NCBI GenBank assembly: GCA_036397835.1 | Contig: DASWIG010000188.1 | Location: 18,964-82,963 of the forward strand | DNA: 64,000 bases | Source: Thermoanaerobaculia bacterium | GTDB lineage: Bacteria; Acidobacteriota; Thermoanaerobaculia; Multivoradales; J023 | Direction: 5' to 3' | In this document: piece after piece, positions 1 to 64,000 of the stretch | Layout of the letters: each line of letters begins with the position of its first letter | Position numbering within the stretch: position 1 is the stretch's first letter | Notes under the pieces: generated by a model | Seen by the model: only the letters and a program-made list of their open reading frames with translations | What the model was told of the DNA's origin: nothing | Database searches by the model: none | Program-made: the position numbers and the translations under genes

Positions 1-3000
1 CTCCCGCGCCCGGACGATGTCGGAGGCGCGCAGGGGCTCGCCGCTGAGCAGCATCAGCCGCAAGGCGGCGCCCGAGCTCGGCGGCGGCGTCAGCAGCCAC
101 GACCGCAGCAGCGTCGGCACGGCGCTCAGCACCGCGCTCGCCTTGTGGCGCACGAGGTCGGCGAGCTGAGCCGCCGGATCGCCGAGCGCCGCGCGTTCCG
201 GAAACACCACACGCGCTCCCGCCGCGAGCGGCCCCAGCACGTCGCGCACCGAAGCGTCGAACGACGCCGCCGCGACCTGGAGCACGGTGTCGCGTGCGCC
301 GAGGCGGCAGCGCCGGATCAGGTCCACAAGGTAGCTGACCGCCGCGTGGTGGCTTGCCATCACGCCCTTCGGCGCGCCGGTGGATCCCGAGGTGTGGTAC
401 ACGAAGGCCAGGTCGGCGGCGTCGGTTCCGCTGTCGGCGCCGAAGCGGACGGCCGCGGGGACGGGCTCGCCGCGGCCGTGGGGCCTCCCTCGCGGATCGA
501 TCAGGATTCGTCCCGGCGCCTCGGGCACGCGCGGGCAAAGCTGAGCGGAGGTCACGACCAGGCGCGGGCCCGGACCGGCCAGCGCCTCGTACAATACCCG
601 CGAGTGACGCGCGGCCGGGTGAGAAGGATCGAGAGAAACGAACGCACCGCCCGCTTTCAGGATTCCCAATTGCGCGACCGCCAGCTCGGGTGAGCGCTCG
701 CAGCAGCATGCCACGCGGACCTCGCGCCGCACGCCGAGACGCCGTAGCCGACAGGCGAGGCGATCGGCCCGCCGAAGAAGCTCGGCATAGCTCAGGGCGT
801 TTGCGCCGACGACCGCGGCCACGGCGTCGGGAGTGCTCACGGCTTGGCGTTCGACGAGCTCGTGAAGGCCGTGGCGGTGCGGCGGAGCCGGCGCGGGCTG
901 CCCCCACTCGAACAGCGTCTGGTGGCGGTCGCCGCGTCCCAGGAAGGCCAGGCGCGAGAGCGGCCGGCTGCCCTCCAAGGCCTCGCCGAGCAGGTGCCTC
1001 AGATGCCTCGACAGACGGTGGATCGTCGTGGCGTCGAAGAGCTCTCTGCGATACTCGATCGTAGCGTCCGTGGTACCGGCCGCCTCGCCCAGCCGCAAAG
1101 TGAGGTCGAAGCGGCTGGCCACGCCGCCGCCTGGTGGGAGCGCGTTGAATCGCGTTCCGGAGGCTTGCTGTTCCAGCCGTCGCGGGTTGTTCTGCTGGAC
1201 GACCATGACCTGGAAAAGCGGCGTATGAGTCAGGTCACGCTCGGGCTGGAGCTCCTCCACCAGTTTCTCGAAGGGGACCTCTTCATGAGCATAGGCGTCC
1301 AGGGTGACCCGCCGTACGCGATCCACCAGGTCTTCGAAGGTGAAAGCGCCATCGAAGACCGTGCGCAAGACCAGGGTGTTGACGAAGAAGCCGATCAGCG
1401 GCTGCGTTTCAACGGTGCCGCGTCCTGCCACCGCCGTCCCGACGCTGATGTCCGCCGAGCCCGTATAGCGCGAGAGCAACGCCTTGAAGAGCGCGAGCAT
1501 GCCCATGAACAGAGTCGCCCCCCGCCGGCGGCAGAGCCGGCGCAAGGCCTCAACTTGCGGCTCCGGAAAGCGCATGGCCCAGCCGCCGCTCGCCGTTCCC
1601 GCCGCCGTCCCTCGGGGACGGTCGACGGGAAGCTCCAACAACGCGGGCGCGCCGTGGAGCCGCGCTCTCCAGTAGGCCAGCAGGGACCTCAGAGTCTCTC
1701 CCTGGAGCCATCGGCGTTGCCACGCGGCGTAGTCCGCGTACTGGATCGCCGGCTCCGGCAACGGCGACGGGTCGCCTCGCAGCGCGGCCCCGTAGAGCGC
1801 CGTGAGCTCCGCGAAGAGCAGGCCCACCGACCACGCATCGGAGACGATGTGATGGATCGAGAGCAGGACGAGGCTCTGGTCGTCGGCGAGCCGTACCAAC
1901 CGGACCCGGAGCAGCGGGGGCCGGCGCAGGTCGAAGGGAAGCCGCGCGTGGTCGACGGCGAGCCGGGCCGCCTGGCGCTCGCCGAGATCCGTCGGCAAGG
2001 CCCCGAGATCGACGACGGACAAAGGAAACGGAGCGCAGGGCGCCACTCGAGCGAAAGGCTCGCCGCCGGCGGCATGGAATCCGGTTCGCAGCGCTTCGTG
2101 CCGGCGGACGACCTCGGTCAGGGCGGCCGCCAGCACCGCCGGGCGCAGCTCGCCCTCGATCCGCAGCGCGGAGACCACGTTGTAGGCATGGCTTGCCCCC
2201 TGGAGCTGATCCAGGAACCAGAGCCGATGCTGGGCGAAGGACAGCGGCAGCCGGTCCGACCGCGCGACGCGCTTGAGGGGAGGGACCGCGAGCGCTCTGC
2301 CGGCCCGCTTCGAGCGCTCGACGCTGGCTGCCAGGCCGGCCACCGTCGGCGCTTCGAAGAGGTCGCGCAAGACGACGTCGACGCCGAAGATCTCGCGAAT
2401 TCTCGCCAACACCCGGATCGCCGCCAGGGAATCGCCGCCGAGCTCGAAGAAGTCCTGGTGCAGGCCGCAACCGTCGAGGTGGAGCGTCTCGCTCCAGACT
2501 CCTGCGACCAGCTCCTCGACCGGCGTGGGCGCCGTCTCGCCGGCGCTCTGCGTCTCGGCCTCGCCGGGCAGGGGCAAGGCCTGGCGATCCACCTTGCCGT
2601 TGTCGGTGAGCGGCAACTGGCCGAGCAGGACGACCGAGCCGGGCACCATGTACTCCGGCAGGATCGCCTTCAGGTGCCGGCGCAGCTCCTCGCCGTCGAT
2701 CTCGGTTCCCGGCTGTGGCACCACCCATGCCCCCAGGCGCCGGTTGAAGCGCTCGCCGCCGACCGCGGACGCCACCGCGGACTGAACCGCGGGATGGCGA
2801 GCCAGCGCCGCCTCGATCTCTCCGAGCTCGATGCGATGCCCTTGGATCTTGACCTGGAAGTCCTCGCGGCCGAGAAACTCGACGTCGCCGGTCGGAAGAT
2901 AGCGGCCGACATCACCCGTCCGGTAGAGCCGCTCGCCGCTTCGCGGATGCGACAAGAAGCTCTTGCGGGTCGTTTCCTCGTTCCGCCAGTAGCCGTGGGC

Positions 3001-6000
3001 CAGTCCGGCGCCGCCGATGAAGAGGTCTCCCGGCACCCAGGTCGGGCGCGGCTCGAGCCGATGGTCGAGGACGCAGACCGTCTGATTCGTCATCGGCCGG
3101 CCGTAGGGGATGCTCGTCCACCACGGGCTCACGGCGGCGATCGGGTAGAGCACCGACCAGATGGACGCCTCCGTCGCGCCGCCCAGGCTGATCACTTCCA
3201 GACCGGCGACGATCTCTCGGACGGCGTCTGGAAGCTGTACCGGGATCCAGTCTCCGGACAACAGGGCCAGCCGCAGGGAGCTCAGGTCGACGTCGGGCCG
3301 GCCGGCGGCGTGCTCCACCAGCATTTCGAGCAACGCCGGAACCGAATTCCACAGGGTCACGCCGTGGCGCCGGATCAGCGCCGCCCAGGCCGCCGGATCG
3401 CGGGCCGCCCCGGGCTCGGGCACGACGACGGCCCCTCCCGCCGCCAGCAGCCCGAAGACGTCGTACACCGACAGGTCGAAGCTCAGCGAGGAGAGCGCCA
3501 GCACTCGGTCCCCGGCCCCCACGTCGAACCGGCGATTGACGTCGAGGATCGTGTTGACCGCGCCGCGGTGGTCGATCATCACCCCCTTGGGCGTGCCGGT
3601 GGAGCCGGATGTGAAGATCACGTAGGCGAGGTGATCCGGCCTGATCTCCACGGGCTCGGGACGGGTGTCCGCCGAGAGCTCCGGTTCCTCCTCGTCCACC
3701 GTCACGCGGCTGACCGTCTCGGGCCATTCGAGCCCCTCGTCGAGCCAGGGCTGGGTCACCGCCAGCTCGACCTCGCCCAGCTCCAGAAGCGCGCGTCGAC
3801 GGTCGGCGGGCAACGCCGGATCCACCGGCAGATACGCGGCGCCCGCCTTGAGAACCCCGAGCACCGCGACCACCTGCTCCCAACCCTTCTCCATGACCAC
3901 GGCGACGAGGCGGTTCGGCCGTGCGCCGCGCCGGCGCAGGCGTCGGCCCAACTCGTCCGAGCGCCTCGCCAGCGATCCGAAGCTCAGGGTCAGGCGGGGC
4001 GCGATCACCGCGTCGCGGGCCGGATCTTCGTCCGCCCGGCTCTCGAAGAGAGCGTGCAGCAACTCGTTGCCGGGCGGCGCCACGGCCGCGTCGATCGCCC
4101 GGCCTGCCAATTGGGCCTCCGGCACCAGGGAGACGTGCGTCTCTCGCCAGGCTCCGTCGCCCTCGGCCAGGCTCTCGAGCAACCCGCAGAAGGCGCCAAA
4201 CATGTCGTCGACCATCCCGGGAGGGAAGAGCTCGTCCACCACGTCCCAATTGAAGACCAGCGCGCCCTGACGTTCCGCGACCTGGTGATCGAGGTACACC
4301 TGAGGGGTCTGGCTGATCCCGAACTCGACCGTGCCGGCGCCCTGTTGCGGCGTCGCTCCGCGATCCTGCGATGAGACTTCGGAGCCCGCGCGGGTGTCGG
4401 TCATGGTCAGGGTGCTCGTGAAGACGATGGGCATTGCCGCCCGCGCCCCCCGGCCCCGGCCCTGGCGTCCCAGGTCCCGAAGCACTTGGACGCCGCTGAA
4501 GTACCGGTGGTCGAGGTCGTCCCAGAGCTGGTTCTGAATCCTCCGGGCCCGTGCTTCGAAGGGCTCCGGCCAGGCGGTGTCGATTTCGAGGAGGACCAGC
4601 GAGGTGAAGTCGCCAATGAGCTCGTTGACCTGAGGATGAAGCTCGAGGCGATGGAAGAGCGTGAGGTTGAGGGTGAAGCGGGGGCTCCGAGACCAGGTCG
4701 CCAGGACCTCGGCGAAAGCGGCCAGCACGAGGCCCGACGGAGTCAGGCCGAGGCGGCTTCCCCGCCCCTTCAGCCGCTGCCAGGAAGCCGCCGCCACGGT
4801 TCCCCGGCGGCGCACGAAACGCGGCCGCTTCACGGCCGAGAGGCTCTTGGCAAGGGGCAGGTCCGGCGCCGGCGCGAGGTCCGGCACCCGCCGGCGCCAG
4901 TAGTCCCGGGCCGCGAGGTATCGCGACGACTCCTTGAACGACTCCTCAGCCAGGATGTAGTCGCGAAAGGAGATCTCGAGCGGCGGCCGCCGGGCTTCGG
5001 GCTCGCGGTAGAACAGCCTCATCTCCGACAACAGCAGGTCCCAGCTCCAGGCGTCGCCGATGAGCAGGTCGAAGCTCACGTGGACCCGCACCCGCCCGTG
5101 GTCGAGCAACGAGGCACGCACGTCGAACAGCGGCCAGCGGTCCGCCGGCAAGATCTGGTGCGACATGCTCCGGCGCAGGGCGTCGAGCGCCGCCGAGCGG
5201 GCCTCCTCCGAGGCGCGGCGCAGGTCCAGGATCCCGACCCGGAATCGAGGCACCGCGGCCAGGATCCGCTGGCGGCCGTCCGGCTGGACGACGGCTCGCA
5301 ACATGTCGTGGCGTTCGATCAACCGTTGCCAGGCGCGCTCGAGGCGCTCGACGCTCAGGTCGTGGCTGTCCAGCTCCACGTAGATGTGGGTCGCCACGTT
5401 GCCCAGCTCGAAGTCGCCGCCGCGGCCGAGCCAGTAGGCCTGCTGAACGTCGGTCAGCGGGAAGGGAAGGTGCCGCCGGTCCGGGTCGGGAACCAGCTCG
5501 GGCAGCCATGCCGCCGTTCCCGCCGGAATCCCGCGCGAGTCGGGCGTGAGGCTTCCGACAAGAGCCGCCATCGCGCTGACCGTCGGAGCTTCCAACAGCT
5601 CGCGCAGGGCGACCTGAGCCCCGGTCTTCTCGCGCAATCGTTCGCCCAGGCGGGTGGCCAGAAGCGAATGCCCGCCGAGCTCGAAGAAGTCGTCGTGGAC
5701 GCCCACCGGCCGTACCCCGAGGAGCTCCTCCCAGACCTCCGCAACCTCGCGCTCGATCTGGCCGCGTGGCGCGAGATAAGGGGTCGCGACGTCGGACCGG
5801 CGCGACACGGCCTCGGTGGAAGCGTTCACGCCGGCGCGCGGACCCGCGCCCTCTCCCGCTCCGGCGTCGTCCCCCTCGGTGTCACGCACCGCGACGCTTC
5901 GCCTGGCTTCGATCCAGTATCGTTGGCGCTCGAAGGGATAGGTGGGTAGGGGGACCTTGTGACGGCTCTCGTCGGCATGGAACGCCAGCCAATCCACGTT

Positions 6001-8565
6001 CGCGCCCTCTAGCCAGAGGCGGCCCAGAGCCTGGATCAGGAAGGCGACGTCCGAGCCCGGATGTCGACCTGGGCGGACCGAGCTCAGCACGGCAGCTCGT
6101 CCTGAGTGCCCGGGATGCCGGCGCGCCAGGGTGCTCAACGTACGGCCGGGGCCCACCTCGAGCAAGATCCGGTCCGAGTCTGAAAGGAGCACCTCAAGGT
6201 TGTCGCTGAATCGCACCGTCGACCTCAGGTGCCGTACCCAGTAACTCGGATCGGTGGCCTCCGCGGGACGGATCCAGGTGCCGGTGAGATTGGAAAGGAA
6301 CGGGATTTTCGGCGGGCACAGGACGATCTCACCGAGCACGGAAGCGAACGGCTCCGACACGGGATCCATTGCCGCCGAGTGGAAGGCGTGAGAGGTGCGT
6401 AGCCGCCGGGTCTCCACTCCCCGCGCGCGCAGCTCGCTCTCGAGGTCCGCGAGCGGCTCCTCCGGGCCCGAGACCACGCATTGCCCCGGCACGTTGACCG
6501 CGGCGAGCGACAGTCCCTCCGGCATGAAAACCGCCAACGCATCCTCGGCGATCTCGACCGCCATCATCCCTCCTCTGCTCATCCCCTGCATCAGACGCCC
6601 GCGGGCGGCGACCAGCGGGAGCGCGTCCTCAAGGGTGAAGACGCCCGCCAGACACGCGGCCACGTACTCGCCGATCGAATGGCCGGCCATCGCTCGCGGC
6701 GCGATCCCCCAGTCCATCCACAGTCTGGCCAGGGCGTATTCGAAAGCGAAGAGCGAGCTCTGGGCGAGGGCGGTTTCACGCAAACGTTCCTCGGCCGCTT
6801 CCCGCGAAGGTCCCCCGCCCAGGAAGAGCGCCTCGCGCAAGTCCTCCTTCAAGTGGGGCGCGAGCAGCTCCGCGCAGCGATCGATTTCCCGCCGGAAGAC
6901 TCGTTCTTCGGCGTAGAGCTCACGTCCCATGTCCACGTACTGGGAGCCCTGGCCGGGGAAGAGGAAGGCGACCTCCCGATCGAGCTCTTCCCGGCAGCCC
7001 GTCGCCAATCGCGGCGGGTCGCCGCCGCGGAGCACGTCGAGCGCGTCGGGGACGTCCGAGCACACGGCGAAGCGCCGGTGTGGGAGACGCCGGCGGCCGA
7101 CCTGACAGGTGAACGCCACGTCGGCGAGGTCGCTGTCGCCGTTCGCTTCGAGATGGTCTGCGAGATTGCAGGTGACCGTCTCCAAGCCCGAAGCGCTACG
7201 GGCCGACGTCACGATCAGGTGCCAGGGCCTGGAGGTTCCCGAGGCCGGGCGCTCGGGCGCCTCCTCGAGCACCACGTGGGCGTTGGTGCCGCCGATCCCG
7301 AACGAGCTGACCCCGGCGCGCCGGGATCCGCCAGGCGCGGTCCACGGTCGTAGCGCCGTGTTGACGTAGAAGGGGCCCTGGTCGAGCTCGAGCCGGGGAT
7401 TCGGTGATTCGAAGTGGAGGCTCGGCGGGATGAGCCGACGATCGAGGCAGAGCGTGGTCTTGATCAAACCCGCGATGCCCGCTGCCGTGCTCAGGTGCCC
7501 GATGTTGGTCTTTACCGAGCCGAGCGCGCAGGCGTTGCGAGCGCCGTTGGTGCTGGCGAAGGCCTGGTTCAGGGCCTGGACCTCGATGGGATCCCCCAGC
7601 GGAGTCCCGGTGCCGTGGGCCTCGACGTAGGTGATCGTCTCCGGATCGATCCCCGCCAGGGTCTGAGCCGCCTGGATCACCTGCGCCTGTCCGGCGACGC
7701 TGGGCGCGGTATAGCCGACCTTCATCCCTCCGTCGTTGTTGATCGCCGTACCTTTGATGACGGCGTACACGCGGTCCGCATCGGCCAGCGCGTCGCCGAG
7801 CCGTTTGAGCACCACGACGCCCAGACCGTTGCCCCCCAGAGTCCCACGGGCTCTTTCGTCGAAGGCCCGGCAATGGCCATCGGGGGAGTAGATGCCCCCA
7901 TCGGCGTGCAAGTAGCCGCGGACCTGGGGGAGGGTCACCGACACGGCGCCGCTCAACGCGACGTCGCAATCGCCGGCCAGCAAACCCTGACACGCCATGT
8001 GGACGGCCACCAGCGCGGTCGAGCACGCGGTCTGGATGACGACGCTCGGCCCGGTCAGGTTCAGCTTGTAGGAAACCCGCGTCGCCAGGTAGTCCTTGTC
8101 GCTCGCGAGGACCGATTGATAAATCCCCACGGAGCGCAGGATCTCCGGGCGCGAGTAGAGGTTGTAGACGTAGGTATTGCGCTCCACGCCGGCATAGACG
8201 CCGATCATTCCGGGATAGGTCTGGGAGTCGCAGCCGGCGTCCTCCAGCGCTTCCCACGCACATTCCAGGAACAGGCGGTGCTGCGGGTCGGTGATCTCGG
8301 CTTCGCGGGGTGTGAAATCGAAGAAAGCGGCGTCGAAGTCCGCGACACCGTCGAGGACGGCGTTGGCTTTGACGTAGTTGGGATCGCGCAAATCGGACTC
8401 GGGAATTCCGGCCGCCGCCAGCTCCTCGTCGGAGAAAAAGGTGACGGACTCCACGCCGTGGCAGAGGTTGCGCCAGAACTCTTCGACGTTTCGCGCGCCC
8501 GGAAACCGCCCGGCCAGGCCGACGATGGCGACGTCCAGGCCTCCGATCTCTTCGTCGGCGCTCAT
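1..8565 (-). CDS. Hybrid PKS-NRPS megasynthase, partial (C-terminus beyond left edge): KS-AT(malonyl-type)-ACP-Cy-A(Cys-type)-PCP-C-A(truncated by window)
   Basis: Manual translation of the minus strand from the ATG at 8565-8563 (ATGA overlap with the TGA of the upstream NRPS at 8564-8562) gives MSADEEIGGLDVAIVGLAGRFPGARNVEEFWRNLCHGVES.... This frame has no stop down to nt 1, so the ORF track (which requires a stop) omits it; no ORF in this frame appears in the track. KS active-site Cys in TACSTALVAVHMACQ at ~8005-8050. AT GHSIGE with the His codon at 6681-6679 and HAFHS at ~6390, the signature of malonyl-CoA-specific ATs. ACP FFELGGHSLLATRL at ~5660-5700, directly after the post-AT linker (PTYPFERQRYWIE), with no KR or DH. 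Cy domain FPLTDVQQAYWLGRGGDFELGN (5401-5460) and DLLIGDAWS (~5045-5070). A domain LAYVIFTSGSTGTPKGV (~3595-3640) with the Cys-type fingerprint (SFDLSVYDVFG, WNSVPAL, LLSGDWIPV, GGATEASIWS). PCP FFELGGDSLAAIRV (~2430-2460). C domain HHIVSDAWS (~1840-1860). Second A domain LAFVYHTSGSTGAPKGV (~365-420) runs off the edge. Confidence 0.85.
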   Translation of the reverse strand, partial: MSADEEIGGLDVAIVGLAGRFPGARNVEEFWRNLCHGVESVTFFSDEELAAAGIPESDLRDPNYVKANAVLDGVADFDAAFFDFTPREAEITDPQHRLFLECAWEALEDAGCDSQTYPGMIGVYAGVERNTYVYNLYSRPEILRSVGIYQSVLASDKDYLATRVSYKLNLTGPSVVIQTACSTALVAVHMACQGLLAGDCDVALSGAVSVTLPQVRGYLHADGGIYSPDGHCRAFDERARGTLGGNGLGVVVLKRLGDALADADRVYAVIKGTAINNDGGMKVGYTAPSVAGQAQVIQAAQTLAGIDPETITYVEAHGTGTPLGDPIEVQALNQAFASTNGARNACALGSVKTNIGHLSTAAGIAGLIKTTLCLDRRLIPPSLHFESPNPRLELDQGPFYVNTALRPWTAPGGSRRAGVSSFGIGGTNAHVVLEEAPERPASGTSRPWHLIVTSARSASGLETVTCNLADHLEANGDSDLADVAFTCQVGRRRLPHRRFAVCSDVPDALDVLRGGDPPRLATGCREELDREVAFLFPGQGSQYVDMGRELYAEERVFRREIDRCAELLAPHLKEDLREALFLGGGPSREAAEERLRETALAQSSLFAFEYALARLWMDWGIAPRAMAGHSIGEYVAACLAGVFTLEDALPLVAARGRLMQGMSRGGMMAVEIAEDALAVFMPEGLSLAAVNVPGQCVVSGPEEPLADLESELRARGVETRRLRTSHAFHSAAMDPVSEPFASVLGEIVLCPPKIPFLSNLTGTWIRPAEATDPSYWVRHLRSTVRFSDNLEVLLSDSDRILLEVGPGRTLSTLARRHPGHSGRAAVLSSVRPGRHPGSDVAFLIQALGRLWLEGANVDWLAFHADESRHKVPLPTYPFERQRYWIEARRSVAVRDTEGDDAGAGEGAGPRAGVNASTEAVSRRSDVATPYLAPRGQIEREVAEVWEELLGVRPVGVHDDFFELGGHSLLATRLGERLREKTGAQVALRELLEAPTVSAMAALVGSLTPDSRGIPAGTAAWLPELVPDPDRRHLPFPLTDVQQAYWLGRGGDFELGNVATHIYVELDSHDLSVERLERAWQRLIERHDMLRAVVQPDGRQRILAAVPRFRVGILDLRRASEEARSAALDALRRSMSHQILPADRWPLFDVRASLLDHGRVRVHVSFDLLIGDAWSWDLLLSEMRLFYREPEARRPPLEISFRDYILAEESFKESSRYLAARDYWRRRVPDLAPAPDLPLAKSLSAVKRPRFVRRRGTVAAASWQRLKGRGSRLGLTPSGLVLAAFAEVLATWSRSPRFTLNLTLFHRLELHPQVNELIGDFTSLVLLEIDTAWPEPFEARARRIQNQLWDDLDHRYFSGVQVLRDLGRQGRGRGARAAMPIVFTSTLTMTDTRAGSEVSSQDRGATPQQGAGTVEFGISQTPQVYLDHQVAERQGALVFNWDVVDELFPPGMVDDMFGAFCGLLESLAEGDGAWRETHVSLVPEAQLAGRAIDAAVAPPGNELLHALFESRADEDPARDAVIAPRLTLSFGSLARRSDELGRRLRRRGARPNRLVAVVMEKGWEQVVAVLGVLKAGAAYLPVDPALPADRRRALLELGEVELAVTQPWLDEGLEWPETVSRVTVDEEEPELSADTRPEPVEIRPDHLAYVIFTSGSTGTPKGVMIDHRGAVNTILDVNRRFDVGAGDRVLALSSLSFDLSVYDVFGLLAAGGAVVVPEPGAARDPAAWAALIRRHGVTLWNSVPALLEMLVEHAAGRPDVDLSSLRLALLSGDWIPVQLPDAVREIVAGLEVISLGGATEASIWSVLYPIAAVSPWWTSIPYGRPMTNQTVCVLDHRLEPRPTWVPGDLFIGGAGLAHGYWRNEETTRKSFLSHPRSGERLYRTGDVGRYLPTGDVEFLGREDFQVKIQGHRIELGEIEAALARHPAVQSAVASAVGGERFNRRLGAWVVPQPGTEIDGEELRRHLKAILPEYMVPGSVVLLGQLPLTDNGKVDRQALPLPGEAETQSAGETAPTPVEELVAGVWSETLHLDGCGLHQDFFELGGDSLAAIRVLARIREIFGVDVVLRDLFEAPTVAGLAASVERSKRAGRALAVPPLKRVARSDRLPLSFAQHRLWFLDQLQGASHAYNVVSALRIEGELRPAVLAAALTEVVRRHEALRTGFHAAGGEPFARVAPCAPFPLSVVDLGALPTDLGERQAARLAVDHARLPFDLRRPPLLRVRLVRLADDQSLVLLSIHHIVSDAWSVGLLFAELTALYGAALRGDPSPLPEPAIQYADYAAWQRRWLQGETLRSLLAYWRARLHGAPALLELPVDRPRGTAAGTASGGWAMRFPEPQVEALRRLCRRRGATLFMGMLALFKALLSRYTGSADISVGTAVAGRGTVETQPLIGFFVNTLVLRTVFDGAFTFEDLVDRVRRVTLDAYAHEEVPFEKLVEELQPERDLTHTPLFQVMVVQQNNPRRLEQQASGTRFNALPPGGGVASRFDLTLRLGEAAGTTDATIEYRRELFDATTIHRLSRHLRHLLGEALEGSRPLSRLAFLGRGDRHQTLFEWGQPAPAPPHRHGLHELVERQAVSTPDAVAAVVGANALSYAELLRRADRLACRLRRLGVRREVRVACCCERSPELAVAQLGILKAGGAFVSLDPSHPAARHSRVLYEALAGPGPRLVVTSAQLCPRVPEAPGRILIDPRGRPHGRGEPVPAAVRFGADSGTDAADLAFVYHTSGSTGAPKGVMASHHAAVSYLVDLIRRCRLGARDTVLQVAAASFDASVRDVLGPLAAGARVVFPERAALGDPAAQLADLVRHKASAVLSAVPTLLRSWLLTPPPSSGAALRLMLLSGEPLRASDIVRARE
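4150..5470 (-). other. Heterocyclisation (Cy) domain following the PKS ACP
   Basis: Cy signature motifs FPLTDVQQAYWLGR (5401-5460) and DxxxxDxxS (DLLIGDAWS) in place of HHxxxDG; followed by a Cys-type A domain. Confidence 0.8.
6080..8565 (-). other. KS-AT didomain of the leftmost PKS module (KS ~7290-8565; AT ~6080-7050)
   Basis: KS N-terminus IVGLAGRFPGA...FW..L and active-site Cys TACST (~8040); AT GHSIGE (6681) and HAFHS (6390). Approximate domain limits. Confidence 0.8.
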
Positions 8566-11500
8566 CGGCGAGTTCCTGTCGGCTGTCGGGCTCGGCGTCG
8601 GCTGAGCCGCTCTCTGCCGGCTCGCAGCCCGGCGAGGTGCTTGCGGCGCCGCTCCTCAGCCCGCGGATCGGGGGAAGCGCGATCGAGGTGCGCCGCCAGG
8701 CTGGCGATCGTCGGGTATTGAAAGAGCTCGATCAGCGTCACTCGGTCGTCGATCTGGTCGCGCAGCTTGCCATGGACCCGGAGCAACAATAACGAGTGTC
8801 CGCCGAGGTCGAAGAAACTGTCGTGGATGCCGACCTGGTCGAGGCCGAGCTCTTCCCGCCAGATCCGTGCCACGGCGCGCTCGACCCGGTTGCCCGGGGC
8901 GCGGTACGCCGTCGCAAGCTCGGGCCTGGCGCCGTCCGGCTCGGGCAAGGCATTGCGCGCGACCTTTCCGCTGGAGGTGAGAGGCAGCGCGTCGAGGTGG
9001 ACGAAGGTCGCCGGGACCATGTGCTCGGGCAAGCGTTTTCTGAGGTCCGCGAGGAGTGCCGCGTCGGCGGCCGGCCGGCCGTCGTTGGACACCACGTAGG
9101 CGACCAGGCGCTGGTCCCCCGGAGCCGTCTCGCGGACCACCGCCACGGCCTGCCGTACCCCGGGCTGCTCCTCGAGAGCCGCTTCGATCTCGCCGAGCTC
9201 GATCCGGAAACCCCGCAGCTTGACCTGGAAGTCCAGACGGCCGAGGTACTCGATAGCGCCGTTCGTGCCGAAGCGAGCCCGGTCACCGGTCATGTAGAGG
9301 CGGCCCCCGGGCTCGATTGCCGCGGGATCGGGCACGAATTTCCCGGCGCTCAGCGCCGGGCGGGCGAGGTAGCCGCGGGCAAGTCCCATACCGCCGATGC
9401 AGAGCTCGCCGGCGACGTTGATCGGGACCGGTCGCAGCTCAGCGCCGAGGATCAGGATTCGGGTATTGGCGATCGGCCGGCCGATCGACACCCGGCTCAG
9501 CGCCGGCGGGCAGGCCCATGAGGTGACTTCGACGGCGGCCTCGGTCGGACCGTAGAGGTTGTGAAGCTCGGCCGCGAGACGCTGGCGGAAACGGCCCACG
9601 ACGTCGGGCGTGAGGCTCTCGCCGCTGGCGATCACTCTTCGTACGCTGCGGCAACGCTCGAGCTCCGGCTGCTCCAGGAACACCCGAAACATCGACGGCA
9701 CGAAATGCAGGGTCGTGACGTCGTTCCGAGAGATCAGGCCGGCCAGGTAGGAGCCGTCCTTGTGCCCCTCGGGACGCGCGACGACCAGACGTGCTCCGGT
9801 GATGAGCGGCAAGAAAAGCTCCCAGACCGAGACGTCGAAGCTGAATGCCGTCTTGTGCAGAATCTTCTCGTCGGCGCTGATGCGGTGGGCGTCCTGCATC
9901 CACCGTAGCCGGTTGCAGATCGCTCGATGCGTGTTGACCACGGCCTTGGGCTTGCCGGTCGATCCGGAGGTGTAGATGACGTAGGCCGGGCTGTCGGGAT
10001 CGGCGCCGGCCCGCGGAGCGGGCGGTTGGAGCGGCTCGGTCTCCGGACGGAGGGCGTCGAGCCTCAAGGCCGGAATCCGAAGATTCTCCGGTACCGGGAC
10101 GCCGGCCAAGAGCACTTTCACCCCGGCGTCTTCGAGCATGAAGGCCAACCGCTGCTCGGGGTAGCCGGGCTCGAGCGGGAGGTAGGCGGCGCCCGACTTG
10201 AGCGTACCGAGCAGAGCGACGACCATCTCGATCGAACGCTCGGCGCAGACTCCGACCACCTCTTCCGGACCGGCGCCCAGCACGCTCAGATCGCGGGCCA
10301 GTCGGCTCGCCTTCGAGTCGAGCGCGCGGTAGCTCAGCCACCGGCCCTCGAAGGTGAGCGCCACCGCCTCGGGCGAGCGCTCGGCCCGCTCCTCGACGAG
10401 CTCGTGGAGCAGCCCCGAGGCTCGGGGAATCGCCGTGTCGTTCCACTCTCTCAGCAACTGCTGCCGCTGCGCCTCGCCGATCAGCGAAAGGCTTTCGATC
10501 TCGGCGCCAGGCCGTTCGACGATTCCTTCGAGCAGCCGGGCGAGGTGGCCCCACAACCGCCGCGCCGTCGTGGCGTCGAACAGATCGGTCTTGTACTCGA
10601 TGTAACCGTGCAGACCTGCCCTTTCCTCGCCGATCGCCAGGGTGAGGTCGAAGCGGGACGTGCCGTTGCTGACCGCCATCATTCGCAACGTCATACCGGG
10701 CAGCTCGCGGGGCTCCGGCGCGGCGTTCTGGAAGACGAACATCACCTGAAAGAGCGGAGAGTGCCCCAGATCTCGCCGGGGCTGAAGCTCTTCAACCAGT
10801 TTCTCGAACGGCAGGTCCTGATGCTCGTGAGCACCCAGCATGGCCTCCCGCACCTGCGCCAAGAGCTCGACGAAAGTCATACTCCGGGCGAGCACGCCAG
10901 GAACAACCAACGTATTGACGAACATTCCGATCAGGTTCTCCGTTTCCGGCCGGATACGGCCAGATACCGGAATTCCGATGCACAGCCTCTCTTGCCCCGA
11001 GTAACGCGCTAACAGCAGCTCGAAAGCTCCCAGGAAGATCATGAAGAGAGTGGCCCCCTCTCTGCGGCCGAGCCTGCGGAGCGCATCGGTCAGGTCGCCG
11101 GGCACGCCGAAGAACCTGCGCGTTCCGCGCACGGTCGTCACCGGTGGTCGGGGACGGTCGATCGGAAGGTCCAGCACCGGGAAAGAGTTGCCCAGGCGGC
11201 GCCGCCAGAACTCCAGACGCTGCGCGAGCAACTCGCCGCGCATACGCGCGCGTTGCCAGACGGCAAAGTCGGCATACTGGGCAGATAGCTCAGCGAGCTG
11301 CGGCGCCCGACGGTCTCGGTACGCCTGGTAGAGCTCCCGCAGCTCACGGGTCAGGACGTCGAACGACCAGGCATCGCAGACGATGTGATGAATCGTCATC
11401 ATCAGTACGTGCTCGTCGAGGCTCAAGCGCACGAGGCTTCGGCGCCACAACGACCCCTGCGCCAGGTCGAACGGCAATCGTGCCATGCTCGTGAACAGTC

Positions 11501-13685
11501 TCGCCACGACCTGTTCGCGGATGGCGGGCTGAATCGTGCAAAGATCGACGATGGCGAGCGGCGAGGACGCGGCGGCGCGCGCTGCCTGCACCGGTTCCCC
11601 GTTCTCTAGCAGAAACGCCGTTCGCAAGATCGAGTGACGAGCCGTGATCTCGTTCAAGCTCCGCTCCAGCGCCGCCGGGTCGAGCTCGCCTTGGAGGCGC
11701 AAACCCAGAGGCAAGTTGTAGAGCGAGCTACCCGGAGTAAGCCGGTCCAAGAAGAGGAGCCGTTCCTGGGCGAAAGACAGGGGAATCCGCTCCTGCGGAG
11801 AGAGCCGCGGCAACGGCTCGAACCGAGCAACCGCTGGGCCTTCGTTACAGCGCAGTTTCTCGATCGCGTCCGCCATGCCTGCGATGGTCTCGGTCTCGAA
11901 GATCTGGTTCATGGGTATCTGAGTACCGAGAATCTGCGTCACACGGCCCAGCATCCGCAAGGCGGTCAAGGAGTGCCCGCCGAGATCGAAAAAACTGTCA
12001 TGGATGCCAACCATGTCGACTTGCAGGACCTCGGCCCAGATCTGCGCCAACAATTGCTCCACGACGGTGCGCGGCTCGCCGCCGGAAGGCGTAGCGCCGC
12101 TCGACTCGAGAGACGAGGGGTCGGGCAGGGCCAGCCGATCGATCTTGCCGTTCGCCGTTTTCGGCAGCTCGTCGAGTTGGACGTAGACAGAAGGAACCAT
12201 CGGCTCCGGCAGATCCTCCGCCAGGAAGGCGCGCAGCTCGGCGATCGCTACTGCACGCCGCGCAGCAAAGTAAGCGCACAAGTAGAGCGTCCCGGTCCGG
12301 TCCCCACGAGCCACGACCGCCACCTCTCGGATCTGCTCGTGGTCCAACAGACGATTCTCTACCTCCGTCACCTCGACGCGCACGCCACGGATCTTCACCT
12401 GCTGGTCCTTGCGGCCCATGAGCTCGAAATTACCATCGGGCTCTATGCGCCCCAGGTCGCCGGTGCGATAGACCACGTCGTTGGGATCGCGGCTGAAGGG
12501 GTTCCTGGTGAAGACCGCGGCCGTCAGCTCCGGCTTGCCGAAGTAACCCAGGCTGCAATAAGGCGTGCGGATCAGGATCTCTCCCAATTGACCTGGGGAG
12601 CACGGACGGTCCACCTCGTCCACGACCACGGCTCGCGCTCCGTGCATCGGCTTGCCGATGGGCACGGTGCGGCGATTCTTGTCCGCAGGCTTGACGAAGT
12701 AGAAGAACTTCGTCATAGTGGTCTCGGATGGGCCGTAGAGATTGACCAGTTGCACTCGGTCGCCACGGAGGCTCGTCCATTTCTCAACGTCCGAGGGCAG
12801 CAAATGCTCACCAGCCAGCAGCACGAATCGTAGCGCATCGAAGCCACGCGGCTCAAGAGCGGGATCGAGAATCGTGCGGAACAGAGACGGCACGGCGTGT
12901 ACGACTTCGAGCCGCTCGGCATCGATCCAATCGACGAGAGCCTGGGCGGTCAGCGAGGTTCCTCTTCCCGGGGGCACACAAACGGTGCCGCCGACCGCAA
13001 GCGGAACGAAGACGTCGCGCAAGAAGGCGTCGAAAGCGAAGTTCGTCAGTTGACTTACACGTACGCCGGACTCGATCCCCAGCGTGTCGACCTCCCAGCC
13101 GACATAGTGATCGATGGCCTTGAGGCGGCCGGAAATGCCCTTCGGCTCTCCGGTCGAGCCGGAGGTGAAATAGATGTAACAGATCTGGTCGGGATCGGCG
13201 TCTCGGAGCCGGCGCTGCGGTTCCCAGTAGTCGTCGGCACGATGGCTGTACCGGCCCGTCTCCATGACGCGCAGGCTCCGTCCCGACTGGGCCAGAACAC
13301 CCAGCGCGACCTGCGGAAAGCCCTCGGGGAGGCAGCCGTCCAACGCCTCAACGAGGTCAACGGCGGCCAGGAAACCCGAGGGTTGGGCCGTTAGAATCAT
13401 CGATTCGAGCCGCCGCCGAGGCAGGCGAGCATCGAGCGGCACGAAAACGGTCCCGGACTTGAGGCACCCGATGACTGCCGTGATCGCATCGACGGGATCA
13501 GTGCAGCAAACGCCGATCCTGTCGCCGGCCTTGATGCCGCGAGAAAGAAGGAAGTTGGCAACATTGCTCGACCGGTCGTCGAGATCGGCGTAGCTCACTC
13601 GTGCCTGCGCCGTGTCGATGGCGGTCGCCGATCGGTGACGGTCCACCGCTCGGCAGAATATGCGGTCAATGCTTTCGAATGCCAT
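8562..13685 (-). CDS. NRPS, A-PCP-C-A-PCP (~1707 aa); ends with PCP that hands over to the downstream KS
   Basis: The ORF track extends the start to a TTG at 13715, but an ATG at 13685-13683 lies 4 nt after the upstream gene's TGA (13692-13690: ...ctgTGAgataATGgca...) and gives N-terminus MAFESIDRIFCRAVDRH, a normal A-domain start. A cores ICYIYFTSGSTGEPKGI and AYVIYTSGSTGKPKAV; PCPs FFDLGGHSLTALRM and FFDLGGHSLLLLRV; C domain LSFAQERLLFL...HHIVCDAWS. Stop TGA at 8564-8562 overlaps the ATG of the next gene (ATGA). Confidence 0.85.
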   Translation of the reverse strand: MAFESIDRIFCRAVDRHRSATAIDTAQARVSYADLDDRSSNVANFLLSRGIKAGDRIGVCCTDPVDAITAVIGCLKSGTVFVPLDARLPRRRLESMILTAQPSGFLAAVDLVEALDGCLPEGFPQVALGVLAQSGRSLRVMETGRYSHRADDYWEPQRRLRDADPDQICYIYFTSGSTGEPKGISGRLKAIDHYVGWEVDTLGIESGVRVSQLTNFAFDAFLRDVFVPLAVGGTVCVPPGRGTSLTAQALVDWIDAERLEVVHAVPSLFRTILDPALEPRGFDALRFVLLAGEHLLPSDVEKWTSLRGDRVQLVNLYGPSETTMTKFFYFVKPADKNRRTVPIGKPMHGARAVVVDEVDRPCSPGQLGEILIRTPYCSLGYFGKPELTAAVFTRNPFSRDPNDVVYRTGDLGRIEPDGNFELMGRKDQQVKIRGVRVEVTEVENRLLDHEQIREVAVVARGDRTGTLYLCAYFAARRAVAIAELRAFLAEDLPEPMVPSVYVQLDELPKTANGKIDRLALPDPSSLESSGATPSGGEPRTVVEQLLAQIWAEVLQVDMVGIHDSFFDLGGHSLTALRMLGRVTQILGTQIPMNQIFETETIAGMADAIEKLRCNEGPAVARFEPLPRLSPQERIPLSFAQERLLFLDRLTPGSSLYNLPLGLRLQGELDPAALERSLNEITARHSILRTAFLLENGEPVQAARAAASSPLAIVDLCTIQPAIREQVVARLFTSMARLPFDLAQGSLWRRSLVRLSLDEHVLMMTIHHIVCDAWSFDVLTRELRELYQAYRDRRAPQLAELSAQYADFAVWQRARMRGELLAQRLEFWRRRLGNSFPVLDLPIDRPRPPVTTVRGTRRFFGVPGDLTDALRRLGRREGATLFMIFLGAFELLLARYSGQERLCIGIPVSGRIRPETENLIGMFVNTLVVPGVLARSMTFVELLAQVREAMLGAHEHQDLPFEKLVEELQPRRDLGHSPLFQVMFVFQNAAPEPRELPGMTLRMMAVSNGTSRFDLTLAIGEERAGLHGYIEYKTDLFDATTARRLWGHLARLLEGIVERPGAEIESLSLIGEAQRQQLLREWNDTAIPRASGLLHELVEERAERSPEAVALTFEGRWLSYRALDSKASRLARDLSVLGAGPEEVVGVCAERSIEMVVALLGTLKSGAAYLPLEPGYPEQRLAFMLEDAGVKVLLAGVPVPENLRIPALRLDALRPETEPLQPPAPRAGADPDSPAYVIYTSGSTGKPKAVVNTHRAICNRLRWMQDAHRISADEKILHKTAFSFDVSVWELFLPLITGARLVVARPEGHKDGSYLAGLISRNDVTTLHFVPSMFRVFLEQPELERCRSVRRVIASGESLTPDVVGRFRQRLAAELHNLYGPTEAAVEVTSWACPPALSRVSIGRPIANTRILILGAELRPVPINVAGELCIGGMGLARGYLARPALSAGKFVPDPAAIEPGGRLYMTGDRARFGTNGAIEYLGRLDFQVKLRGFRIELGEIEAALEEQPGVRQAVAVVRETAPGDQRLVAYVVSNDGRPAADAALLADLRKRLPEHMVPATFVHLDALPLTSSGKVARNALPEPDGARPELATAYRAPGNRVERAVARIWREELGLDQVGIHDSFFDLGGHSLLLLRVHGKLRDQIDDRVTLIELFQYPTIASLAAHLDRASPDPRAEERRRKHLAGLRAGRERLSRRRARQPTGTRR

Positions 13686-13689
13686 TATC

Positions 13690-16600
13690 TCACAGGGCCT
13701 CGCAGAACCCTGCAAGGACCGTGTCCTCTTCCGCTTCGCTCAGCAGCGACAACTGCGAAAGGCGCAGGGTGGGGTCGTCGACCATTTTCTGCATGAGCTC
13801 CCGGTAGTGGAGGTGGAGGCGTTCAATTGCGGGCCGGTCGTAGATATCGGTGCTGTACTCCGTAGCGACCACCAATCGGCGGCCCGCCGCCGACACGAAG
13901 AGCGTCAGGTCGAAGTTGGCGGAGACCCGCTCGGTCCCGATCGTCCTCAGGACGAGGCCAGGAACCCGTGTCGGAGGCTGCGGGACGTCTTGGAACGAGA
14001 ACTTGGCCTGGAAGAGGCCCTGGCCTTCTGCCCGACGTCTCCCCTGGAGATCCTCCAGGACTCGCTCATAAGGAACGTCCTGGTGGGCGTAGGCCTCGAG
14101 CGCCACCTCCCGGACGCGTTTCAGGACCTCGCGAAAGCTCGGGTCCCCCGTCAGGTCGCTGCGCAAGACGAGGATGTTGGCGAAATAGCCGATCGTCTCC
14201 TCGAGCTCCCGGCGCCGGCGATTGGCGACGTTGGTGCCGACCGCGATGTCGCGCTCCCCCGTGTAGAGAGCCAAGAGCACCTTGAAGGCCGCGACCATGG
14301 TCATGAAGAGGGTGGCGCCCTCCTGCCGGCTGAGCGCTCGGAGGCTCGCGGCGAGCCGCTCTGAAAGCTCGATCTGCGCCACCGCGCCTCGAAACGTCGG
14401 TCTGGTGGGCCGCCCGCGGGCGCCGGGAAGGTGGAGGATCGGGGGAGCGGTTTTCAACCGCCGGCGCCAGTAGGCCAACTGCGCCTCGAGGACGTCGTGG
14501 CTCAGCCAGCGCCGTTGCCACCGCGCGAAGTCGGGATACTGAACGAGGGCGTCCGACGCCGGGGCGGGCCGGCCCTCGATCCGGGAGCTGTAGAGACGGA
14601 CGATCTCGGCCACCAGGACCGCCATCGACCAGGCGTCGGAGACGATGTGGTGCATCGAGAGGACCACCGCGTGCTCCTCCGGTGCCAGGCGCAAGACGCA
14701 GACTCTGAGCAGAGGAGCGCGAGCGAGGTCGAAAGGGAGATCCAGCAGCTCCCGGATCCGGCGCTGGGACTCCCGGCCGCGGAGAGGCTCGGCCAGGGCC
14801 GTGAGGTCCAGAACCGGCAGCAATGACCTCCATTCGGAAGAGACGATCTGTGCGACCTTGTCGCCGTCCTCGACGAAGGTGGTGCGCAGCGCGTGGTGGC
14901 GGCGGCTCGCCTCGTCGAAGGCGGCGTGGAGAGCGGCAAGGTCCAGGCTCCCTTCGAGGCGTACGAGAGCGGGGATCTTGTAGCCGAGACGGTTCGCGTC
15001 GACCCGGTGGAGGAACCACATGCGCTCCTGGGAGTGGGACAGCGGCATTCGCGTTCCCGGGGGGAAACGCTCGATCGGCTCGGACTCGATGGCCGGGATG
15101 TGCGCCGTGCTTCTCGCATCTTCGATCTCCGCAGCGAATTTCGCCAGCGTGGGCGCCTCAAAAAGGCTCCTCAACGGGAGCTCGATTCCGAAGGTCTCGC
15201 GGACCCGCGATATCACCTGGGTAGCGAGGAGCGAATGGCCGCCGAGAGCGAAGAAGTCGTCCTCGCTCCCGAGCCCTTCAAGCCCCAGGACCTCGCCCCA
15301 GATACCGGCGAGCAGCTCCTCGGCCGGAGCACGGAGAGGCTCGCCGGCTCTGCGTCGGCCGGCCGCGGACCTCGTCAGGAGCTCGGCTTGGATGGAGGCG
15401 CGGTCCAGCTTGCCGTTCGCGGTGACCGGCAGGGCGTCCATCGTGACGATGGTGGAAGGGACCATGTAGTCGGGGAGCTTGCGGGTCAGGAAGCGGCGGA
15501 TTTCCGGGACCTCGGGCACCGCTCCGATCGACGGGACGATGCAGGCGGCGAGGCTCTTGTCCTCGGAGGCATCCGTGACGACGACAGCCACCGCCTCGTG
15601 AACGGCCTCGTGCCGGCACAGGACGTTCTCGATCTCTCCCAGCTCGATGCGAAAGCCTCGGATCTTCACCTGTTGATCGAGGCGTCCCAGGAACTCGAGG
15701 GTTCCTCCCGGCCAGAAACGGCTGCGGTCTCCGGTCCTGTAAAGGCGTCCTCCCCGCCGCTGGCCGAATGGATCCGGGATGAACTTCCGGGCGCTCAACA
15801 CCGGCTCGGAGGCGTATCCCGAGGCCAGGCACTGCCCGCCGATGAAGAGGTCGCCGGGCACCCCGGCGGGGCAGGGCTCGAGCGTTGCATCGAGCACGTA
15901 GTAACAGGCGTTGTCGATCGGCCGGCCGTAAGGAATGCTCCGCCACCGCGGGTCCACGGCGGTGACGACGTGGAAATTCGACCACACCGTGGCTTCGGTG
16001 GCGCCCCCGAGCGCGACGAGCCGGGCTGCGGGAAAAACTCTCCCGAGCCTGGCCGGCAGCGTCGTCGGGACCCAGTCGCCGCTCAGGAAGACGAGCCGCA
16101 GGCACGCCGTGGACAGGCCGTCTTCAGGCAAGAAGGGGATGAGCTGCTGCAACGCCGCCGGCGCCGAGTCCCAGAACGTGACCGGCTCCTGGGCCAGCAG
16201 GCGGGCGAGCTCGGCAGGCTCGCGGACCTCTTCGTTCGAGGCCACCCGCACCGAACCGCCGGCGGCGAGCACGCCGAAGACGTCGTAGACCGACAGATCG
16301 AACGACACCGACGTGACGAAGAGAATGCGGTCCGCCGGCCCCACGTCGAAGGTCCGGTTGACCCATCGGATGAGGTTGATTACCGGACCGTGACGGACGA
16401 CGACGCCCTTCGGCGTCCCGGTCGTGCCCGAGGTGAAGATGGTATACGCGAGGTCCGCAGCGCTCGCCGTCACGGCGGGGCTCCAGGTCGGTCGCCGCTC
16501 CAGGTCGCGGGCACTCGAGACCCGCGCCTTCCCTCCGGACCTTCCCCGGGCCCGTAACGTGCCCTCGGTCGCCTCCGCGTCCGCGACGACCAGGTGCTCG

Positions 16601-18390
16601 AGCCCGAAATCCTCTTCCAGGACTCGTTCCCAGGTCTCGAGCAACGCCGCGCTCGTCACGGCGCAAGTCACGCCGATCGAGCGCAGGATCCAGCGAGCCC
16701 GCTCGACCGGGTAGGTCGGGTCGAGAGGGACGTAAGCCGCCCCCGCTTTGAGAATGCCGAGCAGCGCGACGATCATCGCGGGCGATCGGTCGAGCAGGAT
16801 CGCCACCGGCGCCCCACGGCCGACCCCCAGCGACACCAGGTGATGGGCCAGCCGATTGGCCTCGGCGTCGAGGGCGCCGAAGCTCAGCGTCGACTCGGCT
16901 GTCGTCACGGCGGCCGCGTGCGGCCGCCGGCGTGCCTGCGCTTCGAAGATCTGGTGGATCGAGGTGTCCCCCACGCCCTTCCGGCCGGTATCCTGCCACT
17001 GGACCAGGGCTTGCTGACGCTCAGCCTGCGTCAGCATCGAAAGGTCACGCAGCCGCCCGTCTTGCGCCCGCGGCATGCCCTCGAGCAGCGCCGTGAGGTG
17101 TCTCAGCATGCGATCGATCGTCGCGTCGTCGAAGCGGTCACGAGGATAAAGGGCTCGCAGCGCCAGGCCTGGACCCGGCGTAACCATGAGGCTCAGCGCA
17201 TAGCCCGACTTCGGCTCGTAGCGCACGGAGCCCAGAGCGAGACGACCGGATCGCGCGGACTGCGGCAGCCGTTGGCTCGGCCCCTGGAACCAGGGAACGT
17301 TCTCGAACACCAGGATGCTCTCGAACAGGGGAGCGCGGCCGCGCACCTCGCTCCAGCCCTGAACCTCGGCGAGCGGGCTGTGCTCGTAGCGCCGGATGCG
17401 GAGCTGCTGTTCCTGGAGCTCGCCGAGCCAAGGCAGCACAGGCACCGCCGGTCCGAGGCGTACCCGTACCGGCAGAGTGTTGATGAAGAGCCCGACCATG
17501 GACTCGACACCCGGCAGGTCGTCGGGACGCCCGGATACCGTGGCGCCGAATACGACGTCCCGCTCGCCGCCGCTGTAGCGATGCAGGAGCAAGCTCCAGG
17601 CACCGCGCAAAAGACTGCTCAGGGTCAGCCGGTGTCGCCGCGCCATCCCTTCCACCTCCGCGGTCGCGGCGGCGGACACCTGGCGAGTGGCGCCGCGATA
17701 TCCGCTGCCGCGAAGGTGGTCTCGCTGCGGCACTCGGTCGACGTGGAGCGAGGTGGCCGAGCGCACGCCGGCAAGCTCCCGGCGCCAGAAGGCCTCGGCC
17801 GCGTCGAGCTCCTGCCGGCGCAGCCAGGAAACGTAGTCCCGGTACGGACGCGCCTCGCCGAGGGACGGTGGGCGGCCCGCCCGCAAGGACTCGTAGAGCT
17901 CGTGGAAGTCGCGGAGCACGTGCGAGAGGGACCAGGCGTCCATCAGAATGTGGTGATAGCTCAGTAGGCACTGATACTCCTCGGGAGCGTGGCGGATCAG
18001 CGCGACCCGCAGGAGCGGTGCCTTCGAGAAGTCGAATCCGCGCTTGCGATCCTCTTCGAGGTACCTCCGCAGCCGCTCTTCCCTGGCGGCCGGTTCGCTC
18101 GGCGCCCAGTCATGCGCCTCGAAGAGCAGCCTGACGCGCCGCAGCACGAGCTGGATTGGAGCGTCGCGGCGTCTCCAGGAAAACACCGTCCGCAGCGCGC
18201 CATGACGCCGCAGGTTTTCTTCCCAGGCACGGCGGAACACCTCGACGTCGATGCCACCGGGAGCCGTGACGTCGAAGATCACCTGATCGTGATAGAGCCC
18301 GGCCTCCGGATCGTAGAGGGCATGAAAAAGCATGCCCTGCTGCAGGGGCGAAAGCGGATAGATGTCCTCGATGTTATTCGTCTTCTTCAT
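13690..18390 (-). CDS. NRPS, C(DCL-type N-terminal motif)-A(Cys-like fingerprint)-PCP-C (1566 aa)
   Basis: ATG at 18390 (ATGAAGAAGACGAATAAC = MKKTNN), overlapping the TAA of the upstream gene by 17 nt. N-terminus IEDIYPLSPLQQGMLFH and HHILMDAWS; A core AYTIFTSGTTGTPKGV with SFDLSVYDVFG, LSGDWVP, GGATEATVWS, WRSIPYGRP; PCP FFALGGHSLLATQV; second C LSHSQERMWFL...HHIVSDAWS. The protein ends with a C domain, and the next gene begins directly with an A domain. Confidence 0.85.
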   Translation of the reverse strand: MKKTNNIEDIYPLSPLQQGMLFHALYDPEAGLYHDQVIFDVTAPGGIDVEVFRRAWEENLRRHGALRTVFSWRRRDAPIQLVLRRVRLLFEAHDWAPSEPAAREERLRRYLEEDRKRGFDFSKAPLLRVALIRHAPEEYQCLLSYHHILMDAWSLSHVLRDFHELYESLRAGRPPSLGEARPYRDYVSWLRRQELDAAEAFWRRELAGVRSATSLHVDRVPQRDHLRGSGYRGATRQVSAAATAEVEGMARRHRLTLSSLLRGAWSLLLHRYSGGERDVVFGATVSGRPDDLPGVESMVGLFINTLPVRVRLGPAVPVLPWLGELQEQQLRIRRYEHSPLAEVQGWSEVRGRAPLFESILVFENVPWFQGPSQRLPQSARSGRLALGSVRYEPKSGYALSLMVTPGPGLALRALYPRDRFDDATIDRMLRHLTALLEGMPRAQDGRLRDLSMLTQAERQQALVQWQDTGRKGVGDTSIHQIFEAQARRRPHAAAVTTAESTLSFGALDAEANRLAHHLVSLGVGRGAPVAILLDRSPAMIVALLGILKAGAAYVPLDPTYPVERARWILRSIGVTCAVTSAALLETWERVLEEDFGLEHLVVADAEATEGTLRARGRSGGKARVSSARDLERRPTWSPAVTASAADLAYTIFTSGTTGTPKGVVVRHGPVINLIRWVNRTFDVGPADRILFVTSVSFDLSVYDVFGVLAAGGSVRVASNEEVREPAELARLLAQEPVTFWDSAPAALQQLIPFLPEDGLSTACLRLVFLSGDWVPTTLPARLGRVFPAARLVALGGATEATVWSNFHVVTAVDPRWRSIPYGRPIDNACYYVLDATLEPCPAGVPGDLFIGGQCLASGYASEPVLSARKFIPDPFGQRRGGRLYRTGDRSRFWPGGTLEFLGRLDQQVKIRGFRIELGEIENVLCRHEAVHEAVAVVVTDASEDKSLAACIVPSIGAVPEVPEIRRFLTRKLPDYMVPSTIVTMDALPVTANGKLDRASIQAELLTRSAAGRRRAGEPLRAPAEELLAGIWGEVLGLEGLGSEDDFFALGGHSLLATQVISRVRETFGIELPLRSLFEAPTLAKFAAEIEDARSTAHIPAIESEPIERFPPGTRMPLSHSQERMWFLHRVDANRLGYKIPALVRLEGSLDLAALHAAFDEASRRHHALRTTFVEDGDKVAQIVSSEWRSLLPVLDLTALAEPLRGRESQRRIRELLDLPFDLARAPLLRVCVLRLAPEEHAVVLSMHHIVSDAWSMAVLVAEIVRLYSSRIEGRPAPASDALVQYPDFARWQRRWLSHDVLEAQLAYWRRRLKTAPPILHLPGARGRPTRPTFRGAVAQIELSERLAASLRALSRQEGATLFMTMVAAFKVLLALYTGERDIAVGTNVANRRRRELEETIGYFANILVLRSDLTGDPSFREVLKRVREVALEAYAHQDVPYERVLEDLQGRRRAEGQGLFQAKFSFQDVPQPPTRVPGLVLRTIGTERVSANFDLTLFVSAAGRRLVVATEYSTDIYDRPAIERLHLHYRELMQKMVDDPTLRLSQLSLLSEAEEDTVLAGFCEAL

Positions 18391-21300
18391 CGAAGTCCGC
18401 CTCCGCGAATTCCTCGACCAGGCGTTCGAGCTCGTCGTGGCTCAGGTCGGCTTCCGAAAACTCCGCCGGGGCGTAGGCCGACCCCCCGGCCGCGCCTTCT
18501 TCGATCAGCTCGCCGAGCGCCGCGACGCCTTCCCGCGCCAGCGACTCGATCGTGCCGCGACGAAAGAGCAGGCCGTTGTAGGTCCAATCGACGCGCAGGC
18601 GTCCGGCGAGAACGCACCCGGTCACTTCCAAGGGACGGTTGTAGAGGCCGCGTGGGCCCAACACCTGCACGCCGTCGGCAACGGCGGCAAGCCACCCGGC
18701 CGAGTCCCCGCCCGGCACGTCGAGGTTGCCGAGAAAGCCGACGAGCACGTCGGCCGGCGGCTCGGCCCGCAGGCGCGTGGCGGTCTCGGTTTGCGGACGA
18801 AGGTACCGGAGCTGGCCGTAGAGAAGGCCGTCGCCTTCGAGCGACCTGAGTCGTTGCTTGACCCGCCTTAGCGCCTCGGTCGGCGACGTGTCCGCCCCCA
18901 GCTCCATGCGCAGTGGAAAGACGTTGCCGAAAGGCCCGATCGTCGCCGTGGTGTCAGGGAGGTCGAGGAATCTGCGGGATCGGCTGCCTTCGACGTCGAC
19001 ACGCAGGGCCGGAGTGGCCGACCGGCGTGCCAGCACGCGCAAGACCGCGGCGAGGAGCACTTCCTCGATCTCGGCCCGCAACGTCTCCGCGACCCGGCAG
19101 AGAAGCGTGGACGTGAGCTCCGTGCTCAGGTGAGTCGAAATCGTTCGGAGCGTGACGCCTCGCGTCCGGGAGCGCCGCTCCGGATGGTCGACCAGCAGAA
19201 ACGGCGTCGAGGCCTCTCGGTGCGCCGACTCGGGAAGCTCAGCCGACGGCGAATGACGGCTCACCTGTTCGGCCCAGCGCCGAAACGAGATCGGAGCCGC
19301 CCGTGGCGGGCTCGCTGGCGGAGTGTCCGGCGGACGGCAAACCCGATCGAGTTCCGCCAGCAGGACGGGCCACGAGGCGGCGTCGGCTGCCAGACGATGG
19401 ACGACGAGCAGTAACCGAGAGGGGCGATCGGCCGGCGATTTCACTCGGGCCACGCGCAGCAGAGGCCCCCTCGTCACGTCGAATCCGACCCTCGCTTGCG
19501 CCTCGATCGCCGCGAGAAGGCCGCTCCACCTCCCGTCCGGAACCGACGACACGTCGATCTCGGCAAACGGGCACCCGTTCCTCGAGGAGCTCGCGACTTG
19601 CCAGAAACCGGACACCAGCCTCTCGATGCGAAGCCTCAGAGCGTCATGACGGCGGGCAAGCTCCATCACCGCCCGCGAGATCGCCGCCGCTTCATGGGGG
19701 CGTCTCTCCTCGAGCCAAAGGGCGTGGGCGGCGCGCTCAGGCGCCGTCTGCTCCTCGAGCAGCGCCACTTGAGCGGGCGCCAGCGGCACTGGGCCGAGCG
19801 TGGTGCCTTGGTCGGCCTGGCCCTGCTCGCAGAGGCGAGCGGCGAGGGCGGCGATGGTCTGGTGCTCGAAGACGTGCCGGGTGCTGACCGTCAGGCCGGC
19901 CTCGGCGGCACGGGTGATGAAGAGGATACCCTTGATCGAGTCGCCGCCCATCTCGAAGAAGTTGTCGTGGACGCCGATCTCGTCGACGCCGAGGACCTCG
20001 GACCAGATGCGCGCCAGGGTTCGTTCCACCGCCGTCCGCGGCGCCACGGCGGTTTCCCGCCGGTCTTGGCCGAGCTGGTCGGGGGTCGGCAAGGCGCCGC
20101 GGTCCACTTTGCCGTTGGCCGATAGCGGCAGCTTCTCGAGCGGCACGAAGAGGGCGGGCACCATGTGCTCGGGCAGCTTGCGGCGCAGGAACTCCCGCAC
20201 GCCGCCGATCCACGCCGCGCGGTCGACGGAACCGGAGACGAGCGGAGCCTCCGCTTCCTCCGCAGTCTGGCCGGCCCCCGGCGCACGCACCACGAAGGTG
20301 GGCGACGGGTAGCGCACCCGCGGCGACTGCGCGGACGCAGCCACGCGGCCGCCCACGTGACTGTGGAGCAGGACGTGATCGTCGCCGAGGACCAATCGGC
20401 CGCGCAGGTCCTCGAACGCCAGGTCGCCGATCGGGCACAGACCCAGGCCTAGACCCGACGCCTCGCTCATCAGGAGCTGGCTCATGTAGCCCGCCTCCAG
20501 CAGGCAAAAGTCCCGGGCGCTTTCGCCGTAGAGCGGCCGAATGGCGCGAAGATCGCCGATCAGGAACAGCGCGAACGCCGCCTGGTCGAAGATCGGCTGA
20601 TTGTGGACGCCGTACAGGCTCCGGTCGACGCTCTCCCCCGCCTGCAGCAGGACAAGCTGATGGTCTCTGGCGTGGTGATAGTAGAGGCCGGCGGGGGCGT
20701 CTTCCACCGCGGCCGGCTTGACGTAGAGGTAGGTCTGGACCGGGTACAGATTGCCGGCGGAGGGATAGCGGTACTTCGGCAGCGGGAAATCGCCGAGCCT
20801 CACCTGGCCCAGCGCGCCCATCAGGCGGCTCAGAGCCGAGAAGGGGACGGTCTCGCCGAGGAACTCGCGATGGCTGCGGCGCGTGCCGAAACCTCGGGCC
20901 AGGGTCTCGTCGGCGTCGAGTTGGAGGAGCTGAAGGCCCTGGCGATCGTCGAGGTCCCGGCGCAAGCCCGGTTCGCTGAGCTTGAAGTCCAGGCTGCCGA
21001 GCGCGTCCAGGGGGCCCACCGGGCTGGCCGCAGGAGCCGCCGCGGACGATCCGGGCCCCGGCCCCCGCGGTCCCAGACGGGATGCGCAGGAGGCCGCGTC
21101 GGGGGCTGTGGCCGAATCCCGAGATTCGGCGAATTCGGGCACCAGGTAGGCAGCCAGTCGCTGCCGCGAACGCGTCCCGACCGCGGTCACTACGGCCGAT
21201 CGGACCAGCGGGTGAGCCTCGAGAGCCGCCTCGACCTCGCCCAGCTCGATCCGATGTCCCTGGATCTTGACCTGGAGATCCTCGCGGCCCAGGAACTCGA

Positions 21301-24300
21301 TCGTCCCGTCGGGGAGATAGCGGCCCAGGTCCCCGGTCCTGTAGAGGCGCTCGCCACTCCGCGGTTCGGCCACGAACCTGCTCGCCGTCGTCGGCGCGTC
21401 TCTCCAATACCCGAGCGCCAGACCGTCCCCGCCGATGTAGAGCTCCCCGGGGACCCAGACCGGACGCGTCCTGAGGTCTTGGTCGAGCACGTGGAAGCGC
21501 TGATTTCGCATCGGCCGTCCGTAGGGGATGCTCGTCCACGACGGCGGCACCTCTCGGACCGGGTAGAGGATCGACCAGATCGACGCTTCCGTCGCTCCTC
21601 CCAGGCTCACCACTTCGGCGTTCGGACAGAGCCTGCGAATCCGATCCGGCAGATCCACCGGTATCCAATCCCCTGAGAGGAGGACCCGCCGTAGGGAAGT
21701 CAGATCGGCCCCCGGAGACCGCGAAGCCCATTCGACCAGCATCTCCATCAACGCCGGCACCGTGTTCCACACCGTCACGCCGTGGGAGGCGATCAACTCG
21801 GCCCAGCGCTCGGGGTCCCGCGCCGCCGCCGGCTCCGGCAGCACCAGCGCGCCACCGGCGGCCAGGAGGCCGAAGACGTCGTAGACCGACAGGTCGAACG
21901 ACAGCGACGAGAGCCCCAGCACCCGGTCGGCGGGACCGATTCCGAAGCGCTCGTTGACGTCGTGCACGGTGTTGAGCGCGCCCCGGTGATCGATCATCAC
22001 GCCTTTCGGCTTGCCGGTCGAGCCCGAGGTGAAGATGACGTACGCCAGGTCGCGCGGCCCGCAGGCCGGCGGCGCGCCGCTTCCTTGGGCAGTCCCGGCC
22101 GCCGGATCGTCCGCGGTCACCGCGACGAGCTCGACACCCGGCGGCCATGCCAACTCTCGGGTCAGGCCGCCTTGCGTCACCGCCACCGAAATCCGGCCGT
22201 TCTCGAGCAGGAATTGGCGACGCTCGTCGGGCACCCGGGCGTCGATCGGCAGATAGGCCGCCCCGGCCTCGAGGATTCCCAGAACCGCCACCACCTGTTC
22301 CCATCCCTTCTCCATCACCACCGCCACCAAGCGGCTCGGCCCGACGCCCAGGCCCCGCAGGCGCTCCGCCAGGCAGCGCGCGCGCCGCGCCAGCTCGCCG
22401 TAGCTCAGGCGGACGCCGTCGGCCAGGACCGCGAGGTCTTCAGGCGACCGCGCCGCTCGGAGCATAAAGGGTGTCTGCAGGAGGTGCCGCGGAGCCGGCG
22501 CCGCGGTGGCGTTGGCCTGGTCCAGGACGGCCAGTTGCTCCTCGGGCACGCGGGCCGGCCTGCGCAGGCTCCACGTCGATTCCTGGTCCGCCAAGCGCAG
22601 CAGTAGGTCGTGGAAGGCGGCGAACATCGCGTCCAACAATCCGTCCGGGAAGAGGTCCTCGATCGCGTCCCAGTTGAAATGAAGTCCTTCGGGGCCTTCC
22701 GAGACCTGGTGATCGAGCCACACCTGGGGCGTTTGCGAGATGCCGTAGACCGAGCGGCCGTCCTGGCCCGCCGAGACCGTCTCCTCGGAAGCGCCGACCG
22801 CCGCCGGACCGCCGGTCTGCGACGGCTCCTCGCCGTGGAACAACGTGCTGGTGAAGACCACCGGCATGGTGGCGCTGGCGGTGCGGCCCCGGGCCCGTGC
22901 CCACTCCCGGAGGACGCTCACCCCGTTGAAGTAGCGGTGCTCAAGGTCGAGCCAGAGCTGCTCCTGAACCGTCCGGGCAAAGCGCTCGAACGTCTTGCCT
23001 CCTCGGGCGTCGACCTGGAGCAGGGTGAGAGAGGTGAAGTCTCCGACCACCTCGTTGACCTGGGGGTGGAGCGGCAGACGGTTGAAGGTCGTGACGTTGA
23101 TCGTCATCTCGGCCGACTTGCTCCACGTCGCCAGCCCGTCGGCGAACGCCGCCAGGAGAAGACCGGAGGGCGTCAGGCCGGCGTCCGCCGCCCGCTTCTT
23201 GAGGCGCGACCACCTACCGCGTTCGAGGACGGCGCGGCGGCGGCTGAAGCGGGGCCGGGTGAGCGTCCCGGGCCGGCGGGCGAGCGGCAGCTCCGGGGCC
23301 GGCGGCAGGCTCTCGAGGCGATCGAGCCAATATCGCCGCGAGCGCTCGTAGGGCGGCGAATCCCGAAACGCGGCCTCGGCGGCGACGTAGTCGCGAAACG
23401 TCACGTCGAGAGGCGGGAGCTCGGCGTCGGGGTCCTGGTAGAGCCGCATCAACTCGCGGTAGAGGATGAGCGAGCTCCAGGCGTCGATCAGCAAGATGTC
23501 GCTGCTCACGTGCAGCCGAACGCCTTCCTCGAGCCGGGTCGCCCTGAGCTCGAAGAGAGGCCAGCGATCGGCCGGCAGGACTTGGTGCGACATGCGCTCG
23601 CGGATCGCCTCGAGCTCGGAGGCCACGACGGCAGGCGGCTCGCCTCTCAGGTCGGCGACGGCGATCCGGTAGGGAGGGACGTCCCGCAACACCCGCTGGC
23701 GACCGTCCGCCAGGACCACCGCCCGCAGCATGTCGTGGCGCTCGATCAACCGCTGCCAAGCCCCTTCGAGACGTTGGAGGTCGAGGCTTGCCGACTGGAT
23801 CTCCATGTAACCGTGGGAGGCCACGTTGCCGAGCTCGAAAGCGTCGCCGCGGCCGATCCAATAGGCCTGTTGAACTTCGTTCAGACTGAAGGGCTCGAAG
23901 CGCCGCGCCCGATCCGGCTCGATCGTGGGGAGGGCGGCCGGAAGCGACGCGCTGCGTTCTTGCTCTGCGCGCATCTGATCGACGGCGGCGGCCAGGCCGG
24001 CGACCGTCGGAGCCTGGAAGAGCCGACGCAAGGGGACGTCGACTCCGAACGTCTCGGACACCCGGTTGACGAGCTGGATCGCCGCCAGGGAGTTGCCGCC
24101 CAGGTCGAAAAGGCTTTCGTGGGCTCCGACCCGCTCACGCCCCAGGATCTCCTGCCAGATCACGGTCAGCTCTCGCTCGACGGGAGTGGTCGGCCCGGCG
24201 TCGCGCCGGGTCTTCGGCGCGGCTTCCTCGGGCGCCGGCAATGCCCGCCGGTCGATCTTGCCGTTGGGGGTCAGCGGAAGCGTCGCGAGCGCGACGAACG

Positions 24301-27300
24301 TCGCCGGCACCATGTACTCGGGGAGGCGCCGCGCCAGGTAGCTCCGGAGGTCCGAATCCGCCGGCGCGGGCTCGTCACGCGGCACCAGGTAGGCCACCAG
24401 CCGCCGCCGGCTGCGCTCGGGGCCCATCGCGACGACGGCCGCCGAGCGCACGTCCGGGTGGCTCTCAAGAGCCGCTTCGACCTCGCCCAGCTCGATCCGA
24501 TGGCCCTGGATCTTGACCTGGTGGTCCTCGCGGCCAAGAAACTCGATGGTCCCGTCAGGAAGGAACCGGCCCAGATCGCCCGTCCGGTAGAGCCGTCGTC
24601 CGCTCGGCGAAGCCACGAAGCTTCGCGCCGTCTTGGCGGCATCGCGCCAGTAGCCCCGCGCCAGGCCCACCCCTCCGATGAAGAGCTCGCCGATCACCCA
24701 TACCGGGCGCGGAGCCAGGAAGGCGTCCAAGACGTGAAATTCCTGGTGGCGCATCGCTCGCCCATAGGGCACGCTGTTCCAGGACGCCTCCACCTTCCCA
24801 ATCGGGTACAGGATCGACCAGATCGAGGCCTCCGTGGCGCCGCCCAAGCTCACCACCTCGGCCCGCGGGCACACCGCCCGGATCCGATCCGGCAGATCCA
24901 CCGGAATCCAATCCCCCGAGAGCAACACCAATCGCAACGAGCTCAAGTCCACGTCGTGTCGGCCGTCCGCCCACTCGATCAGCATCTCCATCAGCGCCGG
25001 GACCGTGTTCCAGACCGTGACTCGCCGCGCCGCGATCAGCTCGGCCCAATGCCCGGGATCCCGCAGCGCCGCGCCCTCCGGCAAGACCACGGCTCCGCCT
25101 GCCGACAGCAAGCCGAAGACGTCGTAGACCGAGAGGTCGAACGACAGAGACGAGAGATCGAGCACCCGGTCGCCCGGACCGATGCGAAAGCGTTCATTGA
25201 CGTCGAGGACCGTGTTGAGGGCGGCACCGTGCTCGATCATCACGCCCTTCGGCCGGCCCGTCGAGCCGGAAGTGAAGATCACGTACGCCAGCTCGCCGGA
25301 ACCTCCCGGTTCGCGGCGGACAGGTTCCTGGAAGCTTGACGGATCCTGATCGCCCTCTTCCGTCACCACCAACGGCGACACGGCGGTCGGCCATTCCGGC
25401 GACTTGGCGAGCCACGGCTGCGTCACGGCGACGGACACCTCGGCGCTGGCCATCAGCTCGGCGCGGCGGCGTCGCGGCAAGGCCGGATCGATCGGCAGGT
25501 AGGGGGCGCCGGAATCCAGGATGGCCAGCACCGCCACGACCTGCTCCCAACCCTTGTCCATGACGACCGCGACCGGACGCTCGGCCGCCGCGCCCGCGCG
25601 GCGCAAGCGCGCGCTCAAGATTCGAGCGCGGCGCTCCAGCTCTCCGTAGCTCAGCTCCGTGAACGGCTCCATTCCGCCACGCAGTGGAGCGACCACCGCC
25701 GTCCGGTCCCGGTTCACCGCGGCCTGGGCCAGGACCGGCTCATGAAGCCTCCCGCTACCGGCGGCGTGCGGGATGGCCCCGCCATGGACACGCGCCCACG
25801 GCGCGTCGGCGGGCACCATCCGGCCGGCCAGATCCGGACGGCTGGCTCGCCACGCGAGGTCGTCCTCCGCCAGAGATTCGAGCAGGTCCCGGTAAGCGGT
25901 CAGCATGGCGTCGAGAAGGCCCGCTGGGAACAGCTCTTCGACCGCGTCCCAGTTGAACCGCAGCGCCCCCTCCTGCTCCCAGACCTGGTGATCCAGCCAC
26001 ACCTGGGGCGTCTGGGAGACGCTGTAGACCGACTCGCCGGAAGCTCCCCGCCGCTCGTCCCCGGGACGGTCAGGAGTCGCCACCGCGGGCATCGTCAAGG
26101 TGCTGGTGACCACCACGGGCATCAGAGCGCCCGGGGCGCGGCCCTCGAGCCGCGCCAGCTCGCGCAGCACCCGCACCCCGCTGAAGTATCGATGATCGAG
26201 ATCCTCCCAGAGCCGTGCCTGGATCGCCCGGGCCCGCTCCTCAAACCGCGCCCCCTGCCGGAGGTCCACCTCCAGCAGCGTCAGGGACGTGAAGTCCCCC
26301 ACGATCGAGTCGACCTCGGGGTGAATCGGAAGCCGGTTGAAGAGCGTCAGGTTGAGGGTGAAGCGAGGATTGCGCGACCAGGTTGCCAGGACCTCGGAGA
26401 AGGCGGCCAAGATCAGGGCCGAGGACGTCAGGCCGCAGGGCGCGGCCCGTTGCTTCAAGCGCTTCCATGCCGGAGCCGCGAGGCTCGCGGAACGGCGGAG
26501 GAACCGAGGGCGCTCCACGGACTCGGGGGCCCGGGCCAGCGGGAGCTCCGGCGCCGGGGGCAGTCCGGCGAGGCGAGCCATCCAGTAGTCGCGCGAGCGC
26601 CGGTAGAGCGCGGAGCCCTCGAGCTGACGCTCGGCGAGGACGTAATCTCTGAACGACAGATCGGGAGGCTGCAGCCGGAGGGTGGGGTCGGCCGCCAGCC
26701 GGGCGTAATCGCGGGCCAGGATGCGGAAGCTCCAGGCGTCCCAGATCAGCGCGTCGCAGCTCAGGTGGACCCGTGCGCGCCCTTGCGGCAGCAGGGAGGC
26801 CTTGACCTCGAAGAGCGGCCATCGGTCGGTGGCGAGCACTTGGTGCGACAGGGTGCTCCGCATCCGCGCGAGCTCACGCTCCCGCTCCTCGGTCCGCATC
26901 CGGCGGAGGTCGCGAACCTCGATCTCGTAGGCGGGCACGTGCTCGAGGATCCGCTGGGTGCCGTCGGCGAGGACGACCATCCGGAGCATTTCGTGGCCCG
27001 CGACCAGGCGGTTCAGAATGCTCTCCAGGCTCGCCATCTCGACTCCCTGGGCTTCGATCTCCAGGTAGCTGTGGGTCGCGACGTTGCCCAGCTCGAAAGC
27101 GGCCTGGCGGCCTATCCAGTAGGCCTGCTGGACATCGTTCAAGGGGAACGGCTCGAAGCGCCGCGCCGGATCGGGCTCGACCCGGGGCAGCGCCTCCGGC
27201 ACCACGGGCTCGATCTCCAGGGCCTTCTCGCGCAGGATCTCTTCGGCGAGCCCGGCGACCGTCGAGGCCTGGAAGAAGACCCTGAGTGGCAACCTCGCGT

Positions 27301-30300
27301 GGAAGCGCCGCTCAACCCGGTCGAGGAGCTGCGTCGCCAGGAGAGAGTGCCCCCCGAGCATGAAGAAATCGTCGTCGACTCCCAGCTCGTCGAGCTCCAA
27401 GACCTCTCTCCAAAGGGCGGCCATCGCCTCTTCCGTGGGGTTGCGGGGCGCCACGAGGCCGGCGGCGGTCCGCGGACGCCGCTCCTCGGCCAACGGCGTC
27501 GTTGCGATCGGACGGCGTTCGGCGATCATCGAAGCCACCGGCAGCGTGTAGCCCGAAAACCGCTCGACGATCAGGGCGTGACGCTGTGCTGGACTGAGCA
27601 GCGGGAGCTCCATGATCGGCCTGTCCGGCTCCGACAGCGCGGCGACCACCAGAGCCTCGAGGTGCCCCAGCATTCGCTTCGTGGTGGTGGCGGCGAAGAG
27701 GTCGATCCGGTAACCCAGCTCCAGGGCGACGCGACCTTTTCGTTCCGCCGCCGCCAGGGTGAGATCGAATTTCTCCGTCCTCGCGGCGACGTCGAGAGGC
27801 TCGATACGCAGCCCTGGCACCTGCGCCTCGGCCTCCCGCAGCGGGCTGCTGGCGAAGAGGAACATGACCTGGAAAAGAGGAGAGTGGCTGAGGCTTCGTC
27901 GCGGCGAGAGCTCCTCCACCAGCCGTTCGAAGGGCAGGCTCTGGTGCGCGAAACCGTTCAGGGCCTCGCGGCGCACGTGATCGACCAGGGCCTCGAACGA
28001 CGTGACTTCGGCGATGATGCTGCGCAATACCAGGGTGTTGACGAAGAAGCCGATGAGCCCCTCGAGCTCGATGCGGTCGCGGCCGCTGACCGGTGTACCG
28101 ACACAGATGTCCTGCTGGCCCGTGTAACGAAGGAGAAGCGCCTTGAAAGCGCTCATCAGGGTCATGAATAGGGTCGCTCCCCGTATCCGGCTGAACTCCC
28201 GCAGCCTGTCGGACAGCGCCGTGGAGAGCACTCGGGTCGAGCTGGCGCCGCGATACCGCTGCACGGCGCCGCGCGGGAAGTCGGCGGTCAGCTCGAGCGT
28301 CGCCGGCGCACCTTCCAAGCGCTTCTTCCAGTACTCGAGATCGGCCGCGATCCCTTGGCCTGCCAGCCAACGCCGTTGCCAGTGGCCGAAGTCGAGGTAC
28401 TGGATCGGCAGCTCCGGCAACGGAGAGGGACGGCCGGCCGACCGCGCCGCATAGAGGGTCATCGCCTCCCGCGTCAGAACCTCCATCGACCAGCCGTCGC
28501 TGACGATGTGGTGAAGGGTGAGGATCAGCGCGTGATCGTCGGGACTCAGCTCCAGCAGGAAGAGCCGCAGGAGAGGGCCTCGGGCTAGATCGAACGGCCT
28601 CAGCGACTGGATGGCCGCGATCCTCCTTGCTTCCGGCTCACGCGCCGCCGCGATCAGGCCGGACAGGTCCACGCGCGGCAGCGATACCCTGGCAACGGCG
28701 GAGATCTCCTGGATCGGGCGCCCCTCTCGCGAGGAGAAGACCGTGCGCAGAGTCTCGTGACGCCAAACGATCTCGGCCAGGCTGCCCGCGAGCGCCTCGA
28801 CGTCGAGACCGCCGCGCATCCGCAGCGCGACCGGGATGTTGTAGACCGCGTTGCCCGGCTCAAGCTGATCGAGGAACCACAGCCGCTGCTGTGCGAAGGA
28901 AAGAGGCTTTTCACCTTCCCGAGGGACGACCTCCATGGCCGGCAGGTCGGAGCGCCGGCCCGCCCGGTTCCCGCGATCGATCAGGCCCGCGAGCTGCGAG
29001 ACCGTCGGCGAGGTGAAGACCTCCTGGAGCGACACCTCGGCGCGAAAGGCCACGCGAATCCGCGACACCAGACGAGTCACCAACAGCGAGTGGCCTCCGA
29101 GATCGAAGAAGCTGTCGTGAATGCCGACTTTGTCGACTGCGAGCAGCTCGGCCCAGAGACCGGCCAGGATCCTCTCCGTTTCACTGGCCGGAGCCACGTG
29201 TCGGCGCCTCAGGAGCTTGCGCGCCTCCTCAAGGCTCGGCAACCGGCGGGTGTCGACCTTGCCGTTCAGAGTCAACGGCATCCGTCGCAGATGGACGAAG
29301 AGGTTGGGTATCGTGCCCTCGATCAGAAAACGCTTGAGGTGGCGGCGCAAATCCGCCTGGTCGAGCATCTGCCGGGACACGTAGTAACCGAGCATCACTT
29401 GGCGGCCCGCCCCTTCCTCGGTCACCACGACCGCGGCGTCGCGGATCTCCGGATGACGGATCAGGGCGAGACGGATCTCGTTGAGCTCCACCCGGAAGCC
29501 GTGGAACTTGACCTGGTTGTCCATCCTGCCGAGGAAATCCACGCCGCCTTCCGGAAGCAGCCGGGCGTAATCGCCGGTGCGGTACATCCGCATGCCGCCG
29601 CGCCGGTCGAACGGGTCGCAGACGAACTGCTGCGCCGTCGTCCCCGGACGCGACAGGTAACCCTGGGCCAACCCCGGCCCGGCGAGAAACAGCTCGCCGC
29701 TCATGTTCTCCGCCACCGGCTGCAGCGCGCCGTCCAGCAGGTAGATCCGGGCCCCGGCACCAGCCCGGCCGATCGGCACGAAGGCCCGGTCGTCCTCCTC
29801 GGGCTCGAAGCGGTGGATCATGCAGCCGACGGTCGCCTCCGTCGGACCGTATTCGTTGTAGATCTCGATCTGTCCGCCGAAGCCCTCGTGGACGGACCGG
29901 GCCAGGCGGCTCGTCAGAGCCTCGCCGCCCACCACTAGGCGCCGGATTCCACATGCCTCCCGGCGATGCTCCGTGAGCAGCGCCAGGTGGCTCGGCGTCA
30001 GCTTCAGCACGCTGGGGCGCCGCTCGGAGAGAATGCGCGGGAAGGGGGACTGGCCGTCAATCCAGGGATGAACGAGGATCGCTCGGCCGGCCGCGAGCGG
30101 CGTCAGGACGGAGGTCACGGTGAGGTCGAAGGCGAGCGAAGAATGGAGGACGAAGTCGAGGTTCTCGCCGCTCAGGTAGACCTCCATTGCCCATTCGACA
30201 TAGTTCGCCAGCGCGGCGTGCGAAACCGCCACTCCCTTGGGCTGACCGGTAGAGCCGGAGGTATGGATCACATAGGCGAGGTCGGCCCCGCCGAGCTCCG

Positions 30301-31489
30301 GCCATCCTCCGGTGGGCGAGGCGGCCAACTCCTGCTCCCAGCCGGCGTCCAGGCAGAGCGTCTCGACGCCGGCCAGGGTCTCGAATCCGTCGATCCCGGA
30401 CCGCGACACCACCAGGGCGATGCCGGCACCGCGGACGGCCGACGACCTCCTTTCCGGCGGGTGCTCCGGATCCAGAGGCACAAAGGCGGCTCCCGCCTTC
30501 AGGATGGCTAGAATCCCCGCGACGGCTTCGGGCGATGGCTCGAGGCAAAGCCCTACGCAGTCCCCTCTTCCTACGCCACGGTCCCTCAACACGCTCGCAA
30601 GTCCCGTCACGAGGCGACCCAGCTCCCCATAGGTCATCTGGCCATGCTCTGAAAGGACGGCCTTGGCCTCGGGATTGGCCGCGACCCGCTCCTCGAAGTG
30701 CTGGCCCGCGCCGCGCGTTGGGGACCGCGAACGACCCCGCGGACAGACGAGCCACTTCGACGGCCGGGTCCGGGAGAGAAGCCGAAGGGCCGAGATCTCG
30801 AGCTCGGGCGCGCCCGCCATTCGTCCAAGCACGTCCTCGAGCTGCGCCGCGAAGGTCGCCACCGTCGAGTGCTTGAACAGGTCCCGGCGGTACTCCACCT
30901 CGGCCCCGAGCCCGCCCCGGCCGGCCGAGAAGGCGACCACGACCTCGCTGTGCGCTTCACGGTAGTGCTCCTCGTCGTTGACGGCGTCCAGAAGGACGCC
31001 GACGCGCAGAAGGCTCCGGGGGTTCGCCCAACCCCGATCCAAGATCTCGGGAATCTTCGCGAGAGGATACTTCTGGTGGGTAAAGGCTTCGGACAGGCTG
31101 TTCTTGACGGCGTTCAGGACCTGACGGACGGTGTGGGTAGGTGCCACACGGTCACGAATCGCCAGAATCCGGTTGAAGGCGGCAGCCTCCTCGAATCGCC
31201 GGTGGACCGCCGTACCGACGACGACGTCCTCGAGGCCGGTGTACTTGGCGAGGACGACCTTGACCGCCGAGATCAGGAAGGCCAGGGTCATGGAGGCATT
31301 GTCCGAGCACACCCGGCGCACCGCGCTTACGGTCGCGGGAGCTAGGCCCAGATCCAGGCGGCCGAAGGGTCCGGCACGGCGGCCGGTGGCCAGGTAGTCG
31401 CAAGGCAATCCGGCGGCGGACCAGTCTCCGGCAAGCTTCTGCGCCCAGTACTTCCTCTCCGTCTCCAGCTCTTCGTCGAGAAGACTCAC
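18374..31489 (-). CDS. Giant NRPS (~4370 aa from the GTG at 31489; ORF remains open to 31834): truncated-C - A - PCP - C - PCP (A-less) - Cy - A - PCP - Cy - A(Ox-embedded) - PCP - E-like
   Basis: Motifs in order. C-terminal half of a C domain only (ERKYWAQKL...LPCDY...TLAFLISAVKVVLAKYTGLEDVVVGTAVHRR, no HHxxxDG). A core LAYVIHTSGSTGQPKGV (~30190-30285). PCP FFDLGGHSLLVTRL (~29100). C domain LSFAQQRLWFL...HHIVSDGWS (~28500). PCP DDDFFMLGGHSLLATQL (27335-27380), reached only ~390 aa after HHIVSD, so there is no A domain. Cy1 FPLNDVQQAYWIGR (27121-27180) and DALIWDAWS. A core LAYVIFTSGSTGRPKGV (~25280), PCP LFDLGGNSLAAIQL (~24100). Cy2 FSLNEVQQAYWIGR (~23900) and DILLIDAWS. A core LAYVIFTSGSTGKPKGV (~22030) with an inserted Ox domain (KYRYPSAGNLYPVQTYLYV, ~20770). 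PCP FFEMGGDSIKGILF (~19940). C-terminal E-type domain (LGPVPLAPAQ..., VVHRLAADAASW, EGSRSR...TIGPFGNVFPL) and acidic tail EEFAEADFDEEDE. The first ~115 codons of the track ORF (R/G/P-rich; contains the VATQPVATQPVAV tandem-repeat translation) are judged non-coding; GTG at 31489 is the most upstream plausible start, but the real start is uncertain. Confidence 0.85.
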   Translation of the reverse strand: MSLLDEELETERKYWAQKLAGDWSAAGLPCDYLATGRRAGPFGRLDLGLAPATVSAVRRVCSDNASMTLAFLISAVKVVLAKYTGLEDVVVGTAVHRRFEEAAAFNRILAIRDRVAPTHTVRQVLNAVKNSLSEAFTHQKYPLAKIPEILDRGWANPRSLLRVGVLLDAVNDEEHYREAHSEVVVAFSAGRGGLGAEVEYRRDLFKHSTVATFAAQLEDVLGRMAGAPELEISALRLLSRTRPSKWLVCPRGRSRSPTRGAGQHFEERVAANPEAKAVLSEHGQMTYGELGRLVTGLASVLRDRGVGRGDCVGLCLEPSPEAVAGILAILKAGAAFVPLDPEHPPERRSSAVRGAGIALVVSRSGIDGFETLAGVETLCLDAGWEQELAASPTGGWPELGGADLAYVIHTSGSTGQPKGVAVSHAALANYVEWAMEVYLSGENLDFVLHSSLAFDLTVTSVLTPLAAGRAILVHPWIDGQSPFPRILSERRPSVLKLTPSHLALLTEHRREACGIRRLVVGGEALTSRLARSVHEGFGGQIEIYNEYGPTEATVGCMIHRFEPEEDDRAFVPIGRAGAGARIYLLDGALQPVAENMSGELFLAGPGLAQGYLSRPGTTAQQFVCDPFDRRGGMRMYRTGDYARLLPEGGVDFLGRMDNQVKFHGFRVELNEIRLALIRHPEIRDAAVVVTEEGAGRQVMLGYYVSRQMLDQADLRRHLKRFLIEGTIPNLFVHLRRMPLTLNGKVDTRRLPSLEEARKLLRRRHVAPASETERILAGLWAELLAVDKVGIHDSFFDLGGHSLLVTRLVSRIRVAFRAEVSLQEVFTSPTVSQLAGLIDRGNRAGRRSDLPAMEVVPREGEKPLSFAQQRLWFLDQLEPGNAVYNIPVALRMRGGLDVEALAGSLAEIVWRHETLRTVFSSREGRPIQEISAVARVSLPRVDLSGLIAAAREPEARRIAAIQSLRPFDLARGPLLRLFLLELSPDDHALILTLHHIVSDGWSMEVLTREAMTLYAARSAGRPSPLPELPIQYLDFGHWQRRWLAGQGIAADLEYWKKRLEGAPATLELTADFPRGAVQRYRGASSTRVLSTALSDRLREFSRIRGATLFMTLMSAFKALLLRYTGQQDICVGTPVSGRDRIELEGLIGFFVNTLVLRSIIAEVTSFEALVDHVRREALNGFAHQSLPFERLVEELSPRRSLSHSPLFQVMFLFASSPLREAEAQVPGLRIEPLDVAARTEKFDLTLAAAERKGRVALELGYRIDLFAATTTKRMLGHLEALVVAALSEPDRPIMELPLLSPAQRHALIVERFSGYTLPVASMIAERRPIATTPLAEERRPRTAAGLVAPRNPTEEAMAALWREVLELDELGVDDDFFMLGGHSLLATQLLDRVERRFHARLPLRVFFQASTVAGLAEEILREKALEIEPVVPEALPRVEPDPARRFEPFPLNDVQQAYWIGRQAAFELGNVATHSYLEIEAQGVEMASLESILNRLVAGHEMLRMVVLADGTQRILEHVPAYEIEVRDLRRMRTEERERELARMRSTLSHQVLATDRWPLFEVKASLLPQGRARVHLSCDALIWDAWSFRILARDYARLAADPTLRLQPPDLSFRDYVLAERQLEGSALYRRSRDYWMARLAGLPPAPELPLARAPESVERPRFLRRSASLAAPAWKRLKQRAAPCGLTSSALILAAFSEVLATWSRNPRFTLNLTLFNRLPIHPEVDSIVGDFTSLTLLEVDLRQGARFEERARAIQARLWEDLDHRYFSGVRVLRELARLEGRAPGALMPVVVTSTLTMPAVATPDRPGDERRGASGESVYSVSQTPQVWLDHQVWEQEGALRFNWDAVEELFPAGLLDAMLTAYRDLLESLAEDDLAWRASRPDLAGRMVPADAPWARVHGGAIPHAAGSGRLHEPVLAQAAVNRDRTAVVAPLRGGMEPFTELSYGELERRARILSARLRRAGAAAERPVAVVMDKGWEQVVAVLAILDSGAPYLPIDPALPRRRRAELMASAEVSVAVTQPWLAKSPEWPTAVSPLVVTEEGDQDPSSFQEPVRREPGGSGELAYVIFTSGSTGRPKGVMIEHGAALNTVLDVNERFRIGPGDRVLDLSSLSFDLSVYDVFGLLSAGGAVVLPEGAALRDPGHWAELIAARRVTVWNTVPALMEMLIEWADGRHDVDLSSLRLVLLSGDWIPVDLPDRIRAVCPRAEVVSLGGATEASIWSILYPIGKVEASWNSVPYGRAMRHQEFHVLDAFLAPRPVWVIGELFIGGVGLARGYWRDAAKTARSFVASPSGRRLYRTGDLGRFLPDGTIEFLGREDHQVKIQGHRIELGEVEAALESHPDVRSAAVVAMGPERSRRRLVAYLVPRDEPAPADSDLRSYLARRLPEYMVPATFVALATLPLTPNGKIDRRALPAPEEAAPKTRRDAGPTTPVERELTVIWQEILGRERVGAHESLFDLGGNSLAAIQLVNRVSETFGVDVPLRRLFQAPTVAGLAAAVDQMRAEQERSASLPAALPTIEPDRARRFEPFSLNEVQQAYWIGRGDAFELGNVASHGYMEIQSASLDLQRLEGAWQRLIERHDMLRAVVLADGRQRVLRDVPPYRIAVADLRGEPPAVVASELEAIRERMSHQVLPADRWPLFELRATRLEEGVRLHVSSDILLIDAWSSLILYRELMRLYQDPDAELPPLDVTFRDYVAAEAAFRDSPPYERSRRYWLDRLESLPPAPELPLARRPGTLTRPRFSRRRAVLERGRWSRLKKRAADAGLTPSGLLLAAFADGLATWSKSAEMTINVTTFNRLPLHPQVNEVVGDFTSLTLLQVDARGGKTFERFARTVQEQLWLDLEHRYFNGVSVLREWARARGRTASATMPVVFTSTLFHGEEPSQTGGPAAVGASEETVSAGQDGRSVYGISQTPQVWLDHQVSEGPEGLHFNWDAIEDLFPDGLLDAMFAAFHDLLLRLADQESTWSLRRPARVPEEQLAVLDQANATAAPAPRHLLQTPFMLRAARSPEDLAVLADGVRLSYGELARRARCLAERLRGLGVGPSRLVAVVMEKGWEQVVAVLGILEAGAAYLPIDARVPDERRQFLLENGRISVAVTQGGLTRELAWPPGVELVAVTADDPAAGTAQGSGAPPACGPRDLAYVIFTSGSTGKPKGVMIDHRGALNTVHDVNERFGIGPADRVLGLSSLSFDLSVYDVFGLLAAGGALVLPEPAAARDPERWAELIASHGVTVWNTVPALMEMLVEWASRSPGADLTSLRRVLLSGDWIPVDLPDRIRRLCPNAEVVSLGGATEASIWSILYPVREVPPSWTSIPYGRPMRNQRFHVLDQDLRTRPVWVPGELYIGGDGLALGYWRDAPTTASRFVAEPRSGERLYRTGDLGRYLPDGTIEFLGREDLQVKIQGHRIELGEVEAALEAHPLVRSAVVTAVGTRSRQRLAAYLVPEFAESRDSATAPDAASCASRLGPRGPGPGSSAAAPAASPVGPLDALGSLDFKLSEPGLRRDLDDRQGLQLLQLDADETLARGFGTRRSHREFLGETVPFSALSRLMGALGQVRLGDFPLPKYRYPSAGNLYPVQTYLYVKPAAVEDAPAGLYYHHARDHQLVLLQAGESVDRSLYGVHNQPIFDQAAFALFLIGDLRAIRPLYGESARDFCLLEAGYMSQLLMSEASGLGLGLCPIGDLAFEDLRGRLVLGDDHVLLHSHVGGRVAASAQSPRVRYPSPTFVVRAPGAGQTAEEAEAPLVSGSVDRAAWIGGVREFLRRKLPEHMVPALFVPLEKLPLSANGKVDRGALPTPDQLGQDRRETAVAPRTAVERTLARIWSEVLGVDEIGVHDNFFEMGGDSIKGILFITRAAEAGLTVSTRHVFEHQTIAALAARLCEQGQADQGTTLGPVPLAPAQVALLEEQTAPERAAHALWLEERRPHEAAAISRAVMELARRHDALRLRIERLVSGFWQVASSSRNGCPFAEIDVSSVPDGRWSGLLAAIEAQARVGFDVTRGPLLRVARVKSPADRPSRLLLVVHRLAADAASWPVLLAELDRVCRPPDTPPASPPRAAPISFRRWAEQVSRHSPSAELPESAHREASTPFLLVDHPERRSRTRGVTLRTISTHLSTELTSTLLCRVAETLRAEIEEVLLAAVLRVLARRSATPALRVDVEGSRSRRFLDLPDTTATIGPFGNVFPLRMELGADTSPTEALRRVKQRLRSLEGDGLLYGQLRYLRPQTETATRLRAEPPADVLVGFLGNLDVPGGDSAGWLAAVADGVQVLGPRGLYNRPLEVTGCVLAGRLRVDWTYNGLLFRRGTIESLAREGVAALGELIEEGAAGGSAYAPAEFSEADLSHDELERLVEEFAEADFDEEDE
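18420..19800 (-). other. E-like (epimerisation-fold) C-terminal domain with a degenerate active site
   Basis: Preceded by an E-type PCP (GGDSIKGI). Has the E-type N-terminus GPVPLAPAQ, the S-W order in HRLAADAASW (E domains: HHxxxDGxSW; C domains: HHxxxDGWS) with the second His replaced by Arg, and EGSRSR in place of EGHGRE. Confidence 0.55.
20340..20950 (-). other. FMN-dependent oxidase (Ox) domain embedded between A-domain cores A8 and A9
   Basis: Insertion in the third Cys-type A domain: ...LGDFPLPKYRYPSAGNLYPVQTYLYVKP...GLYYHHARDHQLVLL...LEAGYMSQLLMSEASGLGLGLCPIG...RLVLGDDHVLLHSHVGG (20340-20400). This matches the EpoB/BlmIII/MtaD-type Ox domains that aromatise thiazoline to thiazole. 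Confidence 0.75.
22700..23930 (-). other. Cy domain 2 of the giant NRPS
   Basis: FSLNEVQQAYWIGRGDAFELGN and VSSDILLIDAWS. Confidence 0.8.
25900..27180 (-). other. Cy domain 1 of the giant NRPS
   Basis: FPLNDVQQAYWIGRQAAFELGN and LSCDALIWDAWS (DxxxxDxxS). Confidence 0.8.
27300..29000 (-). other. A-less module: C domain (~27650-29000) followed directly by a PCP (~27300-27480)
   Basis: HHIVSDGWS at ~28500 and the PCP Ser motif at 27335-27380, separated by only ~390 aa; there is no AMP-binding core between them. Confidence 0.75.
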
Positions 31490-31824
31490 GGCGACAGGCT
31501 GTGTAGCGACAGGCTGTGTAGCGACAGACCGTGTATCGACCCCCAAGTCGTCTCCTTCATGCCTGGGCCTCCGGATACACCGACAACGTCGCCGGCCGTC
31601 CTCGTGGCCGCCGACGGACCCACGCTGACCATCAGTGGCCCCTATCCTACCCGGCCGTCTTTCCGGGCGCAAGAGCGCCCCCGGCCTCCGCGCTGAATCG
31701 GCGCCGTCGGGCGGACTCGCGCTTCGCCTTCGACGCGATCCCTGGTAGCCTTGGGCCTCCGAAGCGCTCGGCGGGCTGGGGACCCGCAGCCGGCCCTCGG
31801 GGCGCTCTGGGTTGGTAGCGCCGG
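31490..31824. promoter_or_regulatory. Divergent intergenic/promoter region between the giant NRPS operon (-) and the glycosyltransferase-like gene (+)
   Basis: ~335 nt with no credible coding frame (both overlapping track ORFs are R/P/G-rich). Contains the tandem 15-mers and a second direct repeat, TGGGCCTCCG, at 31564-31573 and 31752-31761. No -35/-10 consensus assigned. Confidence 0.5.
31492..31536. repeat. Three tandem 15-bp direct repeats: CGACAGGCTGTGTAG (31492-31506), CGACAGGCTGTGTAG (31507-31521), CGACAGACCGTGTAT (31522-31536), plus a partial fourth copy CGACCCCC
   Basis: Read directly from the sequence. Lies immediately upstream of the putative GTG start of the giant NRPS, inside the divergent intergenic region. 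Confidence 0.9.
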
Positions 31825-32895
31825 ATGCCGCCAACCGGTCCTTCGCAGGTCATGACTCTGGCGATCGTCTCCACCGTCCGCGATGCCGGCAAGGTGCTCG
31901 ATTCCTTCATTCGGTACCATGTTGCCATAGGCTTCGATCGCCTGTTCATCATCTTCGACGACCCGTGCGACCCCATGGCCGAGAGTGCCCGGAGATACCC
32001 GCAGGTCACGGCTCTCACCAACGACGACGGTCTGCGGCGGCGTTGGAAGACCCGGAGGTCCTACGCGAGGGTAGGCCCCTTCATCGACGACCACGTGATG
32101 TCCAGGCAGATCTTGAACGCCGAGGTCGCCATCGAGATGGCGCTCGAGATGGGCCTGGAGTGGATTCTCCATATCGACGTGGACGAGCTCTTCCACTCCC
32201 AAGAAGCCCCCAAGAAGCATTTCGAATCGCTGGCGGAGCGTGGCATCGACTTCGTGACTTATCCCAACCACGAAGCCGTTCCGGAAGCGTTCAAAATCGA
32301 CGATTACTTCAAGACGGTCACGCTCTTCAATAAGAACGCTTACACGCTTGAAGCCGGGCAAGCTCGCGGTCGGCGCCGCTTCCTCTACTACGGCAACGGC
32401 AAATCCGCGGCGCGCCTTTGCCGGAACCTGATGGCAAAGAGCGTTCACGAGTTCATGCTGTCTCGAGAGCGGAGCTGGGCCTACCGGAACTTCCTTCACC
32501 TCTTCTTGCCCTATCGGAAGATTCCGCTGGTCAAACCGCGGGTGTCGTTCGGCGGATCGTGGCGCAAGAGGGGGAGCGGGGGAAGCAGGGCTGCGTCGCA
32601 AGATGTCCACAAGCTGCCGGTGATCCTCCATTACGCCTGTTGCGGATTCCAGCACTTCTGGCAAAAATACAAGACCCTGGGATCGTTTCCCGACCGTTGG
32701 TTCGGCCGCGTCGAGCTTTCGCGACAGGTGCCCTTTCACGTGCAAGCGCGAAACGTCGTGATGACGCAAGGGCGGGAGGCCGCCAGAAAGCTGTACCAGG
32801 AAGTAGTCATGGCTGGCGGCGAGCAGGAAACGCGTGACCGCCTCGAGGCCGGCACCTTCTGCCGCATTGTCGAGCCCTCTCGCCTCTTGGCCTGA
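31825..32895 (+). CDS. GT-A fold glycosyltransferase-like protein (GT2/GT92-DUF23-like; DxD-type motif); low-GC gene
   Basis: 356-aa ORF with ordinary (non-low-complexity) composition; ATG at 31825 (alternative ATG at 31852 giving MTLAIVSTVRD). N-terminal LAIVSTVRDAGKVLDSFIRYHVAIGFDRLFIIFDDPCDP resembles the nucleotide-sugar-binding start of GT-A enzymes, and LEWILHIDVDELFH is a DxD-type motif. GC ~55-58% versus ~72% in the flanking megasynthases, with different codon usage (AAA, AAT, TTT, TTC and AAG codons). Confidence 0.55.
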   Translation: MPPTGPSQVMTLAIVSTVRDAGKVLDSFIRYHVAIGFDRLFIIFDDPCDPMAESARRYPQVTALTNDDGLRRRWKTRRSYARVGPFIDDHVMSRQILNAEVAIEMALEMGLEWILHIDVDELFHSQEAPKKHFESLAERGIDFVTYPNHEAVPEAFKIDDYFKTVTLFNKNAYTLEAGQARGRRRFLYYGNGKSAARLCRNLMAKSVHEFMLSRERSWAYRNFLHLFLPYRKIPLVKPRVSFGGSWRKRGSGGSRAASQDVHKLPVILHYACCGFQHFWQKYKTLGSFPDRWFGRVELSRQVPFHVQARNVVMTQGREAARKLYQEVVMAGGEQETRDRLEAGTFCRIVEPSRLLA

Positions 32896-32919
32896 GGCGG
32901 AGCCTCGTTAGGTCTACTA

Positions 32920-32950
32920 GGACGTGACTTGCGCACGCTCGGTCACGTCC
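32920..32950. terminator. Perfect 9-bp inverted repeat GGACGTGAC-(13 nt)-GTCACGTCC between convergent stop codons (32895 and 32969); candidate bidirectional terminator hairpin
   Basis: Stem 32920-32928 pairs with 32942-32950; loop 32929-32941; no U-tract. Confidence 0.45.
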
Positions 32951-32968
32951 AGCACGGGCGAAGTGCTT

Positions 32969-35900
32969 CTAGAAGGCGAAATCGTCGTCGAGCTCCTCCA
33001 CGTGGATCGGCGTCGCGAGGGCGGCCGTCTCCCGCCGCGAAAGCACGTCGAGCTTGCTCAGCCGCGCCTCGGGGGTCGCGACGATGCTCTCCAGCAGGCG
33101 CCCGAACCGGTCGAGAAGATTGCGAATCGTCATCGGGCTGAAGAGGTCCCGGCTGTACTCGAGCTCGCCACGAAGGCCGTCCGGGCTCGGCCACACGTTC
33201 ATGAGCAGGTCGAATTTGGCGCTCCGTCTCTTGATCCTGAATCCGCTGAGCTGCAGGCCTGGAAGCTGCAAGGGCACGGAAGGCGCGTTGAGCAGTGAGA
33301 ACACCACCTGGAACAGCGGGTTGTAGCTCGGATCGCGCTCTGGTTGGAGCTCTTCCACGAGCTTCTCGAAAGGCGTGTCCTGATGGCCATAGGCATCGAG
33401 CGTCGACTCGCGTATCCGCGCGAGGAACTCAGTGAAAGGCGGATCGTCGATCAGCTCCACCGGCAACAGGAGCATATTGACGAAAAAGCCGACCAGGGGC
33501 TCGACTTCGGTCCGCGTCCGGTGCGCCACGTTGGTCGCCACGACGAATCTCCGCTGTCCCGAGTGCCGCCAGAGCAGCAGGTCGAACGCCGCCAGGAGCG
33601 TCATGAAAAGCGTCGCTTGGTTCTCGCGGCTCAGGCTCTCGAGCCGCAGGGTGAGGTCTCGTGAGAGCTGAACGTTCTCGGCCGCGCCGCGAAACGACGG
33701 CACCGGCGGCCGTGGGTAGTCGGCGAGCCCGGCGAAGAGGCGCGGGATCCCCTCGAGGCGTTCACGCCAGTACTTCAGCTCACGCTCCAACACTTCTCCG
33801 CGCAGCCAGTTCCGCTGCCAGCGGGCGTAGTCGCGGTACTGGAGCGGCAGGTCAGGGAGCAGCCGAGCCGCTTCGGCGAGGCCGGCTCCTCCCTTGAAGG
33901 CAGCGTAGAGCGTCTTCAGCTCTCCCGCGATGATCGCCTGAGACCAGGCGTCCGAGACGATGTGGTGCTGAGTCAGGAGGACGACGTGAAGTCTCGCGGC
34001 GAGGCGCACCAGGGTGATGCGAACCATCGCGCCGCGGGCCAGGTCGAACGGCCTGGCGGCCTCCGACTCCGCCAGGCGGACAAGCTCGGCGTCGCGGTCC
34101 GGCTCACGGAGCGAGCTCAGGTCGGCGACGGGGAGGTAGGAAGGCCTGATGGGACCGACGACCTGCACCGGCTCGCGGCCGTCGGAGGCCTCGATGGTCG
34201 ACCGGAGCACCTCGTGGCGCCGAAGGATCTCTCTCAGGCTCGCCGCGAGAGCCGTGACGTCGAGGTGCCCCTCGAGCCGCAGCGCTCCGTTCACGTTGTA
34301 GGCCGAGCTGGCGCCCCGCAACTGGCTCAGCCACCACAACCGCTGCTGGGCGAAGGAAAGCTCTGCCGAACGGGCTGTGGGATCGGCAAGGATGGCGGGC
34401 GGCGCCGGCGCGTCGCCACGCCTCATTCGGGCGATCTCGGCGCTGAGCTCCTCCACCGTCGGGTGCTCGAAGAGCTGGCGCAAGCCCACCTCCACCCCGA
34501 GGCTCCGACGAAGCCGGGAAACCACCTGCGTGGCGAGCAGGGAATGGCCGCCAAGGTCGAAGAAGTTGTCGTGGGGGCCGAAAGGCTCGATGCCGAGCAC
34601 GTCAGCCCAGATTCCCGTCACCAGCTCCACGATGGGAGTCCGCGGAGTCGCCGGCGACACGGTCTGCGGCGTGACCTCCGGAGGCGGCAACGCCCCCCGG
34701 TCCACTTTGCCGTTGCGATTCAGGGGCATCCTTTCCAGGAAGACCAGCGCCGACGGGACCATCGGATCGGGGAGGCGCTCGCGCAGGAACCGGTTCAGCT
34801 CCTCTCGGCTCGGCGCCGCGGCGGGAGCCACCACGTAACCCGCCAGCCTCGGATTCCCGGCGCCGTCGCGGGTCAGCACGGCCAACGCTTCACGCACCGC
34901 TGGATAGGCGGCAAGAGCCGCTTCCACCTCGCCGAGCTCGACGCGGAATCCGCGGATCTTGACCTGCTGATCGGCTCGGCCCAGATACTCCAATCCGCCG
35001 TCGGCGAGACGACGGGCAAGGTCGCCGGAGCGGTACAGGCGAGCGCCGGCCCGCTTGCTCCAGGGATGGGGAACGAAGCGCGAAGCGGTCAAGCCCGGGC
35101 GGTTCAGATACCCCCGGCTCAAGCCTTCGCCGGCTACGACGATCTCCCCCGTGACCCCAAGGGGAAGCACGGCCAGCGCCGCGGAGACGAGATGGACCTC
35201 GAGGTCCGGAAGCGGCCCGCCGATAAGACTTCCGCCGACTCTCCTGGCGGTGTGAGCCCGCCTGATCGGCAGCACCGTGACGTGCACGGTCGTCTCGGTG
35301 ATGCCGTACATGTTCACCAGCACGGGGCTCGACTCCCCGTGCCGATCGAGCCACGGGCGAAGTGAGCCAAGATCCAGGGCCTCGCCTCCGAAGATCACCC
35401 GCCGCAGAGCCAGCGCTCCGGGCTCGGCGACGTCGCGAAGGCTGCGAAAGGCCGAAGGAGTCTGATTGAGCACGCACACGCGTTCTCGCACCACGAGAGA
35501 ACAAAGCTCCTCGTGGGAGCGACTCGTCCAATACGGCACCACCACCAGGCGGCCGCCGTGAAGGAGAGCCCCCCACAGCTCCCAGACCGAGAAGTCGAAA
35601 GCGTAAGAGTGAAAAAGGGTCCAAGTGTCGCCGGAATGGAAGCCGAACCAGGGCCGCGTGGTCTCGAAGAGCCGCACGACGTTGTGGTGGGTCACCACCA
35701 CGCCCTTCGGTTCACCCGTGGAGCCCGAGGTGTAGATCACGTAGGCGGCCCGATGCGACTTGGGCGAGGTGTCCGGCCGGCACCTGTCAGGCTCTGCCGC
35801 GGGCCATCGGTGATCGAGATGGATCCTGCGCACACCGCTTTCCGACAGCTTCGGCGCGAGGGCGTCGGTCGTCAGCAACGCGGCGATGCCGGAGTCCTCG

Positions 35901-38900
35901 ATCTTGCGGGCCAGACGGTGGCGGGGCTCGTCGGGATCGAGCGGCACGTAGGCGCCACCGGCATTGAGCGTGGCGAGGATCGCCACGACCATTTCCGGCG
36001 TCCGCTCCAGGAAGAGACCGACGCGGACCTCGGGAGCGATACCGAGACGGCGGAGCCGGTCGCCCAACCGCCGCGACGTCCGGGCGAGCCGGGCGTAGCT
36101 CAGGGCGGCGCCTTCGAAGCTCACCGCCACGGCATCCGGGGTGCGCCCTGCCTGGACCGCGAAGAGCCCGTCGAGCGTCTTCTCGGGGCACGGCAAAGAA
36201 TCCGAGCCGCCCGAGCATTCCGTGAACGTCTGGTGGCTCTCGGCAACGCTCAGCAACGGGAGCGCATCGAGTCGCGTCTCGGCGGCGTCTTCGTCGGCCA
36301 TCGCCTCCAGAAGACGCCGATAGTGTCGCGTCATCCTTTGGACGGTCGTGGGATCGAAGAGCTCGGCGCGGTACTCGATCGCTCCGCCCAGCCGCTCGGC
36401 CGTCTCGCCCACCTGGAGGGTCAGATCGAAACGCGCCACGGTGACCGGTTGGCCAAGGGCCACGAGCTCGACGTTGCGCAACCTCGGCGGCACCCGCGGC
36501 AGGTTCTGGAGGACGAAGACCACCTGGAAGATCGGCGAATGAGCAAGGTCCCGCTGGGGCCTCAGCTCTTCCACCAGCTTCTCGAACGGGAGCTCCTGGT
36601 GGGCGAACGCCGCCAAGGTCGCTCGCCGCACCCGGCCGAGCAAGGTCCGCAGCGTCGGGAACGCTCGGCCGGAATCGCCACGAACGTCGGTGCGCAAGAC
36701 CAGCGTGTTGACGAAGAAGCCGATCAACGCCTCCGTTTCCACCTGCGTACGGCCAGCCACCGGGACTCCCACCACCACGTCGCGTTCGCCCGTGTAGCGC
36801 GAGAGCAGGGTCTGGAAGGCGGCGAGCAAAGTCATGAAGAGAGTCGTTCCTTCGCGGCGGCTCAGGAGCCGGACGCGGCGTCCGAGCTCGGGCGGCAGGT
36901 TCAGGGGACGTCGGCCGCCGCGCGAGCCCGGCTGCGCCGGCCGTGGGCGGTCGGCCGGAAGATTCAGAACCGGCGGCGCGCCCGCGAGGCGATCCCGCCA
37001 ATAGGCCAGATCCTTCTCCAGGTTCTCTCCCGCGAGCCAGCGCCGCTGCCACACGGCATAGTCCGCGTAGGAGATCGGGAGCTCCGGAAGCGGCGATTCC
37101 CTCCCGGCCGCCGAGGCCTCATAGAGCGCCACCATCTCCCGTGCGAACAGGTGCATCGACCAGCCGTCCGCGGCGATGTGGTGGAGGGTGACGAAAAGGG
37201 AGTGGTCCTGGTCGTCGACGCGTGCCAGGCTCACCCGGAGCACGGAGCCGCGGGCGAGATCGAAAGGCCGCAGAGCTGACGCCGCGGCGAGCCTCTTGAG
37301 CTCCTCCTCGCGGACTGCGGAGGGCAGCCGGCGCAGGTCGACCGCCGGCACCGGCACCGGAGCCGGCGGCAAGACCTCCTGCCGCGGTCCGTTGTCTTGC
37401 TCGGAGTACACGGTTCGCAAGATACCGTGGCGGCGAACGATCGCGGTCAGGGCATGGACCAGAGCCGCCACGTCGAGTCGGCCCACGAGGCGAAGCGCCA
37501 GGGGGATGTTGTAGGCCGGATTGATGGGCTCCAGCCGATTCAAGAACCAGAGGCGTTCCTGGGCGAAGGAGAGCGGCAGGATCCGGCTCGAGGCCGGGAG
37601 GAGGGGCGCGAGCCGCGGCCTCGGTGGCCTCGGTGATCCGGCTTCGGAGTTCATGGTCCGTTCGACCACGCGCGCCAGAGATCCGAGCGTCGAAGCCTCG
37701 AAGACCTCCTGGAGAGCGACCTCCACGCCGAACAAAGCGCGAATGCGGGAGGAGACCCGAATCGCCATCAACGAGTTTCCGCCGAGCTCGAAAAAGTCGT
37801 CGTGGAGACCGACCTGGTCTCGGTCCAGCAGATCACACCAAATCGTAGCCAGAGTCTCTTCGAGAGGCGTGCGCGGCGAGGCCCGGCTCTCTCGGGCATC
37901 CGAGGCGCCCGGATCAGGCAGGCCACGGCGATCGATCTTACCGCTCGGAAGACGAGGAAAGTCGTCCAGGACGACGAAGACCGACGGGATCATCGAGGCC
38001 GGCAGCTTTTCGGCGAGCAAGGCGCGCCAAGGCTCCGCGTCGCTTCCCGCGGCCGCGGCGCCCGACACGTAGGCCACGAGGCGCCGATCCGGTGTCGCGC
38101 CGGCGCCACGGTCCCCGCCGGGCTGCCACGTCACGACCAGGGCCTCCCGCACCCCGGGGAGCTGCCGCAGCGCCGCCTCGATCTCGGCCGGTTCGATGCG
38201 GTGCCCGCGGACCTTGACCTGGTGATCGATGCGGCCGCGGAACTCCACGTTGCCGTCGGCCAGATGACGCGCCAGATCGCCGGTTCGGTAGAGGCGTTCG
38301 CCCGGCTGCCGTGAAAGGCCGTCGGGAACGAACACCTCCGCGGTGCGGGCGCCCTCGCGGAGGTAGCCGCGCCCGAGGGCGACACCCCCTACGTGAAGCT
38401 CTCCCAGGAGACCGACGGGAACGACGCGCTGCGCGCGGTCGAGCACGAAGGTCCGCAGGCTGCGCAGAGCCCGTCCCACCGGCGTATGGAGGACGCCCTC
38501 CGCCAGCGGCCGCGCGAGGCGGAAGTGGGTGACGTCGTCCGAGCACTCGGTCGGCCCGTAGGCGTTGAGGAGAGGGACCTCGGGGAAGCGGCCGAGCCAG
38601 CGCCGAGCCAGCGCCGGCGCCAGGGCCTCGCCGGTCGGAATCAGCCACCGCAGCCGTCCGAGAGAGGCCTGCGTGCCCTGCTCTTCGATCTCCGCGAGAA
38701 GGTATTCGAGCAGGGAGGGAACCACCTCGAGATGGGTCACTCCGCCGGCAAGCGTCGCCCCGAGAAGCCTGCGCGGGTCCGGGGCCTCTTCTTCGGGAAC
38801 CACGTGGACGCGACCGCCGACCACGAGCGACGCCAGGAGTTGCCAGACCGACACGTCGAAGCACTGCGACGCGTTCTGAGCCACCACGCTCCGGGCTCCG

Positions 38901-41900
38901 AGACCCAGCTCGCCGATCTTGGCGGCGATGTGGTTCATCATGCCGGCGTGCTCGACCATGGCCCCCTTGGGCGTGCCGGTCGAGCCCGAGGTATAGATCA
39001 CGTAGGCGAGATCCTGGGGCCGGGAGCGCCACGGGATCTCCGCTTCCGGCACCTCCGCTCCGGCGTCCTCATCCGCCAAGAGCTCTTCGAGCCAGGCCAC
39101 CGCGAGCCCAGCGGGCGCCGCTTCGCGGCCTCCGCGCAGCCACAGCGACGGTCGCGTCAGCAGCAGCGACGCGCGGCTGCGCTCGAGAATCTGGATCTGG
39201 CGACGGCGGGGATGCGACGGCTCGAGCGGCAGGTAAGCCCCTCCCGCCCCGAGGACGGCGAGGACCGCCGTCAGGAGCTCGACGCCCCGCGCCTCGAGAA
39301 GGGCCACGATCACGCCGGGGCCTACCCCCAAGCGGGCCAGCCGGCGTGCGGCCCGGCGAGAGCTCCGTTCGAGGGCGCGATAGGTCACGTTGCGATGCCT
39401 GCAAACCACGGCGACGGAGTCGGTGTGGCGCTCCGCCGCCCGGCGAAACGCCGGTCCGATGAAGCCGATGTCGTCGGCCTCGGTCTCCGTGTCGTTCCAC
39501 TCCAGGAGGAGCTGCTGACGTTCGGCGCCGGTGAGGAGCGTCAGGCGCTCGAGGGCGACCTCGGGGTCCGCCGCGAAACCCTTGAGGAGCTGCTCGAGAT
39601 GGCGCAACAGGCGTCGGGCCGCCGTCGGCTCGAAGGACCGGCCGGAGCAGACCGCCCGCAGCTCGAACGGATCGCCCGGCCGCGCCATCAGGTAGAGCGG
39701 ATAGCCCGTGTCGATGGACGGCCAGTCGCGGCGTACCCAGGAGCTTGCCCGCGATGGGAAGTTCTCGATCGCCAGGAAGCAGTCGAAGAGAGGCTGACCG
39801 GCGCCCACGGCGCTCCATCTCCGGACGTCGACCAGTGGGACGTGCTCGTGGGCCTGGACGGCGAGCCACCGGTCACGCACTTGACGAAGCCACGGGAGCA
39901 GCCGCGCGCCGGGATCGACGCGAACCCGGAAAGGCAGGTTGTTGACCAGGAGCCCGACCATCGACTCGATGCCCTCCAGGGGAGCCGACCGTCCTCCGAC
40001 GACGTTGCCGAACACGACGTCGACGCGGCCGCAATAGCGGCTCAACAGGATCGCCCATGCCGCCTGGACCAGGATCCCCGGGGTCGCGGCGCATTGCCGT
40101 GCTACCTCCCGAAGAGAACCGGCCGTCTCCCCCGAGAGCCGGTGCGCGAGCTCGATCCAGGCGGCCTTCGCGGGCGGACCGAATGGCTCCACCACCAGCC
40201 GCGCCGGCCGCTCGAAACCCGCCATATGGTGTCGCCAGAATACCTCCGACGCCGCCTTGTCCAGGCTCTCCAGCCACTCGGCGTAGTCACGAAACGGCCG
40301 GGCCGGACCGAGAGCCGGAAGGCGGCCCGCCCTGAGGTCGCGATAGGCCGACTCGACTTCCGCCAGCACCACGGCGCTGGACCACCCGTCGGCAATCAGG
40401 TGGTGGTAAGTCCAGACCAGGCGATAGCCGTCGTCGGCGACTCGAAAGAGGGACAGGCGCAGCAGCGGCGGCGTGCGGAGCTCGAAACGGCGCGCGCCTG
40501 CTCCGGTGCGGACGTGCTCCTCGATGGCGAGCTCCTGTCGGCGCGGCGTCAGCTCACGCAGGTCGTGATCCTCGATGCTCAGCGGGACCTGCCGGTGGAC
40601 GACTTGCCGCGGGCCGGCCGCACCCTCGAGGACGAAGCCGCTCCGCAAAGCGGGATGGCGTTCGACGACCAGCCGCCAGGCCTTACCGAGGGCGTCGACG
40701 TCCAGAGGCTCGCCGATCGCAAGGTCGACGTGCTCGAGATAGCTGGAGCCTTCCCGCGTCGAAAGAGTGTGCACGTAGAGCCCCTGCTGCATCGGAGTCA
40801 GGGCATGAGCGCTCTCGTCGGGTTGGCGCTCGATCGGTCGCTCCGGCAAAACGGCCGTGCGCTCGCAGACCTTGGCCAGTCGGGCGACGGTGGGATGCTC
40901 CAGCAGATCGCGGACCTCGAAGGCCAGACCGTACCGGCGCGCTTCCACCACGATCTGCAAGCAGAGCACCGAGTCGCCGCCGAGGTCGAAGAAGGAATCG
41001 CCGACGCCCACTCGATCGATGCCCAAGGCCCGGCTCCAGCACTGGGCCAGTCGCTCTTCCGTGGGGTCGCGCGGTGCCAGGTAAGGTTGTTCCAGATCGG
41101 GCCGGCTGCGCCCGGGCTCCGGCAGGGCACGGAGGTCGATCTTGCCGTTGGGTGTCAGCGGGAAGGCGGTCACGGGCACGAACACCGCCGGCACCATCGG
41201 CTCGGGCAGCTTCTGGCGCAGGAATCGGAAGAGCTCGCTGGGACCGGGCGCCGGCTCGCCATCGGCCACCAGGTAGGCCACCAGCCGGCGCCGGCCACCC
41301 TGGTCCTCGCGCACCGTGACGACGGTCTCGAGCACGCGCGGATGTTCCTCCAGGGCGGCCTCGATCTCGGTGAGCTCGACACGGACGCCGTGGATCTTGA
41401 CCTGGTGGTCGATGCGGCCGAGGTATTCGATCTCGCCGCCGGCGAGATACCGGGCCAGGTCACCTGGACGGTAGAGACGCGCGCCCGGCCGGCCGCCGAG
41501 GGCATCCGGCACGAAACGCTCGGCGGTGAGGCCGGGTCGATCCAAGTAGCCGCGCGCCAGGACCGGGCCACCGACATAGAGCTCGCCGACGACACCGGCA
41601 GCGACCTCCCGCCATCGGGCGTCGAGGAGGTGGATGCGCGCGTGGTGGACGACTCTTCCCACGGGAGGATGGGACGGCCAGCTCCGCGTTTTCCCGGCGG
41701 GAAGGGTATACGCGGTCACCACGTGGGTCTCGGCGGGGCCGTAATGGTTGTGGAGGCGCGCTCGGGGCAACCGCTCCATGAATTCGCGCACCGGACGCGT
41801 GACCTGGAGCTGCTCGCCGGTGGTGACGAGCTCGACCAGGGCGAGCGGCAACGGGCCCCGTCCGCGGAGGTGCTCGCTGATCTGTTGGAGGACGACGACC

Positions 41901-44137
41901 GGCAGGATGGCCTTGTCGATACCGCGCTCCAAGAGAAAGTCGGCCAGCGCGGGAACGTCTCGGCGCAAAGGCTCCGGGACCATCTCGAGAGCGCCTCCCG
42001 AGCCCCAGGCCGCGAACATCTCGTGGATGCTGACGTCGAAATTCAAGCTTGAGAACTGCAGCGTGCGTCGGCCACGGTACAGAGCTTCGAGGTGCCAGTG
42101 GATCAGGTTGACCATCACGGCGTGAGGCAGCAGGATGCCCTTGGGCCGGCCTGTCGATCCCGAGGTGTACATGACGTAGAACGGATGCTCGGGATCGACG
42201 GCGACGGCGAGCCGTTCTGCGGCGCTCGCGACCGCGGCTTCCGCACCGATCAGGATCGTCGGACAGGGCGGCGTGGGAAACGCCTCGAGGAGCGGCCGGC
42301 GCGTGATCAGGGCCGTGAGCCGCGCGCCGTCGAGAATCGCCGCCAGCCTTTCCCGCGGATAGCCGGCGTCGAGCGGCACGTAGGCGCCGCCGGACTTGAG
42401 GGTCGCCAGGACCGCGATCATCATCTCGGGCGAGCGCTCGAGGCAGATTCCTACTCGGGCTTCCGGGCCGGCCCCGAGCTCGGCCAGGCGTCGGGCCAGG
42501 GCGTTGGCCCGACCATCGAGCTCGAGGTAGCTCAATGCCCGCTCGGCGAAGACCAGAGCAACGGTTTCTGGGATGCGATCGGCTTGGCGCTCGAGGAACC
42601 GGTGCAGAGGGCCCGAGCTTCGGGAAGCGGGGCTCGTCGTGCTCCACTCGCGGAGTTGCTGCTGCTCGGCCGGGGTCAGCAGACCGTGCCGCGAGAGAGG
42701 GGCCTCGGGCCGTGAGGCGAGAGAGGCGAGCAGGGTCTGCAAGTGCCCCGCAATGCGCCGCGCCGTCGTCGCTTCGAAGATCTCGGCGTTGTATTCGACG
42801 CTGCCGCCAATCCCCGATCCACGTTCGTAGAAATAAAAGTTCAGGTCCTCCAGGGTCTGGAGCTCGCCGCCTGGCTCGAAAGTGGTCAACGAAGGCCCGT
42901 CGGCCGATCGCGGACCGTCCACCTCGAGGCTCTCGCCATGCTCCGGCAGGTCCAGCAGCACGAGCATGGTGCGGTAGGGCCGCGGCGCGGCGGCGGAGCG
43001 CTGCGGGCTCAACGCCCGCAGGATCTCCTCGAACGGCACTTCCTGATGAGCGAAAGCTTCCGAAACGCTCTGCCGAGCGCGGGCGAGAAGCTCGGTGAAA
43101 TCGGGATCGCCGCCGAGGTCGCCGCGCAGGACGACCGTGTCGGCGAAGAGACCGATCAAACCGTGGAGCTCACGCCGCCGCCGGTTGCTGACGAGCGAGC
43201 CGACCCACACGTCCGTGCGCCCCGAATAGCGGCCGAGCAGTGCCTGATAGGCCGCGAGCAACGTCATGAAGAGCGTCGCTCCCGAGTGCCGCGAGATGGC
43301 CCGTACGGTCCGCGCGATGTCGGCGGCCCAGAAGAATGCTCGCCGGCCGCTCCTGAACACTCGCCGCTCGGGCCGCGGCCGGTCCGCCGGCAGGCGCAGC
43401 GCCGGGGGCTGACCCGCCAAAGTCCGACGCCAGAAGGCCAGGTGTTGCTCGATGCTCCCTTCTCCCAGCCGGCGGCGTTGCCAGAGCGCGTAGTCGCCGT
43501 ACTGCACCGTGAGCTCGCGCCAGGCCGGCGCGTGCCCGCGGCGTAGCGTCTCGTAAGCTCCCGCCAGCTCCCGCAACAGCAACCGGTTCGACCACTCGTC
43601 CGAGACGGCATGGTGGATCGAAAGCGCCAGCAGGTGGTCGCGCTCGTCCAGGTGAACCACGAACAGGCGCCATAGCGGCGCCTTCGCGAGGTCGAACGGG
43701 TAGTTGCCAAGGCGGCGGACGAGGCGGCGTCCGGCGCCGAAACGCAGCGGCTCCGGCAAGGCGGTCAGGTCGACGATGGGAAGGGCGACGCGACAGGCCG
43801 CCGGCTCGACGATCTGGACCGGTCCCTCGTCAGTCGTGCGCAAACACGTCCGCAGCGTCTCGTGGCGTTCGACGAGACGCCGCAAGGCGTCCGTCAGAAG
43901 CCCTGCCGAAAGCTCACCGGCGAATCGCAGCGTCTGGTTGAGGAGGAATGCGACGCTCGCCGGGGCCAGTTGTTGGTCCAGGAAAATGGATTCCTGGGCC
44001 ATGGACAGTGGGAACCGGTCTCGACGCTCCTGTCGGGGGATGATAGGTGGTGCGGCCTCACGCCGCTTCCTGCCGCGAAGCTTTCGCAACAGCAGGGCAC
44101 GCCGGTCGCCGCTCAGACCATCGAATAGACGTTCCAT
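32969..44137 (-). CDS. NRPS, (C-A-PCP)x3-C, 3722 aa; ends with an intact C domain and an acidic tail
   Basis: ATG at 44137, 18 nt after the upstream stop. C1 HHAVSDEWS; A PFYVMYTSGSTGRPKGI; PCP FFDLGGDSVLCLQI; C2 LTPMQQGLYVH...YHHLIADGWS; A LAYVIYTSGSTGTPKGA; PCP FFELGGNSLMAIRV; C3 LSFAQERLWFL...HHIAADGWS; A AAYVIYTSGSTGEPKGV; PCP FFDLGGHSLLATQV; C4 LSFAQQRLWWL...QHHIVSDAWS; tail VEELDDDFAF; TAG at 32971-32969. Confidence 0.9.
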   Translation of the reverse strand: MERLFDGLSGDRRALLLRKLRGRKRREAAPPIIPRQERRDRFPLSMAQESIFLDQQLAPASVAFLLNQTLRFAGELSAGLLTDALRRLVERHETLRTCLRTTDEGPVQIVEPAACRVALPIVDLTALPEPLRFGAGRRLVRRLGNYPFDLAKAPLWRLFVVHLDERDHLLALSIHHAVSDEWSNRLLLRELAGAYETLRRGHAPAWRELTVQYGDYALWQRRRLGEGSIEQHLAFWRRTLAGQPPALRLPADRPRPERRVFRSGRRAFFWAADIARTVRAISRHSGATLFMTLLAAYQALLGRYSGRTDVWVGSLVSNRRRRELHGLIGLFADTVVLRGDLGGDPDFTELLARARQSVSEAFAHQEVPFEEILRALSPQRSAAAPRPYRTMLVLLDLPEHGESLEVDGPRSADGPSLTTFEPGGELQTLEDLNFYFYERGSGIGGSVEYNAEIFEATTARRIAGHLQTLLASLASRPEAPLSRHGLLTPAEQQQLREWSTTSPASRSSGPLHRFLERQADRIPETVALVFAERALSYLELDGRANALARRLAELGAGPEARVGICLERSPEMMIAVLATLKSGGAYVPLDAGYPRERLAAILDGARLTALITRRPLLEAFPTPPCPTILIGAEAAVASAAERLAVAVDPEHPFYVMYTSGSTGRPKGILLPHAVMVNLIHWHLEALYRGRRTLQFSSLNFDVSIHEMFAAWGSGGALEMVPEPLRRDVPALADFLLERGIDKAILPVVVLQQISEHLRGRGPLPLALVELVTTGEQLQVTRPVREFMERLPRARLHNHYGPAETHVVTAYTLPAGKTRSWPSHPPVGRVVHHARIHLLDARWREVAAGVVGELYVGGPVLARGYLDRPGLTAERFVPDALGGRPGARLYRPGDLARYLAGGEIEYLGRIDHQVKIHGVRVELTEIEAALEEHPRVLETVVTVREDQGGRRRLVAYLVADGEPAPGPSELFRFLRQKLPEPMVPAVFVPVTAFPLTPNGKIDLRALPEPGRSRPDLEQPYLAPRDPTEERLAQCWSRALGIDRVGVGDSFFDLGGDSVLCLQIVVEARRYGLAFEVRDLLEHPTVARLAKVCERTAVLPERPIERQPDESAHALTPMQQGLYVHTLSTREGSSYLEHVDLAIGEPLDVDALGKAWRLVVERHPALRSGFVLEGAAGPRQVVHRQVPLSIEDHDLRELTPRRQELAIEEHVRTGAGARRFELRTPPLLRLSLFRVADDGYRLVWTYHHLIADGWSSAVVLAEVESAYRDLRAGRLPALGPARPFRDYAEWLESLDKAASEVFWRHHMAGFERPARLVVEPFGPPAKAAWIELAHRLSGETAGSLREVARQCAATPGILVQAAWAILLSRYCGRVDVVFGNVVGGRSAPLEGIESMVGLLVNNLPFRVRVDPGARLLPWLRQVRDRWLAVQAHEHVPLVDVRRWSAVGAGQPLFDCFLAIENFPSRASSWVRRDWPSIDTGYPLYLMARPGDPFELRAVCSGRSFEPTAARRLLRHLEQLLKGFAADPEVALERLTLLTGAERQQLLLEWNDTETEADDIGFIGPAFRRAAERHTDSVAVVCRHRNVTYRALERSSRRAARRLARLGVGPGVIVALLEARGVELLTAVLAVLGAGGAYLPLEPSHPRRRQIQILERSRASLLLTRPSLWLRGGREAAPAGLAVAWLEELLADEDAGAEVPEAEIPWRSRPQDLAYVIYTSGSTGTPKGAMVEHAGMMNHIAAKIGELGLGARSVVAQNASQCFDVSVWQLLASLVVGGRVHVVPEEEAPDPRRLLGATLAGGVTHLEVVPSLLEYLLAEIEEQGTQASLGRLRWLIPTGEALAPALARRWLGRFPEVPLLNAYGPTECSDDVTHFRLARPLAEGVLHTPVGRALRSLRTFVLDRAQRVVPVGLLGELHVGGVALGRGYLREGARTAEVFVPDGLSRQPGERLYRTGDLARHLADGNVEFRGRIDHQVKVRGHRIEPAEIEAALRQLPGVREALVVTWQPGGDRGAGATPDRRLVAYVSGAAAAGSDAEPWRALLAEKLPASMIPSVFVVLDDFPRLPSGKIDRRGLPDPGASDARESRASPRTPLEETLATIWCDLLDRDQVGLHDDFFELGGNSLMAIRVSSRIRALFGVEVALQEVFEASTLGSLARVVERTMNSEAGSPRPPRPRLAPLLPASSRILPLSFAQERLWFLNRLEPINPAYNIPLALRLVGRLDVAALVHALTAIVRRHGILRTVYSEQDNGPRQEVLPPAPVPVPAVDLRRLPSAVREEELKRLAAASALRPFDLARGSVLRVSLARVDDQDHSLFVTLHHIAADGWSMHLFAREMVALYEASAAGRESPLPELPISYADYAVWQRRWLAGENLEKDLAYWRDRLAGAPPVLNLPADRPRPAQPGSRGGRRPLNLPPELGRRVRLLSRREGTTLFMTLLAAFQTLLSRYTGERDVVVGVPVAGRTQVETEALIGFFVNTLVLRTDVRGDSGRAFPTLRTLLGRVRRATLAAFAHQELPFEKLVEELRPQRDLAHSPIFQVVFVLQNLPRVPPRLRNVELVALGQPVTVARFDLTLQVGETAERLGGAIEYRAELFDPTTVQRMTRHYRRLLEAMADEDAAETRLDALPLLSVAESHQTFTECSGGSDSLPCPEKTLDGLFAVQAGRTPDAVAVSFEGAALSYARLARTSRRLGDRLRRLGIAPEVRVGLFLERTPEMVVAILATLNAGGAYVPLDPDEPRHRLARKIEDSGIAALLTTDALAPKLSESGVRRIHLDHRWPAAEPDRCRPDTSPKSHRAAYVIYTSGSTGEPKGVVVTHHNVVRLFETTRPWFGFHSGDTWTLFHSYAFDFSVWELWGALLHGGRLVVVPYWTSRSHEELCSLVVRERVCVLNQTPSAFRSLRDVAEPGALALRRVIFGGEALDLGSLRPWLDRHGESSPVLVNMYGITETTVHVTVLPIRRAHTARRVGGSLIGGPLPDLEVHLVSAALAVLPLGVTGEIVVAGEGLSRGYLNRPGLTASRFVPHPWSKRAGARLYRSGDLARRLADGGLEYLGRADQQVKIRGFRVELGEVEAALAAYPAVREALAVLTRDGAGNPRLAGYVVAPAAAPSREELNRFLRERLPDPMVPSALVFLERMPLNRNGKVDRGALPPPEVTPQTVSPATPRTPIVELVTGIWADVLGIEPFGPHDNFFDLGGHSLLATQVVSRLRRSLGVEVGLRQLFEHPTVEELSAEIARMRRGDAPAPPAILADPTARSAELSFAQQRLWWLSQLRGASSAYNVNGALRLEGHLDVTALAASLREILRRHEVLRSTIEASDGREPVQVVGPIRPSYLPVADLSSLREPDRDAELVRLAESEAARPFDLARGAMVRITLVRLAARLHVVLLTQHHIVSDAWSQAIIAGELKTLYAAFKGGAGLAEAARLLPDLPLQYRDYARWQRNWLRGEVLERELKYWRERLEGIPRLFAGLADYPRPPVPSFRGAAENVQLSRDLTLRLESLSRENQATLFMTLLAAFDLLLWRHSGQRRFVVATNVAHRTRTEVEPLVGFFVNMLLLPVELIDDPPFTEFLARIRESTLDAYGHQDTPFEKLVEELQPERDPSYNPLFQVVFSLLNAPSVPLQLPGLQLSGFRIKRRSAKFDLLMNVWPSPDGLRGELEYSRDLFSPMTIRNLLDRFGRLLESIVATPEARLSKLDVLSRRETAALATPIHVEELDDDFAF

Positions 44138-44155
44138 CCCAGCCCTTCCCGACCT

Positions 44156-47100
44156 TCAGGCCTCGTCTGCGAGCTGATCGCGGACTTCCTCGTCGGAGAG
44201 CTCTGCGAGCTCTTGCAGGGCCTCGGCCAGGTCTTCATCACTGGCGTCGGCCAATTGGAGCTCCTCGACGAGGAGCGCGAGCTGGGCCACCGTCCGGACC
44301 TCGAAGAGCCTGAAGGCCGGTAAGTCGACGCCGTAGCGCTCCTGGAGGCGCGACATGATCAGGATCGCGCGCATCGAATGTCCACCCAGGTCGAAGAAAT
44401 CGTCGTGGAGACCCACGCGCTCGACCGCCAGCACCGCCGCCCATATCTCGGCGAGCTGTCGCTCCAGCTCCGTCGACGGGGCCACGTAGGGCCGGGCGGC
44501 CGCTTCCTCGAGCTCGGGCAATGCGAGGCGGTCCACCTTGCCGTTCGGCGTCATGGGCAGCTCGTCGAGGACGAGGAAGCGGCTCGGCACCATGTAGGGC
44601 GCCAGCCGCTCCTCCAGAAAGGCGCGCAGGCTCCGAGGCTCGGGATCACGCCCGACTCCTCGAGCCACGTAGGCGGCAAGCTCGATCTCGCCAGAGCCGG
44701 AGTCGCGGGCGCGGACCGCGCAGAGCTCGACGTCGGGATGAGCCCCGAGCGCCGCCTCGATCTCTCCGGGCTCCACCCGGTGCCCCCGGACCTGGACCTG
44801 GTGATCGAGCCGGCCCACGAATCGGAGACAGCCGCCGCCGTCGAAAAAGCCGAGATCGCCGGTGCGCAACAGGCGCGAACCGTGACGGCCGCTGTGAGGA
44901 TCCGGCACGAACCGCTCGGCGGTGAGCGCCGGCCGGCGCAGATAGCCGCGGCCGGGGGCGCCTCCGGCCACGTGGATCTCGCCGGTGCAGCCGATCGGCG
45001 AAAGCCGCGAGCGCCGATCGAGCACGAAGACCGCCACGCCCCGGATCGGCCTGCCGAGGGGCATCCCGTCCGGATCTTCGAACCGCCTCGGCACCGGGTG
45101 GAGCGCTACCATTCCGGCCGTTTCGGTCTGGCCGTACATGTTGACGAACCGCGGCGGGTCCTCGAAACGGCGTTCCCATTCGCGCGGGACCTCCGCCGCC
45201 AGGACCTCACCAGTCGACAGGGCGAGGCGTGGACGGTACCCGGCCGCGGCGGGAGAGCCGAGGACTTTGAGGCACCCGCGCCACAACGAGGGCACGGTAT
45301 CCATGACCGTGGCCGCGGTGTTCCTCGCAAGACCCAGGAGCCGCTTGGGATCGGACCGCTCCTCGTCGGTGGCTAGCACCAGCGCGGCGCCGCGGCTCAG
45401 CGGAACCAAGAGGTGACGCACCGAGGACGAGAAGGCGAACGAAGCGGTGTGAAGGAAGACGTCGTCTCCTCCGACTCCAAGGGCTTCAGGCAGGGAATCC
45501 AGGTAGTGAGCGAGGTTGGCGTGGCTCACCATGACCCCTTTGGGCTCGCCGGTGGAGCCCGAGGTGAACATCACGTAGGCCAGGCTTTGAGGATCGGCCT
45601 CCGGCGACGGCGCTCGCTCTTCGCGGTCCTCGTCGCGACAGTCTTCATCGAGGCGGAGCACCTGCGCGGGCGCCGGCAGCGCGTCGCGAAGGCGGCCGCG
45701 GGTCAGGATCAGGGCGGGCCGCGCCAGCTCGGCGACCCGCAGGTTCCGCTCGCGCGGATACGCGGGATCCAGAGGCACGTAGGCCCCGCCTGCCATCAGG
45801 ACGCCGAAGACACCCGCCACCATGTCCGGCGAGCGGTCGAGGCAGATCCCCACGAGCGTCTCCGGCCCGACGCCGCGCCGGCGCAGCCGGCACGCGACGT
45901 CGCCGGCGACGGCGGCGAGACGGCGGTAGCTCACGTGCTGCCCGGCGCAAATCACCGCGATCCGATCGGGCCCGTGCTCGACCCGCTCGAGAAAGAGCCG
46001 CACGGCGTCCGCGGGCCGGCGGCCGGGGACTTCCGGCGAGGAGACGCTCCAGACCTCGATCACCTCTCTCTCCGCCGGCGAGACGACGTCGAGGTCCTCC
46101 GGAAAACGGTCCGGGTCAAGGACCGCCGCGGCGAGCAGGGTCGAGAGCCGCTCCGCCATGCGGCGGGCGGAGTCGGGAGTCAGGCGGCCGGCGTCGTACG
46201 CGAGCTCGGCGTCGAGCGCCCCGGAGCACGCCGGGCCTGCGGCGCGGCGGAAGACCGCGAGCCGCACCACGAAACGCTCCGTCAGCGCGCTGTGGTGGGT
46301 CAGGGAGAAGCTCGCCTCGCCTCCCCTCCAAGAGGTCTCTCCTTCCTCGAAGAGAAAGGCCCAGGGCAGGAAGACGTCGTCCTGGGGTTGGTAGAATTCC
46401 TGCCAGTCGTAGAGCTCTTCCGTCAGCTCGAAGGCCTGGCCGGCGACTTCGCGAAAGCGCCGCCGGGGCCCGCAATCGAGGCGCAGGGGGAGATAGCGCT
46501 CCAGAGGACCGATGACCCGCTCCAGGCCTTCGTACGAACGGCCGTCGTAGCAGGTCGCGACGGGCACTTCTCGGCGGCCGGTGAGGCGGCCGAGAAGCGT
46601 GGCCCAGGCGGCCAGGATGACGGCGGCCGGGCTCACCCCCGAACGCTCGGCCAGGCGGTCGGTGGCCGCCGCGACCCCTTCGCCGAGCGTCACGGAGGTG
46701 AACCGAAGCTCAGGGGGCTCGGAGCCGCCGGTGCCCTCTAGGGGCAACCTGAGCCATCTCGTGTCGCCGGGGCGCCGATTCGCCCAGAACCGCCGTCCCT
46801 GCTCGGCGTCATCACCGTGGGCGAGCTCGTTCTGCCATTCGGCGAGGTCCACATACCGCATCGGCTCCTCGCCCTGCCGGACGCCGCCGCCGTAGGCCGC
46901 GGCGACTTCCGCCGCAAGCTGGCGAAGGCCGCGGCTGTCGGCTTGGAGCGCGGTGAGCTCGAGCTCGAGGGTCCAACGCTCCGGCGCCAACCGGATGAGC
47001 CTCGCCCTGATGGCGGAGCCGACGGCGGGCTCGGGAGACTTCCTGGTCTCGGCGGCGTCAGCGACGGTAAGCTCGACGACGGCTTCGGTCACGATCTGAA

Positions 47101-47362
47101 CCGGCAGGCGCAGCCCGGGCGGGCAGTGGAAACGGCTCCGCAGGACCTCGTGCCGCGTCACGACGTCTTGCAGGACGCTGCGCAGCCGGGACACCTCGAG
47201 TGGCCCGCGGACGTCGATCTCGAGCCGGGCAGGACAACAGGCCGGGAGAGCACCCGACTCCGGCTCGGCCCCGGCCGCCAGCGCCCACGCCCGCCTCTGT
47301 TGCGGCGACAGGCGGTATCCTCGTACAGGCTCCGGACGATCCACCGATTCCACCGGTTGCAT
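44156..47362 (-). CDS. NRPS, C-like (degenerate, lacks the HH motif)-A-PCP, 1068 aa
   Basis: ATG at 47362, 15 nt after the TauD-like stop. N-terminal ~450 aa has C-domain C1/C2-like motifs (RLSPQQRRAW, VTRHEVLRSRF) but LELTALQADSRGLRQL where HHxxxDG should be. A core LAYVMFTSGSTGEPKGV, PCP FFDLGGHSMRAILI, acidic tail DEEVRDQLADEA. Confidence 0.85.
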   Translation of the reverse strand: MQPVESVDRPEPVRGYRLSPQQRRAWALAAGAEPESGALPACCPARLEIDVRGPLEVSRLRSVLQDVVTRHEVLRSRFHCPPGLRLPVQIVTEAVVELTVADAAETRKSPEPAVGSAIRARLIRLAPERWTLELELTALQADSRGLRQLAAEVAAAYGGGVRQGEEPMRYVDLAEWQNELAHGDDAEQGRRFWANRRPGDTRWLRLPLEGTGGSEPPELRFTSVTLGEGVAAATDRLAERSGVSPAAVILAAWATLLGRLTGRREVPVATCYDGRSYEGLERVIGPLERYLPLRLDCGPRRRFREVAGQAFELTEELYDWQEFYQPQDDVFLPWAFLFEEGETSWRGGEASFSLTHHSALTERFVVRLAVFRRAAGPACSGALDAELAYDAGRLTPDSARRMAERLSTLLAAAVLDPDRFPEDLDVVSPAEREVIEVWSVSSPEVPGRRPADAVRLFLERVEHGPDRIAVICAGQHVSYRRLAAVAGDVACRLRRRGVGPETLVGICLDRSPDMVAGVFGVLMAGGAYVPLDPAYPRERNLRVAELARPALILTRGRLRDALPAPAQVLRLDEDCRDEDREERAPSPEADPQSLAYVMFTSGSTGEPKGVMVSHANLAHYLDSLPEALGVGGDDVFLHTASFAFSSSVRHLLVPLSRGAALVLATDEERSDPKRLLGLARNTAATVMDTVPSLWRGCLKVLGSPAAAGYRPRLALSTGEVLAAEVPREWERRFEDPPRFVNMYGQTETAGMVALHPVPRRFEDPDGMPLGRPIRGVAVFVLDRRSRLSPIGCTGEIHVAGGAPGRGYLRRPALTAERFVPDPHSGRHGSRLLRTGDLGFFDGGGCLRFVGRLDHQVQVRGHRVEPGEIEAALGAHPDVELCAVRARDSGSGEIELAAYVARGVGRDPEPRSLRAFLEERLAPYMVPSRFLVLDELPMTPNGKVDRLALPELEEAAARPYVAPSTELERQLAEIWAAVLAVERVGLHDDFFDLGGHSMRAILIMSRLQERYGVDLPAFRLFEVRTVAQLALLVEELQLADASDEDLAEALQELAELSDEEVRDQLADEA

Positions 47363-47377
47363 GGGCTCTCTCCGCGA

Positions 47378-48448
47378 TCAGGCGTTGCCGGACCACATCT
47401 CGTTCATCGCCGTCAGCAGACGCCTCTCTCCCCGGTACGGGTTGCGTCCGTGGGCGGTCAACATGTTGTCGAGGAGCAGCAGGTCGCCCTGCTGCCAGGG
47501 GAAAACGGCCGCCTCGGCCCACGACGCGCTGCGAAGGTGCCCGACGACCTCGGGCTCGATCGGCGCGCCGTCGCCGTAGAAAGTGCCGTGGGGGAGGCCC
47601 TCCTCTCCCAGTCGGGACTCGAGCGCGCCGCGCACCTCCGGATCGAGGTTCGAGGCGTGAAAGAGCACCACGTGATTGAACCAGACCTCCTCGCCCGTCT
47701 CCGGATGACGGGCCAGAGCGTCACGCACCGCGCGGGTGCGCAGGCGGTTTTCGCCACGCCATTCAAAGGTGATGCCCGAGGCCGAGCAGAAGGCTTCGAC
47801 CTCGGCGCGCCGGTCGGTCTTGAACACGGTGCGCCAGTCAATCCCCAGGCCTTCGCCATAATTGCGCATGTAGAGCACCTTGCGCCGCCGGAAGCGCTCG
47901 CGGACCTGGGGGTCGATGCGCTGAAGGATTTTGCGCGTATCGGCGATGGGCGTCTCTCCGCCTTCCTCCGCCGGAATCTCGCAGAAGAAGAATAGGTTCA
48001 TCGGCCAGGTCTTGGAGTAGGCGAGCTCGCTGTGGAGGAAAATGTCCTGATCGGCCGGATAGTCCGTGGAGGTGTAGACGTTGCCGCGGATAACGCTGCG
48101 CGGCGTCGTGGCATCTCGGTAGACCGCCAGGTCCTCTCGCGAGAAGGCCCGGACCACGGCTTCGAGCTCATCGACCCCCGACAGGTCGAAACCGCGAAAC
48201 AGCACACCGCCGACGGCTCGCTGCCAAGAGCGAGCCACGGCTCGGTTGTCGCTAAGCCAAGCGGCGAGGTCCACGCCGTCGGCGGCCGGGCGCGCCACCA
48301 CGGGCAATCGGCCGTCGGCGGAGGGTTCGAATCGCACCAGGTGCTCCGCCGCGCTCCTCGGAGCCGCGCGAGCGATCCCTGATGGGAGCTTCTTGGGAAG
48401 ACGCTTCGACGTTGTTGCCGTGCTCAATTGCGCACCTCCATGTCGCAT
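47378..48448 (-). CDS. TauD/TfdA-family Fe(II)/2-oxoglutarate-dependent dioxygenase (SyrP-like tailoring enzyme)
   Basis: 356 aa from the ATG at 48448 (overlaps the last 8 codons of the PKS-NRPS; the track ORF is over-extended to 48610 through an R/G-rich stretch). FLHSELAYSKTWPMNLFFFCEIPAEEGGETPIADTRKI and C-terminal LLLLDNMLTAHGRNPYRGERRL are typical of the TauD fold as found in NRPS clusters. Confidence 0.7.
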   Translation of the reverse strand: MRHGGAQLSTATTSKRLPKKLPSGIARAAPRSAAEHLVRFEPSADGRLPVVARPAADGVDLAAWLSDNRAVARSWQRAVGGVLFRGFDLSGVDELEAVVRAFSREDLAVYRDATTPRSVIRGNVYTSTDYPADQDIFLHSELAYSKTWPMNLFFFCEIPAEEGGETPIADTRKILQRIDPQVRERFRRRKVLYMRNYGEGLGIDWRTVFKTDRRAEVEAFCSASGITFEWRGENRLRTRAVRDALARHPETGEEVWFNHVVLFHASNLDPEVRGALESRLGEEGLPHGTFYGDGAPIEPEVVGHLRSASWAEAAVFPWQQGDLLLLDNMLTAHGRNPYRGERRLLTAMNEMWSGNA

Positions 48449-51400
48449 GTCTCGGGTGCCGGCTCTCGGCGAGAGCCGGCCGCCACCGCCGTGGGCACCG
48501 GTTTGCGCCGTCGCTCCCGGGAGGCGAGCTCGCGCCGGCTTTCCTGGCGCAAACGGTCGACCGCCGAGCTCGATCGGAGCTCGGGCTCCCCGGCGATCAG
48601 CTCGAGGCACCGTTCGAAGTCCCGGGCCAGAGCGGCGATCCGTGTTTCCGTGAAGAGGTCCGGGCGGTACTCGAACGCCGCGCCCCGCACTCCGTCGGCC
48701 TGCTCGAAGACGAAGACGGTGAGATCGTACTTCGAGGTACCGCGCGCCGATTCCCAGGGCTTGAGCACCAGACCCGGCAGCTCCATGGGCTCGTCGGGGT
48801 CACGCTGCACGATGAACATCACTTGAAACAGGGGCGCCCGGGTGGGATCGCGGGGCAAATCGAGCTCCGCCACCAGCCTCTCGAGAGGCAGGTCCTGGTG
48901 GGCGTAGCCGCCGAGGGCCACCTCGCGGACCCGTCTGAGCAGTTGGCCGAGCGTCGGATCGCCGTCGAGCCGCGTCCTGAGGACCATGACCGCGGCGAAC
49001 AGGCCGATCAACTCCTGCGTGCCGAGGGCGTTGCGTCCGGTGATCGGAGAGCCCACGAGGAGGTCCTCCTGGCCCGTGTGGCGGTAGAGCAACAAGTAGA
49101 ACCCGGCCAGAAGGGCCATGAAGAGGGTCGCCTCCTCGGCATCGGCCCGGCTCTTCAACCTATTTCCGAGGCCGTCGGCGAAAGCAACCGTATGGCGTGC
49201 GCCGCGAAAGCTCCGGAGCGCGGACCGGGGATAGTCGGCGGGGAGCTCCAAGGCCGCCGGAGCGCCGGTCAACTGGTCCTTCCAATAAGCCAGTTGTCGA
49301 TCGACCCGCTCCGCCGTCATCCAGCGGTCCTGCCACACGGCATATTCCACGTAGCGAAATGTGAGCTCCGGCAGGAGCGCCGGGCGGCCCTCCAGGCGAG
49401 CTCGGTAAAGGGCGACGAGCTCGCGTACGAAGAGGATCTGGGAAAACCGATCGCAGACCAGGTGGTGGAGGGTGATGGCGAGGACGTGCTCGTCGCCTTC
49501 GAGCCGTAGGAGCAAGACCCGTACGAGCGGGCCGCGCTCCAGGTCGAACGGCCGGGCGAGCTCGGCTCGCACCTGCCGGTGCGCCTCGCGTTCGCGGCCG
49601 TCCCTCGCCAGAGCGCTCAGGTCGACCTCCCTCACCAGGCACCGGAGATCGTCCGAAATGGTCTGAGCCGGCGCGTCACCGGCCAAGTGGAAGGTCGCCC
49701 GGAGCTCGTCCTGGCGCCGCGTCAACGCGTCGAGCGCGCTCTGCAGGTCATCGATCCGAAGCCTGCCGGAAAGGCGCAGGACGGTGGGCACGTTATAGGT
49801 CGGCGTGCCGGGGCGCAGGCGTTCGAAGAGCCAGATCTGGCGCTGGTTGAAGGAGAGGGGGAAGGGCCCCGGGCCGTCCCGCCGCTCGATCTCTCCGGCG
49901 GTGTCGCCGCCGTCCTCGCTTCCGAGCTCGGTCACCGCGGCGGCAAGCTCGGCGATGGTCGGGGCTTCGAAGATCGTCCGCAGAGACGGACGGACCGCGA
50001 AGTGCTGCTCGGTGAACGCTACCAGGCGCGTGGCGAGCAGCGAATCGCCACCGAGATCGAAGAAGTTGTCATGGACTCCGACCTCGGACAACCCCAGCAG
50101 GTCGCGCCAGATCGATGCCATTCGATCCTCGAGGTCGGTGCGCGGCGCGACCATGGCGGTGGCCAGGTCGGGCCGCGGGTGATTGGCTCCGGCCTGGGAT
50201 CGGAGCTGGTCGATCCGGTCGAAGTGGCGGCTCGGAGTCTGCTCGGCGAGCGCCCGCAGGCGGGTCGGAAGGTGGCGGGTCGAGATCAGCATTTGCGGCG
50301 GCAGGCGGTACAACCCGAGCAGACGGCGCAGGACCTCGGCACCTTCCCGCGGCCGGATCGCGGCCAGAAGCTCCTCTTCGCGCTCGCCTGCCCGCTCGTG
50401 AGTGTGGGCGAGAGCCGCGCCGATGTCCTGGGTGGCGCCGGCGGCGCCGATGGCGGCGGGATCGACGCGGCGCAGCGTGTACCCCTCGATCTCGACGAGC
50501 ACTTCTCCTTCCAGGTCGAGGAGCGTGAGATCGGTGGTCAGGATCTCGTCGGTCAGGGCTCGCAGGCGGGCATGGCTATAGAACGACCGCGGCAACGGAC
50601 GCAGCGGTCGCAGTCTCTCGTAGCCGTAGGGCAGGTAGAGCCCTTCCGCTCGGCGCTGGACGAAGCCGGTCGCGCCGTCGAGGAGCGCCGGATGGAGGCC
50701 GTAGACCCCGATCTCGGCGGCGAGCTCTTCGGCCAGGGTAATGGTGAGAAGGCCTTGGGAGTCGCCCCAGCGTAGCTGCTTGCTCGTTGTCGTCCAGTGG
50801 GGGCCGAAGAGGAAGGAACCGGACCGCCGATCGGCGCTCGCCGCGGCAGCCTCGTCGAGCTCGCTGCACTCGCGCCGGATCGCTTCCACGTCGACGGCGG
50901 GAATGGGCGAGGCGGTCCGCCGCACGGCCCGGCCCTCGACGTGGCGCACCGGCTCGCTCCCGAGCTCGGCCGAGCGGCTGTCGACGTGGAAGGCGAATCC
51001 GTCGTCGCGACGTTCCAGAGTGAGGTGCGCCCAGCGCTGCCCGGCGTCGGGCACGACCATGGGCTGGAGGAAGTAGACCTGGCGCAGCTCCCACTCGGCG
51101 TCGCCGAGCCTCTCCGCGCAGGCGGCACGGACCATCTCCAGGTATCCCGTGCCCGGCATCACCCCGCCATCGGTGAAGCGGTGCTCGTCGAGGACCCAGA
51201 AGTCCGCGGTGGTCAGCTTCGTGCGGTAGACGATCCTCTCCCCCGAGTCGTAGACGCACTCGCCCAGAAGCGGGTGATCCGGAGCGTAGAGGATCTCTTC
51301 AGGCTCGCCGATCAGCCCGAAGCTGGCCGCCGCTGCCACGGCTTGTCCGACCTCCTGCCAGGCGTCCCAGTTGACGCTCATCACGCGGGTGCCGCCGACG

Positions 51401-54400
51401 AGCGCCGCGGACTGGGCGAAGGCGTCGAGGAAGGAATTGGCGGCCGTGTGGTCGGTGAGACTGAAAGAGCCCGTGATCGCCGTGAGCGACGAGCACAGAA
51501 GAAGAAAGTCCGGCCGCTCGGCAGCGAAGACCCGCTCCAAGACCCGCGTGCCCTGCACCTTGGGAGCCAGGACCTCCGCCATGCGCGCGCGCGTCGTGAT
51601 CTCGAGGAATCCCCCCGGGAAGACGCCGGCGGCATGGAGAATGCCGTCGACGGCGCCGAACCTCCGCCTCACCTCGGCGCGGAGCTGCTCCATCGCCTCG
51701 ACGTCGGTGACGTCGGCCGCGGCAACCAGGACCTCGGCTCCGAGCTCCTGGCAGGCTCGAATCCGCCGGATTCGTCGGCTCACGGGATCGGAGGGCGGGT
51801 TTCCGGCGACGTGGCCGTCCCACGCTGAAGCTGGCGGAAACGCCGACCGGGTCACCAGCACGAGCCGCGCCTGGACGCTGCGGGCGAGCTCCTCGGCCAT
51901 CACCAGGCCCAAGCCGCCGAGGCCGCCCGTGATCAGGTAGACCCCTTGCGACTTGAGCAGAGATCTCGCTTCCCCAGCCGCCCCCGGCACCGGAACGTCG
52001 ACCCTTTCGAAGTCACGCCGCCAGCGCCGCGAGCCGCGATAGGCCACCGGCGAAATCCCGCCCATGTCGTCGAGCTCGCGGCGCACGGCGTCGAGCAGGT
52101 GCTCCTCAAGCCGGCTCTCCGGCGGTGGAAGAGCGAGCTCCAGGCACCGGCATTCGATGCCGGGGAACTCCTGAGGAATGACGGCGCAGGGACCGAGGAT
52201 GGTCGCTTTTTCGGGATGGACTTCATCGTGTCCTGTCACCTGAAAGAGATGGCTCGATAACACCCACAGGCCCAGAGCTTGCGGCGGCCGGCCTGCTGCG
52301 AGCGCCTGCGCCAGGAAGATCAGGCTGTAGAGCCCCAGGTCCAGATCCCGCTCAGGTTCCGGCGCGGCCGGTCCCAGGGTCCAAAGGTGCACGATGCGAT
52401 CGATCTCGTGGCCCTCGGCGCGCAGGTCCGTGAGGAGGTCGCTGTAGCCTCCGGGCTCACCGGGCTCGAGCGTGAAGGCGCCCGGCTCGACCTTGGCGAA
52501 GCGCTCTCCGGCCGCCACCAGCACCACCGTGTGCCCTTCGTCCTCGAGCCTCTCGGCCAGCCGCAGGCCGAAGCCCGCCTCTTCGATGAAGAGCACCCAG
52601 GTGCGCCTCGGCCCGGGCGTCGCCGGCGCCGTCAGCGCCGGAGGCTCCGGCTTCCAGGCCGGTAGGTAGAACCAGTCGTCGAGAGCGGTCTTGGCGAGCG
52701 TCGCCAGGGCCTCGTTGGGCACCGCCGTGTCCAAGCGAGACCGGGCCTCGATCCAGAACCGCTTCCGCTCGAAGGGATAGGTGGGCAGCGGCACGCGACG
52801 TCGGCGCTCCCCGGCCGCGAAGCTCGGCCAGTCGACGACCACGCCGGCGATCCACAGGCGTGCCAGCGCGTCGAGCAGGTACGCCTGGTCGGAATGCCGG
52901 TCGAAGGCGTGGCGCAAGGTGGGTACCGCCAGCCGTTCGACTCCGTCGCTCGCGGGCGCCTGCAGAGCCCAGGAGCTCAGGACCTGGCCGGGTCCGACCT
53001 CGACCAGCGCGCGAGCGGCATCCGCGCCCAACTGCGCGACCCCGGCCGCGAACCGTACGGGTCGGCACAGGTGATCGGCCCAGTAGCCCGGATCGGTCGC
53101 CTGCCCGGCCGTGATCCAGGTCCCGGTCACGTTGGAAACGAAAGGGATGCGCGGCGCCCGGAGGTTCGCTCGCGCGACGCGTTGGCGGAAGGCGGCGACG
53201 ACGGGGCTCATCATGGGGGAATGGAACGCGTGCGTGGTCTCGAGGCGGCGAGCGACGTCCCCTCGCTCTTCCAGCCGCCGGGCCAGGTCGGCGACGGCGT
53301 CCGGGGCCCCGCCCACCACGGTGACTCGCGGGGCGTTGACCGCAGTGATCGACAGGTCGGGCGTCAAGAGAGCTTCGACCTCGGCTTCGGAGATCGACAC
53401 GGCGAGCATCGCGCCGGCCGGCAGGCGGTCGATCATCTCGGCGCGGTCGGCGACCAGAGCGAGGCCGTCCTCGAGGTCGACCACCCCCGCCAGGCAGGCG
53501 GCTACGTACTCGCCGATGCTGAAGCCGAGCATCGCCGCCGGCCGCAGCCCCCACTCCACGAGCAGACGCGCGAGCGCGTACTCCACGGCGAAGAGCACCG
53601 GCTGCGCCAGCCGGGTCCTCAGCAGCTCGCCCGCCGCGCCGCCGTCGCCCTCGGCCGAGCGGCCGATCAAACGGGCGAAGTCGCTCTTGGGGGTGCTCCG
53701 CGCGATCTCGGGGGGATAGAGGACGGTCCGGAAATCGAGCCCCAACCGGGGCTCGAGCAGCTCGGCGCAGCGGTCGATCTGATCGCGGAAAACCGCCTCC
53801 TCGTCATAGAGCTCGCGGGCCATACCCACGTAGTGGTTGCCGAGGCCGGGGAAGAGGAACGCCACGGTGGCCCCCTCCGGCCGCGGCCGGCCGGTGAGCA
53901 GACGGCTCGGATGCTCGCCGCGCAGCAGCGCCGGCACGTCGTCGCCGCAGCGGCAGACCAGGGCGCGGCGGTGCTCGAAGGGCCGCCGGCCGAGCCGCAG
54001 AGTGTGGGCGACGTCCGCCAGCGCCTCCGGCGAGCTCGCCGGGCCGGCGGCGCCCGAAAGGTGCTCGGCCAGCCGGGCGGTCATCGTCGCGAGCGCGGAA
54101 GGCGTGCGGGCCGACCACACCAGGAGCTGGTGAGGCCGGCTGGCGCCGGAAGGCTCCGGAGGGGGCGCTTCCTCGAGCACCAGATGAGCATTGACGCCGC
54201 CCATGGCGAACGAGCTCACGCCCGCGCGGCGCGGCGCGGCCCCGGCGCCCTGCCACTCCCGCCCTTCCGACTGGACGTAGAAAGGGGTCGCGGCGAAGTC
54301 GACGTGGGGATTGGGCGTCGAGAAGTGGAGGCTTGGCGGCAAGAACCGGTGCTCGAGCGCGAGGACCACCTTGAGCAGGCCGGCGACGCCGGCGGCGATG

Positions 54401-55467
54401 TCGAGGTGGCCGATGTTCGTCTTGACCGAGCCGAGAGCGCAGAAGCCCGAGCGCTGCGTGGTCTCGCGGAAGACCTCGCTCAAGGCGGCGACCTCGATCT
54501 GGTCGCCCAACGGGGTGCCGGTGCCGTGGGCTTCGACGTAGGAGATGGTCTCGGCGTCGACTCCGGCCATGGCCTGCGCCATCGCCACCACCTCCGCCTG
54601 GCCGTCGACGCTGGGCGCCGTGTAGCCGGCCTTGAGAGCGCCGTCGTTGTTCATCGCCCAGCCACGGATCACCGCGTGGACGTGGTCGCCGTCTTCGAGG
54701 GCCTCGGCAAGACGCTTCAAGACGACGACGCCGACGCCGCGGCCCGAGACCGTGCCGTTGGCCTCGGCGTCGAAGGCGCGACAACGGCCGTCGGGGCTGA
54801 AGATCCCTTCGTGGGCGACGTAGCCGGATCGGCCGGGCAGGCTCAGCGCTACGCCACCGGCGAGCGCCATGTCGCACTGGTGGTTGAGCAGGCTTTGGCA
54901 GGCGAGAGCGGCGGCGACGAGCGAGGTGGAGCACGCCGTCTGAACGCTGGCGCACGGTCCCTGGAGATTCAGCTTGTAGGCGGTCAGCGAGGCGAGAAAG
55001 TCCTTGTCGTTCAGGATCCGAAGCTGGAAGGTGCTGACGGTTCGGGCCACCTCGGGATTGGCGGCGAGGTGATTGGCAAGGTAGAGGGGCGCACCCATGC
55101 CGCCGAAGACGCCGATCGAGCCGCCATAGGAGAACGGATCGTAGCCGGCGTTCTCCAGCGCCTGCCAGGCGTGCTCGAGGAAGAGGCGGTGGTGCGGATC
55201 GACGATCCGCGCCTCGGCCGGGTTGAAATCGAAGAACGCCGCGTCGAAGCTCTCGAAGCCTTCGATGACGCCGCTGGCGCGGACGTACCGGGGCTCGTTG
55301 AGCAAGAGCGGCGAGACCCCCGCCTCCTCGAGCTCCTCCCGGCGGAAGGAGGTGATCGATTCGACTCCTCCGCACAGGTTCCGCCAGTACTCGTCGAGGT
55401 CGGCGGCCCCGGGAAAGCGGGCCGACATGCCGACGATGGCGATACCTTCGATCCGCGATCCGCTCAT
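48424..55467 (-). CDS. Hybrid PKS-NRPS, 2347 aa: KS-AT(HAFH; GFSIG elbow)-psiKR-KR(Tyr position is His)-DH-like-ACP-C
   Basis: True start ATG at 55467-55465 (MSGSRIEGIAIVGMSARFPGA), overlapping the TGA of the methyltransferase gene (ATGA); the ~700 aa R/G/P-rich N-terminal extension in the track ORF 48424..57582 is a wrong-frame read-through. KS: TACSTSLVAAALACQ, EAHGTGTPLGD, KTNIGHLDIAAG. AT: FLFPGLGNHY, AMLGFSIGEY (53515-53535), HAFHSPMM. KR: GVYLITGGLGGLGL...HAAG and LTDHTAANSFLDAF (His codon CAC at 51450-51448 where the catalytic Tyr is expected). DH-like, after the KR: HPLLGECVY, LDEHRFTDGGVMPGTGYLEM, LHPALLDGATG (50665-50710). ACP NFFDLGGDSLLATRL. C: LSFNQRQIWLF...HHLVCDRFS. Stop TGA 48426-48424. 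Confidence 0.85.
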   Translation of the reverse strand: MSGSRIEGIAIVGMSARFPGAADLDEYWRNLCGGVESITSFRREELEEAGVSPLLLNEPRYVRASGVIEGFESFDAAFFDFNPAEARIVDPHHRLFLEHAWQALENAGYDPFSYGGSIGVFGGMGAPLYLANHLAANPEVARTVSTFQLRILNDKDFLASLTAYKLNLQGPCASVQTACSTSLVAAALACQSLLNHQCDMALAGGVALSLPGRSGYVAHEGIFSPDGRCRAFDAEANGTVSGRGVGVVVLKRLAEALEDGDHVHAVIRGWAMNNDGALKAGYTAPSVDGQAEVVAMAQAMAGVDAETISYVEAHGTGTPLGDQIEVAALSEVFRETTQRSGFCALGSVKTNIGHLDIAAGVAGLLKVVLALEHRFLPPSLHFSTPNPHVDFAATPFYVQSEGREWQGAGAAPRRAGVSSFAMGGVNAHLVLEEAPPPEPSGASRPHQLLVWSARTPSALATMTARLAEHLSGAAGPASSPEALADVAHTLRLGRRPFEHRRALVCRCGDDVPALLRGEHPSRLLTGRPRPEGATVAFLFPGLGNHYVGMARELYDEEAVFRDQIDRCAELLEPRLGLDFRTVLYPPEIARSTPKSDFARLIGRSAEGDGGAAGELLRTRLAQPVLFAVEYALARLLVEWGLRPAAMLGFSIGEYVAACLAGVVDLEDGLALVADRAEMIDRLPAGAMLAVSISEAEVEALLTPDLSITAVNAPRVTVVGGAPDAVADLARRLEERGDVARRLETTHAFHSPMMSPVVAAFRQRVARANLRAPRIPFVSNVTGTWITAGQATDPGYWADHLCRPVRFAAGVAQLGADAARALVEVGPGQVLSSWALQAPASDGVERLAVPTLRHAFDRHSDQAYLLDALARLWIAGVVVDWPSFAAGERRRRVPLPTYPFERKRFWIEARSRLDTAVPNEALATLAKTALDDWFYLPAWKPEPPALTAPATPGPRRTWVLFIEEAGFGLRLAERLEDEGHTVVLVAAGERFAKVEPGAFTLEPGEPGGYSDLLTDLRAEGHEIDRIVHLWTLGPAAPEPERDLDLGLYSLIFLAQALAAGRPPQALGLWVLSSHLFQVTGHDEVHPEKATILGPCAVIPQEFPGIECRCLELALPPPESRLEEHLLDAVRRELDDMGGISPVAYRGSRRWRRDFERVDVPVPGAAGEARSLLKSQGVYLITGGLGGLGLVMAEELARSVQARLVLVTRSAFPPASAWDGHVAGNPPSDPVSRRIRRIRACQELGAEVLVAAADVTDVEAMEQLRAEVRRRFGAVDGILHAAGVFPGGFLEITTRARMAEVLAPKVQGTRVLERVFAAERPDFLLLCSSLTAITGSFSLTDHTAANSFLDAFAQSAALVGGTRVMSVNWDAWQEVGQAVAAAASFGLIGEPEEILYAPDHPLLGECVYDSGERIVYRTKLTTADFWVLDEHRFTDGGVMPGTGYLEMVRAACAERLGDAEWELRQVYFLQPMVVPDAGQRWAHLTLERRDDGFAFHVDSRSAELGSEPVRHVEGRAVRRTASPIPAVDVEAIRRECSELDEAAAASADRRSGSFLFGPHWTTTSKQLRWGDSQGLLTITLAEELAAEIGVYGLHPALLDGATGFVQRRAEGLYLPYGYERLRPLRPLPRSFYSHARLRALTDEILTTDLTLLDLEGEVLVEIEGYTLRRVDPAAIGAAGATQDIGAALAHTHERAGEREEELLAAIRPREGAEVLRRLLGLYRLPPQMLISTRHLPTRLRALAEQTPSRHFDRIDQLRSQAGANHPRPDLATAMVAPRTDLEDRMASIWRDLLGLSEVGVHDNFFDLGGDSLLATRLVAFTEQHFAVRPSLRTIFEAPTIAELAAAVTELGSEDGGDTAGEIERRDGPGPFPLSFNQRQIWLFERLRPGTPTYNVPTVLRLSGRLRIDDLQSALDALTRRQDELRATFHLAGDAPAQTISDDLRCLVREVDLSALARDGREREAHRQVRAELARPFDLERGPLVRVLLLRLEGDEHVLAITLHHLVCDRFSQILFVRELVALYRARLEGRPALLPELTFRYVEYAVWQDRWMTAERVDRQLAYWKDQLTGAPAALELPADYPRSALRSFRGARHTVAFADGLGNRLKSRADAEEATLFMALLAGFYLLLYRHTGQEDLLVGSPITGRNALGTQELIGLFAAVMVLRTRLDGDPTLGQLLRRVREVALGGYAHQDLPLERLVAELDLPRDPTRAPLFQVMFIVQRDPDEPMELPGLVLKPWESARGTSKYDLTVFVFEQADGVRGAAFEYRPDLFTETRIAALARDFERCLELIAGEPELRSSSAVDRLRQESRRELASRERRRKPVPTAVAAGSRREPAPETCDMEVRN
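50300..51180 (-). other. DH-like domain located C-terminal to the KR
   Basis: HPLLG N-terminal motif, HxxxDGxxxP (HRFTDGGVMP) and HPALLDGA motifs; position confirmed at nucleotide level (50665-50710 encodes GVYGLHPALLDGAT). Confidence 0.6.
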
Positions 55468-56387
55468 CTCGCGATCCCCCGGCGCTGGGATCTCGCCGCG
55501 GCGAACAGCCGGCCGGCGCGGACACGGGTCCTGGACAAGGCCGGGCGGCCCACCGTTTCCGCCGGCCTGGACCGCGCGGCGTAGAGGTTCCAGATCGGCG
55601 AGCTCTCGTAGTGGACGTCCTGATCGGCGACGACCGTGAACCCACGCTCTTCGAGGACCTCGCGCAGACGCTCCACGCGCCCCGCGACGTCGTGGACCTC
55701 GACGACCACCTGGCGGATCTTGGGCCAGTCGGCCGGCTCGATGCCGGCCAGCACGTCCTCCTCGCTCTTTTGCACGTCGATCTTGAGCAGGTCGATCCGC
55801 TCCACTCCCTCGTCGCGAATGACCTGGGAGAGCGGCAGCAGCTCGACGTCGAAAGTCTTGTTGCGCAACCGCTCGGCGAGCAGGTCGTCGGCATGCTCGA
55901 GGACCTCCTCGACGCCCTCGACGCCTTGACGCCGCTGATTCTCGAAGATCGATCGCAGGGCCTCGCGCTCCTCGTCTGGATCGCCGTAGAACGACGACAT
56001 GCCGGAGCTCGAGAGGTAGAAGGTGAGCGTGCCCCGGCCGCTGCGGCGCGAGACGCCGCAGTGGAACAGCCGCACGGCTTCGCCATGGCCGGCGGTGTTG
56101 TGGCGCAGGATCTCGAACAGTGCCGGCGCCGGCTCGAACGCGTAGACCCGGGCACGCGGGCTGAACCGGAGGGCGAAGAGCGTGAAGAGCCCGATGTTGG
56201 CCCCCACGTCGAAGACGCACTCCGCGTCCGAGAGATCGATACCGTGGCGCACGTAGATCCTCTTGACGAAGATGTCCTCGTAGAAGTACCTCGCCTCGCT
56301 GGTGGTCTGACAGGCGATCTCCAGACCGTTGGGCAGGCTGAGCCGACGCGGGACCGAAGCGCTGATCGGGGGTAGGGGTTCCGGCAC
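55464..56387 (-). CDS. FkbM-family SAM-dependent methyltransferase, 307 aa
   Basis: GTG start at 56387 (12 nt after the upstream NRPS TAG at 56402-56400). ECVFDVGANIGLFTLFALRFSP is the FkbM-family SAM-binding signature; the TGA stop overlaps the PKS ATG. Confidence 0.75.
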   Translation of the reverse strand: MPEPLPPISASVPRRLSLPNGLEIACQTTSEARYFYEDIFVKRIYVRHGIDLSDAECVFDVGANIGLFTLFALRFSPRARVYAFEPAPALFEILRHNTAGHGEAVRLFHCGVSRRSGRGTLTFYLSSSGMSSFYGDPDEEREALRSIFENQRRQGVEGVEEVLEHADDLLAERLRNKTFDVELLPLSQVIRDEGVERIDLLKIDVQKSEEDVLAGIEPADWPKIRQVVVEVHDVAGRVERLREVLEERGFTVVADQDVHYESSPIWNLYAARSRPAETVGRPALSRTRVRAGRLFAAARSQRRGIAR

Positions 56388-56399
56388 CTGTGAGATCCT

Positions 56400-59300
56400 C
56401 TAGCCAAGTGAGCGGGGAGCACGCCTGCCCTCGCGGCGGCGCTGCATGAATTGCTTTTGCCGGTCGAGAGCGCCCGACGCCGCGATCGCTTCGCTCTGGC
56501 GCCGCGCCCTCTCGCGGCTCTGCTCGACGTTGTCCGCGTCCGTGTGCTTGCCTTCCAGAAGCTGCGCCAGAGAAGCGATCGTGGGGCGGCGAAAGAGGTC
56601 GACGAGAGAAACCGGGCCGGTGAAGCTGCGCTGGATCTCCTGATGGACGCGGACGAGGAGCAGCGAGGTCCCACCTGCCTCGAAGAAGTTCTCGTTGCGG
56701 CCGACGCGGTCGATCTTCAGCACCTCTTTCCACACGGCGGCGAGGCGCCGCTCGGTCTCGCCGGCGGGAGGAGCGAGCTGCGCTGCGTCGCCGCGGTGCC
56801 GGAACGTTTCCTGCCGCGGCAGGGCTCGGCGGTCGACCTTGCCGCTCACGGTCAGCGGCAGGGCCTCGAGGAAGGAGAAAAAGCTCGGCACCATGTGCTC
56901 GGGAAGGTGGCGGCGCGCCAGGGCGGCGAGCGCGGCCGGATCGGGCGGGGCGGCCGCGCCGCGCGGGACGACGAAGGCCACGAGCCGGCTCTCCGGCGCG
57001 TCGCCGTCCGGGGCCACGACCACCTGGCCCACCGCGGGGTGGCGGCGCAGAACCGACTCGATCTCTCCGGGCTCGATGCGGTAGCCGTTGAGCTTGAGCT
57101 GGTGGTCCACGCGGCCGAGGAACTCGAGGCTGCCGTCTCCGCGGCGCCGCGCCAGGTCCCCGGTGGCGTAGAGCCGGCCGCCGGGCACGACGGCGAAGGC
57201 GTCGGGCAGGAAACTGGCCGCGGTCAGCGCAGGCCGCCCGCAATAACCGCGCGCCAGGCCGGCACCGGCGATCAGGAGCTGTCCCGGCACCCGGGCCGGG
57301 GTGGGCCGAAGGTGGCGATCGAGCACGTAGATCCGCGTGTTGAGGATCTCGCGGCCGATGGCGACGGGGCCGGGGCCCGACTCGACGCGGCACGTGGCCG
57401 ACCAGATCGTGGTCTCGGTCGGGCCGTACACGTTGAGGATCCGGGCCCGCGTTTTCTCCCGCAGCTCGCTCAGGAGCGCCGGCGTCAACGTCTCGCCGCC
57501 GATCAAGAGCGTTTCGAGATTCGCCAGACCGGGAGCCGCGGCGCTGTCCGCCGCCAGGATCCTGGCCATCGACGGCGTACACTGCAGGTGGGTGACCTGA
57601 TGGCGCACGAGCTGCTCGGGCAGGGAGTAGCCCGTCTCCCGGACGGCCCGCGGCACGCCGTCACGGCGCAGGTCGGCGAGCGGCTCGAGGCTTTGCAGAA
57701 CGAGGTCGGCGTCGACTCCGAAATCGATCAGGCAGGCCACCTCGTCGACGCCGATCGAGCCGAGCGTGTGGATCGTCCGCGCGCAGGTTTCCGGGGTCCC
57801 CATGAGGCCGCTCTGATCGAAGTAGCGCTCGAAGCCGTGCGCCAGGACCGCTTCCTGCTCTTCGGGAGAGTAGTCCTCTGCCCGGCCCTGGCGGCCCAGG
57901 CTGCGCATCAGGTTGCTGACCAGCCCGGCCGAGCTGCGCAAGTAATCGTAGAACGGCTCGCGCACCAGCTCGCGCACCTCGTCGAGCCGCTCGCCCACGA
58001 AGGTGTGGAGCATCAACGTCACGTGCCCCTTGCCCGGGCCCCGGCCGGCCTCGCGCCAGGCCTGGCGGTAGACGGCGATCTTGTCGGCCACGTCGGCCAC
58101 GCTCTGGCCCAGCAGGTGGGTGAGAATCCCGGCCCCCATTTCGCCGGCGAGGCGAAACGTTTCGGGGTTGCCGCTGGCGGTGATCCACACGGGCAGCTCG
58201 GCCTGGACCGGCTGCGGACGGATCGTCACCGCGACCTCGTTGCCGCCGCCGCCCGCGAGCACTACCGCTTCGCCGTGCCAGAGGCGGCGCACCGTCTCGA
58301 TCTCGCGCAGCATGAGCTGCTTGCGGTCGGCGTAGTTGGCCGGGGCGAGGACGAAGTCGTCGGCATGCCAGCCGGAAGCGAAGGAGATTCCCACTCTTCC
58401 GCCCGAGATGTTGTCGACGACCGCCCACTCTTCGGCCACCCGCACCGGGTGGTGGAGAGGCAGGACCACGCTGCCGGCCCGGATCCCGACCTTCTCGGTG
58501 ACCGCGGCCACCGCCGATCCGGTGGTCGCGGGATTGGGATAGAGACCGCCGAAGTCGTGGAAGTGGCGCTCGGGTGTCCACACCGCGGCGAAACCGAGCC
58601 GATCCGCGGCTCGCGCCCCATCGAGGAGCAACCTATAAGCGCCGCCGCGGCGGCCGCCGGCGCCGGTTTGCGGCCGGGCGCTGGCGAAGTAGAAGAGACT
58701 GAGCTCCATGGCGCGCCGCGCCGCGGGCCGGGCGGCCCGGGCCGGCGTCTCCTGAGGGATCCCGCGGTGGCCTCCGAGCGAGTGTTGGAGGACGACGGTG
58801 GCGCCTCGGGTCAGCGTCCAGAAGAGCTCCAGCACCGAGATGTCGAAGGAAACGCTGGTGGCCGCGAGCCAGGTCCCCGGCTCGTCGCGCCCAAGGCGTT
58901 CATCCATGCCGGCGAAGAAGCTCACCACCTGGCGATGGGAGATCATGACCCCCTTGGGACGGCCGGTCGAGCCCGAGGTGTAGATGACGTAGGCCAGGTT
59001 GTCGGGCCCGGCCGGAAAAGGCCCGGCCGGGGCACGCCCGCGGGCGGCGGGGGTCAGGGATTCGACCCGGATTCCTTCGACGGACGCGCCCCCGTCCGGC
59101 GTGGCCGCCGAGCCCCGCACGAGGAGCAGGGCGGCGCCGGCGTCGGCCAGCATGAGCTCCCGGCGTCGTCGCGGGTAGGCCGGGTCGAGGGGCAGGTAGG
59201 CGCCGCCCGCCTTGAGCACGCCGAGCAAACCGACGACCAGCTCGGGACCACGGTCCATCTCGATCCCGACCACGATCTCCGGACCGACGCCCAGCGACTC

Positions 59301-62300
59301 GAGGCGGCGGGCGAGACGGCCGGCGCGGCGGTCGAGCTCCTCGTAGGTCAGCCGCTGGCCCTCGAAGTGAAGCGCCGGCGCCCCCGGCGACGCCGCGGCG
59401 CGCGTCTCGAAGAGCCCGTGAACCGTCGCCGGGGCGACGCCGCGCTCCGTGTCGGTCCACTCGCCCACGAGCTGCCACCGTTCGACTCGGCTGAGCACGT
59501 CGATCGCCGACAAGCGTAAGGCCGGATCCGAGGCCACGGCCTCGACGAGGCGCGCATAGTGGCAAGCCAGATGGCGGATCGTGGTGGCGTCGAAGAGCTC
59601 CGTCTTGTACTCGACGACGCCTGCAACGCCTTGCGCGGTTCGCCGCAGCGACAGCGTGAGGTCGAAGCGGGCGATCTCGGAGTCGAGGCTCATGGCCTGC
59701 GCCGCGACGCCTGGGAGCTCGAGGTCCTCGCCGACGGCGTGCCGGAAGTTGAACATCACCTGGAAGACCGGCGTGTAGGCGGGGCTACGCCGCGGCGCTA
59801 GATGCTCGACCACCCGCTCGAGGGGCACACCGAGGCGCGTGAAGGCCGTCAATACGGTTTCGCGGACCCGCTGCAGCAGGTTGGCGAAGCTCGGGTCGCC
59901 GGAGAGCCTGGTCCGCAAAGGCACCAGGTTGAGGAACAGCCCGATCAAGCCTTCGGTCCGCTGCTGGGGACGGTGGGAGACGGGAGAGCCCACCACGACG
60001 TCGGCTTCTCCCGTGTAGCGAAGGAGAAGGACCTTGAAGGCCGCCAGCAAGGTCATGAACAGGGTTGCGCCGTGGCGCCGGCTCATCCCGGTCAGGGCGT
60101 GCTCCGCGTCCGACGCCAGCCGCACCGCGCAACTGGCGCCCGCGAAGCCCATGACCGCCGGCCGAGGCCGGTCGGTGGGCAGCCCGAGCAGGGGCGGCGC
60201 CCCGGCCAGCGACTCCCGCCACTCGGCGAGCTCGCTCTCGGCGGCCCCGCTCTCGAGCCAGCGACGCTGCCAGGCCGCGTAGTCGGCATACTGCAAGGCC
60301 GGCTCCGGCAGGGTCGTGCCCGCGGCTCGCTCGCGACCGCTCCGGTAGAGCGCGCTCAGCTCGCCGACGAAGATCCGCAACGACTCCCCGTCGCTGACCA
60401 GGTGATGGGCGGCCACCAGCAGCACGTGGTCGCTTTCCCCTAGCCTGAGCACGGTGCAGCGCAGGGCGCCGCCGCGCTCCAGGTCGAACGGCCGCCCGAT
60501 CTCCCCGCGCATCCGGCGGCGGAGCTCGTCCGGGCGCACGCCGGCGGGAAGAGCGGAGAGGTCGGCGGTCGAAAGCGGCACCGGGGCGGGAGGAGCGAAG
60601 ACCTGCACCGGCCGCCCGTCTCGAATCTCTACTCGTAGCCGGAGGACTTGGTGGCGGCGAACGATCTCGTCGACGGCCTGCCCGAGCGCCGTCACCGAGA
60701 GCTCGCCGCGAAGCCGAAAGGCGCTCGCCAGGTTGTAGAGGGGACGGCCCGCGTGGAGATTCTCGAAGAACCACAGCCGCTCCTGGGCGAATGCCAGGGG
60801 CACGCCGTCCCGGTCCGCGAGAGGCTCGAGAGCCGGGACCGAGGGGCCGGCGCTCCGGCGCGCGCCGTCGATACCGGCGGCGAGCTCGGCGATCGACGGC
60901 CGCTCGAAGACCGTTCTCAACGCCATTTCGATCCCCAGGAGATCGCGAACCCGGGTCAGCATCCTCACGGCCAGGAGCGAGTGCCCTCCGAGCTCGAAAA
61001 AGCTCTGTTCTCGCCCCACGGTGCCCCGGTCCAGGAGCTCGCACCAGATCCCGGCCAGGAGCTCCTCCGTGGCGGTGCGCGGCTCGTCGCCAGGCTCCGG
61101 TTCGAGGGCCCGCGGCAGCGGCCGCTCTTCCAGAGCTCGTCGGTCCACCTTGCCGTTGGGGGTCAGAGGCAGAGAGTCGATAGCCGCGAAGTCGTGGGGC
61201 ACCATGTAGGGGGGCAGCTCGCCGCGCGCGTGCCGCGCCAGCTCGGCGAGCAATCGCGGCGCATCCCGCCGGCCGGGACTTGTCTGGACGTGGGCCCGAA
61301 GCCGGACCTCGCCATCCTCGGCCCGGTGCGCGGTCACCACCGCTCGGCGCACCGCCGGATGGCGCTCGAGCGCCGCTTCGATCTCCGCCGGCTCGATCCG
61401 GTACCCCAGGACCTTCAACTGGTGGTCGACCCGGCCGAGGAACTCCACGGCTCCGTCGGCCAGGCGGCGACACCGGTCACCGGTGCAGTAGAGGCGCTCC
61501 CCGGGCTCGCCGACGCGCGGATCGGGCACGAATCGCTGCGCCGTCGCCGCCGGTCGCCCCAAGTAGCCGCGGCCGACCGTGGCGCCGCCGACCAGGAGCT
61601 CTCCCGCCACCCCCGCCGGAGCCGCCCGCAGCGCCGAATCGGCCACCAACGCCCGCGTCTGCGGCAGGGGGCGGCCCAACGGCACCCGGTCGGTTTCCAG
61701 CGGACCGGGCTTGTGGTCGAGCGCCCAGGTCAGGCAGCCGACCGTGGCCTCGGTGGGCCCATAGTGGTTGAAGATGCGGCATTCAGGCGCGACCGCGCGG
61801 ACGCGGTCCACACTCTCGCGACTCGCCGCCTCGCCTCCCAGCACCAGGCGCAGCCGCGGCAGCACCTCGCCGAACCGGGAGGAGCCTGCCAACGCCGCCA
61901 GGTGCGAGGGCACGATCTTTGCGCAGTCGAGACGGTGCCTCAGGTTGTACTCGGCCAGCGCCTCGGCGTCGGCCGCAATCCTCGACGGCACCACGTGCAG
62001 ACGGCCGCCGCGGCAGAGCGCGGGAAAGACCATCGTGTGACCCAGGTCGGCGGCGAACGTCGTGAGCAGGGCGTAGGCGGCGCCTTCCGGCAGGCGGAGT
62101 CGCTCGCCGACGCCCCGGACGTAGGCGGCCAACTGGCGGCGCTCGATCGCCACGCCCTTGGGTGCTCCCGAGGAGCCCGACGTGAAGATCACGTAGGCCA
62201 GGTTCTCCGGACGGACCCGAACGGACGCATCCCGCCGCTCGTCGGCCCTGGACGGCCCCGGAGATGAACCGCCGTCCAGGAACAGGACCGGCGCGGCCGC

Positions 62301-64000
62301 GGGCAGGTCCGCGGCGAGCGCCGGGGTGGTGACGACCCCTCGCGGCCCGGCGTCGGCGAGCAACCGCGCCAGCCGGTGCCGAGGCTGGCCGGGCTCCAGG
62401 GGCAGGTAGGCGGCGCCGGCCTCGAGGACGCCCAGGATCACCACCACCATCGCGGCCGAGCGCTCCAGGTACGTGGCGACGACGTCGTCCGCGCCGACGC
62501 CCATCTGGCGCAAGCGCGCCGCCAACAGACCGGAGCGGCGGCGCAGCTCTCCGTAGGTCAGGCGCTCGTCGCCTCGGACCACGGCCACGGCGTCCGGGGT
62601 ACCGGCGGCGCGCTCGTCGATCTTGGCGTCGACGCTGGTGACCGCGTCGCCGCCGACGTCCGAGGGATCCCACTGCCAGAGCGCCTGTGATTGCTCCGCG
62701 CGGCTCAGCAGGGCCAGGTCAACCAGCCGCCGCTCCGGCGCCGCGGCGCCGCTCTCGAGGATCCTCCGGAAATGGCCGGCGAGCCGCCGGAGCGTGGTGG
62801 CGAAGAAGAGGTCCGTGCTGTATTCGAACGCTCCCCGCAATCCGGCCTGAGTCTCTTCGATCGCCAGCGTGAGGTCGTACTTTGCCGTCCCGGTGCCGAC
62901 CTCGAGGGGTCGCAGCGCGAGCCCCGCCGGCCGCCACTGCTCGCTCGGAGCGTTCTGGAGCACGAGCATCGCCTGGAAGATCGGCGTGCGCCCCGGCTCT
63001 CGCTTGGGAGCGAGCTCCGCCACCAAGCGCTCGAAGGGCAGGCCCTGGTGGTCGTAGGCCTCCAGACAAGCGCCGCGGGTGGAGCTGAGAAGCTCCGCGA
63101 ACCGCAGGCGGCCCGCCGGGAACCCGCGCAGCGCCAGCACGTTGACGAAGAAGCCCACGAGGCCTTCGAGCTCGCCCGCGCCCCGGTGCGCCGCCGGCGC
63201 GCCGACGGTCACGTCGTCCTGACCGGTGTGACGGTGGAGCAGGGTCTGTAAGGCCGCCAGCAGGGTCATGAAGAGCGTCACGCCGTGGCGCCGGCCGAGC
63301 GCCGCCACCTCCGTCGTGGTCTCCCGGCCCAGGGTGAAGGCCACCGCCGCCCCCCTCCCGGAACGCCGCGCGGGCCGCGGCCGGTCGGTGGGAAGCTCGA
63401 GCGGCGGCGCGCCCTCCAGCCGGCGGCGCCAGTAGCCGATCTCGTCGTCGAGCAGCGGTCCGCGGAGCCGAAGCCGTTCGCCGTGGGCGAAGTCGGCGTA
63501 CTGGAGAGGCAGCTCGGGCAGCGCCGGCGGCGCGCCCCGGCGGGCGCCGTCGTAGAAAGCACCGAGCTCTCGGGTGAGGAGGGCACGCGACCAGGCGTCG
63601 GAAACGACGTGGTGGAGGGTCCAGAGCAGCCAATGGCGTCCGCGGCCGAGAGCGAGGATCAGCACACGCCACGCCGGCGTCCGGCCCAGGTCGAAAGGCT
63701 GGCGCGCGGCATCGCGGGCGAGGTGCGCCGCCTCGAGCTCGCGGGCGGAGCAGGGCAGCGCCCCAAGGTCGACCCTGGGAAGCTCCACCGCGAACGGCGG
63801 GGCGATGCGCTGCACCGGCACGCCGCCGACCTCGGGAAATGACGTCCTGAGCACCTCGTGACGCCCCACGACGTTTTCGAGGGCCCAGGCGAGCGCGCCG
63901 TGATCGAGCTCGCCTTCGAGCTCGACGAAGTAGGGAAGATTGTAGGACGGGTCGCGAGGATCGAGGCGCTGGAGGAACCAGAGCTGCTCTTGAGCGGACG
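56400..64000 (-). CDS. NRPS, partial (N-terminus beyond right edge): C-A-PCP-C-A(MOx-embedded)-PCP, then a ~55-aa tail
   Basis: The frame is open to the window edge: ...SAQEQLWFLQRLDPRDPSYNLPYFVELEGELDHGALAWALENVV precedes the track's GTG-encoded M at 63869. HHVVSDAWS; A LAYVIFTSGSSGAPKGV; PCP FFELGGHSLLAVRM; C LAFAQERLWFF...AAHHLVSDGESL; A LAYVIYTSGSTGRPKGV...A4 SFDIS...[insert]...A5 LNVYGPTETT; PCP NFFEAGGTSLLLVRV (~56660-56700); TAG 56402-56400. No TE domain. Confidence 0.85.
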   Translation of the reverse strand, partial: SAQEQLWFLQRLDPRDPSYNLPYFVELEGELDHGALAWALENVVGRHEVLRTSFPEVGGVPVQRIAPPFAVELPRVDLGALPCSARELEAAHLARDAARQPFDLGRTPAWRVLILALGRGRHWLLWTLHHVVSDAWSRALLTRELGAFYDGARRGAPPALPELPLQYADFAHGERLRLRGPLLDDEIGYWRRRLEGAPPLELPTDRPRPARRSGRGAAVAFTLGRETTTEVAALGRRHGVTLFMTLLAALQTLLHRHTGQDDVTVGAPAAHRGAGELEGLVGFFVNVLALRGFPAGRLRFAELLSSTRGACLEAYDHQGLPFERLVAELAPKREPGRTPIFQAMLVLQNAPSEQWRPAGLALRPLEVGTGTAKYDLTLAIEETQAGLRGAFEYSTDLFFATTLRRLAGHFRRILESGAAAPERRLVDLALLSRAEQSQALWQWDPSDVGGDAVTSVDAKIDERAAGTPDAVAVVRGDERLTYGELRRRSGLLAARLRQMGVGADDVVATYLERSAAMVVVILGVLEAGAAYLPLEPGQPRHRLARLLADAGPRGVVTTPALAADLPAAAPVLFLDGGSSPGPSRADERRDASVRVRPENLAYVIFTSGSSGAPKGVAIERRQLAAYVRGVGERLRLPEGAAYALLTTFAADLGHTMVFPALCRGGRLHVVPSRIAADAEALAEYNLRHRLDCAKIVPSHLAALAGSSRFGEVLPRLRLVLGGEAASRESVDRVRAVAPECRIFNHYGPTEATVGCLTWALDHKPGPLETDRVPLGRPLPQTRALVADSALRAAPAGVAGELLVGGATVGRGYLGRPAATAQRFVPDPRVGEPGERLYCTGDRCRRLADGAVEFLGRVDHQLKVLGYRIEPAEIEAALERHPAVRRAVVTAHRAEDGEVRLRAHVQTSPGRRDAPRLLAELARHARGELPPYMVPHDFAAIDSLPLTPNGKVDRRALEERPLPRALEPEPGDEPRTATEELLAGIWCELLDRGTVGREQSFFELGGHSLLAVRMLTRVRDLLGIEMALRTVFERPSIAELAAGIDGARRSAGPSVPALEPLADRDGVPLAFAQERLWFFENLHAGRPLYNLASAFRLRGELSVTALGQAVDEIVRRHQVLRLRVEIRDGRPVQVFAPPAPVPLSTADLSALPAGVRPDELRRRMRGEIGRPFDLERGGALRCTVLRLGESDHVLLVAAHHLVSDGESLRIFVGELSALYRSGRERAAGTTLPEPALQYADYAAWQRRWLESGAAESELAEWRESLAGAPPLLGLPTDRPRPAVMGFAGASCAVRLASDAEHALTGMSRRHGATLFMTLLAAFKVLLLRYTGEADVVVGSPVSHRPQQRTEGLIGLFLNLVPLRTRLSGDPSFANLLQRVRETVLTAFTRLGVPLERVVEHLAPRRSPAYTPVFQVMFNFRHAVGEDLELPGVAAQAMSLDSEIARFDLTLSLRRTAQGVAGVVEYKTELFDATTIRHLACHYARLVEAVASDPALRLSAIDVLSRVERWQLVGEWTDTERGVAPATVHGLFETRAAASPGAPALHFEGQRLTYEELDRRAGRLARRLESLGVGPEIVVGIEMDRGPELVVGLLGVLKAGGAYLPLDPAYPRRRRELMLADAGAALLLVRGSAATPDGGASVEGIRVESLTPAARGRAPAGPFPAGPDNLAYVIYTSGSTGRPKGVMISHRQVVSFFAGMDERLGRDEPGTWLAATSVSFDISVLELFWTLTRGATVVLQHSLGGHRGIPQETPARAARPAARRAMELSLFYFASARPQTGAGGRRGGAYRLLLDGARAADRLGFAAVWTPERHFHDFGGLYPNPATTGSAVAAVTEKVGIRAGSVVLPLHHPVRVAEEWAVVDNISGGRVGISFASGWHADDFVLAPANYADRKQLMLREIETVRRLWHGEAVVLAGGGGNEVAVTIRPQPVQAELPVWITASGNPETFRLAGEMGAGILTHLLGQSVADVADKIAVYRQAWREAGRGPGKGHVTLMLHTFVGERLDEVRELVREPFYDYLRSSAGLVSNLMRSLGRQGRAEDYSPEEQEAVLAHGFERYFDQSGLMGTPETCARTIHTLGSIGVDEVACLIDFGVDADLVLQSLEPLADLRRDGVPRAVRETGYSLPEQLVRHQVTHLQCTPSMARILAADSAAAPGLANLETLLIGGETLTPALLSELREKTRARILNVYGPTETTIWSATCRVESGPGPVAIGREILNTRIYVLDRHLRPTPARVPGQLLIAGAGLARGYCGRPALTAASFLPDAFAVVPGGRLYATGDLARRRGDGSLEFLGRVDHQLKLNGYRIEPGEIESVLRRHPAVGQVVVAPDGDAPESRLVAFVVPRGAAAPPDPAALAALARRHLPEHMVPSFFSFLEALPLTVSGKVDRRALPRQETFRHRGDAAQLAPPAGETERRLAAVWKEVLKIDRVGRNENFFEAGGTSLLLVRVHQEIQRSFTGPVSLVDLFRRPTIASLAQLLEGKHTDADNVEQSRERARRQSEAIAASGALDRQKQFMQRRREGRRAPRSLG
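57650..58709 (-). other. Luciferase-like monooxygenase (LLM/MOx) domain inserted between A-domain cores A4 and A5
   Basis: ~350-aa insertion beginning MELSLFYFASARPQTG (ATG at 58709) and ending ...VDADLVLQSLEPLADLRRDG; the internal motifs GISFASGWHADDFV and AVWTPERHF are typical of the bacterial-luciferase/LLM fold. Confidence 0.7.

Follow-up and report, generated by a model that had tools for sequence, protein, structure and literature searches.

A hybrid PKS/NRPS module with the DH domain after the KR domain in a Thermoanaerobaculia bacterium

A gene on the reverse strand of the DNA analysed here (a stretch of 64,000 nucleotides from a Thermoanaerobaculia bacterium, hereafter the window) encodes a hybrid PKS/NRPS protein of 2347 aa with the domain layout KS-AT-psiKR-KR-DH-ACP-C (48424..55467; ORF list, translation and Pfam). 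We confirm that this is a real KR-before-DH hybrid module, of the type of ClbB and, according to the literature, of module 6 of BE-43547/rakicidin. Taken as a whole, the evidence makes it probable that the gene provides one extension module of a large NRPS/PKS line, in which the DH would dehydrate the unit after the KR has acted, giving a vinylogous glycine.

The gene lies within a longer ORF (48424..57582, reverse strand), which includes about 705 spurious codons upstream of the real PKS start, the ATG at 55467 (MSGSRIEG...), and ends with the gene at 48424. An earlier note on this DNA, made from the sequence alone, had set the limits at 48424 and 55467; by translation and Pfam these are exactly the gene boundaries, and the motifs that it quoted are all found in the PKS translation. 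Domain positions were assigned with Pfam profiles and are given below in the numbering of the longer ORF and then in window nucleotides, all on the reverse strand. The KS (713-1087; 54322..55446) has an intact Cys-His-His triad, as seen in its motifs TACSTS, HGTGT and NIGH, and is followed by the AT (1242-1557; 52912..53859) and the KR structural subdomain (psiKR, PF21394; 1682-1834; 52081..52539). The KR catalytic subdomain (1880-2077; 51352..51945), delimited by Pfam and family alignments, carries GVYLITGGLGGLG at 51907-51945 and HAAG at 51625-51636. Next comes a double-hotdog DH (50455..51276), located by Pfam, by PDB sequence search and by an AF2 model with Foldseek; it contains HPLLG (51262-51276), HRFTDGGVMPG (51151-51183) and LHPALLDGATG (50665-50697). 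When this segment was checked against DH profiles, both scored above their cut-offs: PKS_DH_N (2103-2203; 50974-51276) with 72.1 bits against 27, and PS-DH (2230-2376; 50455-50895) with 59.2 bits against 23.7. The protein ends with an ACP (2487-2550; 49933..50124; GGDS serine at 50041-50052) and a fused Condensation (C) domain whose HHLVCDR motif is intact (2574-3006; 48565..49863). The catalytic residues of the KS, AT, DH and ACP are intact, and Pfam finds no ER domain in the gene.

This order, with the C domain after the ACP, is the one that the earlier note had read, and Pfam bears it out; it differs from the textbook KS-AT-DH-(ER)-KR-ACP, where canonical cis-AT DHs sit between AT and psiKR. 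Between AT and KR (51946-52911) we found no DH or hot-dog match at Pfam E<=10 or PDB E<=1. The segment matches the post-AT linker and the KR structural subdomain only, and the psiKR aligns with the structural subdomains of the MlnE KR and the 6ulw KR. With no DH signal N-terminal to the psiKR in either search, the order stands. The module had also been suspected of being a rearrangement; instead, it belongs to a conserved module type. The KR-to-DH junction is collinear, within one HSP, in 108 of the 120 best database proteins, and the order KS-(AT)-psiKR-KR-DH-(ER)-ACP is present in 79/79 fetched genomic loci, which represent species-level genomes from many phyla. These modules usually lie between NRPS modules, as does the one in the window (upstream PCP, downstream C; Pfam). 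An ER is present in ClbB and in four of the loci (L024, L030, L046 and L074).

The earlier note knew a DH after the KR mainly from PUFA-type systems and pyran-synthase or isomerase domains, but the same KR-DH order is shared by ClbB and by module 6 of BE-43547/rakicidin. In ClbB (colibactin, E. coli pks island), as in the window, a single polypeptide carries KS-AT-psiKR-KR-DH...ACP and comes right after an NRPS module. In the protein of E. coli CFT073, Pfam places the KR at 340-511, the DH at 547-799, the ER at 850-1142 and the ACP at 1246-1307, and the window module aligns with it in a single 618-residue HSP across the KR-DH junction (E 2e-36, 24% identity); both share the DH motifs LDEHR..PGTGYL and LHPALLD. 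Unlike the window, ClbB carries an ER between DH and ACP, keeps the KR Tyr, follows an Ala residue and has no fused C domain; its PKS module, described as KS-AT-KR-DH-ER-ACP, fully reduces its own unit.

Module 6 of BE-43547/rakicidin (APD-CLD), compared here by description only, is reported with a non-canonical KR-DH order and resembles the window in this order and in HPALLD. According to a 2026 preprint on BE-43547, which terms the arrangement rare, the KR acts first, the His/Asp (HPALLD) dyad of the DH is essential, and the module is sufficient to install the unsaturation; mutation of the DH His/Asp causes the KR-reduced product to build up, and a 'DHt' that antiSMASH calls immediately before the KR is catalytically irrelevant. 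The window module comes after a Gly module, the BE-43547 module after a Ser module. The latter eliminates twice, the second time at the gamma,delta positions, and so yields a 2,4-dienoate. Its DH motif is HxxxGHGxxP, as opposed to HRFTDGGVMP in the window, and neither this motif nor the upstream Ser module, the two traits of an APD-forming module, is found in the window.

The neighbouring genes lie on the same strand. An FkbM-family methyltransferase gene (55464..56387; Pfam) has a stop codon that overlaps the PKS start codon (ATGA), and the two genes are translationally coupled. Upstream of it, an NRPS with the layout C-A-PCP-C-A(MOx)-PCP (56400..63869; Pfam, sequence reading and code extraction) ends in a module whose A domain has a Gly-type code, DILQLGVIWK, matching glycine at 9/10 positions. 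A luciferase-like monooxygenase (~57744-58709) is inserted into this A domain between a4 and a5; Pfam places Bac_luciferase at residues 1721-2042, between FDIS (a4) and NVYGPTE (a5). MtaG and MelG likewise combine a Gly-type A domain with an insert of this kind between a4 and a5. Unlike the MtaG/MelG type, in which a terminal TE goes with release as glyoxylate and a peptide amide, the upstream NRPS has no TE according to Pfam; its last PCP is followed by the coupled FkbM gene and the PKS gene, to which the chain would pass. Solanimycin B (SolF) and skyllamycin keep an alpha-hydroxyglycine in mid-chain. On the other side, a TauD-family dioxygenase gene (47378..48448; Pfam and start mapping) separates the PKS-C gene from the next NRPS gene (C-like, A, PCP; 44156..47362; Pfam), and a motif scan of the N-terminal C-like domain of that NRPS found no HHxxxDG motif.

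With this arrangement, the most likely product of the module is an alpha,beta-unsaturated gamma-amino acyl unit. The KS would accept a peptidyl-glycyl chain from the upstream PCP; the embedded MOx domain has probably alpha-hydroxylated the glycine of this chain, and the coupled FkbM enzyme has possibly O-methylated it. Malonate would be loaded by the AT, as its HAFH motif predicts, and the beta-keto group reduced by the KR. The DH would be joined to the KR C-terminus through a short flexible linker. Using its His/Asp dyad, it would then eliminate water and form an alpha,beta-unsaturated gamma-amido acyl-ACP. This vinylogous glycine unit may be coupled to the next amino acid by the fused C domain. 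Reduction is the least certain of these steps, given the His in place of the KR Tyr and the G[Y/F]SxG elbow of the AT.

In family alignments, the catalytic Tyr of the window KR is replaced by His (codon CAC at 51448-51450); the Rossmann motif TGGLGGLG is retained, as are the Lys, Ser and Asn. The best solved relatives of the psiKR-KR, with both subdomains aligned, are the MlnE KR, the PksJ KR and the 6ulw A-KR (E 6e-39 to 2e-28), from which the window differs in this His. The loop that carries it has a pLDDT below 50 in the AF2 model (residues 157-167). Furthermore, the stereochemistry motifs LDD and Trp are both absent from the window KR, so that the configuration of the alcohol is not predictable. 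The substitution is common to a clade of 22 sequences that includes the window copy, here called His-type, with G-[L/M]-x-D-H in place of G-Q-x-D-Y. The AT of the window combines its malonyl-type motif with the nucleophile elbow GFSIGE (53509-53526) instead of GHSxG, and this change, too, follows the KR: the elbow is G[YF]S in 10/10 His-type loci and GHS in 61/61 Tyr-type loci. An FkbM gene lies <=2 kb upstream of the KS in 8/9 His-type and 0/52 Tyr-type loci, counts that ignore shared ancestry; the His-type locus L005 is without one. The signatures of this sub-branch, which is found mostly in acidobacterial clusters, are KR His, AT G[Y/F]SxG, coupling to an FkbM methyltransferase and, upstream, a glycine module that carries a monooxygenase insert.

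These features could also mean that the His-type KR does not reduce. The module would then deliver its unit in the beta-keto form, or FkbM would convert this to a beta-methoxy-enoyl unit, and the DH might eliminate the hydroxyl or methoxy group installed through the MOx domain, process a glycerate-derived unit or be only structural. We consider this unlikely, although several observations lend it weight. The Tyr-to-His change is fixed in the clade, FkbM is associated with His-type loci and in the window is translationally coupled to the PKS, and several His-type loci carry 3HCDH, ACAD, ACP and FkbH-like genes. One of them (P0003/L081), whose stand-alone FkbM is 51% identical to that of the window, encodes psiKR-KR-DH-ACP as a stand-alone protein. 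Its neighbourhood holds a methoxymalonyl-like gene set but neither KS nor AT, which suggests that the sub-branch may have another role. In addition, classical SDRs are inactive when their Tyr is mutated to His, as in Drosophila ADH Y152H, so KR reduction is not assured. Against this reading, 22/22 His-type KRs retain all NADPH-binding residues as well as the Lys, Ser and Asn. The conservation of these KRs relative to their own DH (ratio 1.31) is in the range of Tyr-type KRs (1.21 and 1.33); the KR is thus not relaxed, whereas a dead reductase should drift. The DH dyad is invariant in the His-type clade too. In some loci, FkbM is a domain lodged between MOx-A and PCP, a position that suggests it methylates the glycine-derived unit rather than a beta-enol. 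The FkbM association, moreover, is uncorrected for ancestry and has its exception in L005. Finally, a review accepts His at this position, stating that the KR tyrosine is 'sometimes replaced by histidine'.

We tentatively propose, as a suggestion with a small share of the probability, that the His-type modules may differ in function, beyond their sequence, as a separate kind of reductive loop. Their signatures (KR Tyr to His with GQ to G[L/M], AT GHS to G[Y/F]S, coupled FkbM, upstream MOx-glycine module) may jointly serve to process an alpha-oxygenated glycine, an N,O-acetal such as alpha-hydroxy- or alpha-methoxy-glycine. This would yield a gamma-alkoxy vinylogous glycine, and loss of methanol could turn that into a conjugated N-acyl-imine electrophile. 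If this were true, the His-type module would, we infer, be a new warhead-forming cassette analogous to the APD module.

The DH itself, judged by its sequence and fold, appears to be an ordinary double-hotdog dehydratase that is unusual only in its position in the polypeptide. Its catalytic His (51181-51183, in HRFTDGGVMP) and Asp (50677-50679, in HPALLD) are invariant in 109/109 related proteins and 79/79 loci. In the HxxxGxxxxP motif, the window has Asp in place of the Gly, a point against the preferred reading. The best PDB sequence match is the CurF DH (E 2e-20), followed by trans-AT DHs and CurK; the top matches in sequence and fold (CurF, CurK, difficidin, AlnB and PksJ DH1) are plain dehydratases, and the DH half of the AF2 model superposes on the CurF DH with a TM of 0.87 at 2.6 Å (Foldseek). 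The full double-hotdog fold and the His/Asp dyad are shared with CurF, CurK, CurH, difficidin and PksJ DH1.

We regard it as quite improbable that the domain is instead a pyran synthase, an enoyl isomerase, a cyclase or another specialised relative that does not dehydrate. Its position is unusual, the dual dehydratase/isomerase GphF DH1 is among its PDB matches (E 9e-14), and the residue four after the catalytic Asp is Gly where Gln or His is usual. The related BE-43547 module performs its additional vinylogous elimination, and the myxoglucamide DH has been linked to a beta,gamma double bond. However, both dyad residues are present, the hallmarks of pyran synthases and enoyl isomerases (loss or replacement of a dyad residue, closest structures of these classes) were not found in this domain, and no pyran synthase is among its top 50 matches. 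ClbB, with the same arrangement, requires normal dehydration for full reduction, and the upstream residue in the window is Gly, which has no side-chain hydroxyl for a second elimination. The isomerase or cyclase suggested by the earlier note is not borne out as the identity of this domain, which is closest to dehydrating DHs. Chemistry beyond plain alpha,beta-dehydration, the broader point of that note, is possible in view of the second elimination in BE-43547 and the His at the KR catalytic Tyr position here, and a side isomerase activity is conceivable from the sequence.

Two further explanations are refuted. An unusual order in a very long ORF with junk upstream codons could mislead, but the collinear homologs refute an artefact of assembly, gene decay and a recent local rearrangement alike: the order recurs in 79/79 loci from unrelated assemblies and in ClbB, and the PKS gene is a single uninterrupted frame of 2347 codons, with all catalytic motifs present, coupled to its upstream neighbour. 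The PUFA synthase PfaA and the enediyne PksE, the class best known for a KR-DH order, also place the KR before the DH, and one genome paper terms the KR-DH pair 'specific for PksE', but an iterative synthase of either type is refuted by the window layout, in which the ACP follows the DH (in PfaA/PksE the ACP or ACPs lie upstream of the KR, between AT and KR), NRPS modules flank the gene on both sides (PfaA/PksE have no NRPS neighbours), a C domain ends it, and the closest DH and KR relatives are modular cis-AT, trans-AT and NRPS-embedded domains.

The KR-before-DH order departs from the textbook layout underlying the structural models that exist for reducing PKS modules. It can also be mis-handled by annotation software, as the 'DHt' call in BE-43547 illustrates. 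The module usually stands at NRPS-to-PKS junctions, making vinylogous or gamma-amino acid units, and was verified in 79 genomes of many phyla, which makes it a recognisable block for genome mining and engineering. The order itself is known already from ClbB and BE-43547/rakicidin; the uncharacterised part is the His-type sub-branch. Two of its active sites have changed in step, its partner enzymes form a fixed set, and it marks a group of mostly acidobacterial clusters with an undescribed chemistry that is directly testable.

The window has a G+C content of about 70%, and its minus strand carries a long series of NRPS and PKS genes. The mechanical ORF around the module spans 48424..57582 (minus strand, 3052 aa), but its first ~705 codons are an out-of-frame read-through across the upstream NRPS and an FkbM gene, an artefact of the high GC by which automatic gene callers would be misled. 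The true PKS gene has its ATG at 55467 and ends at 48424 (minus strand, 2347 aa, N-terminus MSGSRIEGIAIVG), an exact match to the coordinates in the earlier note. By Pfam, with all matches far over the curated cut-offs, the protein order is KS, AT, PF21394 (the KR structural subdomain, psiKR), KR, PKS_DH_N plus PS-DH, PP-binding and Condensation. This bears out the earlier placement of the dehydratase (DH) after the KR, and every motif quoted in that note was found at its position. For the 322-residue segment between AT and KR, the only matches are to the post-AT linker and to structural subdomains of KRs (6ulw, MlnE); it is free of any dehydratase or hot-dog match in Pfam (E≤10) or the PDB (E≤1). 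Thus, the observation is confirmed, and a DH N-terminal to the psiKR, the finding that the earlier note had named as counting against its order, was not encountered in these searches.

To place the module among its relatives, the psiKR-KR-DH-ACP portion (911 aa) was used as a query. The best 120 protein clusters are 32-51% identical to it, with coverage of mostly 97-100%, and KR through DH is aligned in a single BLASTP segment for 108 among the best 120 proteins. No near-identical protein was found in the protein database, where the top match is 51% identical (an Acidobacteriota MAG); the top locus in the scan of species-representative genomes is ~45% identical. Location of the window domains by tblastn in 79 loci from such genomes gave KS-(AT)-psiKR-KR-DH-ACP on one strand in 79/79, with an extra ER after the DH in four (L024, L030, L046 and L074) and the AT match missing in three (L017, L022 and L040). 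In most of the 79 loci the module is flanked by an NRPS PCP and a C domain. The hosts include Acidobacteriota, Actinomycetota (Micromonospora, Amycolatopsis, Nonomuraea, Saccharothrix), cyanobacteria (Nostoc, Acaryochloris), Chloroflexota, Bacillota, Ignavibacteriaceae and Candidatus Parabeggiatoa. Since KR-only or canonical DH matches may be counted among them, the overall tallies (2698 proteins, 522 genomic stretches) lack specificity for this architecture and do not measure prevalence; collinearity is verified for 108/120 of the best proteins and the 79/79 loci only. The KR-before-DH order is a conserved module type, and not a rearrangement as the earlier note had allowed.

The architecture is in fact already known, and the window gene is one member of it. 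In the literature, the PKS module of ClbB, the colibactin NRPS-PKS of the E. coli pks island, is given as KS-AT-KR-DH-ER-T. Our Pfam analysis of clbB from E. coli CFT073 places KR at 340-511, DH at 547-799, ER at 850-1142 and ACP at 1246-1307, with these reductive domains downstream of C-A-T-KS-AT. ClbB and the window psiKR-KR-DH align in one 618-residue segment across the KR-DH junction (24% identity, E 2e-36), and the DH catalytic motifs are in register, both in the first (LDEHRFTDGGVMPGTGYL in the window versus LDEHRISGIATLPGTGYL in ClbB) and in the second (LHPALLDGATG versus LHPALLDIASS).

The APD-CLD modules of BE-43547/rakicidin type are the other known case. According to a 2026 preprint, the BE-43547 module by itself makes 4-amidopentadienoate upon heterologous reconstitution; changing the DH His/Asp to Ala abolishes the product and lets the KR-reduced intermediate build up, and the 'DHt' called directly upstream of the KR has no catalytic role. 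We liken BE-43547 module 6 to the window module by its published description alone, its sequence being absent from the 79 loci. The APD dehydratase motif is HxxxGHGxxP, as compared with HRIGGVPVVP in the Micromonospora and Amycolatopsis loci. Micromonospora loci with a PKS, TauD, C-A-PCP layout were considered as rakicidin/BE-43547 clusters and rejected, because the closest A-domain code upstream does not resemble a Ser code and the DH motif is HRIGGVPVVP. In full-text searches on domain strings, nothing came up beyond the ClbB paper, a comment on enediynes and some loosely written domain notation; domain order is not addressed in the rhabdobranin paper.

The KR is the surprising part of the window module. 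Its nearest solved psiKR-KR relatives are trans-AT and NRPS-embedded KRs (MlnE, 6e-39; 6ulw; PksJ), and it keeps the NADPH motif TGGLGGLG, the cofactor-binding Arg and Asp, and the catalytic Lys, Ser and Asn. The catalytic Tyr, however, is replaced by His (codon CAC, 51448-51450, minus strand) within GSFSLTDHTAAN, so that the site reads SLTDHTAAN versus the family consensus GQxDYxAAN. The replacement has precedent: according to a review, this tyrosine of KRs is 'sometimes replaced by histidine'. A neighbour-joining tree of 187 KR-DH didomains, built without bootstrap support, unites 22 sequences with this His (His-type), the query among them, in one pure clade, whose sister is a largely actinobacterial group of 43 that keep the Tyr (Tyr-type). 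A single clade for all His-type KRs is rejected: locus L012 is a His-type singleton outside the 22 and, on the same unbootstrapped tree, of independent origin. It should also be noted that the Candidatus Parabeggiatoa communis MAG has two KR-DH modules, L012 with its KR His and L024, which is Tyr-type with an ER after the DH. As neither the LDD nor the Trp motif is present in the window KR, its stereochemical type is unassignable.

The His-type sub-branch has further signatures in its AT and among the neighbouring genes. The AT nucleophile elbow of the window is GFSIGE rather than GHSxGE (53509-53526, minus strand); G[Y/F]SxG is found in 10/10 scorable His-type modules plus the window, versus GHSxG in 61/61 Tyr-type modules. 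The malonyl-type HAFH is kept in the window AT, in all His-type modules and in 59/61 Tyr-type ones, and the KS Cys-His-His triad is intact across the His-type modules. Between the NRPS and PKS genes lies an FkbM-family methyltransferase (55464-56387, minus strand), its stop overlapping the PKS start (ATGA). FkbM occurs within 2 kb upstream of the KS in 8/9 scorable His-type loci versus 0/52 Tyr-type loci (Fisher p ~3e-9, uncorrected for shared ancestry). Locus L005, with housekeeping genes upstream, is a true exception lacking FkbM. In L002 and L013, FkbM takes the form of a domain lodged between the monooxygenase-interrupted A domain (MOx-A) and the PCP.

The directly upstream NRPS module, within gene 56400-63869, carries a luciferase-like monooxygenase inserted between a4 and a5 of its A domain (~57744-58709, minus strand). 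The code of that A domain, DILQLGVIWK, agrees with glycine at 9/10 positions, and that of the His-type relatives is ..Q[LM]G[LM][VI]W. In MtaG/MelG, an A domain interrupted in this way hydroxylates the glycine alpha-carbon, and alpha-hydroxyglycine is retained mid-chain in solanimycin B and skyllamycin. The insertion in the window resembles that of MtaG/MelG, but the module sits mid-pathway and is followed by the PKS, not by a TE. Several His-type relatives also have 3-hydroxyacyl-CoA dehydrogenase, acyl-CoA dehydrogenase, ACP and HAD/FkbH-like genes, a methoxymalonyl-ACP-like set. Such a set as in L081, L003 and L013 is absent within the 64 kb, the window ending 131 nt upstream of the NRPS start. 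Locus L081 (ENA metagenome contig, 530-13258) encodes A-FkbM-PCP, then 3HCDH, ACP, acyl-CoA dehydrogenase, HAD/FkbH-like and an FkbM MT, followed by a stand-alone psiKR-KR(His)-DH-ACP with no KS/AT nearby.

The domain order, the intact KS, AT (Ser and HAFH), DH and ACP residues, the NRPS partners and the family-wide conservation are all observed. On this basis, we propose that the KS would take a peptidyl-glycyl chain whose glycyl unit is probably alpha-hydroxylated by the monooxygenase and possibly O-methylated by FkbM. With malonate from the AT, the KR would reduce the beta-keto group, and the DH tethered behind it would dehydrate to an alpha,beta-enoyl gamma-amido thioester, which the fused C domain (motif HHLVCDR) would hand on. 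We regard this scheme as a whole as reasonably probable. Its main rival, which we consider unlikely, holds that the His-type KR performs no reduction and that DH and FkbM serve other functions. In classical short-chain dehydrogenases, Tyr-to-His mutants are inactive, and hence the activity of the KR is not to be assumed. In every member of the His clade where the position is aligned, the cofactor-binding residues and the catalytic Lys, Ser and Asn are kept, and the KR/DH identity ratio is 1.31 versus 1.21 and 1.33 in the Tyr-type groups. These retained residues, together with a KR conservation relative to the DH that matches the Tyr-type, argue for a working, undecayed active site.

A pyran-synthase or isomerase role for the DH, raised in the earlier note, is very improbable. 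The family does have deviations from the usual DH motifs: Asp+4 is Gly instead of the usual Gln or His, and the Gly of HxxxGxxxxP is Asp in the window. Both residues of the catalytic dyad, His (51181-51183) and Asp (50677-50679), are kept without exception in 109/109 aligned homologs and 79/79 loci. The closest solved DH by sequence is that of CurF (E 2e-20, 273/307 residues covered), followed by trans-AT DHs (5hqw, PksJ DH1, 7zmf), CurK, AlnB and GphF DH1. An AlphaFold2 model of the KR-DH (mean pLDDT 78, pTM 0.56) predicts a Rossmann KR joined to a complete double hotdog by a linker of ~22 residues that is itself of low confidence; the linker and the loop of the KR active site are too uncertain in this model to place the His or the KR-DH interface. 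The modelled DH half superposes on CurF DH with a TM of 0.87 (2.6 A), and the top 50 fold matches in the PDB comprise dehydrating PKS DHs, the bifunctional GphF DH1 and a few multidomain PKS structures in which a dehydrating DH is present. With an invariant dyad and dehydrating DHs as its closest matches, the domain shows no likeness to pyran synthases or dedicated enoyl isomerases; the earlier interpretation is supported in part, in its KR-then-DH order. An assembly or other artefact as the cause of the order, and a PUFA/enediyne-type synthase, have little support or are refuted.

Several further genes in the window surround the module. Right after the intact PKS-fused C domain, a C-like domain without HHxxxDG (~46442-47317, minus strand) forms the N-terminus of gene 44156-47362; tandem C-C after the ACP also occurs in L013, L016, L032, L033 and L048. 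Between the PKS-C gene and this next NRPS gene is a TauD-family dioxygenase (47378-48448, minus strand), probably a beta-hydroxylase of a carrier-bound amino acid; the PKS, TauD, C-A-PCP layout is common to many Micromonospora loci (L021, L026 and others). A nitroreductase-type oxidase domain (~20351-20884, minus strand) inside gene 18374-31834, a 4486-aa NRPS with five C-type domains, suggests thiazole/oxazole formation further down the assembly line. A family-2 glycosyltransferase-like ORF (31825-32895) lies on the plus strand between two giant NRPS genes. Near the window start, 2224-5805 (minus strand) encodes a further NRPS A plus PCP, and the large plus-strand ORFs there (e.g. 844-4374) have no Pfam matches and are probably spurious.

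Taken together, our results place the window copy in a sub-branch of the KR-before-DH family that is marked by active-site changes occurring in concert and by a constant set of partner enzymes.

What the first reader, a model, noticed from the sequence alone, without database searches (positions are those of the whole stretch)
57650..58709. Luciferase-like monooxygenase embedded in the A domain of a module that is NOT terminal in gene order
Seen in sequence: the second A domain of the 56400..64000 NRPS is interrupted between core A4 (ATSVSFDISVLELFW) and A5 (LNVYGPTETT) by a ~350-aa LLM fold (MELSLFYFAS ... GISFASGWHADDFV ... VDADLVLQSLEPL). Established: the characterised A-embedded MOx modules (MtaG/MelG-type) are the last module, carry a TE, hydroxylate C-alpha of PCP-bound Gly, and thereby release the upstream chain as a primary amide. 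Here the module ends in PCP plus a ~55-aa tail with no TE, and is followed in the same operon by an MT, a PKS and more than 10 further NRPS modules. Inference, either: (a) the chain is cleaved or released here and the window actually encodes two assembly lines, one of which ends in a terminal amide; or (b) the MOx installs an alpha-hydroxy or alpha-keto residue that is retained (and possibly O-methylated by the adjacent FkbM enzyme), which would be new chemistry for this domain type.
Basis: partly seen in the sequence, partly recalled or inferred. Interest (0 to 1): 0.7.

Follow-up and report, generated by a model that had tools for sequence, protein, structure and literature searches.

The report
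Mid-line glycine-hydroxylating NRPS module
A glycine-loading module of a giant peptide/polyketide assembly line carries a built-in flavin oxygenase, but unlike the textbook chain-releasing cases it sits third in a line of about fifteen modules. This mid-line placement turns out to be common in uncultured bacteria and is almost unstudied, and it most likely makes an oxygenated glycine unit that is carried forward rather than cutting the chain.

Summary
A ~385-aa insert (window 57645..58802) splits a glycine-specific A domain between cores A4 and A5, and its core is a MupA/Atu3671-family FMN monooxygenase (TIGR04020, 506 bits). The protein stops 50 aa after the PCP, with no TE. An FkbM methyltransferase gene and a KS-AT-KR-DH-ACP-C gene follow, both translationally coupled.

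The source contig shows a 3617-aa NRPS, C-A(Asp)-PCP-C-A(Asp)-PCP-C-A(Gly,MOx)-PCP. The operon's only detected TE lies about 1.8 kb beyond the left edge.

The "MOx module = terminal + TE" premise reflects which cases have been studied. Among the 80 closest genomic relatives, elongation-type modules are followed by a KS (14), a C domain (10) or a fused TE (2). TE-type and mid-line oxygenases are equally similar to this one (60-66%).

Retention has a published precedent (solanimycin SolF). Relatives fuse an FkbM O-methyltransferase into the same A domain, which implies α-methoxyglycine there. The window's stand-alone MT always accompanies such modules (12/12 contexts) but resembles PKS O-MT domains more, so its target is unresolved.

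Best reading: in-line α-hydroxylation with the unit passed to the KS. Cleavage with re-priming is not excluded. This is a new variant of a known kind.

The parts
56400..64000 (-). 3' part (2533 codons) of a 3617-aa NRPS gene, C-A(Asp)-PCP-C-A(Asp)-PCP-C-A(Gly,MOx)-PCP. It runs off the right edge of the window. The stop codon TAG is at 56400-56402.
59469..60809 (-). Condensation domain of the MOx module, with an intact HHLVSDG motif.
   Evidence: Pfam PF00668 stretch aa 1021-1467; motif
58803..59441 (-). N-terminal part of the glycine A domain (cores A1-A4, ending ...SFDISVLELFWTLTRG).
57645..58802 (-). Insert of about 385 aa between A4 and A5. It is an FMN-dependent luciferase-like monooxygenase (MOx) with short linkers; the LLM core is at 57666..58703.
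   Evidence: PF00296 E 1.1e-54; TIGR04020 506 bits; PDB 6KET PuwE E 1.9e-116; A1/A2 alignment
56820..57644 (-). C-terminal part of the glycine A domain (A5 NVYGPTETT to A10 GKVDRR). The full code is DILQLGVIWK.
56560..56760 (-). PCP of the MOx module (approximate limits). The phosphopantetheine serine in GGTSL is at 56664-56666.
56403..56555 (-). C-terminal tail of about 50 aa, basic (ERARRQ...QRRREGRR). It is of the same class as tails that precede a KS gene in relatives and at the gene 9 to KS junction of this cluster.
55464..56387 (-). Stand-alone FkbM-family methyltransferase ('S-type', 307 aa). Its GTG start lies 12 nt after the NRPS stop, behind an AGAGGA Shine-Dalgarno sequence. Its stop overlaps the PKS ATG. 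The SAM motif is DVGANIG.
   Evidence: PF05050; TIGR01444
48424..55467 (-). PKS/NRPS gene KS-AT-psiKR-KR-DH-ACP-C that receives from the MOx module. The KS has Cys-His-His. The AT motifs are GFSIGE and HAFH. The KR has His in place of the catalytic Tyr.

Best explanation
This is an in-line (module 3) glycine elongation module. Its C domain joins the upstream Asp-Asp chain to PCP-bound glycine. The FMN-dependent monooxygenase embedded between A4 and A5 hydroxylates the glycyl C-alpha while it is on the PCP. The resulting alpha-oxygenated unit is not released. It is handed to the condensing KS of the next gene, extended by malonate, and carried through about twelve more NRPS modules and one more PKS module to the single terminal TE.

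Shown here:
- domain identities, the insertion site and the Gly specificity code
- absence of a TE on this protein
- operon structure and the single distal TE
- conservation of the A(MOx)-PCP then KS/C arrangement in relatives

Inferred, with my estimate of likelihood:
- C-alpha hydroxylation on the PCP: about 0.85, by family analogy
- transfer to the KS: about 0.8
- survival of the N-C-alpha bond as a carbinolamide or N,O-acetal: about 0.55
- O-methylation of the new hydroxyl by the adjacent FkbM enzyme: about 0.35. The alternative is that this MT serves the downstream PKS module.
For: - Identity and site of the insert, and the Gly code.
- The C domain of the module has an intact HHxxxDG motif and the PCP serine is present.
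- The only detected TE is at the end of the last gene, KS-AT-ACP-C-A-PCP-C-A-PCP-TE. Gene 1 is 3617 aa with three modules.
- The downstream KS has Cys180/His314/His351 and no loading module.
- Tail class matches the partner. Basic RRR tails precede KS genes, including this cluster's canonical PCP-to-KS junction, and acidic COM-like tails precede trans C domains.
- Among relatives, elongation-type A(MOx)-PCP is followed by KS in 14, C in 10 and TE in 2. In the large database, 0 of 15 PF00296-containing NRPSs list a TE.
- The window's MOx is sister to L067 and close to L069. Both carry an FkbM O-MT domain fused between A8 and A9 of the same Gly A domain. The same fusion occurs in L087, L088, L090, L091, L093 and L094.
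- In NRPS modules without MOx, this MT family sits in Ser, Thr, Asp, Glu and Tyr A domains. In a Gly host the only oxygen available is the one the MOx installs. That implies alpha-methoxyglycine, and therefore retention, in this clade.
- Precedents for retention: SolF in solanimycin B and Sky39 in skyllamycin (PMC10204066, PMC9321520). PuwE and microginin-type LLM domains give retained 2-OH groups (PMC4219810, PMC9594780).
Against: - No chemistry was observed.
- The characterised A4-A5 MOx modules (MtaG/MelG, and by proposal FshJ) cleave the chain (PMC11411415, PMC11342130, PMC13548996). N-acyl hemiaminals derived from glycine can be labile, as in hangtaimycin (PMC10624959).
- The window's module lacks the embedded MT that would lock the hemiaminal.
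- TE-type and mid-line MOx domains are indistinguishable by sequence: 60-62% versus 62-66% identity to the window, with 72 near-invariant columns shared. The domain itself therefore does not reveal the fate of the chain.
- The stand-alone MT is 40-43% identical to the embedded MOx-module MTs but up to 56% identical to PKS-embedded MTs.
- In L089 and L095 the MT sits at the end of an FkbK/J/I/H-like cassette.
- The first 14 kb of the source contig, which would hold the loading module and any type II TE, could not be read.
Confidence: 0.5

Rival explanations
1. Programmed scission with re-priming. The MOx hydroxylates Asp-Asp-Gly-S-PCP and the carbinolamide collapses, as in MtaG. The upstream chain leaves as a primary amide. 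The remaining glyoxylyl-S-PCP is not hydrolysed, because there is no TE, and instead serves as starter for the downstream KS. One operon would then make two products.
For: - The established MtaG/MelG mechanism uses the same insertion site and the same Gly code (PMC11411415, PMC11342130).
- TE-type MOx domains (L057, L028) are interspersed with mid-line ones and are equally similar to the window's.
- The window's module lacks the embedded MT that would stabilise the hemiaminal.
- Two relatives (the P0213 context and L093) end with C-A(MOx+MT)-PCP plus an MT, with neither a TE nor a downstream megasynthase.
Against: - Methyltransferases fused into the MOx Gly A domain in the nearest relatives make little sense if the glycine remnant is waste or if the chain is cut.
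- The upstream modules are kept in the same tightly coupled operon, with a KS-type docking tail.
- Solanimycin shows that retention happens with a mid-line Gly monooxygenase module (PMC10204066).
- No precedent was found for a glyoxylyl starter (literature searches).
Confidence: 0.2
2. The alpha-hydroxyglycine is retained, but the adjacent FkbM enzyme has nothing to do with it. The MT would be a detached PKS-type O-methyltransferase. It would methylate the beta-oxygen (enol or hydroxyl) of the intermediate on the next PKS module, or an alpha-hydroxyacyl extender unit. The hemiaminal would stay free.
For: - In 1.84 billion representatives, the MT's closest relatives include KS-AT-MT, KS-AT-KR-MT and MT-AT proteins at up to 56% identity, against 40-43% for MTs embedded in MOx A domains.
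- The MT gene overlaps, or is directly followed by, the KS gene in 9 of 12 contexts.
- The PKS KR has His for the catalytic Tyr, and the DH motifs are atypical.
- L089 and L095 place the MT after 3HCDH, ACP, acyl-CoA dehydrogenase and HAD (FkbK/J/I/H-like) genes.
- Most clusters have both MT types, which suggests non-redundant targets.
Against: - The stand-alone MT follows a C-A(MOx)-PCP gene in 12 of 12 contexts. These include three with no PKS after it: L069, L093 and the P0213 context.
- No FkbH/I/J/K genes are seen in the window or the readable flanks.
- The AT carries the malonyl-type HAFH motif.
Confidence: 0.35
3. The gene order is not collinear. The MOx module would really act last, MtaG-like, releasing the whole product as an amide. 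Glyoxylate would be removed by a type II TE or by spontaneous hydrolysis.
For: - Non-collinear clusters exist (general knowledge).
- Two relatives show apparently terminal MOx modules without a TE.
Against: - The last gene ends in PCP-TE.
- C|A splits and docking-tail classes fit collinear order.
- The KS gene immediately downstream has no other donor or loading module.
- The same NRPS-MT-KS order recurs in independent lineages.
Confidence: 0.03

Closest known systems
MtaG / MelG (myxothiazol, melithiazol) C-A(MOx)-PCP-TE terminal amide-forming modules, and the proposed FshJ (fischerazole)
   Same: The LLM-type monooxygenase is inserted between A4 and A5 of a glycine-specific A domain. C-alpha hydroxylation of PCP-bound glycine is expected (PMC11411415, PMC10204066, PMC13548996).
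   Different: The window's module is not the last module and has no TE. It is followed by an MT gene, a KS and about 13 more modules, and the TE is at the far end of the operon.
SolF of solanimycin (Dickeya solani): mid-line Gly module with an embedded flavin monooxygenase
   Same: A Gly A domain with an embedded monooxygenase sits in the middle of a hybrid PKS/NRPS line. Alpha-hydroxyglycine is retained and the chain is extended further (PMC10204066).
   Different: In SolF the oxygenase is inserted between a8 and a9, not a4 and a5 (PMC10204066). No FkbM MT is reported there. The solanimycin structure rests on MS only.
PuwE monooxygenase domain (PDB 6KET; puwainaphycin) and other TIGR04020 members (MupA, OnnC, microginin LLM domain)
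   Same: This is the same family, and PuwE is the closest solved structure (E 1.9e-116). These enzymes hydroxylate alpha to a carrier-protein thioester and the hydroxyl is retained (PMC4219810, PMC8739492, PMC9594780).
   Different: They sit between PKS and NRPS modules or stand alone, not inside an A domain, and the substrate is an acyl or beta-aminoacyl chain rather than N-acyl-glycine.
Sky39 (skyllamycin) and EpcG: stand-alone glycine alpha-hydroxylases
   Same: They produce a retained alpha-hydroxyglycine in a non-ribosomal peptide (PMC9321520, PMC10204066).
   Different: They are stand-alone enzymes and the product is stabilised in a macrocycle. Homology to the window's domain was not tested.
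HtmB1 module-16 FkbM-type O-MT domain (hangtaimycin) and FkbM of FK506
   Same: The MT belongs to the FkbM family with the DxGxNxG SAM motif and acts as an assembly-line O-methyltransferase (PMC10624959).
   Different: In the window the MT is a separate gene between the NRPS and the PKS. Its target is unknown.

Membership tests
MtaG/MelG-type terminal amidating module | Luciferase-like monooxygenase inserted between A-domain cores A4 and A5 | tested here: met
MtaG/MelG-type terminal amidating module | Glycine-specific host A domain | tested here: met
   The code is DILQLGVIWK by alignment to GrsA. The GrsA sequence was recalled from memory and validated by reproducing DAWTIAAICK.
MtaG/MelG-type terminal amidating module | C-terminal thioesterase fused after the PCP | tested here: not met
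   The ORF stops 50 aa after the PCP and has no PF00975 hit.
MtaG/MelG-type terminal amidating module | Last module of the assembly line | tested here: not met
   It is module 3 of about 15 by gene order. The distal TE is at the end of the last gene.
MtaG/MelG-type terminal amidating module | Product released as a primary amide | not testable with these tools
   This needs metabolite analysis.
TIGR04020 MupA/Atu3671 FMN-dependent LLM (PF00296) | Full-length HMM match above the curated cutoff | tested here: met
   506.2 bits against a cutoff of 244.45, profile positions 1-341 of 341. PF00296 scores 186 bits against 27.9.
TIGR04020 MupA/Atu3671 FMN-dependent LLM (PF00296) | FMN-dependent oxygenase activity | not testable with these tools
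   72 columns are at least 97% conserved across 77 A-embedded homologues, including the window. This suggests the domain is intact.
SolF-type mid-line Gly monooxygenase module (retained alpha-hydroxyglycine) | Gly A domain with an embedded flavin monooxygenase, followed by further elongation modules | tested here: met
SolF-type mid-line Gly monooxygenase module (retained alpha-hydroxyglycine) | Insertion between a8 and a9 | tested here: not met
   Here the insertion is between A4 and A5. The SolF site is described in PMC10204066.
SolF-type mid-line Gly monooxygenase module (retained alpha-hydroxyglycine) | Alpha-hydroxyglycine present in the final product | not testable with these tools
   The product of this metagenomic cluster is unknown.
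FkbM-family methyltransferase | PF05050/TIGR01444 match and the DxGxNxG SAM motif | tested here: met
   PF05050 E 2.5e-20; TIGR01444 105 bits against 37.7; DVGANIG motif.
Methoxymalonyl-ACP pathway O-MT (FkbG role) | Clustered with FkbH, FkbI, FkbJ and FkbK homologues | tested here: not met
   None are found in the window or the readable flanks. They are present in relatives L089 and L095.

The most novel reading that the evidence does not exclude
The MOx module is a programmed scission point. It would release the Asp-Asp-containing upstream chain as a primary amide and leave a glyoxylyl thioester, which the downstream KS uses as starter. One collinear operon with a single TE would then make two unrelated products. 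The recurrent A(MOx)-PCP then KS/C junctions seen across many phyla would be a general 'cut-and-reprime' device.
Probability: 0.15. Interest if true: 0.85.

Novelty: new variant of a known kind. Interest (0 to 1): 0.6.

Why it matters
A-embedded monooxygenase modules are taught as chain terminators that make primary amides. This case and the survey around it suggest that view comes from the few characterised examples. In genomes, most close relatives sit mid-line and feed a KS or a C domain.

If the hydroxylated glycine is carried on, and O-methylated in the relatives that have a fused FkbM domain, these lines make N-acyl hemiaminal or N,O-acetal (alpha-methoxyglycine) units. To my knowledge that motif is associated with potent trans-AT polyketides of the pederin type. 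Here it would be built by a compact, portable NRPS device in uncultured Acidobacteriota-like bacteria.

The result also affects automated structure prediction. Genome-mining rules that read 'A-MOx' as 'terminal amide' would mispredict most of these clusters.

The doubly interrupted A domain (A4-[LLM]-A5 ... A8-[FkbM]-A9) is not mentioned in the 2020 catalogue of interrupted A domains. That paper does not contain the word FkbM.

Tried and rejected
- An exact-match scan of metagenome contigs with 50 nt from the right edge found nothing. The source contig was found instead through the MT protein.
- I tried to retrieve the full 3617-aa NRPS as a database protein, in order to walk 10 kb upstream. 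The search listed nothing longer than about 2570 aa and no self hit. The loading end of the line, source-contig positions 1-14 kb, therefore stayed unread.
- A metagenome scan for MT relatives gave a single locus, L094.
- The idea that the MT is a MelK-like ester-forming enzyme was rejected. MelK is described alongside a leucine-carboxyl-MT-type (LCM) methyltransferase, not an FkbM-type one (PMC12210259).
- The idea that the MT targets a conserved upstream residue was rejected. The residue preceding the MOx module differs among relatives.
- The idea that the cluster is the myxoglucamide (mxg) cluster was rejected. That cluster has a different architecture, and its monooxygenase is fused to a C domain.
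- A fixed-offset extraction of Stachelhaus position 278 gave a wrong residue because of a loop indel. It was replaced by alignment to GrsA.
- A PDB sequence search with the MT found nothing.
- No structure prediction was run. It would not discriminate between the rival explanations.
Full report
**1. The observation**

The window is about 70% G+C and is almost entirely filled by minus-strand megasynthase genes. The ORF ending at 56400 has no stop codon up to the right edge.

Pfam finds C-A-PCP-C-A-PCP. PF00296 (Bac_luciferase) lies at aa 1721-2042 (E 1.1e-54), inside a split AMP-binding domain. NCBIfam assigns the insert full-length to TIGR04020, the 'MupA/Atu3671 family FMN-dependent luciferase-like monooxygenase', at 506 bits against a cutoff of 244. 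The closest solved structure is PuwE, 6KET (E 1.9e-116).

I aligned this A domain with the uninterrupted A domain of the same protein. This shows one insertion of about 385 aa after ...SFDISVLELFWTLTRG (A4) and before the stretch leading to NVYGPTETT (A5). That corresponds to window 57645..58802.

The specificity code was read through an alignment to GrsA. The GrsA sequence was recalled from memory and checked by reproducing DAWTIAAICK. The code is DILQLGVIWK, the glycine type. The protein ends 50 aa after the PCP with no TE.

**2. The neighbourhood and the whole line**

The MT gene (PF05050, TIGR01444) starts at a GTG 12 nt after the NRPS stop. Its own stop overlaps the ATG of a KS-AT-KR-DH-ACP-C gene.

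The MT protein occurs with 100% identity on a 99,880-nt ENA contig. The window is positions 17329-81328 of that contig, reversed. On that contig the MOx NRPS is 3617 aa. It reads C-A(Asp)-PCP-C-A(Asp)-PCP-C-A(Gly,MOx)-PCP, with both upstream codes DLTKVGHVGK.

Downstream lie these genes, in order:
- the PKS gene
- a TauD hydroxylase
- an I-like-A-PCP gene
- three large NRPS genes, one with Cy and Ox domains
- a split C|A pair
- a 3453-aa gene, KS-AT-ACP-C-A-PCP-C-A-PCP-TE

The TE of that last gene lies about 1.8 kb beyond the left edge of the window. By gene order the MOx module is therefore module 3 of a line with one distal TE.

**3. Relatives**

A scan of 185,579 species-representative genomes with A(MOx)-PCP found at least 562 relatives. 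The best 80 are 44-56% identical to the query. All 76 analysable ones have the insert between A4 and A5 and a DILQxGxxWK (Gly) code.

They fall into two architectures.

(i) About 40 loci have Formyl_trans_N-A(MOx)-PCP loading proteins.
- Twenty of these have a KS directly downstream.
- L006, the one checked with Pfam, reads KS-AT-KR-DH-ACP-TE.
- These loci often lie near PPTase and polysaccharide genes.

(ii) About 33 loci have elongation modules, C-A(MOx)-PCP.
- Among these, the next domain is a KS in 14, a C domain in 10 (5 in cis and 5 in trans), a fused TE in 2 (L057, L028) and something else in 3.
- L057 is a clean MtaG-like TubC_N-C-A(MOx)-PCP-TE.

In an NJ tree of the MOx domains, the TE-type domains are scattered among KS- and C-type ones. 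The window's domain is 62.0% and 60.4% identical to the two TE-type domains, against 62-66% to mid-line ones. Seventy-two columns are at least 97% conserved in all 77 domains. The oxygenase sequence therefore does not reveal what happens to the chain.

In the 5.8-billion-protein database, none of the 15 closest PF00296-containing NRPSs lists a TE.

C-terminal tails track the downstream partner. They are basic (DRA..RR...RRR) before KS genes, like this cluster's own gene-9-to-KS junction. They are acidic and COM-like before trans C domains. The window's tail is basic. The KS that follows has the full Cys-His-His triad and no loading module.

**4. The methyltransferases**

The nearest relatives of the window's MOx carry an FkbM domain fused between A8 and A9 of the same Gly A domain. 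I call this the E-type. It is seen in L063, L067 and L069, and also in L087, L088, L090, L091, L093 and L094.

The window's stand-alone MT, which I call S-type, is 50-63% identical to other stand-alone MTs. All twelve contexts examined place it directly or closely downstream of a gene ending in C-A(MOx)[±E-type MT]-PCP:
- Window, L067, L087, L088, L089, L090, L091, L094 and L095: a KS gene follows.
- L069: a C-A gene follows.
- L093 and the P0213 context: no megasynthase follows.

(Sources.)

In NRPS modules without MOx, this MT family sits in A domains with Ser, Thr, Asp, Glu and Tyr codes, so it is plausibly a side-chain O-methyltransferase. In a Gly host the only oxygen available is the one the MOx installs. 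The E-type fusion therefore argues for alpha-methoxyglycine, and hence retention, in this clade.

The S-type MT is a different matter:
- It is only 40-43% identical to E-type domains.
- It is up to 56% identical to MT domains in KS-AT-MT, KS-AT-KR-MT and MT-AT proteins.
- It usually co-occurs with the E-type.
- In L089 and L095 it closes an FkbK/J/I/H-like cassette.

Its target in the window could be the Gly alpha-OH, a PKS beta-oxygen or something else. This is unresolved. No FkbH-K genes are seen in the readable parts of this cluster, and the AT has the malonyl-type HAFH motif.

**5. Literature**

- MtaG and MelG (C-A-MOx-A-T-TE) hydroxylate glycine C-alpha. The carbinolamide collapses to a terminal amide and the TE removes glyoxylate (PMC11411415, PMC11342130, 10.1101/2024.10.28.620694). 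FshJ is proposed to do the same (PMC13548996).
- Solanimycin SolF is a mid-line Gly module with an embedded flavin monooxygenase, inserted between a8 and a9. Its alpha-hydroxyglycine is retained and extended. Skyllamycin uses the stand-alone Sky39 (PMC10204066, PMC9321520).
- Other TIGR04020-type domains give retained alpha-hydroxyls: PuwE (PMC4219810), the microginin domain (PMC9594780), and proposed hydroxylases such as OnnC (PMC8739492).
- An FMN monooxygenase installs an alpha-OH/alpha-keto group in myxoglucamides (PMC13638107).
- An FkbM-type O-MT domain inside an NRPS module is known from hangtaimycin. In that compound a glycine-derived hemiaminal is unstable (PMC10624959).
- I found no description of A4-A5 MOx modules feeding a KS, of the NRPS-FkbM-KS cassette, or of LLM+FkbM doubly interrupted A domains. 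The 2020 catalogue of interrupted A domains does not mention FkbM.

**6. Verdict**

The best-supported mechanism is in-line C-alpha hydroxylation of PCP-bound Asp-Asp-Gly, with hand-over of the oxygenated unit to the KS and continuation to the single distal TE (confidence about 0.5).

Scission with glyoxylyl re-priming remains possible (about 0.2) and would be the more remarkable outcome. Whether the adjacent MT caps the new hydroxyl (about 0.35) or serves the PKS module is open.

The module fails two defining features of the MtaG/MelG type, the TE and the terminal position. It should not be filed there, although the oxygenase chemistry is probably the same. I rate it a new variant of a known kind and moderately interesting. 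The main value is showing that the mid-line arrangement is the common one and that it is experimentally tractable in several cultured relatives.

Noticed in passing
window 48424..55467 (-), KR at about 51352..51945: The PKS module after the MOx module has the order KS-AT-psiKR-KR-DH-ACP-C, with the DH after the KR. The AT active site is GFSIGE instead of GHSxG, with HAFH. The KR catalytic Tyr is replaced by His ('DHTAAN'). The His is conserved in L012, L067, L087-L091 and L095, but Tyr is kept in the formyl-loading group. The canonical DH motifs HxxxGxxxxP and DxxxQ/H were not matched.
   Followed up: partly
L063, L067, L069, L087, L088, L090, L091, L093, L094; proteins P0370, P0374, P0392: These carry doubly interrupted glycine A domains: A4-[luciferase-like monooxygenase]-A5 ... 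A8-[FkbM methyltransferase]-A9-PCP. This architecture is not named in the 2020 survey of interrupted A domains.
   Followed up: partly
L004, L006, L011, L017, L021, L029-L031, L038, L042, L043, L045, L048, L051, L052, L054, L056, L075 and others: About half of the 80 closest relatives are a different, widespread two-gene unit: Formyl_trans_N-A(Gly,MOx)-PCP plus KS-AT-KR-DH-ACP-TE. They often sit next to PPTase, Wzz, GT2 and polysaccharide-export genes. They occur in Proteobacteria, Myxococcota, Planctomycetota, Verrucomicrobiota and other phyla. The product is unknown.
   Followed up: partly
L089 4602-9002; L095 4581-9011; partial in L090, L091: A 3-hydroxyacyl-CoA dehydrogenase, an 86-aa ACP, an acyl-CoA dehydrogenase and a HAD (FkbH-like) gene lie between the MOx NRPS and the FkbM MT. 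This resembles a methoxymalonyl-ACP cassette with an FkbM-family MT in the FkbG position. The AT of L089 has Gly for the active-site Ser (GYGVGE).
   Followed up: partly
window 44156..47362 (-) and 47378..48448 (-): The NRPS gene starts with a C-like domain lacking HHxxxDG (LTALQADS) and sits next to a stand-alone TauD-family dioxygenase. This looks like an interface-domain and beta-hydroxylase pair. The preceding gene ends in a C domain (HHLVCDR) split from its A domain.
   Followed up: partly
window 31825..32895 (+): The only plus-strand gene is a family-2 glycosyltransferase (PF13704, E 2.8e-13) wedged between two NRPS genes. G+C dips locally to about 0.63.
   Followed up: no
window 18374..31834 (-) and 1..8565 (-): Cy-type DxxxxDxxS motifs (aa 1694 and 2779 of the 4486-aa protein; aa 1166 of the last gene) and a nitroreductase-type Ox domain (aa 3651-3828) are present. 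The product probably contains thiazole or oxazole rings.
   Followed up: no
window 60.8-64.0 kb and L081 1-2389: Both A domains upstream of the MOx module have the identical Asp-type code DLTKVGHVGK. Asp-coded A domains are also frequent hosts of embedded FkbM MT domains elsewhere.
   Followed up: partly
proteins P0361-P0376: Many NRPS proteins carry tandem FkbM MT domains in one module (C-A-MT-MT-...).
   Followed up: no
L092 (Kitasatospora sp. NBC_00374, CP107964.1 1563117-1590580): A cultured actinomycete has a mid-line C-A(MOx)-PCP-C-A NRPS. It sits beside a PKS, an Asp/Arg hydroxylase, a type III PKS with three enoyl-CoA hydratase genes (Dpg-like), an aminotransferase and MbtH. It is a tractable system for testing the fate of the hydroxyglycine.
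   Followed up: no
P0213 context (JGI 3300045391) and L093: In two clusters, FAAL-...-NRPS, then C-A(MOx+FkbM)-PCP, then a stand-alone FkbM gene is followed by no TE, KS or C gene. One has a CN_hydrolase gene nearby and the other has a transposase. These are either terminal MOx modules without a TE or disrupted clusters.
   Followed up: no
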